Source of the DNA: an uncultured virus (IMG/VR IMGVR_UViG_3300029989_000017)
Taxonomy: Duplodnaviria; Heunggongvirae; Uroviricota; Caudoviricetes
DNA length: 20,000 nt
IMG/VR virus record: IMGVR_UViG_3300029989_000017
Strand: one strand, 5' to 3'
Positions 1 to 20,000 of the stretch are shown here, one piece after another; positions within the stretch are counted from its first letter, which is position 1; each line of letters starts with the position of its first letter. A program made the translations under genes and the position numbers. The notes beneath the pieces are model-generated. The model made no database searches. It was not told the DNA's origin and saw only the letters and a program-made list of their open reading frames with translations.

Positions 1-637
1 CGCGGGGCTTTACGTACTCTTCGGCCCACTTCAGGAGCTCTTCGACCGTGATCTCCTCTGAGCTTGGCTCTTCGGACACCCGGGGCTGATGAATAGTCAT
101 GCGTATGTGCTTGATGTCGTACAGCATCTCGTACTTGCGAAGGGCCCCGAGTGCGTACAGCCGCATTTGTGTATTGTTGAGGGCAAACACGAGCTTGCCT
201 TTGCCATACTTAAAATCAATGATGTCAAGCCAGTCGTCAGCGATTATAACGCAGTCCCCGGTACCGAAGCCTTCAGGCACCCACTCACTGTAGTCCACCT
301 TGACCTCAAGGTCTGCGTGTGGGTCAGGGCAGAACGCTTTTGCGTTGTTGAACAGCGTCTCCACGAGCTTACCGTAGGCGCAGGTGGCCTGTATCATCTC
401 CATGTCGTAAGCCTTGCCCGACTTAGCGGACAGCGCCGTGGTATTCGCCTCGCACTGCTCACGGGTCTGTAGGCCTAGATAGAGCCGCGCGGTGTTCTCT
501 GCGAAGGAGTGGGCGGTCGTGCCCTCCTCGGAGTAGATGCTTTTTTGATCGGGCACCGTCTCCTCGAGACGGGCGCTAGGCGTGCACTCAAGCCACCTCG
601 ATGAGCCGCTTGCGGATAATACCGCGTGCTCAGCCAT
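1..637 (-). CDS. DUF2800-family PD-(D/E)XK (Cas4-like) phage nuclease, 3' end outside the window
   Basis: Not in the ORF track because it runs off the edge. ATG at 637 overlaps the end of the upstream gene. Translates MAEHAVLSASGSSRWLECTPSARLEE...EEGTTAHSFAE...GFGTGDCVII...IIDFKYGKG...NTQMRLYALGAL, the typical DUF2800 motifs. Confidence 0.9.
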   Translation of the reverse strand, partial: MAEHAVLSASGSSRWLECTPSARLEETVPDQKSIYSEEGTTAHSFAENTARLYLGLQTREQCEANTTALSAKSGKAYDMEMIQATCAYGKLVETLFNNAKAFCPDPHADLEVKVDYSEWVPEGFGTGDCVIIADDWLDIIDFKYGKGKLVFALNNTQMRLYALGALRKYEMLYDIKHIRMTIHQPRVSEEPSSEEITVEELLKWAEEYVKPR

Positions 638-1160
638 TAACAGCCTCTTTCAGGTCAACCATGATTGCCTCGTAGTCTTCGGGCTTGACCTCGCCTAGTT
701 TGCCCGCACCGTACTTCGCCAGTACAGCGATGAGGCTTGCCTGATCTTTGGCGACGAGCTGTGCGGCGACAGCGCGGAGGTCTGTGGATGTGGTTGGTGC
801 CGCGGTCTTGGGTGGCGTAGCGGCCTTAACCTTGGCGGCAGAGTCGAGAGCCTTCTGTGCTTCGTCGGCAGTCTTCTTCGCGGCGGCGGCCTTCTTGGCG
901 TCTGCGGCGGTCTTGGCCTTAGCATCTGCGGCGGTCTTGGCCTCAAGGGCTTTAATCTCTTCGGCAGTCTTGTCTGTGCCCTCGCCTTCGGTCAGCGCCA
1001 CTGTCGGGGTTGTGATGTTGGTCACGTTGTTGACTACCGGGAGCGTTTCGATCGTCATAATCGGGTTGCGGGGCTCTAGGGCGGTCATTTCCTCGAGGAA
1101 CTTTGCTATTAAGGTAAGGGTCGTCGGGTTTACGTCGAGTTGCAGTGTCATTTTAGGCAT
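630..1160 (-). CDS. Conserved phage protein of the type found upstream of DUF2800 (Ala/Lys-rich linker, helical C-terminal domain)
   Basis: GAAGGAGA RBS; KTAADAK repeats; C-terminus LRAVAAQL...VLAKYGAGKLGEVKPEDYEAIM resembles genes usually preceding DUF2800; overlaps the DUF2800 start. Confidence 0.75.
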   Translation of the reverse strand: MPKMTLQLDVNPTTLTLIAKFLEEMTALEPRNPIMTIETLPVVNNVTNITTPTVALTEGEGTDKTAEEIKALEAKTAADAKAKTAADAKKAAAAKKTADEAQKALDSAAKVKAATPPKTAAPTTSTDLRAVAAQLVAKDQASLIAVLAKYGAGKLGEVKPEDYEAIMVDLKEAVNG

Positions 1161-1183
1161 TGGTTTGTCTCCTTCTCATATTT

Positions 1184-1414
1184 TTAGTCCCATTTCCAAG
1201 CGTTGCAGAATATTGCTGTGGTCATCTCATCGCTGAGGCCAAGGAGCTCTTTTGCTATCCTCATCTCGTTGCCGCTCCATGGCGCGCCTCCCGCTAACTT
1301 GCGGTAGGTCGTTGTCTTTGACCATTCTTCCTCTAACATCAGCGACTTCGGTGTGATGTCGTTCAGGACCATTTGCGATTTTAGGAGCTTGCAGTTGACT
1401 TCGGGTGTTGCCAA
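1184..1414 (-). CDS. Cro-like helix-turn-helix DNA-binding protein
   Basis: GAGGGGAGGG RBS before TTG at 1414 (shorter than the ORF track). LKSQMVLNDIT...WSKTTTYRKLAG...WSGNEMRIAKELLGL...IF is a phage HTH pattern; first gene of the leftward operon. Confidence 0.75.
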   Translation of the reverse strand: MATPEVNCKLLKSQMVLNDITPKSLMLEEEWSKTTTYRKLAGGAPWSGNEMRIAKELLGLSDEMTTAIFCNAWKWD

Positions 1415-1449
1415 GTTTTTCCCTCCCCTCATTGGTAAGTTATGGACAA

Positions 1450-1478
1450 ATCCTAGCACGGAATTTGTCGAATGTAAA
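1450..1478 (-). promoter_or_regulatory. Leftward sigmaA/sigma70-type promoter
   Basis: Minus strand TTTACA-17 bp-TAGGAT upstream of the HTH gene, overlapped by the inverted repeat GACAAAT..ATTTGTC (1445-1469). Confidence 0.6.
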
Positions 1479-1555
1479 GGGGAAATCGGGACAAAGTAGT
1501 CGAATTTGGGAACTTTGTGCCATTTGCCAAGTTTTAGGGTCGAATTTTGGGTAAA

Positions 1556-1633
1556 TTACCCTCTTGACGGTTTTTACTCATAGTAGTAATATGTATACAC
1601 ACCCGCAAACACATTAATGAGGAGAGATGCAAC
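1556..1633 (+). promoter_or_regulatory. Repeated early promoter cassette, copy P1 (divergent variant)
   Basis: TTGACG(1564)-17 bp-TAATAT(1587); spacer carries TTACT-N6-AGTAA as in the other copies; GAGGAG RBS before ATG 1634. Confidence 0.75.
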
Positions 1634-1960
1634 ATGACAAGAGAGAACATAAGCACCGAGAGACTTCAGGCCAAAGGCTACAGAGCCCCCGAGGGCCTCA
1701 CCCTTAATCATATGGTAGAGGCGACCATGCGCGGCGACACGCTCGTCCGTATCAGAAATCCGAAGGACCTGACCGTCACCATTAACGCCTACGCCGATAT
1801 GGGCGACAGTGTACCATCCGCCACAGTACAGCGCCACTTTACCGCCAAGGAGCTCACCGAGGGCGATGAGCGCAGGCGCAGAGCCTACGAAGTAGCGCGG
1901 CTCGGCAGTACAACCACCCGCAACGCTTTTAGGGCACCCGTCAGATCGGAGTGCGAATGA
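1634..1960 (+). CDS. Hypothetical early protein
   Basis: Strong RBS behind P1; 108 aa; ATGA overlap with next gene. Confidence 0.75.
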   Translation: MTRENISTERLQAKGYRAPEGLTLNHMVEATMRGDTLVRIRNPKDLTVTINAYADMGDSVPSATVQRHFTAKELTEGDERRRRAYEVARLGSTTTRNAFRAPVRSECE

Positions 1961-2187
1961 GAAATCACCTATGCCCCTTTGTGGGCTCCTGCATTCTCGA
2001 ATGCGGCACCTGCGCCTCTTGCCGCCGTCTCAATGAACGGGCGCTCCAAGAATCGCCTGAGCCGCCGCAGAGCCTCCGAGACGACGCGCTCAGGCTCCTC
2101 GCGGAACATACGCAACACTTTGTACCTGTTGCGGACCTGTGGGCCTTCAACATGGCGCTCGAGGCACTGAGAGAGGCGGACCTATGA
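1957..2187 (+). CDS. Small Cys-rich hypothetical protein
   Basis: ATGA coupling at both ends; GGAG RBS; CPFVGSCILECGTCASC. Confidence 0.65.
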   Translation: MRNHLCPFVGSCILECGTCASCRRLNERALQESPEPPQSLRDDALRLLAEHTQHFVPVADLWAFNMALEALREADL

Positions 2188-2570
2188 GATACACATTCAC
2201 ACAATTAAAGGACCTGCCTGAGACGCCCGCGGGCACGGTGTCCCGCTGTAATGGCGTCGGCAGGCGCACCGACTGGGGTGATTCGCGAAACGGCTACCCC
2301 ACTAAAGACTGCTACGAGATTGTGCTACCCGACAGGGTCGGCACGATGACCGAGCCCTTCATTGGGGAGAGCCTGTATGACAACCCTGAGTGGTTTAGGC
2401 GCGACATCGACTTTGACAGGCTCACCGACCTGAAATGTCCCGTCTGCGGGGAGACCCGAGCCAGTGTGCACGTAGACGCAAAACGCGTAGGTGACCGCGA
2501 GGACGGCTACCATAACACGGCGGACATCCTGCTCGAGTATCCCTGCGGGCACCCGTCGAGGGCTCTGTGA
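2184..2570 (+). CDS. Hypothetical protein with C-terminal Zn-ribbon-like motif
   Basis: GAGGCGG RBS, ATG overlapping upstream TGA; CPVCG...PCGH. Confidence 0.7.
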   Translation: MRYTFTQLKDLPETPAGTVSRCNGVGRRTDWGDSRNGYPTKDCYEIVLPDRVGTMTEPFIGESLYDNPEWFRRDIDFDRLTDLKCPVCGETRASVHVDAKRVGDREDGYHNTADILLEYPCGHPSRAL

Positions 2571-2806
2571 TGAAGCCGCTTATCAAGAGCCCCCACATTA
2601 AGCGCTTTTTGAAACTGGCAGAGGGTCTCGACAAGCTGATGGCGGAGGTGCGCGAGTATTGCCCCGAGGCGAGCTACTACGCGGCTGACTCCTATCTCCA
2701 CCTCATGCAGGGCCCGACGCACTCTGACGGGGCAGAGATACGCGACCTACAGGAGAACGTCGCGGCGGACTACTGCCTGCACTCTTTGGACGGAGGCGCG
2801 TGGTGA
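2567..2806 (+). CDS. Hypothetical protein
   Basis: Coupled to upstream stop; 79 aa; ends DGGAW. Confidence 0.7.
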   Translation: MMKPLIKSPHIKRFLKLAEGLDKLMAEVREYCPEASYYAADSYLHLMQGPTHSDGAEIRDLQENVAADYCLHSLDGGAW

Positions 2807-2979
2807 TGGGTGAGAAGTGCAAGACCTGCCTCGGTCGACTAGACTGGAAGACGGGAATACCCTGCCGCTATTGCAAGTACAACACCGCGCCCTACTGGGG
2901 CCGCGACGAGTCCAAGATGACGAAAGACAGCTATGTGTATGCGCCGCCGCGGCCAGTTGACAGCGACATACCGTATTAA
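2806..2979 (+). CDS. 57-aa Zn-finger microprotein with acidic ...DSDIPY tail
   Basis: Below the ORF-track cutoff. GGAGG RBS, TGATG coupling. MGEKCKTCLGRLDWKTGIPCRYCKYNTAPYWGRDESKMTKDSYVYAPPRPVDSDIPY; fills the gap exactly. Confidence 0.7.
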   Translation: MGEKCKTCLGRLDWKTGIPCRYCKYNTAPYWGRDESKMTKDSYVYAPPRPVDSDIPY

Positions 2980-2989
2980 GGAGGAAAGT

Positions 2990-3421
2990 ATGAAATGCCC
3001 CGAATGTAACAACGAGATGACCTGCAAAGAGAGGACCTCCTTCGAGGAGGCCTTCGGGCAGGCGGGCGCAGACGGATACTACGTGCCGCGCACAACTAGC
3101 ACCTATGCCTGTGCGGCCTGCAAGATACGATGCGTCGACGACGGTGACGAGCCAATATGGTCGGTGCCTAAAGCTCTGCGGCCGACGCCTGCACAGCTCG
3201 TGGTGCTCGCCAAGATGGACAACTACTACAGCGCGAACGTCCTCAGGACCGCGGTCACCAAGAAGGCCGCCTCCGCCGTCATCAACAAGAGCACCGTGAT
3301 GGCCGCCTTCGACGAGGACCGCCCGAGCGGTCGGCGCTACTGGGACCGAGACGACGGCTTCGACGACTATGGGAGTCTCATCGAGTTTGGCGACTACATG
3401 GACGGTCACGGCGACCATTAG
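2990..3421 (+). CDS. Zn-ribbon-containing hypothetical protein
   Basis: AAGGAGG RBS before ATG 2990; MKCPECNNEM...YACAACK; acidic C-terminus. Confidence 0.8.
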   Translation: MKCPECNNEMTCKERTSFEEAFGQAGADGYYVPRTTSTYACAACKIRCVDDGDEPIWSVPKALRPTPAQLVVLAKMDNYYSANVLRTAVTKKAASAVINKSTVMAAFDEDRPSGRRYWDRDDGFDDYGSLIEFGDYMDGHGDH

Positions 3422-3424
3422 GCG

Positions 3425-3515
3425 AAATGCACAAAACGATTTGTGCATTTTACCACTTGTTTTCTTTACTCAATGTAGTAAAATAGTATTATCAGATTTG
3501 AGAGGAGCACACAAC
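3425..3515 (+). promoter_or_regulatory. Repeated promoter cassette P2 (palindrome, -35/-10, RBS)
   Basis: AAATGCACAAA-ACGA-TTTGTGCATTT, TTGTTT(3457)-16 bp-TAAAAT(3479), core TTTACTCAATGTAGTAAAATAG, GAGAGGAG. Confidence 0.85.
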
Positions 3516-3761
3516 ATGAAAAAGTTTTACAAGGTAGAGGGCTCACCGAGAAGAGCCTGCGCGAGAACAACGGACAACCACGAATACCACTGGGCGATCG
3601 CATACATGATAGACGGCGTGGCCGCCTCCTCGAAGGCCTTCAGGGCCGACGAAGCAAGCGCCAACAGCGAGGCCGCTCGGATGAACAGAGACCGCGGCAA
3701 CCACTATAAGGTCCTCCCCGTGATCGAGATCACGGCCGCCGAGTACAAAGCCCTAAAATAA
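3516..3761 (+). CDS. Hypothetical early protein, first gene of the P2 module
   Basis: RBS GAGAGGAG then ATG 3516 (MKKFYKVEG...); the ORF-track extension only reads through the promoter. Confidence 0.8.
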   Translation: MKKFYKVEGSPRRACARTTDNHEYHWAIAYMIDGVAASSKAFRADEASANSEAARMNRDRGNHYKVLPVIEITAAEYKALK

Positions 3762-3814
3762 TCGAGGGCGGCCTTCGGGCCGTAAGACCACAAAAGCGGG
3801 TCCCAAGTCCCGCC
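3757..3814 (+). ncRNA. Twister-like self-cleaving ribozyme, circularly permuted (P1 closed, P5-type order), copy 1
   Basis: GAGGG(3764-68), P1 CGGCC-UUCG-GGCCG, UAA(3783-85), GACC, AC, AAAA, P4 GCGGG/CCCGC with loop UCCCAAGU. Both twister pseudoknots can form (GGG:CCC and AC:GU). P2 is weak (2 Watson-Crick pairs). Confidence 0.7.
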
Positions 3815-3837
3815 GACCTGAGAGGAGAGATCAAGTA

Positions 3838-3972
3838 ATGGACCTCGAAGAAATCCGTTATAAGCTCCGCATCCTGCGACTGCGTAACGGCGTGGACCCC
3901 GACGAGATCGCAGACATACTCGACGCCATTCTAAATTTGATTGAAGGAGACAACCATGAGACAGAACAATGA
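3838..3972 (+). CDS. 44-aa hypothetical protein
   Basis: GAGAGGAG RBS right after the ribozyme; MDLEEIRYKLRILRLRNGVDPDEIADILDAILNLIEGDNHETEQ. Confidence 0.7.
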   Translation: MDLEEIRYKLRILRLRNGVDPDEIADILDAILNLIEGDNHETEQ

Positions 3973-4111
3973 CCGAGATTTTTATGTTGTCCTCGGCGAC
4001 GAGGTCTTCATCTTTGACAGCAAGATCGAGCGCGACAACTTTCTCCTGCTGTGCGACGACACCACCGCGGCCCCCGCAAAAGACGCCTACAAAATATTGG
4101 ATAGGAGCTGA
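3956..4111 (+). CDS. 51-aa hypothetical protein
   Basis: GAAGGAGA RBS; MRQNNDRDFYVVLGDEVFIFDSKIERDNF... Confidence 0.7.
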   Translation: MRQNNDRDFYVVLGDEVFIFDSKIERDNFLLLCDDTTAAPAKDAYKILDRS

Positions 4112-4116
4112 CCGCC

Positions 4117-4455
4117 ATGGACTACACCACTGAAGCCTACGCCGCCTCTAAAATCGAGTATGCCCTCGGGCGTGCAAGCAAACCCAATCACGAGTTTTTC
4201 GGCAAGCTAATAATCGAGATGCCTTGGGGCTCACGGGCTATACCTGAGTTTACGGAGATGTTTAAACAGCTCAAGGCCCTCGGCATCACAGAGTTTTACT
4301 CTACCGACGAGTCGACGTCCCTGCTCGGACAACTCCGCATCATACAGACCCTCGGGGCCGCCTACGAGACCGTGGTGCTTGACGCTCTGCCCTCGTGGCC
4401 GGGTGCGATTCTCCGAAAGCGCCTCGCCCTGCACGTCATTTTGAAGGAGGACTAA
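4117..4455 (+). CDS. Hypothetical phage protein
   Basis: AGGAG RBS; 112 aa; operon packing. Confidence 0.8.
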   Translation: MDYTTEAYAASKIEYALGRASKPNHEFFGKLIIEMPWGSRAIPEFTEMFKQLKALGITEFYSTDESTSLLGQLRIIQTLGAAYETVVLDALPSWPGAILRKRLALHVILKED

Positions 4456-4459
4456 TATA

Positions 4460-4747
4460 ATGCCTAACAAGACGAATAACCCCTGCAACCGTCAGAACTT
4501 TACCCTCGCCATCGAGGTCCTAAAATATCACGCACCATGGAACCGCTACGCGATCGAGGACATCTACCTTGACCTCGGCGCAGGCATGAAGTGGGAGACG
4601 ATCGTCTGCTACCGCTCCGTCAACGACAGCTATCAGATGCTCTGCCCCCGGGACTGGGACATTCTCAACATCGCCGCTACCGCCTCAGAGATCACCCTGC
4701 TCATGGAGAAGATCGTCAGCGACCAAGCCAAGCTGTTGAGGTGCTAG
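4460..4747 (+). CDS. Hypothetical protein
   Basis: AAGGAGG RBS; 95 aa. Confidence 0.8.
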   Translation: MPNKTNNPCNRQNFTLAIEVLKYHAPWNRYAIEDIYLDLGAGMKWETIVCYRSVNDSYQMLCPRDWDILNIAATASEITLLMEKIVSDQAKLLRC

Positions 4748-4748
4748 A

Positions 4749-5087
4749 ATGTACATTCCGAAATACGTTGAAACCCTGCTCGAAGACAAGCGTCTGCGCC
4801 TCGCCGCAGGCGAGGAGCAGGCGGAGCACCCCGAGGCCCTTGGCTACACCTTCCGCCTGTACAGGCGCACCAACGGCGTCTACGACGGCACATTCGTGGA
4901 CGAGGCCGAGCGGCTCTGCGCGTGGGCCCGAAACAAGTATGCCGACGCCTATACAACCAAGCTCGTGTGCTTTACCGAGAAGGAACACCGCAAGCCCTAC
5001 TACAAGCGCGACTTCTGGCTCATGGTTATCACGGACCCCGTCGCGATCATACTTGAGAAGAGAATGGAGAAACATGACAAAAGTTGA
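4749..5087 (+). CDS. Hypothetical protein
   Basis: GAGGTG RBS; 112 aa; starts 1 nt after upstream stop. Confidence 0.8.
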   Translation: MYIPKYVETLLEDKRLRLAAGEEQAEHPEALGYTFRLYRRTNGVYDGTFVDEAERLCAWARNKYADAYTTKLVCFTEKEHRKPYYKRDFWLMVITDPVAIILEKRMEKHDKS

Positions 5088-5421
5088 AGAGTTTGCGGCC
5101 CTCGTGGCCGAACAGATCAAGGCCAACTACTACGCAGACGCTATTAGGCGCTCCTCGGATTATGAGACGTGGGATAAGCACATCGGCTCGAGGATTGGCA
5201 CCGAGGTCATAGTTGGCCCCAAGTACACAAAGGTCAACGTCCTCCTGCCCGACCCGAGCGCCCGCTACATGGTAGAGAATGCCACAGGCGACATCTACGG
5301 CGTCAAGAGCTATGGCAAGGTCAACAAGGCGCACTACTACGGCGACCTCAACAACACAGACGAGTATTACTGGGGCGGCTACGCCCCGACGCGTGTCATG
5401 ATAAGGTTGGTGAAGAGATGA
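5074..5421 (+). CDS. Conserved phage hypothetical protein (GxKYxKV...TGDIY motif)
   Basis: GGAG RBS before ATG 5074; GPKYTKVNV...ARYMVENATGDIYGVKSYGKVNKAHYYG resembles a widespread phage family of unknown function. Confidence 0.8.
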   Translation: MTKVEEFAALVAEQIKANYYADAIRRSSDYETWDKHIGSRIGTEVIVGPKYTKVNVLLPDPSARYMVENATGDIYGVKSYGKVNKAHYYGDLNNTDEYYWGGYAPTRVMIRLVKR

Positions 5422-5600
5422 GACTGGCCGTACGCGACAAAGAGGGCCGCATGATCGTGCTCTCACAGAAGGAGCCCTGCGGCGTGCTCACACTCACGCA
5501 GGTAGGTGCCGAGACCCTAACCCTGCCGCCCGAGGACTTAGCCGAGCTGATCAGATACTATAGATTTGTAAAAATGTATGATCTCCCGATATATCGATAA
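5418..5600 (+). CDS. 60-aa hypothetical protein
   Basis: ATGA coupling; ends just before P3. Confidence 0.65.
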   Translation: MRLAVRDKEGRMIVLSQKEPCGVLTLTQVGAETLTLPPEDLAELIRYYRFVKMYDLPIYR

Positions 5601-5606
5601 GCGCAG

Positions 5607-5696
5607 AATGCACAAAGAGATTTGTGCATTTTGTATATTGACTTATTTACTCATTGTAGTAAAATAGTATTATCAGATTCGAGAGGAGAACACACC
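5607..5696 (+). promoter_or_regulatory. Repeated promoter cassette P3
   Basis: AATGCACAAA-GAGA-TTTGTGCATT, TTGACT(5638)-16 bp-TAAAAT(5660), GAGAGGAG RBS. Confidence 0.88.
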
Positions 5697-5924
5697 ATGA
5701 ACTACGAGATTGTACACGACTGCGACGATGACGACGGCACACCGACCTGCTACAGCGCCGAGGACGCATACGGCCGCTATTGGTGGATTGACGTAGACTC
5801 GACAGGCTTCACCTGCACGACCAAGCTCGAGGGCGCGCTCTCCGCGCGGCAGACCTGTAAGACCCTGACAAGCGCTAAACGGTGGATAACTGAGAACTGC
5901 AAAAAATATAAGGATAGAGGCTAA
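5697..5924 (+). CDS. Hypothetical early protein
   Basis: ATG 5697 after cassette RBS; MNYEIVHDCDDDDGTPTCYS... Confidence 0.8.
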   Translation: MNYEIVHDCDDDDGTPTCYSAEDAYGRYWWIDVDSTGFTCTTKLEGALSARQTCKTLTSAKRWITENCKKYKDRG

Positions 5925-5928
5925 AAAT

Positions 5929-6186
5929 ATGAAAAACTTCGATAAATGGCTCGACACCCTCCTAGAGGAAAAAGGCATCGACCCTGAGAGCACCATCGCC
6001 TTCGACGGCCCGAGCGCCAAGAGCGGCACCTACAACTTCATGATGCTCGACGTCGTGGTCGAGGCCCTCAAGAACACAAGCCCCGCCGAGCAGGCGGCCG
6101 TCAAGAATATGCTCGTCAAGATAGACTTCGTTAACGGCGACGTCGTAGACTACCTCAGGCACCTCGCGGGGGCGCTCGTCCTATGA
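5929..6186 (+). CDS. Hypothetical phage protein
   Basis: AGAGG RBS; 85 aa; FDKWLDTLLEEKGID...LVKIDFVNGDVVDYLRHLA. Confidence 0.8.
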   Translation: MKNFDKWLDTLLEEKGIDPESTIAFDGPSAKSGTYNFMMLDVVVEALKNTSPAEQAAVKNMLVKIDFVNGDVVDYLRHLAGALVL

Positions 6187-6419
6187 AAAAGATTAACAAG
6201 GCCACGGCCCGTAAGCTCTACCGCGATGAAGGTGTTGAAATACACCTCCTGCCCTGCAAGGTCGGCCTCGGCAGTGTGTGGGTCCGCCCGGTCGGCATCC
6301 GCGCCGCGGGCCCTGCCGCGGAAACCTTCGATCACCGTGTCAACAGCTTCGAGTATTACAACTGCAACGCCGAGCTAGGCTACTACGCCGCGTATTACAT
6401 CAAGGAGGACACAGAATGA
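6183..6419 (+). CDS. Hypothetical phage protein
   Basis: ATGA coupling; KKINKATARKLY...VNSFEYYNCNAELGYYAAYY. Confidence 0.8.
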   Translation: MKKINKATARKLYRDEGVEIHLLPCKVGLGSVWVRPVGIRAAGPAAETFDHRVNSFEYYNCNAELGYYAAYYIKEDTE

Positions 6420-6553
6420 AAACCATCATGGCTCAGCAATACCGCTACTACGTGTTCGTGTGCGCGGGGCAGATCGCCTACTTCAATGACCGCAGGGAGG
6501 CCGAGGCCTTCGCGGCCTTCAATGACTCCGAAGTCTCCGACATGGACATCTAG
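6416..6553 (+). CDS. 45-aa hypothetical protein
   Basis: AAGGAGG RBS, ATGA overlap; MKTIMAQQYRYYVFVCAGQIAYFNDRREAEAF... Confidence 0.7.
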   Translation: MKTIMAQQYRYYVFVCAGQIAYFNDRREAEAFAAFNDSEVSDMDI

Positions 6554-6651
6554 CACAAAAATCTTTGTGCACTTTGTATATTGACTTATTTACTCAATGT
6601 AGTAAAATAGGTACTATGAGAGGGCCAAGAGCCCCGAGAAGGAGAGAACAT
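6553..6651 (+). promoter_or_regulatory. Repeated promoter cassette P4
   Basis: GCACAAA-AATC-TTTGTGC, TTGACT(6581)-16 bp-TAAAAT(6603), AAGGAG RBS. Confidence 0.88.
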
Positions 6652-6888
6652 ATGAAGCAGATCAAGACTAGCACTTTCGCAGGCGGCGACGTCTCAGAGA
6701 CCACGACCATCATCACCGAGGAGGCTTACCTAGAGATCGGGCGCAAGGCCGAACGCCTTAAAGACCACGGCGCTGAGGTCACCTTCGACACACTCGAGGA
6801 CGGTACGACCAAGATCACCCGCATACTCCACGCGATCGAAGCCACAGACAACATCACCATCGTCTACACCTTCAGCGAGGAGGAATAA
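6652..6888 (+). CDS. Hypothetical early protein, first gene of the P4 module
   Basis: ATG 6652 after RBS; 78 aa; stop overlaps the ribozyme. Confidence 0.8.
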   Translation: MKQIKTSTFAGGDVSETTTIITEEAYLEIGRKAERLKDHGAEVTFDTLEDGTTKITRILHAIEATDNITIVYTFSEEE

Positions 6889-6942
6889 TCGAGGGCGGCC
6901 CACAGGGCCGTAAGACCACAAAAGCGGGTCCCAAGTCCCGCC
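6884..6942 (+). ncRNA. Twister-like self-cleaving ribozyme, copy 2
   Basis: Identical to copy 1 except the P1 tip (CGGCCC-ACA-GGGCCG versus CGGCC-UUCG-GGCCG), so variation is confined to a non-catalytic loop. Predicted scissile U/A at 6911/6912. Confidence 0.7.
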
Positions 6943-6961
6943 ACATTGAGAGGAGATCAAC

Positions 6962-7147
6962 ATGAGACAGGTTATACACTACTGGGGCGAGTATTGGGGC
7001 GAAGACGGCGCGCGGCAGATCATGACCCCTGTGTTCATAAACAAAGCGGAGTTTGCGACGTACATGAGAGCCCACAAGGACCCCGCCATCAAGCTAATTT
7101 GGTGCCAAGATAAAACACCCGCGTTTCGCGGAAATTCAAGATTTTAA
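6962..7147 (+). CDS. 61-aa hypothetical protein
   Basis: GAGAGGAG RBS directly after the ribozyme. Confidence 0.75.
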   Translation: MRQVIHYWGEYWGEDGARQIMTPVFINKAEFATYMRAHKDPAIKLIWCQDKTPAFRGNSRF

Positions 7148-7157
7148 GGAGACCGTC

Positions 7158-7544
7158 ATGCAGAAAGAAGAGTTTGAGGCCCGCCTAGGCGTAGAGGTCA
7201 CCGGGAGCGTGTACGATAGAGTCGAGGCCCTGTATATGGCGGGACCCGACGACAAAGACACCTTCGTCACGAAGCTCAAGCGCAAGGGCACGGTCGTCGC
7301 GATACAGAATGAAATCATCCGCGAGCTCGAGAAAAAGATCGCCCGCACAGAGACCTACCTGACCGCGGCCAAGGCTCGGCACAGCGCGTCATACGAGCGC
7401 CCACAGGCCCAAGAGGCGCACCGTCGCGCAGAGGAAATCCTCGACAGCAACACCTATTACGGCAACAACCATTATCTCATGGGCCTCGAAGGGTCCGTCA
7501 CCTGCCAGTATGCGCTCGAATATTTGAGAGGAGAACAACTATGA
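7158..7544 (+). CDS. Hypothetical protein
   Basis: AAGGAG RBS; MQKEEFEARLG...YDRVEALYM...DKDTF. Confidence 0.8.
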   Translation: MQKEEFEARLGVEVTGSVYDRVEALYMAGPDDKDTFVTKLKRKGTVVAIQNEIIRELEKKIARTETYLTAAKARHSASYERPQAQEAHRRAEEILDSNTYYGNNHYLMGLEGSVTCQYALEYLRGEQL

Positions 7545-7852
7545 ACAAGATCAGACGCGCCGCCCTACAGGAGATCATCGACACCCTGACTAAACTGCGT
7601 AGCGCTCTCGACAATGGAGACGCCCTCTCCGACCTTCGCGGAGAGCTCGACAGCGTCCAAGCCGACGAGCAGGAGTCCTTCGACAATATGCCAGAGGGTA
7701 TACAGGCGAGCGAACAGGGGCAGGCATCAGAGTCCGCCGCGGAGGCCATAGAGTCCGCGTCTGGCTCTTTGGACGACGCGATGAGCTCGCTGTCTGAGGT
7801 CCTTGACTCAATCGACTCGGCTCTCGCCTCGATCGAGGAGGCGCAGGCATGA
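7541..7852 (+). CDS. Acidic helical/coiled-coil phage protein
   Basis: GAGAGGAG RBS; MNKIRRAAL...DEQESFDNMPEGIQASEQG. Confidence 0.8.
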   Translation: MNKIRRAALQEIIDTLTKLRSALDNGDALSDLRGELDSVQADEQESFDNMPEGIQASEQGQASESAAEAIESASGSLDDAMSSLSEVLDSIDSALASIEEAQA

Positions 7853-8151
7853 AGAGCAAATATTTACAGGACGTCATCTATCTGCACAAGCGTGTCCTTC
7901 CCGATGTGCCGCCAGAGCTCAAGACAATCTCCGAGGAGTGGACCAACAGGTCGAACGCGGGCCCCGACGAAGGCTCCCGTGTCCTCGGGGCGGGCTTCAT
8001 GTTCAAGTACAACAAGCAATGGTACTTCATGCCGCCCAACTGCCGCCATCAGGGCTCGGTGTCGTGGGAGCGCCACAGAGAGCCCATACACATGATGCTG
8101 TGTGGCATCGGCGCAACAGATATTCGATATGATTGGGGTGTTATGGCTTGA
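7849..8151 (+). CDS. Hypothetical protein
   Basis: GGAGG RBS; ATGA coupling; 100 aa. Confidence 0.8.
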   Translation: MKSKYLQDVIYLHKRVLPDVPPELKTISEEWTNRSNAGPDEGSRVLGAGFMFKYNKQWYFMPPNCRHQGSVSWERHREPIHMMLCGIGATDIRYDWGVMA

Positions 8152-8327
8152 GACACGTTTACCTGCCCGCCAACCAAATGCACGCGATCAGACTCGGCGA
8201 CCAAATCATCAGTATCAACGGCAAGAGCTTTTTTCAGTCCCGCGCAGAGCTCCTCGAGGCCTTGGCCGCGAAGGGCCTGACACTCAAAGACGGCGAGGTC
8301 GTCAAGAAGGAGGCAATCCATGTTTGA
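8148..8327 (+). CDS. Small hypothetical protein
   Basis: TTG start overlapping upstream TGA after GGGGTG; fills the gap; start uncertain. Confidence 0.6.
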   Translation: MRHVYLPANQMHAIRLGDQIISINGKSFFQSRAELLEALAAKGLTLKDGEVVKKEAIHV

Positions 8328-8595
8328 TTTTACAGAGGCCCGCAGTGCCTATTTTCCGCCGCGCGTCGACCGCGTCGAGTCCCTGAAGGTTGAGATCGCT
8401 GACCACTTCCCGATGATCTCACTCCGACCAAGCAACGCCGACGACACGTACACCCTCGCCGACCTCGGCGCTGTGCTTGAGGCCGCCGGGTACACTAAGG
8501 CCTTCGAGGCCGAGGAAGAGATCATCATACCGCAAGGTATGTTCAGACACGAGTGGGCGACCTACCCGAAGGGCTTTGTGGTGTACACGTTATGA
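8320..8595 (+). CDS. Hypothetical protein
   Basis: AAGGAGG RBS; 91 aa. Confidence 0.8.
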   Translation: MFDFTEARSAYFPPRVDRVESLKVEIADHFPMISLRPSNADDTYTLADLGAVLEAAGYTKAFEAEEEIIIPQGMFRHEWATYPKGFVVYTL

Positions 8596-8858
8596 GTAAA
8601 TGCCCGACACTGGCACTCGTGGGCTGTGAGGCCCTCAGAGAGCTCGCCCCAGTCATTGAATACTGCCGCCTGCTCTCTAGGCTCGTTTCTCCTGCGGATA
8701 CTCGGCGCTACGGCCTGCGCCACGACGGCGCGGTCTCTGATTTTCTCGGGGGTCTTAGCTGTGTTCTTGCGAAGGGCGAGATGCTTGACCTCGCTAACAA
8801 CGAATTTGACCGAGACCTGTATACCCGCATATGTGAGGACGTGAAGCATGAGCAGTAA
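8592..8858 (+). CDS. Hypothetical protein
   Basis: ATGA coupling at 8592; 88 aa. Confidence 0.65.
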   Translation: MSKCPTLALVGCEALRELAPVIEYCRLLSRLVSPADTRRYGLRHDGAVSDFLGGLSCVLAKGEMLDLANNEFDRDLYTRICEDVKHEQ

Positions 8859-9090
8859 GAGCGCACTTATCGTCGGCGCGGGCCTTAGTAACCTCTTGGC
8901 GGCCTCTGTGTTGTTTGCTACGGCCGCCAACCCCTACAGCTCTCAGCCCGTGCCAAAAACGCCCCTGAGCGTAGAGAGGGCCCGCTACGGCGGCCGAGTA
9001 GCCTGCCGTGTTTGTGGAGCCTGCGGCGTAACCCTGTACAAAGACGGCGACGACGCCTATATTTGCAAAAAATGTAAGGCCGAAAAATAG
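8848..9090 (+). CDS. Small protein with hydrophobic N-terminus and C-terminal CxxC/CxxC Zn finger
   Basis: GAGG RBS; ALIVGAGLSNLLAASVLFA; CRVCG...ICKKCK. Confidence 0.7.
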   Translation: MSSKSALIVGAGLSNLLAASVLFATAANPYSSQPVPKTPLSVERARYGGRVACRVCGACGVTLYKDGDDAYICKKCKAEK

Positions 9091-9096
9091 GGGGTC

Positions 9097-9316
9097 GGTA
9101 GCACTTGTCGCACTTGTCGCACTTTTTTCAACTCCCCTATACTACGTAGATACGTGTTTAGACCTGTGTTTTCCCCTTAATTCTCTATGTATGTTTTTAT
9201 ATAATAATGTGCTACCAGTGCTACCATACATAGAGGAAGGCCTGCAATCACTCAACTTTTTAGTGTCGCACTTGTGGTCGCACTTGCTAAAAAAGTGCTA
9301 CCAAGTGCGACCACAA
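9097..9316. repeat. Iteron-like repeat cluster, putative replication origin
   Basis: Nine copies of GT(C/A)GCAC(TT) in both orientations around an AT-rich tract; perfect inverted repeats 9183-9193/9225-9235 and 9272-9286/9302-9316; non-coding. Confidence 0.65.
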
Positions 9317-9341
9317 TAAAAACAGAATGGAGCTATTAAAA

Positions 9342-9545
9342 ATGGGACTCAAAGAGCTTAGACTGAAGGGTGGCTTTACCCTCCACAGCCTCGCCGACGC
9401 GTCGGGCGTCAATTTCATGAAAATTCATCAGATCGAGAAGGGTCAGCGCGATATGGAGAACATCACGCTGAAGACCTCGCTGAAACTCGCCAAGGCGCTG
9501 AAGTGTAGACCCGAGGACCTGATCGACAAGGAGCCCAAAGCGTGA
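9342..9545 (+). CDS. XRE-family HTH transcriptional regulator
   Basis: GGAG RBS before ATG 9342; LKELRLKGGFTLHSLADASGVNFMKIHQIEKGQR...TSLKLAKALKCRPEDL. Confidence 0.9.
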   Translation: MGLKELRLKGGFTLHSLADASGVNFMKIHQIEKGQRDMENITLKTSLKLAKALKCRPEDLIDKEPKA

Positions 9546-9817
9546 GGCGGGCGTTTTGGTATGCGTGGGCGCGGCTTCGCCTCCGATGGCTGTACAGAGG
9601 CGACCCGCCGAGCTACGAAGGCCCACAGAACGACAGTTGCCCGAACTGCTTCAGGAACCCGTACGACGATCAACCGTTCGAGGACGAGTTTGACAGGAGA
9701 AACCCACACCTAGGGTCCTTTAATCACAGCTATGGCTATGAGGGCGCGTACTCATGGACCGACCGTTTCAGGTGCCGACGTTGCGGGACAATATTTGAGG
9801 TTGACAACAGCGATTAA
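9542..9817 (+). CDS. Zn-ribbon hypothetical protein
   Basis: AAGGAG RBS, GTGA overlap; CPNC...FRCRRCGTIFE. Confidence 0.7.
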   Translation: MRRAFWYAWARLRLRWLYRGDPPSYEGPQNDSCPNCFRNPYDDQPFEDEFDRRNPHLGSFNHSYGYEGAYSWTDRFRCRRCGTIFEVDNSD

Positions 9818-9856
9818 TTGGCGCATACTGTCGACAACTCTCATATGTCTTCTCTC

Positions 9857-9903
9857 AACAAAGTGGCCCCTGCGGCGAAAATCCGCAGGGGCACTTTGTT
9901 TTT
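9857..9903 (+). terminator. Intrinsic terminator
   Basis: AACAAAGTG-GCCCCTGCGG / CCGCAGGGGC-ACTTTGTT stem followed by a T run. Confidence 0.75.
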
Positions 9904-9923
9904 AAACATGATAGGAGTGAATT

Positions 9924-10271
9924 ATGAACATAAACGAGAAACGCATATTAGACGGCAGGTACACCCTGCAACAGGCCACCCTAAACAAGCTATGCACCGA
10001 GCTCGGGCTCGTGGCCTTCCGCCCGAACTACCACGCGAAGACCAACGACTCCAACACGGTCCTGATCTACCGCCAAGCGGACGAAGCCTTCAATCTGACG
10101 CTCGAGCCGTGGGACTGGAAGAAGGCCAAGGACCCAGTTTTCGTCTTCGAGAACACCGACGCCAACGGGAAGTTCGACCTGAACTTCGCCAAGCGCGGGA
10201 GCATCGACCTCAAGCCTTTGGACATCGAGAGCGTGCTCAAAAAGGTCCTCAAGGCGGCAATTAAAAAGTGA
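9924..10271 (+). CDS. Hypothetical protein
   Basis: AGGAG RBS; 115 aa. Confidence 0.8.
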   Translation: MNINEKRILDGRYTLQQATLNKLCTELGLVAFRPNYHAKTNDSNTVLIYRQADEAFNLTLEPWDWKKAKDPVFVFENTDANGKFDLNFAKRGSIDLKPLDIESVLKKVLKAAIKK

Positions 10272-10278
10272 CCAAAGG

Positions 10279-10374
10279 CAAGAGGTAAAATTTGTGCATT
10301 TTACCTCTTGTATTATTTACTCAATGTAGTAAAATAGGTAGTATGAGAGACCCAATTGAGAGGAGATCACCACC
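10279..10374 (+). promoter_or_regulatory. Repeated promoter cassette P5 (variant palindrome)
   Basis: CAAGAGGTAAAAT-TTGTGC-ATTTTACCTCTTG, TTGTAT(10308)-16 bp-TAAAAT(10330), GAGAGGAG RBS. Confidence 0.85.
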
Positions 10375-10620
10375 ATGACAAAGAAAATGCAGAGCAACGG
10401 CTTCAAGTTCACAAGCCACGCCAACGGCACCATAAAGATCGACTACGAAAAATACGCCGCCACAGTCGGCGGCATCCCCTCCGCGGGAGAGTGGGTCTGG
10501 AACATGGCCCCCAACCACGACATCAGCCACATCGTGTGTGAGAAGCTCTGCGCGTGGTCAGGCATCAACATGATGGGCGAACTCATCAACGACAGGAGGC
10601 TAGAAAACGATGAAGACTAG
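10375..10620 (+). CDS. Hypothetical early protein
   Basis: ATG after cassette RBS; 81 aa. Confidence 0.8.
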   Translation: MTKKMQSNGFKFTSHANGTIKIDYEKYAATVGGIPSAGEWVWNMAPNHDISHIVCEKLCAWSGINMMGELINDRRLENDED

Positions 10621-10894
10621 ACTTGATTTACTCTGCGAGGCCTACAAACAGCTCAACTTACTCGAGGAGCACGACAGCCCCTCCGAGATCGCCCGCACTA
10701 TTGCCCAGTATAAGAAGGACCACGACCTCATCCCTTACAGCCGAATGTACATCGAGGTCGTCGACAATGCCATGTATATCAACAGCGTGTTCGTCGCCCG
10801 TATCGGCGCGAAGAAGGCCGCTTACAGCTCCAAAGAGCTTTACGAACAGGGCACCTACCACGAAAATAAATGCTTAGGGAGAGACGAGATATGA
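10610..10894 (+). CDS. Hypothetical protein
   Basis: AGGAGG RBS; 94 aa. Confidence 0.8.
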   Translation: MKTRLDLLCEAYKQLNLLEEHDSPSEIARTIAQYKKDHDLIPYSRMYIEVVDNAMYINSVFVARIGAKKAAYSSKELYEQGTYHENKCLGRDEI

Positions 10895-11115
10895 GCACAC
10901 TTAGAGAGGCCATTAAGGCCAACGGTCACGAGAACACGTTTATCACGATCATCATACTACGCGTCAAGGAAAACAAGCCCCTGATCAAGACCACCTACCA
11001 CTCGATGTATGGCCGAGAGCTCAACCCGATGCGCGCTGACGCGCCTGTGCTCTTCGAGTGCAAGCATGAATATATCGGCGGCGACTTTCTGCCCGCCTAC
11101 GGTATTCAGCTATGA
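10891..11115 (+). CDS. Hypothetical protein
   Basis: GGGAGA RBS; ATGA coupling at both ends; 74 aa. Confidence 0.7.
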   Translation: MSTLREAIKANGHENTFITIIILRVKENKPLIKTTYHSMYGRELNPMRADAPVLFECKHEYIGGDFLPAYGIQL

Positions 11116-11927
11116 TCGGCGCTATCATCGGAGACATCGTCGGCTCACGCTTCGAGTTTGACAACCACAGGAGCAAGAACTTCAAGCTGTTCGCCAAGAC
11201 CTGCTACTTCACCGACGACACGGTCATGACGCTCGCAGTCGCAAAGGCGCTCATGGCCGCCACGCGCTACGGGGCTAACATCGGCGAAGAGACCGTGAAG
11301 TGGATGCAGACGCTCGGCCGCAAGTATCCTAATCGCGGCTACGGCAGGGCGTTCAAAGAGTGGCTCCAAGCGGCAAAGCCCGAGCCCTACAACAGCTTCG
11401 GCAACGGCGCGGCCATGCGCGTCAGCCCCGCAGGAGAGGCCGCGCATGATCGTGGCGGCGCTGTTCGATTATCCGCGTCCGTAACAAAAGTCACACACGA
11501 CCACCCCGAGGGGCTGAAGGGCGCGGAGGCCGTGGCCGTGGCCATATGGCTCGCACGTTGGCGCAGTGAGACCAAGGGCCTAAGGCTGAGGCGGCGCTTC
11601 ACAAAAGAGGAGCTCCGCAAGCGGCTCAGCGAATATTATGACCTCAACTTCACCATCGACGAGATCAGGCCCACGTACAAATTCAACGAGACTTGTCAGG
11701 AGACCGTGCCGCAGGCGATCGAGGCCTTCCTCGAGTCCACATCATTCGAGGACGCCATACGTATCGCCATATCGGTCGGAGGCGACAGCGATACCCTAGC
11801 CGCGATCACAGGCTCGATCGCCGAGGCATACTACGGCGTGCGCGATGACTTCAAGGTCAAGGCCCTGTCCTATTTAGACCCCTACCTGCGCGACATCTAC
11901 TACGAATGGGAGGCGTTTGTGAAATGA
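11112..11927 (+). CDS. ADP-ribosylglycohydrolase (DraG/ARH family)
   Basis: GAIIGDIVGSRFEF, FTDDT, SFGNGAAMR, THDHPEG and GGDSDT motifs all present, including the metal-binding acidic residues. Confidence 0.95.
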   Translation: MIGAIIGDIVGSRFEFDNHRSKNFKLFAKTCYFTDDTVMTLAVAKALMAATRYGANIGEETVKWMQTLGRKYPNRGYGRAFKEWLQAAKPEPYNSFGNGAAMRVSPAGEAAHDRGGAVRLSASVTKVTHDHPEGLKGAEAVAVAIWLARWRSETKGLRLRRRFTKEELRKRLSEYYDLNFTIDEIRPTYKFNETCQETVPQAIEAFLESTSFEDAIRIAISVGGDSDTLAAITGSIAEAYYGVRDDFKVKALSYLDPYLRDIYYEWEAFVK

Positions 11928-12097
11928 AGGCTGTTATCGAATGCCCGCACTGCGCCGTACAGGTCAAGGTGCCCGTGTCTCACGAGCAGGCCCGCGAGCT
12001 CGTCAGGTGCCCGTTCTGCGGCCGCGAGTGCATCATCGACTACATCGTCACGATCAAGGTCAAGAGCACAATAAAATTCGAGGAGATGATCGTGTGA
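11924..12097 (+). CDS. 57-aa Zn-ribbon protein
   Basis: GGAGG RBS, ATGA overlap; CPHC...VRCPFCG. Confidence 0.75.
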   Translation: MKAVIECPHCAVQVKVPVSHEQARELVRCPFCGRECIIDYIVTIKVKSTIKFEEMIV

Positions 12098-12303
12098 TAC
12101 GCAAGTGTAAACACTGTGATGCCGCCGCCTACGTTCGCAAAGAGCGACAGTCACCTTCCCGGGGGCGCGGCAACGGATACTATCACCCGATACACAGTTT
12201 CTACGTGTGCTGTCCGCTCTGCTACCAGATGAGCACATGGTACAACTCCTCGCGCGCTCTAGCTATCGCGGACTGGAATAGAAAGCAAAAAATGCACAAT
12301 TAA
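12094..12303 (+). CDS. Lar-like (restriction alleviation family) Zn-binding protein
   Basis: GAGGAG RBS, GTGA overlap; CKHC...FYVCCPLC...ALAIADWNRK matches the Lar-family pattern CxxC...VxCxxC...AIxxWNxR. Confidence 0.7.
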   Translation: MIRKCKHCDAAAYVRKERQSPSRGRGNGYYHPIHSFYVCCPLCYQMSTWYNSSRALAIADWNRKQKMHN

Positions 12304-12388
12304 TTTTGTGCATTTTGCCTATTGACTTCTTTACTCAATGTAGTAAAATAGGTACTATGAGAGACCCACTACGAGAGGAGCAAACGCC
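12289..12388 (+). promoter_or_regulatory. Repeated promoter cassette P6
   Basis: AAAATGCACAA-TTAATT-TTGTGCATTTT, TTGACT(12322)-16 bp-TAAAAT(12344), GAGAGGAG RBS. Confidence 0.88.
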
Positions 12389-13216
12389 ATGAAGAAAAAA
12401 GAGTACGCGCCCTATAAAGAATACATCCGCACAGACAGGAATGGGACAAAGTATTACAACGAGCGCGTTGACTGCGGACGTTGCGGCGGAACAGGCTTTT
12501 ACGGACCGATTCAGGTTTTCAATGGTGAGTGCTTCGACTGTAATAAACGCGGATGGGTCATCGCCGAGACCAAAGAGTACACGCCTGAGCACCGCGCCAA
12601 ACTCGACGCCAAAGCCGAGGCCGCGAGAGCCAAGAAGACCGCCGAGCACCTCGCCCACATTCCCGCCGAGAACGCCGCTTTTATGTGGCGGAAGTTTGAA
12701 GGTCACGACCACATCTGCGCGATACTCGGCAAGACCTACGAGCTCAAGGACGAGCTCAAGGCCGAAGGGTGCTTTTACAGGGGTGAGTTTGACGGTTGGT
12801 GCGCCTACGAGACAAAGCGCCCCTGCGTCAAGGTCCCGGTCGACGATCTCATCGAGACGACCGACAGCGGGTGGGTCCGTCTGAGAGACGACGGCGCGGT
12901 GATCGTTCGGGCGCTCAAAGAGATCGCCGAGAAGGCACTCCGCCCCGTCAGCGAGCACGTCGGCAAGGTCGGCGAGAGAATCACCTGCGACATCGTGGTT
13001 GAGGACGTGTTCAGCTACAAGTGCAAGAGCTTCGCAGGTTACGGCATGGAGACCCGATACATCAACAAGTTTCGGACGGCCGACGGTAATATTCTCGTGT
13101 GGCAGACAAGCGCTCCCGCCGACGAGAAGGCCACAAAGATCACGGGCACGGTCAAGGCCCACGACGACTACAAAGGCGAAAAACAGACAACACTTCAGCG
13201 TTGCAAACTTGGATAA
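12389..13216 (+). CDS. Phage protein with N-terminal DnaJ-type Zn finger and probable C-terminal OB-fold
   Basis: CGRCGGTG...CFDCNKRG; C-terminal HVGKVGERI...DGNILVWQTS...ITGTVKAHDDYKGEKQTTLQRCK beta-rich domain. Confidence 0.75.
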   Translation: MKKKEYAPYKEYIRTDRNGTKYYNERVDCGRCGGTGFYGPIQVFNGECFDCNKRGWVIAETKEYTPEHRAKLDAKAEAARAKKTAEHLAHIPAENAAFMWRKFEGHDHICAILGKTYELKDELKAEGCFYRGEFDGWCAYETKRPCVKVPVDDLIETTDSGWVRLRDDGAVIVRALKEIAEKALRPVSEHVGKVGERITCDIVVEDVFSYKCKSFAGYGMETRYINKFRTADGNILVWQTSAPADEKATKITGTVKAHDDYKGEKQTTLQRCKLG

Positions 13217-13217
13217 T

Positions 13218-13255
13218 AAAAAGCCCCTCAACCAAACGGCTGAGGGGCTTTTCTT
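13218..13255. terminator. Bidirectional intrinsic terminator between convergent early and late operons
   Basis: AAAAGCCCCTCA / TGAGGGGCTTTT stem with A and T tails on either side. Confidence 0.9.
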
Positions 13256-14086
13256 CTATATTCCTTGGATTAGATTGATCTGCATGATGCTCGTGTTGAC
13301 GTGCGCGTAGGCCTCGGAGCCGTGTATGCCTGCAATGTGCCCGCCGTCGAGCATTATCGCCTTCTCGAAGCCCACAGCCTTGGCGTAGGCATTGACCTGA
13401 GGACCCGACATACTGCGGCAGAGAACCAAGTAAAACAGCCCCGCCTTGTAGCCAATCACGGAGTGGTCGGTCGTCCTGAGCACGTCGCTGAACGCGCCAC
13501 GGAACCCTTCGGTCGATGGGGCGTAGAGGCCGAGGAGCCCGAGGCCGCCGACGGCCCATGAGAGGTCGGGCGGGAGCTCTGAGACATTCTTCGCACGTAC
13601 GACGCCGACGACACCTGCTTTGGTCCTGTACAGCGTCGATTCAGGACAGCCCTGATCGGAGTGGCAGGCCGTCGGGCAAATAACCTTGCCGCCCGCGACG
13701 CAAATTGCAACGGGCAGGCCTTGGACCGAACCGTCGGGCATTTTAAAATACCCGAAGAAACTGCCGTTTAGGCTGTTCGCGTAGGCGCTCAAGCCTCTGC
13801 GCGGCGTTGGGACCACGAGGAGGTCGTTGGCCATGATAGCGGGCATCCCGTTGAGCTTCGTCGTCCTAGGGAGCGTCGAGGAGGGCGCAGGTGCAAGGAG
13901 CGCCCACGTCATCGGCCCAACGATGCCATCAGGAGTTAGCCCATTGGCGCTTTGAAAAGCCTTGACCTCTAGGAGCGTGTGGGGCCCAAAAGCCCCGTCA
14001 GGGGAGCAGGCGAAGCCGTGAGCCGTGAGCCGGGTCTGTAGGACCACGACGTCAGCGCCCGAGGACCCTAAGCGTAGTGTGGTCAT
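13256..14086 (-). CDS. Peptidoglycan-binding domain plus phosphodiester glycosidase (NAGPA-like) protein
   Basis: ATG 14086 overlaps upstream TGA. TLRLGSSGADVVVLQTRL...DGAFGPHT...VKAFQSANGLTPDGIVGPMTW (PG_binding_1); LNGSFF, AVGGLGLL, HSVIGY, AIMLDGG (phosphodiester glycosidase family). Confidence 0.8.
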   Translation of the reverse strand: MTTLRLGSSGADVVVLQTRLTAHGFACSPDGAFGPHTLLEVKAFQSANGLTPDGIVGPMTWALLAPAPSSTLPRTTKLNGMPAIMANDLLVVPTPRRGLSAYANSLNGSFFGYFKMPDGSVQGLPVAICVAGGKVICPTACHSDQGCPESTLYRTKAGVVGVVRAKNVSELPPDLSWAVGGLGLLGLYAPSTEGFRGAFSDVLRTTDHSVIGYKAGLFYLVLCRSMSGPQVNAYAKAVGFEKAIMLDGGHIAGIHGSEAYAHVNTSIMQINLIQGI

Positions 14087-14523
14087 ACGAATGTACCGAC
14101 CCCGATCTCGGGGCCCGTCGGTGTTTTGTGTTTCCAACGTGTGCGGACAGCTCTGACGTCGATGTGGGTAAATCCGCCCACGTAAGCGTACAGGCCGATG
14201 CCGCCGCTCGTGTGCATCAGCGTCTCAGCGTAGACGGCGACAGCGAGAGGCGTGACGCCTGCGATCGTGATGTCGGCCGCGGTGCCTTGGCAATGCTGAG
14301 AGCCGTCTGTGGAGCCCTGCTTGGCGTTGTACGACTGATTTCTGTAGCCGCTGTTTACGGTCACGGGCTTGCCAAAGTGGGCCCTGATCTTCTCGAGGAC
14401 CGCGACGAGCTCATCAGAGACGAGGAGCGCCCCTGAGTCGTCGTGGCACTGAAATTCTTTTACTGTAAAATGACTGCTGAGCTTCAGCTCGGCGTCAGTA
14501 TATGCGTTGTAACTTTTTACCAT
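14083..14523 (-). CDS. Endolysin, peptidase M15A family
   Basis: HFTVKEFQCHD, LEKIRAHFGKPVTVNSGYR, SQHCQGTAADI, GGIGLY, FTHIDVR; AAAGGA RBS. Confidence 0.92.
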   Translation of the reverse strand: MVKSYNAYTDAELKLSSHFTVKEFQCHDDSGALLVSDELVAVLEKIRAHFGKPVTVNSGYRNQSYNAKQGSTDGSQHCQGTAADITIAGVTPLAVAVYAETLMHTSGGIGLYAYVGGFTHIDVRAVRTRWKHKTPTGPEIGVGTFV

Positions 14524-14616
14524 TGTGTTCCTTTCGTACAGGGAGGCCGAGGCTCGGTAGATGGCACGACCGAGCGCTCAGGCCTCTATCTCAAAGCGCC
14601 GAGCGCTGTTGAGGGC

Positions 14617-14814
14617 TTAGAACTTCGTGCTGTCCGTGGGGTTATTAAGCACCCCGACGAGGGTAAGTATTTCGAGGACTCCTGTGGCTACACCCTGAAA
14701 GACATCGCTTGTGATGCCAAGGGTGGCCCATCCGCCTGCAAGACCGATTATTGCCACGACCTGCGCGATGACTGCGGCCCACATCACGGGGCTTTTAAAT
14801 CTGTTCTGGTTCAT
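14617..14814 (-). CDS. Phage holin
   Basis: GAAGGAG RBS; QNRFKSPVMW..., two hydrophobic segments, GVLNNPT motif; upstream of the endolysin. Confidence 0.88.
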   Translation of the reverse strand: MNQNRFKSPVMWAAVIAQVVAIIGLAGGWATLGITSDVFQGVATGVLEILTLVGVLNNPTDSTKF

Positions 14815-15134
14815 ATTTCTCCTTCTGGCCATTCGGCTATATCTGATTCAAGCACTTCGATTGTGCCCGTGGAAACATTGCTTTTATGATTGGCGTCATC
14901 TACGACGCCGACTGTGAAGGACCACACACCACGAGGGCTCGCCGCTGTGTCTGCGCGGTCGAGCATCACGATGATCTTACCGCTGACGACGGAGGGCGCC
15001 TTCGTGATCTTGGCCGTGCCGTACTTCATCACAAAGATGAGCTGTGCGTCGGTCAGGTCCTTCGGAGCCCCGGCTTCGGTGACGGCTATACCGAGGGACA
15101 GGTCCGTGCCCGCGGGCATTGTAAAAGCATTCAT
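14811..15134 (-). CDS. BppU-N-like (Ig-fold) virion accessory protein
   Basis: GAGGTG RBS; G-TDLSLGIAV...DLTDAQLIF...GKIIVMLDRADT...GVWSF...GTIEV pattern. Confidence 0.6.
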   Translation of the reverse strand: MNAFTMPAGTDLSLGIAVTEAGAPKDLTDAQLIFVMKYGTAKITKAPSVVSGKIIVMLDRADTAASPRGVWSFTVGVVDDANHKSNVSTGTIEVLESDIAEWPEGEI

Positions 15135-15138
15135 TCGA

Positions 15139-16845
15139 TCACCTCTCGTATGCGAAGACACCCGCGAGCTCCACGTCCGACGTGAAGACCCCCGAGGCCT
15201 CGATCTGGTTTATAAACTCACCCGAGAGCTCAACCCCCGAAGTGAAGACGCCGTCTCCGCCGAGCTCGTACACGAAGTCAGCATAAAGCTGTATGTCGGC
15301 GTTCTCGAACGCGACGATCTTGCGCCCCTGAGCCTCTAGGCGGCCCTCTGCGAGAAGATAAGCCCTGCCGACGTGTTTTGCTACACCCTCGGCTATAAGC
15401 GCGCCTAGGCCGCCGAGGGCGGCCGCGCCGACCACGATATAGACTGCGGAGCCTGAGAGCGCGCCGTCGCCTGATAACGTAGCTGTCGCCGCAAGGACCC
15501 GCGTACCGTGGGCCGCAACGGTCTCCGAGCCCGCGAGCACCGCACCGCCATGTATGACGCGAGAGCCTGTCGCTGTGAGCGTGCTCGCGCCGCTGAGCAC
15601 TACGGACGAATGCGAGGGCGCTATGCCCGCCGCCGATAACGTGCTTGCGCCGCTGAGCTGAGCTGAGCTGTTCGTTTTGCGAAGGCCCGAGGCCGTCAGC
15701 CCGCCTGCGCCCGTGAAGACCTTAGCACCGACCTTGACGACGGTGCCCGCGGCCGACATCGTACTCGTACCTGCAAGGGCCGCCGAGCTGAGTCGCACAC
15801 GTTTGCCATTCGCTGTGATCAAGCCTGCGCCCGTGAGATGCGCCGAGACGTTTGAGGCAGGCACCACTCCTGAGGCCGTCAGCGCGCCTGTGCCTGCGAG
15901 AGCCGCCGAGCCTATCTTTACTCGCGTGCCTGCGGCAACGAACGCTCCTGCGCCCGAGAGGGCCACAGAGCTCTTCAGAATGCGTTTGCCCGCGGCAGTG
16001 ATCGCACTCGTACCTGTCAGGGACACCGAGCCTGCTGTTTTGCGCTTGCCTGTGGCCGAGACTGCGCTCGTACCTGTCAAGGCCACTGCGCCGATTTCGA
16101 CGCGCTTTCCCGTCGCTGTATACGTGCTCGTTCCTGCGAGAGCCGCCGAGCCTTTGAATATCTGCTTGCCTGTGGCCGCTAACGTGCTTGCGCCAGTTAG
16201 CGCCGAGGAGCCGAGCCTTACACGCACGCCCGAGGCCGTGATCGTGCTTGAACCCGAGAGGGCCGCCGAGCTGTTCGTCTTGCGAAGACCTGTTGCTATG
16301 ACCGAGCTCGTACCCGCGAGGGCCGCCGAGCCCTTCTGAATGCGTTTGCCTAGGGCTGTGATCGCGCCTGCGCCCGCCAGAGCGGCCGCACCGAGCTCTA
16401 TGCGTTTACCCGAGGCGGTGATGGCGCTCGTGCCTGCGAAGGCCACAGCGCTCTTCAGGATACGTTTACCCGCCGCTGTGGCTGTGCTCGTACCCGTCAG
16501 GGAGACAGAGCCCGACTTCTTGATTCCACCGATGGCCGACAACGTAGACGTGCCCGCGAGGTCCGCGTCTCCGAACTTTACAGGGTCGCCTTGGCCCGCC
16601 ATGAGCTGAGCCCACGTCAGGCCGCCAATCTGCATCCACGAGTCGCCGTCTAAGACGGTCCATGTACGTGGGTTGACAACGCCGACCGCGGTGACGGCGC
16701 TCGTGCCTGCGAGAGCCGCGGAGCCATCCTGCATTGGGGCGTAGGCGTCACGCTCTAGGGCTGTTGCAACGTCGTCGACGGGAAAGTGCTGAGTGATCGC
16801 CGCCCTCGACAGTAGTCTAGCGCGGCCGAGAAACCCACCTTGCAT
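15139..16845 (-). CDS. Gly/Ala/Ser/Thr-rich 20-aa repeat virion protein (fibre-like)
   Basis: AAGGAG RBS; many tandem units like KGSAALAGTSSVIATGLRKT; located in the late operon. Confidence 0.8.
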   Translation of the reverse strand: MQGGFLGRARLLSRAAITQHFPVDDVATALERDAYAPMQDGSAALAGTSAVTAVGVVNPRTWTVLDGDSWMQIGGLTWAQLMAGQGDPVKFGDADLAGTSTLSAIGGIKKSGSVSLTGTSTATAAGKRILKSAVAFAGTSAITASGKRIELGAAALAGAGAITALGKRIQKGSAALAGTSSVIATGLRKTNSSAALSGSSTITASGVRVRLGSSALTGASTLAATGKQIFKGSAALAGTSTYTATGKRVEIGAVALTGTSAVSATGKRKTAGSVSLTGTSAITAAGKRILKSSVALSGAGAFVAAGTRVKIGSAALAGTGALTASGVVPASNVSAHLTGAGLITANGKRVRLSSAALAGTSTMSAAGTVVKVGAKVFTGAGGLTASGLRKTNSSAQLSGASTLSAAGIAPSHSSVVLSGASTLTATGSRVIHGGAVLAGSETVAAHGTRVLAATATLSGDGALSGSAVYIVVGAAALGGLGALIAEGVAKHVGRAYLLAEGRLEAQGRKIVAFENADIQLYADFVYELGGDGVFTSGVELSGEFINQIEASGVFTSDVELAGVFAYER

Positions 16846-16854
16846 ATTGGCTCC

Positions 16855-17652
16855 TTATCCCTCTGCCACGACAAGAGTCCCTGTAAAAATACCCGTTGAG
16901 GTTGTTGAGCAGAGAACCATACCCGCGAGGCACGCGCCTGATTTTATCTCGGGCAGACCGAGCCCGAAAGAGTCGAGGGATACGCCCGAGTTGGCTAAGA
17001 TGATCGGTATGTCAGCGATACGCTTCAAGAGCGTTACACCGAAGTTACCCGCCGTGGTCAAGGTGCCTGATAGTATCAGCGAGGAGCAGGTGATGACACC
17101 TTTACCGCCCGCAGGAAAGTTGAATGGGTACATCTGCCCCGCGACGGGAGCGGCGGCAGGCAGAGGGCACACAGCTGTCTGCCCAGCGCCTAGGGAGGCG
17201 TCCTGATAGGTTAGCGAGGCGTTTGCCGCGGTCGAACCCATGATGGAATATACCTCAAGCCACGGCTCGACGCCGAATCCGTCAGTATACCGTGGGAGCG
17301 TCGGCGGCGTGAAGGCCTGAGCCGTCAGCACCGTGCCCGACATACCTGCGTTCGCCCACAGGCGGTCGTAAAGCGTGAGGACTCCGACCGTTGTACCTGC
17401 CATCTGTAGCCTTGCCAGATAGAGCTTGTTTGCGCCCGCGGGGGTTTGAATGCCTGCGGCCCCCGCCGTCGCGGTTGTACAGTTTGCGCCCGTGATATTC
17501 GCAGGCGCGGCCCCGAGAGAGGGCTGACCTGTCGCGAGCCAGAGCGATTGAAAAGCCGCCGCCGCTTTGGAGGCAATTGATGCTTTGAATATAGGCACGA
17601 CGTGCCCGTTATCGAGCGCGGCAACGAGCGTATTCTGCGAGGTTACTGCCAT
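16855..17652 (-). CDS. Putative virion structural protein
   Basis: AGGGGG RBS; 265 aa; Ala/Gly/Thr-rich, beta-strand-like composition. Confidence 0.7.
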   Translation of the reverse strand: MAVTSQNTLVAALDNGHVVPIFKASIASKAAAAFQSLWLATGQPSLGAAPANITGANCTTATAGAAGIQTPAGANKLYLARLQMAGTTVGVLTLYDRLWANAGMSGTVLTAQAFTPPTLPRYTDGFGVEPWLEVYSIMGSTAANASLTYQDASLGAGQTAVCPLPAAAPVAGQMYPFNFPAGGKGVITCSSLILSGTLTTAGNFGVTLLKRIADIPIILANSGVSLDSFGLGLPEIKSGACLAGMVLCSTTSTGIFTGTLVVAEG

Positions 17653-17665
17653 TTAAAGGCCCCCT

Positions 17666-18040
17666 TTAGGTGAGTGCGGCCGAGATTTGACCAATAGCGA
17701 AGTCGAAGCTGTCACCCGCCGTGAAGGTCTTAGAGGTGATAGCGCCGCCCCATATGAATGTACCGCCTGAGACAGCGGACCATATGCCGACGTAGGTTAC
17801 AGTGACGGCGGGCATACCCGTGAAGAGGACGTCTGTGGTGCTTGCGATCGCCTTAGCGGCCGCGGCAGAGCCGAAGGTCGCGGCTACGCGAGCGTAGGAG
17901 CCGCCTGTGACTTCACTCGTGCCTGTATCACCCGGGTCCGCAGTGTGCAAGGATATGTACGTCGCGGTGGGCGGCGTGATTGCGGTATTCCTGAGGTAAC
18001 AATTTAGAATCGCGTTTGCGATAGCTGTTACGAATGGCAT
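17666..18040 (-). CDS. Phage tail fibre-associated/minor tail protein
   Basis: AAGGAGG RBS; YISLHTADPGDTGTSEVTGGSYARV...VTYVGIWSAVSGGTF motif of a common small phage tail family. Confidence 0.75.
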   Translation of the reverse strand: MPFVTAIANAILNCYLRNTAITPPTATYISLHTADPGDTGTSEVTGGSYARVAATFGSAAAAKAIASTTDVLFTGMPAVTVTYVGIWSAVSGGTFIWGGAITSKTFTAGDSFDFAIGQISAALT

Positions 18041-18055
18041 TATAGTGTCCTCCTT

Positions 18056-18448
18056 TTATTTGAGTGGCAATTCAGCGACGCCCGACATGATCATGTCCGC
18101 GTCACCGTTGCCCCCTAGAACTTTGTGGTAAATGTCGTGCATATTAACAAGCCGCCGTCGATCGTCGGCGTCTACTTTCGCGTCGCGCAGATATGCGCGG
18201 CCGAGGTAAAGTATTCGGTCGAGGAGCATCTCGCGCACCGCGATCTCGATGCCCCCGAACCTAGTTGACATCTCGAGCCTGAGCGACGCGACTGCCGCGT
18301 CTGTGGCGCAGTCCTTGACCGCCGCGTTCTGTATCCGTACCTTGCGACACCGTAGCCGCCACTGGATAAATTGCTGAAGGAGCGTGACAGCCCCTGCTGA
18401 AATAATCCACCCGATAATAACGCCAGTATTTGTATTTCCTATCATCAC
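18056..18448 (-). CDS. Single-TM phage membrane protein (lysis-module associated)
   Basis: N-terminal hydrophobic helix; LLDRILYLGRAYL...MHDIYHKVLGGNG motif seen near holins in Firmicutes phages. Confidence 0.75.
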   Translation of the reverse strand: MMIGNTNTGVIIGWIISAGAVTLLQQFIQWRLRCRKVRIQNAAVKDCATDAAVASLRLEMSTRFGGIEIAVREMLLDRILYLGRAYLRDAKVDADDRRRLVNMHDIYHKVLGGNGDADMIMSGVAELPLK

Positions 18449-18490
18449 ACGACACCCATCTCTATCTATATTTTGTTGTGTGGTCGTACC

Positions 18491-18904
18491 CTAGAATTTG
18501 TAATGCGGCCTCTCCTCACCGAACAGCCAATACCTCAAGAAGTCGTCAAAAATAATAGCGACGAACGACAGCGCGTACCAGGCAAAGGCGAAGTATAGGC
18601 AAATCTGCCCGAGGAGGTTGAACGGGAGAGCGCTGTAGTCCCAAACGCCGAGCTTGAGCCAGAGGTTGAGGACTACACCGAAAATAAACTCTAACGAGAG
18701 GACGATGCCCGCCCCGATGAGCGCCTGAAGCGTCAGGTGCATATCGAAGCTCAGGTGCTCGTTTATGCCGCCGAGCAGGACAAAACAAAGCCCGCCGAGT
18801 ACAAACATCGACGGGTACGTGTGGCCGCGCCAGAGACACTCACAGAGGCCGTAGAGTATGCCTCCGTATATGAACAGGGTCAGGTGCTTAAAGACCGCGC
18901 GCAC
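18491..18904 (-). CDS. CmpB/putative ABC-permease-like multi-TM membrane protein
   Basis: GGILYGLCECLWRGHT...GGLCF...EFIFGVVLN...VWDYSALPFNLLGQICL. Confidence 0.8.
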   Translation of the reverse strand: MRAVFKHLTLFIYGGILYGLCECLWRGHTYPSMFVLGGLCFVLLGGINEHLSFDMHLTLQALIGAGIVLSLEFIFGVVLNLWLKLGVWDYSALPFNLLGQICLYFAFAWYALSFVAIIFDDFLRYWLFGEERPHYKF

Positions 18905-18909
18905 GGGCC

Positions 18910-19485
18910 TTAGCCCCCGCTGAGTAGGGCGAGCTTAGCGGAGAGGTCGCTCGCGAGGTCCTCAGGCAGAGGTGAGCCGAACATGATGCCGCTTAGCACA
19001 TCAGCGTCGGACTCACGGGCTACCCACTTGCGAAGCTCGCTGAAGTAGGTGCGATTGTAAGTGACGAACGAGAGGCCTTGATCGATGATCAGGCTCAAGT
19101 CCGCCGCTGAGTAAAACTCGTGGTCCTGTCCGTTAGCGTTGTAAAGCCACCCTGCGCCGCCGCCCGCTATGAGCAGTTTGAAGAGCGCGAGGTATGACTG
19201 ATCACGGTCGGTGAGCGGATAGTGCAAGGTGCCGAAGGATGTTGTCACGTCGATGCCCGCAAAGATGAACTGCTCTGTCGCTGTCGAGAACTCGGCGAGC
19301 TTCTGCCTACGCAGGGTCTCGATCGGGGGTGTGATTGTGACATAGCAGGCGTTGGCGACGTCGTAGCCGTCGGTCAGGAACTCAGCGAGAGGGTCGAGAG
19401 CTTTATATCGGCGTATGCCGTTCTCTTCAATCTCGATGTACCCCTTTTTGAGAGGGAGCAGGGTCTCGTTTATTGGTGTTGACAT
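18910..19485 (-). CDS. DUF4376-like tail fibre assembly-associated protein
   Basis: GGGAGG RBS; LRRQKLAEF...IFAGIDV...HYPLTDRDQ; directly downstream of the fibre gene. Confidence 0.6.
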   Translation of the reverse strand: MSTPINETLLPLKKGYIEIEENGIRRYKALDPLAEFLTDGYDVANACYVTITPPIETLRRQKLAEFSTATEQFIFAGIDVTTSFGTLHYPLTDRDQSYLALFKLLIAGGGAGWLYNANGQDHEFYSAADLSLIIDQGLSFVTYNRTYFSELRKWVARESDADVLSGIMFGSPLPEDLASDLSAKLALLSGG

Positions 19486-19497
19486 TGTTGTCCTCCC

Positions 19498-20000
19498 TTA
19501 CGTAAGCGCTTTGATATACGAGTTTAGAACGTCGTCCGCGAGGAGCGGTAGTCGCTTCGCGGGACAACTGAACACAGTTGTAGTCGAGTAGCCCCCTGCT
19601 ACGAAGTTGACACTGTCCTTCGCGATGTCCGTAAACTGGGAGGTGGGGACAATCTCTATATAATCCCAACTCTTTGTCACATCATCCGTCGACAGGATGT
19701 AGGTCCCTATGGGCGAAGATGAGCTCTGCAATTGTCCCACTATGTAAAGCACGCCATCTAGTAGCCGAAGGGTCGAAGCGGTACAGCTTGGCGGGAGAGT
19801 CTTAATTCGCCGCGCCGTCAGATTGGTGGAGAGAGGAGGAGCCGTTGAGTAATAAATTTTTACGGCTGTTTCGTAGGTCCCGGACGGCGTCGACACAAAA
19901 ACGAACCGGGCCCCGTCATACACCGCGTACAGCCCGGTGGCGTTAGCGCCTAGCCCCTGCCATGACCCCCCTGAGCTTCTCGCCTGCGCGGTGGTCATGT
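19498..20000 (-). CDS. Tail fibre/receptor-binding protein, C-terminal part (5' end outside the window)
   Basis: Open frame to the window edge; beta-propeller-like segments (YDGARFVFV, DSVNFVAGG); ends SYIKALT as many Firmicutes phage fibres do. Confidence 0.6.
   Translation of the reverse strand, partial: MTTAQARSSGGSWQGLGANATGLYAVYDGARFVFVSTPSGTYETAVKIYYSTAPPLSTNLTARRIKTLPPSCTASTLRLLDGVLYIVGQLQSSSSPIGTYILSTDDVTKSWDYIEIVPTSQFTDIAKDSVNFVAGGYSTTTVFSCPAKRLPLLADDVLNSYIKALT

Follow-up and report, generated by a model that had tools for sequence, protein, structure and literature searches.

A single phage genome carries five promoter cassettes whose left and right halves each come in two main types, and all four combinations of these types occur. 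How did one genome come to hold such a mosaic? The cassettes, P2 to P6, lie in a stretch of 20,000 nucleotides (the window) from an uncultured member of the Caudoviricetes (IMG/VR record IMGVR_UViG_3300029989_000017), and an earlier sequence-only reading had explained them by reciprocal crossovers within a conserved 22-bp core. The explanation that we favor, and consider probable, is that P2 to P6 are paralogous cassettes with conflicting ancestries and that one ordinary homologous exchange, most likely the one that made P3, accounts for the pattern.

The phage and its early region

The phage is a complete 64-kb Firmicutes-type genome from a peat bog, with the cassettes in its early region. 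It encodes a VapE primase, PolA, and an SNF2 helicase, and its nearest named relatives by terminase and primase are phages of Bacillus, Streptococcus, and Clostridium. The genes that matter for the argument are as follows.

1634..13216, plus strand: early region, 37 mostly small ORFs, all on the same strand
9342..9545, plus strand: Cro/C1-type helix-turn-helix (HTH) gene, 67 aa (Pfam HTH_3, E 3e-8)
1..637, minus strand: 5' part of a DUF2800 exonuclease gene (profile match)
Genome 42636-43190, beyond the window: Gp2.5-like ssDNA-binding and annealing protein, two genes past the DUF2800 exonuclease

No PHROG match at E 0.01 was found for 27 of the 36 early ORFs scanned, and comparison of all 37 with one another revealed no paralogy within the early region (best E 0.039). 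A recent tandem duplication of the P2-P4 segment is therefore ruled out as the origin of P3.

The exonuclease and the Gp2.5-like protein are a candidate recombination pair, given their PHROG matches (phrog_69, E 6e-118; phrog_112, E 4e-57). Searches of the complete genome for tyrosine or serine recombinases (PF00589, PF00239) returned 0 matches, with positive controls matched in 14/14 and 12/14 cases, and no integrase or resolvase was found in it. It is possible that a recombinase is supplied by the host instead.

Anatomy of the cassettes

Each cassette spans about 95 bases and has the same order: hairpin, -35, palindrome, -10, leader, and ribosome site. The 22-bp core starts at 3465 (P2), 5646 (P3), 6589 (P4), 10316 (P5), and 12330 (P6). 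The left-hand types are A (P2 and P5) and B (P3 and P4, with a related form, B', in P6), and the right-hand types are X (P2 and P3) and Y (P4, P5, and P6). The places and types of the cassettes, and the presence of A-X, B-X, B-Y, and A-Y, are all as the sequence-only reading had described them.

1547..1636, plus strand: P1, a diverged first early promoter, TTGACG-17-TAATAT, one-mismatch palindrome 1573-1590
3416..3518, plus strand: cassette P2 (A-X), hairpin about 3421-3454 (z -4.9)
3452-3464, plus strand: P2 variable block, non-consensus -35 TTGTTT
3465-3482, plus strand: P2 operator-like palindrome, with -10 TAAAAT at 3479-3484
3500-3507, plus strand: ribosome site of P2, in the X leader, with ATG at 3516
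5601..5699, plus strand: cassette P3 (B-X), TTGACT 5638-5643, palindrome 5646-5663, ATG 5697, hairpin z -5.1
5633-5645, plus strand: P3 variable block, identical to the P4 block at 13/13 bases
6551..6654, plus strand: cassette P4 (B-Y), TTGACT 6581-6586, palindrome 6589-6606, ATG 6652
10278..10377, plus strand: cassette P5 (A-Y), stem 10278-10311 (z -5.1), palindrome 10316-10333, ATG 10375
12289..12391, plus strand: cassette P6 (B'-Y), TTGACT 12322-12327, palindrome 12330-12347, ATG 12389, hairpin z -4.3

A stem-loop stands just 5' of the promoter, with z between -4.3 and -5.1 in four of the five cassettes and -1.8 in P4, where the hairpin is short and starts at the stop codon of the upstream gene; that of P1 is not significant (z -0.1). 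Only P4 and P5 pass a terminator pattern on the coding strand. The promoters are predicted to be sigma-70-type, with the pattern TTGACT-16-TAAAAT in three of the five cassettes and TTGT at the -35 position in P2 and P5. All five end in a ribosome site and the start codon of a small uncharacterized gene, in a variable region. The Y leader of P4 is of the longer type, and the X leader of P2 and P3 stands before two unrelated genes.

A second repeated linker is formed by a Twister-P5-like RNA motif followed by a ribosome site.

3761..3827, plus strand: motif 1, directly 3' of the first gene behind P2 (Rfam RF02684, E 6e-4, 34.5 bits)
6888..6955, plus strand: motif 2, directly 3' of the first gene behind P4 (Rfam RF02684, E 1e-3, 33.7 bits)

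Both matches cover the full model length and score below the gathering cut-off of 37.6 bits; no Rfam match at gathering score occurred in three loci of relatives or in genome positions 1-46000. The sequence ATTGAGAGGAGATCA, which had been cited as shared between the leaders of P5 and of the second motif, is indeed present in both, but the match is not significant: 8 of the 15 bases belong to the common ribosome site, and about 0.26 such pairs are expected among seven sites.

The conserved core is an operator-like palindrome

The core contains the palindrome TTTACT-N6-AGTAAA, a 6-N6-6 inverted repeat that is perfect at six places and has one mismatch at P1. Its operator-like nature, which the sequence-only reading had not mentioned, gives the conservation of the core a likely functional cause. 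A further perfect copy lies outside the window.

Genome 33223-33240: perfect palindrome

The genome holds eight sites, seven of them at promoter-like places, compared with 0-2 in ten shuffles. At least three sites were present at 22 of 37 loci with a close homologue of the HTH protein and at 0 of 53 with a distant one; outside the group used to define the motif, the count was 8 of 23 close-HTH loci. The palindrome is thus likely the operator of the Cro-like protein encoded at 9342-9545, and the same co-occurrence could arise through shared descent without binding. Within the mostly open-access literature that we searched, papers on promoter-early stem-loop (PeSL) cassettes and on recombinases were found, and none treated this cassette or operator family. 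What is new here is the predicted operator-repressor link; the mosaic as such is already known from T4-type phages.

The two halves of the cassettes have conflicting histories

The left and right halves of P2 to P6 yield incompatible trees (ILD = 4, exact permutation p = 1/210; five copies, with six informative left and four right characters), a value to be read with the facts that the split was picked after viewing the data and that adjacent characters may have changed together. The four right-hand characters were registered by hand because MAFFT mis-registered X against Y. A PHI-like test on the cassette alignment, which needs no chosen breakpoint, gave p = 0.044, 0.025, and 0.006 for windows of one, two, and three neighbours. 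Under each of 16 clonal settings, including two-state characters and threefold faster left sites, an ILD of at least 4 arose in 0-21 of 4000 simulated runs. The conflict exceeds chance, and the mosaic is real.

Convergence itself, in which selection on promoter strength and hairpin pairing repeated the same changes without any exchange, is quite unlikely. The informative left-hand sites do fall in the -35 hexamer and the hairpin base, where selection is likely, and the 5' hairpin arm of P5 is an example of local multi-base rewriting: it resembles none of the other four arms and pairs without a mismatch with the A block of P5 as far as the TTG of the -35. Against this, at least four extra parallel changes would be needed, or the two-indel X leader would have to arise twice, and the simulations seldom reach the observed conflict. 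Nor can site-by-site change explain the linked tracts in relatives described below.

The pairwise comparisons locate the conflict. Directly left of the core, 8 of 13 bases distinguish P2 from P3, and to the right 3 of 34 (Fisher p 4.7e-4), while the block left of the core is the same in P3 and P4. Over -25..+21, P3 and P4 show 2 differences in 47 positions, which places P3 about as near to its donor on the left as on the right, where 3/34 separate it from P2. One exchange is sufficient, since no conflicting site remains when P2 is left out and one remains when P3 is left out. By the same count P2 could be the hybrid; P3, whose left block is of the P4 type and whose right half is of the P2 type, would be the likeliest one. 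The crossovers had been thought reciprocal, which is not supported: one event is enough, and P5 (A-Y) does not mirror P3 (B-X), since its block departs from that of P2 at 3 of 13 bases.

All of the left-hand signal lies in positions -13..-1, between conserved stretches of 12 and 22 bp, so replacement of a short patch would explain it no worse than a swap of the whole half. A history of two short patch conversions could therefore be considered: P2 and P3 would have arisen as duplicates of one another, and their -35 blocks would later have been overwritten, that of P2 by a P5-like copy and that of P3 by P4. In the 5' arm and loop no two cassettes are more alike than P2 and P3 (6/20 differences), and the 5' flank of P2 misfits its own A block, matching the P6 block at 7/8 positions versus 4/8 and pairing with the 3' side of P6 at 18/20 versus 15/20. 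From this flank it follows that the P6 form is old, likely the closest to the ancestral block, and that the P2/P5 and P3/P4 blocks are shared derived states. Internal tracts in relatives (L100 and L124, below) are a further point in favor of patches. Yet two events are invoked where one is enough, and the 5' arm signal is weak, as P3 and P6 differ there at only 7/20 positions and, in P4 and P6, the arm lies partly within a coding sequence. We regard the two-patch history as possible but unlikely. It would be recombination too, without a swap of flanks.

Assembly of the window

The window comes from a metagenome assembly, and contigs break at the 34-bp stretch common to P4 and P6, which could suggest that chimeric joining at repeats made the mosaic. 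This can be dismissed almost entirely. The longest exact match among P2, P3, and P5 is only 25 bp, and single contigs span these three cassettes in several runs. Two further JGI contigs (P2-P4 and P3-P6), possibly from the same samples, are 100% identical to the window. Contigs from eight peat runs showed no joints between cassettes and no base differences at them, with the reservation that assembled contigs drop rare forms.

Neither strain variants nor joints or circles of this phage turned up in the contigs of the eight runs or in four other contigs. Viral scans with the core, a looser core, the ribozyme pattern, and the P6 gene, together with a metagenome scan, returned near-identical contigs or unrelated single matches (L009-L011). 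Among GenBank phages, no relative of positions 3400-7000 was found (eight records, at most 4% covered).

Exchange among strains of a related phage group

As no variant of this phage was seen, the strain-level evidence comes from an analogue, a group of gut phages that has in common with it only the HTH protein (61-65% identity), two early genes (27-33%), and the palindrome geometry. About 20 related contigs are public, including a prophage in a Dysosmobacter genome bin. Their equivalent cassettes (c2 to c5) carry conversion tracts, a gene-deleted hybrid, and gene replacements. In a comparison of 11 c4 copies, with that of L108 left out, the c4 of L100 has the c4 state at the first six diagnostic sites and the c2/c5 state at six of the last seven, and the c4 of L124 has the c2/c5 state at the last three. 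In L222 the cassette follows c4 as far as the ribosome site and c5 from there on, and a 189-aa gene is missing from the 20-kb locus. Behind c5, seven of 12 contigs encode one protein and five another, with the alignment ending at the ribosome site.

These switch points fall at -37 to -28, at -15 to -11, and at the ribosome site. The breakpoints are scattered over three zones and not at one fixed position, and none is within the palindrome centre. It is accordingly very unlikely that crossovers happened repeatedly, reciprocally, and only inside the 22-bp core, perhaps through a dedicated site-specific enzyme with the palindrome as its target. The idea draws on the four combinations, on a conflict boundary that spans the core in the window, and on the inverted-repeat form of the core; it is at odds with the sufficiency of one event, with P5 as no mirror of P3, and with a complete genome that has no tyrosine or serine recombinase. 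Of the module swap proposed in the sequence-only reading, recombination between copies is thus supported, by the statistics and by these strain cases, whereas reciprocity and confinement to the core are not; in relatives the switches occur at the ribosome site and to the left of the operator.

Statistical tests on the relatives were mixed. The same fixed left/right test gave p 0.022 for L161, 0.57 for L135, and 0.62 for L160 (a value that includes one false cassette), and L162 had no informative right site. A slot-consensus ILD gave p 0.0009, with a left window that was lengthened once the fixed test had come out null. Minor alleles matched a paralogous slot in 15 of 28 cases versus 9.0 expected (p 6e-4), an excess that fits conversion or retained ancestral states alike. 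In both the slot-consensus and the minor-allele tests, the c4 copy of L100 was misassigned.

Proposed mechanism and its implications

Under the single-exchange explanation, the Cro-like protein would bind the palindromes and silence every early promoter at once. Islands of identity of 12-34 bp would persist because operator, -10, and hairpin are under selection, and the exonuclease with the Gp2.5-like protein, or the RecA of the host, would recombine copies through these islands as the DNA replicates or when phages co-infect a cell, wherever identity permits. A second break, presumably at the start codon, must also be assumed, as the genes that follow the X leader in P2 and P3 are unrelated. 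Two outcomes may be expected: promoters would be retuned (consensus TTGAC in P3, P4, and P6; TTGT in P2 and P5), and small genes between cassettes would be gained, lost, or replaced.

Selection on a repressor site is the likely reason for the likeness of the repeats, and the pair is a candidate repressor-operator system for Clostridia hosts. The related contigs directly display hybrid cassettes, gene replacement, and patch conversion, which makes the linker model testable in Clostridia phages of gut and peat. More speculatively, and with low confidence, a widespread family of Clostridia phages may share this pair, with the operator as a universal plug, the block of about 13 bp as a promoter-strength dial, and the ribozyme and ribosome-site units as second-tier linkers. 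If so, early modules could enter phages that are unrelated in other respects and come under the repressor present there from the start, and the ribozyme units would cut long early transcripts.

Comparison with known systems

Lambda Cro/CI and the stoperators of mycobacteriophages are systems in which one repressor controls early promoters through multiple operators. The likeness is a small HTH protein with many dispersed sites predicted to act over early promoters; the difference is a symmetric palindrome inside the promoter spacer. Early-gene shut-off is likelier here than lysogeny because the genome has no integrase.

Relaxed homologous recombination by phage single-strand annealing proteins (De Paepe et al. 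2014, PMC3945230) resembles the proposed exchange in being driven by homology and in tolerating divergence. Such tolerance has been demonstrated for Rad52-like enzymes, and Lopes et al. 2010 (PMC2896510) leave Gp2.5 open, while describing in vivo annealing by the Gp2.5-like protein of phage phi12. Our phage has an exonuclease and a Gp2.5-like protein resembling that of phi12, and their use of islands of 12-34 bp is a proposal.

The closest parallel is the PeSL cassettes of T4-type phages (Arbiol et al. 2010, PMC2839356; Comeau et al. 2014, PMC4122927), for which the sections on these elements demonstrate mini-circles and promoter/terminator activity. As far as those sections describe them, PeSLs are likewise intergenic repeats of about 100 bp, in which a stem-loop, a sigma-70-type promoter (a predicted one in our cassettes), a ribosome site, and a start codon stand before small uncharacterized genes of variable regions. 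PeSL copies recombine with one another at several crossover positions, giving chimeric cassettes, gene loss, and replacement, as is seen in the related gut phages and is likely for the exchange in our phage. Our cassettes differ in sitting in a 64-kb Firmicutes-type phage, in numbering five full copies versus about 50, in AT-rich stems that run into the -35, and in a 16-bp spacer holding a palindrome whose presence follows that of a Cro-like protein from lineage to lineage, where the same sections mention no operator. They work like PeSLs and are not members in the strict sense, because the host phage is not T4-type.

The older linker concept of Botstein and Campbell, as summarized in PMC2839356, holds that conserved flanks allow one module to take the position of another and to be regulated correctly there. 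In the relatives, the alternative modules that follow c5 and those that lie between c2 and c3 resemble this arrangement. The difference is that the linkers here are paralogous within one genome and also trade parts with one another.

Phage genome and early region

The window occupies positions 44361-64360 of a single contig of 64,360 bases whose ends overlap by 127 bases, indicating a complete circular phage genome. It occurs in peat metagenomes. For the terminase and primase, the nearest named relatives come from phages that infect Bacillus, Streptococcus or Clostridium or from unassigned gut phages, all below 60% identity. Predicted genes include a VapE-type primase, PolA, an SNF2 helicase, a DUF2800 exonuclease and a Gp2.5-like ssDNA-binding and annealing protein; a search of the complete genome for an integrase or resolvase found none, and it thus has no site-specific recombinase of these kinds. 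Window 1634-13216 holds 37 mostly small ORFs, all on one strand; a PHROG scan of 36 of them left 27 unmatched. We infer that this is the early region.

Features of the window and genome
Window 3500, 3820, 5681, 6948, 7526, 10358 and 12373: ribosome sites GAGAGGAG of early leaders
Window 3761-3812 and 6888-6940: a pair of twister-P5-like motifs scoring just below the Rfam cut-off; each begins where the first gene behind P2 or P4 has its stop codon and has a ribosome site after it
Window 9095-9312 and genome 29158-29375: 219-bp non-coding element, two copies 86% identical, both present in reads; short direct and inverted repeats flank an AT-rich middle
Window 9342-9545 (+): 67-aa Cro-like gene (HTH)
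Window 10278-10311: 5' hairpin arm of P5
Window 11112-11927: early ADP-ribosylglycohydrolase gene
Window 12094-12303: small gene whose final codons double as the 5' arm of the P6 hairpin; weak match to Lar-like restriction alleviation proteins (E 2.5e-5)
Window 15139-16845: tail-region protein gene of about 14 copies of a 60-bp (20-aa) repeat
Genome 17782-20769: 995-aa head-region protein, Nudix-like at its start and ADP-ribosyltransferase-like at its end
Genome 32262-33188: 308-aa gene, phrog_6247, labelled DNA topoisomerase (E 9e-114)
Genome 33223-33240 (minus strand): seventh palindrome, a perfect one, with a TTGACA promoter, ahead of the 308-aa gene (both in L006, 2262-3240)

One copy of the 219-bp element, which appears origin-like, adjoins VRR-NUC/helicase genes; the other directly precedes the HTH gene. 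The 995-aa protein and the early ADP-ribosylglycohydrolase may form a writer/eraser pair.

Conflict between cassette halves

The early cassettes P2 to P6 (about 95 bases each, from hairpin to ribosome site) align without gaps from about -45, counting leftward from a conserved 22-bp core, to the end of that core. Within the 13-bp block just left of it, sites -13, -9 and -5 unite P2 with P5, sites -12 and -11 unite P3 with P4, and site -1 unites P2 with P6. To the right, indels of 1 and 6 bases, together with two substitutions, unite P2 with P3. P2 and P3 differ at 8/13 positions in the block versus 3/34 on the right (p 4.7e-4), and the blocks of P3 and P4 are identical. The two sides are incongruent (ILD = 4, exact p 1/210); clonal-evolution simulations under 16 settings gave an ILD of at least 4 in at most 21/4000. 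A PHI-like test on the five cassettes, a recombination test of the kind proposed in the sequence-only reading, gave p 0.006-0.044. The mosaicism described in that reading is real, and the cassettes are composite. Misassembly as the source is excluded, since single contigs span cassettes, joints between cassettes were absent from the 8 runs searched, and two JGI contigs are identical to the window.

The mosaicism had also been called reciprocal. All four combinations of halves do occur, but reciprocity finds no support. The conflict vanishes when P2 is omitted, shrinks to one site without P3 and persists without P4, P5 or P6; one exchange is therefore enough to explain all four combinations. 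P3 is favoured over P2 as the putative hybrid because its two halves have diverged from their donors to a similar extent (2/47 and 3/34 differences), though P2 could have been the hybrid, and two short patches could replace the single exchange. Taking all such histories together, recombination very probably produced the mosaic; that a single event did so we consider somewhat probable. The genes behind the cassettes show no paralogy, which rules out a recent segment duplication and implies that DNA was also broken at the start codon.

Hairpins, leaders and ribosome sites

The 5' flank of P2 is complementary to the 3' side of P6 at 18/20 positions (7/8 in the block) versus 15/20 (4/8) for its own, with duplex energies of -28.0 and -17.7 kcal/mol, respectively. 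Because of this better pairing, the P6 block is likely the ancestral form, in a stem reaching the -35. The 5' arm of P5 is unlike the others and matches that cassette's own -35 region and block perfectly in inverted orientation, a replacement that likely arose by local template switch. That an arm wholly replaced is yet perfectly paired suggests that hairpin shape rather than sequence is conserved. The leader match ATTGAGAGGAGATCA, previously taken as a sign of exchange, is within chance (0.26 such matches expected). The ribosome site GAGAGGAG occurs nine times in the genome, seven of them at early-region leaders. A scan of other viral contigs for the twister-P5-like pattern gave zero matches.

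A candidate operator

The core holds TTTACT-N6-AGTAAA, an inverted repeat that is perfect in all of P2-P6 and at genome 33223 and has one mismatch at P1, the diverged first promoter; in P3, P4 and P6 the core occupies the spacer of TTGACT-16-TAAAAT. The early region also codes for the 67-aa Cro/C1-type protein. Among 78 viral loci fetched via the gene behind P6, only L089 encodes a homologue of the Cro-like protein (63%), and its cassettes show the same palindrome geometry, then TAAAAT. Among loci fetched via the HTH, at least three palindrome sites occur in 22/37 with an HTH of at least 51% identity versus 0/53 at 40% or less; 14 of the 22 come from the group that defined the motif, and the out-of-sample count is 8/23. 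Because these loci share ancestry, and co-occurrence does not amount to binding, the palindrome is proposed as the likely operator of this protein. The 308-aa gene likely belongs to the same regulon, since a perfect palindrome and a TTGACA promoter precede it. Close HTH homologues lie in genome bins of Dysosmobacter, Oscillibacter, other Oscillospiraceae and Lachnospiraceae, and in two more, with short contigs, labelled outside Firmicutes.

Exchange in related phages

Scanning with the L089 motif yielded 19 contigs: 18 from one gut-phage group, whose five cassette slots are numbered c1-c5, plus a single contig that is more distant. Among the 11 c4 copies covered by the diagnostic-site table, seven are pure c4 and run on into the c4 gene. 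Exchange products are present in the rest: a single site is switched in L103, the final 3 in L124 and 6 of the final 7 in L100, while L222 is c4 as far as the ribosome site and c5 from there, and lacks the 189-aa gene that the other ten carry between c4 and c5. Behind c5 lies a P6-gene homologue in 7/12 contigs and a different gene in 5/12; alignment of these alternatives breaks off at the ribosome site and picks up again about 890 bases on. The c2-c3 interval has three alternative segments. Minor alleles agree with a paralogous slot in 15/28 cases versus 9.0 expected, an excess to which retained ancestral states could contribute. Applied to loci of relatives, the fixed left/right test reached significance in just one of the three that yielded a value, which counts against generality. 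Crossovers had been placed within the 22-bp core; the relatives' switch points are instead scattered along the cassettes, and their distribution therefore argues for general homologous recombination.

In six relatives (L160, L161, L162, L165, L167, L230), the 10-base stretch to the left of the palindrome falls into a few types recurring across phages, no TTGACA-like -35 stands at the expected distance, and many cassettes carry another palindrome some 46 bases upstream. Other phages that carry a P6-gene homologue, namely L067 (8728-16573), L062, L046 and L064, possess repeated promoter-like leaders of a different, unrelated kind.

Proposed mechanism and comparison with known systems

We propose that repressor and RNA polymerase would hold short islands identical, at which Gp2.5-like annealing with the phage's exonuclease, or RecA, could swap DNA; such exchange would retune promoters and shuffle small genes. 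Annealing in vivo is reported for a Gp2.5-like protein of phage phi12 (PMC2896510), whereas divergence-tolerant exchange is documented for Rad52-like enzymes (PMC3945230) rather than for the Gp2.5 class.

A literature search of openly accessible papers found no published description of this cassette or operator family. The closest system is the promoter-early stem-loop (PeSL) of T4-type phages, described in two papers as a stem-loop, promoter and ribosome site preceding ORFans, with chimeric elements, mini-circles and crossovers at several positions (PMC2839356, PMC4122927). By analogy, the P2-P6 cassettes may work like PeSLs. They are not PeSLs in the strict sense; they sit in another phage group and an unrelated context, and they carry an operator-like palindrome.

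What the first reader, a model, noticed from the sequence alone, without database searches (positions are those of the whole stretch)
3757..3814. Circularly permuted twister-like ribozyme overlapping the stop codon of the first gene of a promoter module (copy 1)
Seen: GAGGG-[CGGCC UUCG GGCCG]-UAA-GACC-AC-AAAA-[GCGGG UCCCAAGU CCCGC], lying between a stop codon and the next RBS. Known: the twister core is P1-UAA-P2-T2...P4 loop UCCCAAGC...P2-GAGGG-P1. Here P1 is closed by a UUCG loop (P5-type order), T1 is GGG:CCC, and T2 is AC:GU instead of GC:GC. Unusual points: P2 has only two Watson-Crick pairs (AAUC/GACC), no clear P5 is visible, GACC could instead pair with GGUC in P4/L4, and the upstream UAA stop (3759-3761) lies in the P2 strand. 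Inference: a minimal variant twister cleaving at 3783/3784, possibly gated by the terminating ribosome.
Basis: partly seen in the sequence, partly recalled or inferred. Interest (0 to 1): 0.85.

Follow-up and report, generated by a model that had tools for sequence, protein, structure and literature searches.

The report
Phage twister ribozyme with weakened stem
A short RNA of the known self-cutting "twister" family sits between two genes of a bacterial virus, as such RNAs commonly do, but one of its stems is half broken, so it probably cuts the message slowly and may not cut it at all.

Summary
The element is real: a type-P5 twister ribozyme homologue at 3760-3813, with a second copy at 6887-6941. 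Rfam Twister-P5 scores them 34.5 and 33.7 bits (E<0.001), below the 37.6 cut-off. Both catalytic residues, P1, P4, T1 and T2 are intact.

P5 is absent by definition, T2 AC:GU is common, and 43 of 64 other P5 twisters have a stop codon at the same edge (chance 2.5). This scan has already noted that layout in other phage genomes.

The one real oddity is P2: two Watson-Crick pairs plus two C·A mismatches, against 3-4 pairs in all 66 others. All 9 others with the stop at this offset use TAG, whose G pairs in P2; here TAA breaks that pair. The matching double mutant of the rice twister keeps only 0.10 relative activity (PMC5113685 supplement). Natural type-P1 twisters, however, tolerate P2 defects (PMC11662667).

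Best reading (0.58): a slowed ribozyme cutting the operon mRNA at 3783/3784. Rivals: dead relic (0.28), ribosome-gated switch (0.10). Cleavage is untested.

The parts
3425..3492 (+). Repeated promoter module: AT-rich palindrome (TGCACAAA..TTTGTGCA) plus a sigma70-type promoter-like site, upstream of gene 1
   Evidence: Repeat families D4/D5, five copies at 3437, 5618, 6561, 10288, 12302; promoter-like site 3465-3492 at 9 of 12 consensus matches, sister copies at 10 of 12. Function inferred.
3516..3761 (+). Gene 1 of the module, 81 aa, unknown function; its TAA stop (3759-3761) overlaps the 5' strand of P2
   Evidence: no PHROGs family; only a sub-threshold Pfam DUF7568 hit
3734..3740 (+). Coding-sequence stretch that can pair with 3767-3773 (T1/P1 strand) in naked RNA; copy 1 only
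   Evidence: ViennaRNA: P1 probability falls to 0.39-0.55 with 60-200 nt of upstream RNA, versus 0.97 for the minimal element; copy 2 stays at 0.99-1.00
3760..3763 (+). P2 5' strand (AAUC); C3763-G3786 and U3762-A3787 pair, A3761·C3788 and A3760·C3789 do not
   Evidence: same defect in copy 2
3764..3768 (+). L1 strand GAGGG: general base G3764, A3765, T1 strand G3766-G3768 (pairs with C3804-C3802)
   Evidence: Alignment to RF02684; pairs listed; roles by homology to the rice numbering G45-G49 (PMC5113685, PMC5408937)
3769..3782 (+). P1 hairpin, 5 G-C pairs closed by a cUUCGg loop (6 pairs with an ACA loop in copy 2)
3783..3785 (+). UAA junction; predicted cleavage between U3783 and A3784 (general acid A3784)
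   Evidence: By homology (PMC5408937); cleavage not tested
3786..3795 (+). P2 3' strand GACC (3786-3789), T2 strand AC (3790-3791, pairs with U3808 and G3807), linker AAAA (3792-3795)
   Evidence: a run of four A after T2 is seen in 0 of 66 others, longest run 2
3796..3813 (+). P4 (5 G-C pairs, 3796-3800 with 3809-3813) and loop L4 UCCCAAGU carrying the T1 and T2 partners
3820..3972 (+). Ribosome-binding site (GAGGAG 3822-3827) and gene 2 (3838-3972, 44 aa, unknown function)
   Evidence: no PHROGs or Pfam family
6887..6941 (+). Copy 2 of the twister, same P2 defect, predicted cut 6911/6912; follows the TAA (6886-6888) of gene 6652-6888, precedes RBS 6950-6955 and gene 6962-7147

Best explanation
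A type-P5 twister ribozyme with a weakened P2 stem, used as an mRNA processing site between the first and second gene of a phage operon. SHOWN: fold homology, intact catalytic G and A, P1, P4, both pseudoknots, position between stop codon and next RBS, two copies. INFERRED: the RNA folds T1 and T2 and cuts itself at U3783/A3784, probably much more slowly than a canonical twister. The cut leaves gene 1 mRNA ending in the P1 hairpin with a 2',3'-cyclic phosphate. It also leaves a downstream mRNA with a 5'-OH, a 54-nt leader and the P4 hairpin ahead of the RBS, so the two parts can decay and be translated separately. INFERRED origin of the defect: in this layout the stop codon supplies P2 letters; a TAG stop would give a third pair, and TAA does not.
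For: Rfam and own-model hits. All invariant positions of the 66-sequence alignment are kept. Both remaining P2 pairs are double changes from the family's commonest pairs: first pair G-C in 0 of 66 and second pair A-U in 1 of 66; two strict pairs arise in 15 of 174 chance matches. The two copies differ only in the P1 loop, which stays a hairpin, and in the spacer after P4. Layout is the family norm: 43 of 64 versus 7 of 170 pattern-only matches, null mean 2.5; RBS and start downstream in 53 of 66 versus 29 of 174. 9 of 9 others at this stop offset use TAG with the G paired. Rice twister swaps matching ours at P2 pair 1 (C9G/G44C, 1.04) and T2 (G13A/C31U, 0.89) are tolerated. In natural type-P1 twisters, cleavage depended little on the number of P2 imperfections (PMC11662667 section 32). 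Processing of polycistronic phage mRNA is the published suggestion (PMC6765202; shown in vitro and in E. coli for clustered hammerheads, PMC3088659).
Against: Rice double mutant U12C/G42A, the same tandem C·A in P2, has relative activity 0.10 after 2 h, near the level of dead mutants (A7U 0.07); either single change combined with a weakened T2 (C31U) gives 0.09-0.11. No other natural P5 twister with 2 pairs among 66, so the third pair is under selection elsewhere. Both copies fall below Rfam's cut-off. Nearest-neighbour folding gives P2's first pair a probability of at most 0.25, and copy 1 has an upstream competitor (pseudoknots are not modelled). The differences between the copies form only two clusters, so evidence of selection since duplication is modest. 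The tolerance data are for type-P1 RNAs and I could not read their P2 table.
Confidence: 0.58

Rival explanations
1. Dead or nearly dead relic. The element no longer cleaves at a useful rate and persists as a repeated stop-hairpin-hairpin-RBS junction, kept alike by duplication or gene conversion and serving as a recombination joint for swapping small genes.
For: Rice U12C/G42A activity 0.10; 0 of 66 natural relatives with this defect. Identity between the copies starts 2 nt before the stop and ends after the RBS, as for a copied cassette. The promoter modules of the same region are repeated too.
Against: Every catalytic and pseudoknot position is intact in both copies, while the P1 loop and spacer have changed. 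The two remaining P2 pairs are compensatory forms. P1 and P4 are all G-C.
Confidence: 0.28
2. Translation-gated switch. A ribosome finishing gene 1 covers the P2 strand, G3764 and part of T1, and the weak P2 slows refolding, so cleavage happens mainly when gene 1 is poorly translated. In copy 1 a ribosome could instead help by stripping the upstream competitor.
For: Geometry: the stop ends 2 nt before G3764, within the stretch a terminating ribosome covers (footprint size recalled, from no call). Stop codons cluster tightly at this edge in 43 of 64 relatives.
Against: The same overlap is the family norm with strong P2, and offsets vary from -5 to +2, so it needs no special explanation here. 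Compact packing or a cassette that carries its own stop explains it. The upstream competitor exists in copy 1 only. No expression data.
Confidence: 0.1
3. Not a ribozyme in function but a terminator for antisense transcription: on the minus strand P4 followed by the complement of AAAA reads as hairpin plus U-run.
For: Both copies are listed as minus-strand terminator-like sites. The AAAA run is absent from 66 relatives. The late genes are transcribed towards this region on the minus strand.
Against: The U-run is short and interrupted. The scan found 21 such sites against 10.6 expected by chance. A terminator does not need GAGGG, UAA, T1 or T2. It could at most be a side function.
Confidence: 0.04

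Closest known systems
Type-P5 twister ribozyme (Rfam RF02684, clan CL00120; class of Roth et al. 2014, not read; reviewed in PMC5408937)
   Same: Order of elements, catalytic G and A, P1, P4, T1, T2, L4 sequence, 4-nt spacing of the P2 strand, phage intergenic position just behind a stop codon
   Different: P2 has 2 Watson-Crick pairs and 2 C·A mismatches instead of 3-4 pairs; AAAA linker; 34.5/33.7 bits, where 36 of 38 hits in 20 related loci pass 37.6
Rice twister Osa-1-4 double mutant U12C/G42A (PMC5113685 supplement)
   Same: Same two C·A mismatches at P2 pairs 3 and 4
   Different: Type P1, laboratory mutant, weaker P4; there the P2 strand is tied to P4 by a loop that type P5 lacks, so the 0.10 value need not carry over
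Clustered hammerhead ribozymes flanking prophage genes (PMC3088659)
   Same: Several self-cleaving RNAs between small phage genes; proposed processing of polycistronic mRNA
   Different: Different ribozyme class; those were shown active, this one is untested

Membership tests
Twister, type P5 (RF02684) | Rfam gathering score 37.6 bits | tested here: not met
   34.5 and 33.7 bits, full model length, E=0.00059 and 0.00096
Twister, type P5 (RF02684) | RNA ends lie at P5; P1 closed by a loop | tested here: met
   Order P2-GAGGG-P1-UAA-P2-T2-P4
Twister, type P5 (RF02684) | Stems P1 and P4 | tested here: met
   5 and 5 G-C pairs in copy 1, 6 and 5 in copy 2
Twister, type P5 (RF02684) | Stem P2 of four Watson-Crick pairs (PMC5408937) | tested here: not met
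   Two pairs plus two C·A mismatches in both copies; 52 of 66 others have 4, 14 have 3, none fewer
Twister, type P5 (RF02684) | Pseudoknots T1 (3 pairs plus A·A) and T2 (2 pairs) | tested here: met
   G3766-3768 with C3804-3802; A3790-U3808, C3791-G3807. Complementarity only; the fold itself was not measured.
Twister, type P5 (RF02684) | Conserved active-site residues (A+1, A+2, general-base G, L4 U, A, A, G) | tested here: met
   All match the Rfam and own-model consensus
Twister, type P5 (RF02684) | Site-specific self-cleavage at U/A | not testable with these tools
   Needs a bench assay or end-mapped RNA reads
Twister types P1 and P3, other Rfam ribozymes | Match to their models | tested here: inconclusive
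   No such hit listed to E=10, but overlapping hits within one clan are reduced to the best; the element order fits P5 only

The most novel reading that the evidence does not exclude
A naturally detuned twister: the stop codon is a working strand of the ribozyme, and choosing TAA over TAG sets its speed, turning a constitutive cutter into one that fires only when the upstream gene is not being translated. More widely, the tight stop-codon placement of phage P5 twisters would make them translation-sensing mRNA processing sites.
Probability: 0.1. Interest if true: 0.7.

Novelty: new variant of a known kind. Interest (0 to 1): 0.3.

Why it matters
The purpose of self-cleaving ribozymes between phage genes is still open (PMC6765202). 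This copy does not answer it, but it offers a cheap test case. It is the weakest P2 among the P5 twisters examined, it is one letter from the common TAG form, and it occurs twice in one phage. An assay would show how little P2 a type-P5 twister needs, where a laboratory scan and a survey of natural type-P1 RNAs disagree. It would also show whether the overlapping stop codon lets translation control cleavage. As an annotation, it is one more phage twister in a layout seen many times.

Tried and rejected
No whole genome is held for this window, so copies outside the 20 kb were not searched. RNA runs: no RNA holder listed; this is no evidence either way.

Relatives of the variant: the four metagenome loci holding it (L036, L042, L043, L062) are the same phage, 99.9-100% identical to the window, so they are not independent. 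A variant-specific viral scan gave 2 matches without the stems. Flanking proteins 6962-7144 and 4460-4744 found no relatives in viral contigs. Annotated phages hold only short matches to single genes. A promoter-motif scan returned only the same phage.

Third copy in the window: none (next score 8.6 bits). Hammerhead in the window: none in Rfam.

Rejected readings: GACC:GGUC as a competing fold; alternative P2/T2 registers (by eye, none gives more pairs); T2 AC:GU, missing P5 and stop overlap as novelties.

Literature: searches found no paper on stop codons overlapping P5 twisters. Felletti et al. 2017 on ribozymes in bacterial 3' UTRs (PMC5785228) is not held and may cover this. The supplement of PMC11662667, with the P2 tables, could not be read.

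Full report
OBSERVATION. The window is part of a phage genome. It holds a DUF2800 gene at the left end, a run of small unknown genes on the + strand behind five repeated promoter modules, and lysis and structural genes on the - strand. The described sequence is at the stated place. Rfam's Twister-P5 model matches 3761-3812 (34.5 bits, E=0.00059) and 6888-6940 (33.7 bits) over its full length, below the 37.6 cut-off. The core pattern occurs twice in the window and never in 200 shuffles. A covariance model built from 66 other P5 twisters scores the copies 40.7 and 43.1 bits; the next hit scores 8.6.

ANATOMY. P1: 3769-3773 with 3778-3782, cUUCGg loop. P4: 3796-3800 with 3809-3813. T1: G3766-3768 with C3804-3802. 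T2: A3790-U3808 and C3791-G3807. General base G3764; predicted cut U3783/A3784. P2: C3763-G3786 and U3762-A3787, then two A·C mismatches. Copy 2 has the same core; the copies differ only in the P1 loop (one more pair) and in the spacer after P4, and their identity begins 2 nt before the stop codon. Each copy follows the first gene of a promoter module; the other three modules have none.

COMPARISON SET. They gave 242 distinct matches. 68 passed a filter on P1 and P4 only; 2 of these are this phage's copies. The filter is strict and dropped some true twisters (for example L019). In 20 of these loci, 36 of 38 Rfam hits pass the cut-off, often several per locus. On the alignment of the 66, all four P2 pairs covary and 94.5% of cells pair, against 67.0% in shuffles (P1 and P4 were selected for, P2 was not).

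WHAT IS ORDINARY. (a) No P5: type P5 is defined by the ends lying there (PMC5408937). (b) T2 A-U: 34 of 66, inflated because required it; the rice G13A/C31U double mutant keeps 0.89 activity. (c) Stop overlap: a stop of an ORF of at least 40 codons ends at -5 to +2 from the catalytic G in 43 of 64 twisters (2 dropped for short flanks). It does so in 7 of 170 pattern-only matches (4 dropped), and random positions give a mean of 2.5 and a maximum of 9 in 1000 draws. The 64 fall into 63 clusters by upstream sequence, 42 with the stop; in 26 of 64 the stop lies inside P2 or beyond. Among neighbours found by the model rather than the main filter the figure is 14 of 25 (10 of 35 dropped). (d) GACC:GGUC is worth -3.9 kcal/mol against -9.5 for P4. 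Earlier notes of this scan describe the same layout in other phages.

WHAT IS UNUSUAL. P2 has 4 pairs in 52 of 66 others, 3 in 14, and 2 in none. All 9 others whose stop ends at the same offset (-2) use TAG, and its G makes P2 pair 3; here the stop is TAA. A single G-to-A change that keeps the stop would therefore explain the defect (inference; no ancestor was found). The two surviving pairs are rare forms in the family (G-C first pair 0 of 66, A-U second pair 1 of 66), which suggests P2 is still kept as a helix; 15 of 174 chance matches show two strict pairs. I found no independent carrier of the variant.

DOES IT CUT? Evidence is split. In the rice twister scan (PMC5113685; values counted by hand from supplement rows and checked in both mirror rows for U12C/G42A and G13A/C31U) the single changes G42A (0.84) and U12C (0.66) are tolerated. 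Together, giving the same two C·A mismatches, they leave 0.10 after 2 h, close to dead mutants (A7U 0.07). Either one with C31U gives 0.09-0.11. The paper notes that a moderate drop in this value means a much larger drop in rate. Against that, a survey of natural twisters found little dependence of cleavage on the number, place or kind of P2 imperfections (PMC11662667 section 32), but it covered type P1 only and its tables were unreadable. Here P1 and P4 are all G-C and type P5 lacks the loop tying P2 to P4. Naked copy 1 RNA can also misfold with 3734-3740; copy 2 does not. I put activity, probably slowed, at about two in three.

MECHANISM. Inferred by homology: T1 and T2 dock, G3764 and A3784 act as base and acid, and the mRNA is cut 22 nt after the stop. 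Gene 1 mRNA then ends in the P1 hairpin with a cyclic phosphate, and the downstream mRNA starts with a 5'-OH, 54 nt before the next start, with P4 ahead of the RBS. This would uncouple the stability and translation of gene 1 from the rest. Such processing is the published suggestion for bacterial twisters and hammerheads near phage genes, with the purpose still open (PMC6765202); clustered prophage hammerheads were shown to cut (PMC3088659). A terminating ribosome would cover P2 and G3764 (footprint recalled), so gating is possible, but it applies to most of the family and nothing here tests it.

VERDICT. It works like, and descends from, a type-P5 twister. Two membership features fail (four-pair P2, Rfam cut-off), so I file it as a P2-defective variant. 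Interest 0.3.

PAPERS SEEN. PMC5113685: whole text and passages of supplement rows. PMC11662667: abstract, outline, section 32, passages; supplement not readable. PMC5408937, PMC6765202, PMC3088659, PMC5737381, PMC9901934: passages. Roth 2014 and Felletti 2017: reference entries only. Searches for a printed account of the stop overlap found none, but Felletti 2017 was unavailable and may hold one.

Noticed in passing
loci (e.g. L052, L057, L058, L093, L099): P5 twisters in phage-like contigs sit hard against the upstream stop codon (43 of 64); in 6 the TAG is wholly inside the P2 strand (GTAG). I found no paper stating this in three searches.
   Followed up: partly
window 3425-3520, 5603-5701, 6550-6644, 10278-10354, 12289-12385 (partial copy near 1573): Repeated promoter module: palindrome TGCACAAA..TTTGTGCA just upstream of TTGACT-16-TAAAAT; likely operator plus early promoter. 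A Cro/C1-type HTH gene lies at 9327-9545 as a candidate binder.
   Followed up: partly
window 3795-3814 and 6923-6942, minus strand: P4 plus the AAAA linker reads as a terminator-like hairpin with U-run on the opposite strand.
   Followed up: partly
window 11112-11927: ADP-ribosylglycohydrolase gene (PF03747, E=5e-42) among the small early genes; possibly counters host ADP-ribosylation defence.
   Followed up: no
window 13217-13250: Hairpin flanked by A-run and T-run between the + strand early genes and the - strand lysis genes: likely two-way terminator; it explains the weak rimP and Thr_leader Rfam hits.
   Followed up: no
window 9057-9270: Non-coding AT-rich stretch with repeated GTCGCACTT / GTGCTACC words in both orientations (seen in L103, identical to the window); may be a replication origin or operator array.
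   Followed up: no
window 15139-16845 (minus): 568-aa Ala/Gly/Thr-rich protein with 20-residue repeats (60-nt DNA period), likely structural.
   Followed up: no
L004, L066, L079, L084, L093, L116, L137: Three or more P5 twisters within 1.2-2.1 kb, apparently one per gene junction; several have P2 shortened to three pairs with a 3-nt strand.
   Followed up: partly

Follow-up and report, generated by a model that had tools for sequence, protein, structure and literature searches.

What a self-cleaving ribozyme might do between two genes of a phage operon is the question raised by a short sequence that occurs twice in the window analyzed here, a 20,000-nucleotide stretch of phage DNA from an uncultured virus (IMG/VR IMGVR_UViG_3300029989_000017). 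A plus-strand block of small genes spans 1.6–13.2 kb of the window, with endolysin- and holin-like genes on the minus strand at 13–15 kb. The second occurrence (copy 2, 6884–6942, with the motif itself at 6886–6942) and the first (copy 1, 3757–3814) both lie in the small-gene block, among the following features:

3516–3761, plus strand: first open reading frame (ORF) of the copy 1 unit, 81 aa, unrelated to ORF 6652
3757–3827, plus strand: copy 1 stop-twister-ribosome-binding site (RBS) joint, with TAA 3759–3761, GAGGG 3764–3768, predicted cut 3783/3784 and RBS 3820–3827
6553–6608, plus strand: promoter-like repeat of copy 2, putative in function, with an inverted repeat (6553–6570), −35 box TTGACT (6581–6586), 16 nt and −10 box TAAAAT (6603–6608)
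6652–6888, plus strand: first ORF of the copy 2 unit, 78 aa, its TAA (6886–6888) overlapping the P2 3′ strand
6887–6890, plus strand: P2 3′ strand, AAUC, in which solely U6889 and C6890 form Watson–Crick pairs
6891–6895, plus strand: GAGGG, containing the general-base G6891 and the T1 strand
6896–6910, plus strand: P1 hairpin, 6 bp with an ACA loop, −10.3 kcal/mol, predicted to stay on the 3′ end of the upstream product
6911–6913, plus strand: U^AA cleavage site, predicted cut 6911/6912
6914–6917, plus strand: P2 5′ strand, GACC
6918–6919, plus strand: possible T2 strand, AC
6924–6941, plus strand: P4 stem and L4, 5 bp including the invariant G-C; L4 holds a U.A pair, CCC-A of T1 and GU of T2
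6948–6955, plus strand: Shine-Dalgarno sequence of copy 2, GAGAGGAG
6962–7147, plus strand: downstream ORF, 61 aa, ATG 6962, the first among eight further tightly packed small genes that run to 9090

Judged by its sequence, copy 2 is a genuine type-P5 twister motif (Rfam RF02684) in an arrangement of a known kind. The Rfam covariance model matched it at 6888–6940 (33.7 bits, E 0.00096) and matched copy 1 at 3761–3812 (34.5 bits, E 0.00059), over the full model (1–58) and with both scores below the gathering score of 37.6 bits. No third twister appeared in the window, where Rfam at E ≤ 1 gave just these two matches and a loose pattern did likewise. The first-pass annotation had described 6884..6942 as twister-like and as a repeat of copy 1 except at a still-paired P1 tip. 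The RF02684 match bears this out: starting at the stop codon upstream and running through P4, the two copies are the same save for that tip, they have the RBS in common, and the tip forms 6 bp closed by an ACA loop in copy 2 (CGGCCC-ACA-GGGCCG vs CGGCC-UUCG-GGCCG in copy 1). We rejected a compensatory change as the source of the tip difference, which consists of a new loop plus one additional pair. The same DNA is present at 100% identity in three other assemblies (L122, L124, and L125), and a fourth (L131) carries the same DNA with one gap, outside the ribozyme; the repeat is therefore no assembly artefact.

The pairing scheme for copy 2 was taken from the accessible part of PMC5408937. Its elements follow in the order P2′-GAGGG-P1-UAA-P2-P4, with P1 and P4 as closed hairpins and the ends open at P5, and both the minimum-energy and the centroid fold contain the 6-bp P1 and the 5-bp P4. 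All catalytic residues are present (G6891, U6911, A6912, and A6913), the catalytic role of the GAGGG G being described in the accessible part of PMC6154101, and the cut proposed at first pass, 6911/6912, agrees as a predicted site with the U6911/A6912 expected of a twister-P5. For T1, G6893–G6895 are complementary in sequence to C6930–C6932, with A6892 and A6933 also in place for the A.A pair. P2 has two Watson–Crick pairs followed by A.C mismatches, below the three to four pairs expected of type P5. For T2, the pairs A6918-U6936 and C6919-G6935 could form if P2 covers four positions, but RC is absent from both position 3 and position 4 past UAA in all nine related sequences with the same short P2, so the T2 register in the window copies is uncertain. 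P1 is weak in both copies (−8.7 and −10.3 vs a median of −14.2), and the minimum-energy fold of copy 1 in a 97-nt context pairs GAGGG with upstream coding sequence.

The first-pass annotation had further claimed that the genes around the two copies are unrelated and that the layout around them is the same, and both points hold in the window. BLASTP gave no alignment between the two upstream ORFs or between the two downstream ORFs. Each copy follows a promoter-like repeat (at 3465 for copy 1) and an ORF of about 80 aa (78 and 81), overlaps the TAA of that ORF, and precedes an RBS, with ATG 3838 after the copy 1 RBS (3820–3827) and the copy 2 start codon 50 nt past the predicted cut. Searches with ORF 6652 returned no PHROG, no viral locus and, among proteins of 42–137 aa, only itself; ORF 3516 had no PHROG and no relatives among the near-length proteins searched, and ORF 7158 had none in viral contigs. 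The best matches of ORF 12389 were weak (32% to Bacillus phages, 45% and partial to a Butyrivibrio virus). Our searches recovered no relative of the window's phage: in viral contigs the promoter pattern led to the window's own DNA (L139 and L140) and to one other match (L141), apparently inside a coding sequence on an unrelated contig. A cultured-phage match of 36 nt inside a tail gene (E 0.1) was treated as chance.

Several other features of the window deserve mention. Inverted repeats lie just upstream of the −35 boxes of the promoter repeats, at 3426–3450, 5604–5627, 6553–6570, 10278–10311, and 12289–12316, and are candidates for a terminator/promoter like those of the PeSL cassettes or for an operator; a repressor-like HTH gene is found at 9327–9545. 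Between 9095 and 9315 lies a gap free of ORFs in which a 9-nt motif recurs several times, in direct and inverted orientation, on both sides of an AT-rich middle; the gap resembles an origin of replication, a packaging site or an array of protein-binding sites. The early-type block includes an ADP-ribosylglycohydrolase gene (11112–11927; phrog_6572, E 3e-57), which possibly counters host ADP-ribosylation defences, and at 15139–16845 on the minus strand a 568-aa protein, built of some 14 or more repeats that are each 20 residues long and have a period of 60 nt, is probably a tail fibre or shaft protein.

Beyond the window, a twister-P5 pattern matched 119 loci of viral contigs and 33 of genomes, and a narrower one matched 19 of metagenomes; after duplicate removal, these gave 230 sequences in 108 groups (defined by shared 60-mers), the window included. 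A P1 filter of at least 5 bp kept 165 of the 171 first-scan sequences and dropped six, and pair counts were made by script. A looser detector yielded 272 twisters, with at least two copies in 44 of the 108 groups and, within the sampled DNA, a single copy in 64. Since the patterns fixed GAGGG, UAA, and L4, conservation of those motifs among the matches is not independent evidence. The T2 pairing was not fixed, and it is found in 217 of 218 threadable sequences (A-U in 119, G-C in 81, and G.U in 17), while compensatory T1 swaps (GAGGA with GUUCC, GAGAG with GUCUC) occur in Rfam matches outside the pattern, among the 22 listed. P2 has at least three Watson–Crick pairs in 198 of the 230 sequences, and P2 type is shared in 83–92% of within-group pairs vs 24% between groups. 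All 442 loose matches fall on one strand per locus, with none in 238,895 shuffled bases, and the largest array holds 14 copies, almost one per gene (L101).

Twister-P5 arrays are also found in contigs binned with a wide range of phyla, among them Eubacteriales, Chloroflexota, Vicinamibacterales, and Saccharimonadales (L142–L174), which are probably prophages or co-binned phages. In addition, a pistol ribozyme and below-cut-off twister-P1-like matches lie in gene blocks that also contain twister-P5 copies (L074, 1778–1841; L126, 641–693 and 4381–4433; L135, 2114–2166).

The placement of these twisters is non-random, between a stop codon and an RBS. Gene calls came from a crude heuristic of RBS-led ORFs, with the upstream gene uncalled for 54 of 265 twisters; by these calls, an ORF stop lies within 10 nt of GAGGG in 104 of 164 cases vs 2.9% at random positions, and an RBS with a start follows within 60 nt past L4 in 143 of 156 vs 23.5% in the control. 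At least one stop-flush copy is present in 78 of 105 independent groups, and the commonest stop offset is that of the window copies. At this offset, 49 of 54 stops are TAG, compared with 118 of 489 in neighbouring genes, an excess explained by the G of TAG serving as the third P2 pair; the remaining five, all TAA, are by inspection the form with the short P2. The distance from predicted cut to start is 40–65 nt in 181 of 199 cases. In the window as in other phages, the twisters are flanked by co-oriented phage genes of variable identity, with the ribozyme on the coding strand. The stop-ribozyme-RBS slot is thus real and general, and the portable piece is the ~73-nt stop-twister-RBS joint, not the promoter-ORF block.

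A separate observation concerns the segment before the RBS. In 23 twisters out of 212, drawn from 17 of 101 groups, at least 5 nt of this segment are complementary to the downstream product at its 5′ end, compared with at most 18 twisters and 16 groups in 500 control runs. Examples come from L007, L018, L044, L068, L076, L105, L123, and L136, and the complementarity is absent from the window copies. Such a segment might complete a 5′ hairpin once the RNA is cut, or might serve as a switch.

These data bear directly on the larger unit envisaged at first pass, in which promoter, first ORF, and ribozyme travel together and self-cleavage splits off and tunes the first cistron. Within the window both copies do sit at a first junction, a position held by 5 of 28 junctions (chance about 0.03, with n = 2 and the copies not independent), and in other loci the gene before the 5′-most twister has an upstream gap of >40 nt in 39 of 51 cases, compared with 215 of 364 comparable background genes; yet a sigma70-like match is present in just 8 of those 39. 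The promoter-like repeat itself stands out in a pattern search of the window (six matches in the plus-strand block vs 0.01 expected), but four of the six lack a ribozyme and two have one, which the first-pass annotation overlooked, as it did the two-pair P2. Two other promoter units have a first ORF of 75 or 81 aa and no ribozyme, the first junction has no ribozyme in three of the five multi-gene units, and in three of the five it is an overlap or 4 nt. Nor are the promoters of the two copies each other's closest relatives, being 65% alike and each nearer a ribozyme-free promoter (84% and 81%). Among the 211 called genes upstream of a twister, 85 follow another twister and 44 are internal, so that for 129 of the twisters, spread over 44 of 86 groups, a place behind a first gene is impossible; of the remaining upstream genes, 73 come after a gap of >40 nt and 9 stand at the edge of a locus. 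The upstream ORF has a median of 93 aa and falls between 60 and 100 aa in 74 of 175. Arrays such as that of L101, with its 14 copies, refute the first-cistron unit as a general rule. What survives of that proposal is the slot between stop and RBS and, in the window, the position after the first gene; the promoter and first-ORF part does not hold as a rule, and we consider the proposal as a whole improbable.

The window copies themselves belong to a rare form, AYC-GAGGG...UAA-GRCC...GGUCCCAAGUCC, of which we have 11 sequences in nine groups, both window copies included, in which P2 has 2 bp, an A.C mismatch is conserved and the canonical T2 pseudoknot is often missing. GRCC was imposed by the metagenome pattern, but the viral scan that yielded L074 and L107 was unbiased; one metagenome match (L121), with a P1 of 3, one P2 pair, and none of the shared features, was excluded. 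The short-P2 pattern had no match in genome contigs, and two further scans of viral contigs gave no additional sequence. The distinguishing positions of the form go beyond what the pattern imposed: the pyrimidine at −2, not fixed by it, always pairs, and the A at −3, present in 10 of the 11 sequences, covers every one of the 10 A.C cases found at that pair in the 230 sequences, including four groups with the stop codon farther upstream. The T2 position of L4 is U in 11 of 11, compared with 62% otherwise (135 of 218, P ~0.013 over nine groups; a second tally gives 136). At the canonical position, an RC for T2 is found in none of the nine non-window members, and four groups have none anywhere outside P4. 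A T2 at positions 1–2 after UAA was rejected: there the nine short-P2 G's all face U, whereas among canonical sequences 81 of 98 have their G opposite a C. Some short-P2 copies share operons with canonical twisters (L126 and L127) or lie near a pistol ribozyme (L074).

Departures of this kind could mean that the window copies are degenerate, near-inactive twisters kept as a hairpin spacer with an RBS or as an antisense terminator. Their scores below the cut-off, 2-bp P2, and weak P1 would suit such decay, as would the P4 hairpin and its A-run, which in each copy score as a terminator-like site when read on the minus strand (two among 23 such sites, against 11.8 expected from shuffling), and the identity of the copies may stem from recent duplication. 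The same departures nevertheless recur across nine independent groups in which P1 and P4 are paired and the second P2 pair covaries, and eight of the nine other short-P2 sequences, each scanned under its own locus, pass the Rfam cut-off (38.2–47.6 bits), the ninth (L107/L135) giving no P5 match at E ≤ 0.05. The A-run before P4, moreover, is absent from the other short-P2 sequences, and we hold decay to be a poor explanation, with a small probability of being right.

Published work, in the portions available, is mixed on what a short P2 should do: P2 imperfections are tolerated but mean cleavage drops from 0.76 to 0.53 with one imperfection in T2, the pseudoknot of two pairs (PMC11662667), and an altered P2 length has been suggested as a possible disruption of the active site (PMC5408937). 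As P2 flaws are tolerated and a T2 flaw lowers cleavage, activity of the short-P2 form is likely but may be reduced; the window copies probably still cut, perhaps more slowly, and T2 may be rewired through A(−3) and the U of L4. A bolder suggestion is that AYC-GAGGG...UAA-GRCC...GUCCCAAGUCC constitutes a distinct structural subtype of twister, in which one nucleotide of the T2 strand is lost and T2 consists of a single C-G plus a contact between A(−3) and the invariant L4 U. The result would be a slower, partial cutter, used by phages as a rheostat at selected junctions (the first, for instance), where part of the message would stay uncut; we offer this tentatively and think it doubtful. Should the short-P2 form prove active, the twister consensus would be wider, and such copies can drop under the Rfam cut-off.

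For the role of the joint, the reading we favour, and think probable, is that the type-P5 twister provides an intercistronic cut site in an early-type phage operon of small genes, on a mobile joint, with its effect exerted through RNA stability and uncoupling. Twister cleavage leaves a cyclic phosphate on the upstream piece and a 5′-OH on the downstream piece, and the products expected at first pass, a first cistron ending in a hairpin and a downstream mRNA with a 5′-OH, agree with this established chemistry. On this model the nascent mRNA would fold P1, P2, P4, and the pseudoknots and, by the chemistry of the family, cut itself at U6911/A6912. The upstream cistron would be freed with a 3′ end of stop codon, GAGGG, P1 hairpin, and a U bearing the cyclic phosphate; the downstream mRNA would run from a 5′-OH through 12 nt without pairing into the P4 hairpin and then the RBS, its AUG 50 nt from the end. 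The two pieces would then decay and be translated separately, and the ~73-nt joint would be copied within the genome and dropped at gene junctions. The core residues, the T2 and T1 covariation, the slot statistics, and the single-strand placement support a cut site, which is weakened by the sub-cut-off scores, the 2-pair P2, and the misfold of the copy 1 GAGGG in its 97-nt context.

Unmasking of the RBS by cleavage was rejected as the effect: across 199 copies the median unpaired probability of the RBS is 0.54 uncleaved vs 0.56 cleaved (63 better and 44 worse), and for copy 2 it is 0.54 in both states. Because predicted RBS accessibility is hardly altered by cleavage, an effect on RNA decay and on uncoupling of the neighbouring genes is likelier. 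We also dropped the idea of an excised or circular mRNA between the copies, as two promoter repeats lie between them. The direction of any effect of cleavage would depend on the host, to go by the accessible parts of two sources: cellular RNases degrade the glmS mRNA once it is cleaved (PMC6765202), while expression goes up with RiboJ (PMC8750797).

Mobility of the joint invites a further interpretation, in which it serves mainly as a PeSL-like recombination joint, allowing phages to acquire, lose, and exchange small genes that bring their own RBS and clean ends, cutting being secondary. Between L101 (1–6346), with 14 twisters in 6.3 kb, and the related phage L078/L029, most shared segments are bounded by twisters, and the intervening genes differ. 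This fits recombination, as do the homogenisation of copies within genomes and, in the window, flanking ORFs that are unrelated and had no relatives in the searches made. However, the breakpoints come from one phage pair and are expected at gene borders under selection regardless, covarying pseudoknots are unnecessary for recombination, and the 64 of 108 groups with a single copy in the sampled DNA are hard to square with it. Exchange as the primary function thus seems unlikely to us, and we retain the intercistronic cut site.

The twister class itself reportedly goes back to Roth et al. in 2014. RiboJ, which invites comparison below, is not known to be a twister. The present arrangement is not new: in the accessible part of their paper, Perreault et al. 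(2011; PMC3088659) report prophage hammerheads in clusters, flanking single genes or short blocks, with cleavage both in vitro and in E. coli, and a 2019 review, as far as its accessible text goes, relays that polycistronic processing has been suggested for bacterial twisters, with the purpose undefined (ref. 148 via PMC6765202), and calls the part that self-cleaving ribozymes play within bacteria and phages largely elusive. What may be new here is the rare short-P2 form and the TAG stop that supplies a P2 base, since the literature covered (titles and abstract openings) describes neither. The fixed geometry and the interchangeable ribozyme types per operon make for a precise, testable model in a small natural joint.

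Set against known systems, as represented in the accessible parts of the sources cited, the window copies are closest in build to RF02684 twisters, sharing the permutation, GAGGG, U^AA, P1, P4, L4 GUCCCAAG, and T1 pairing (PMC5408937, PMC6154101); they differ in a P2 of two pairs plus A.C, where the reviewed consensus has 4 bp and most phage copies here have three, in a T2 of A-C/G-U, if formed, and in their scores of 33.7 and 34.5 against 37.6. With the prophage hammerheads they share self-cleaving ribozymes placed between variable phage genes and proposed to cut transcripts into gene- or operon-length mRNAs, whereas here the ribozyme is a twister-P5 in fixed geometry (stop over P2, start ~50 nt past the cut) across ~100 groups, the window has one copy per unit, and cleavage is predicted from sequence. 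Pistol ribozymes are phage-associated too (PMC4604425). The PeSL cassettes of T4-like phages likewise are short repeated joints between unrelated small genes and proposed exchange points (PMC4122927, PMC2839356), and an inverted repeat lies upstream of the window's promoter repeat too, but PeSLs are terminator/promoter DNA elements without catalysis, and an exchange role here comes from one phage pair. Finally, the RiboJ insulator also sets a self-cleaving ribozyme, a hairpin, and an RBS before a gene and gives a defined 5′ end (PMC8750797), though it is synthetic and sits in a 5′ UTR, whereas the twister joint lies between cistrons and is predicted to leave RBS accessibility nearly unchanged.
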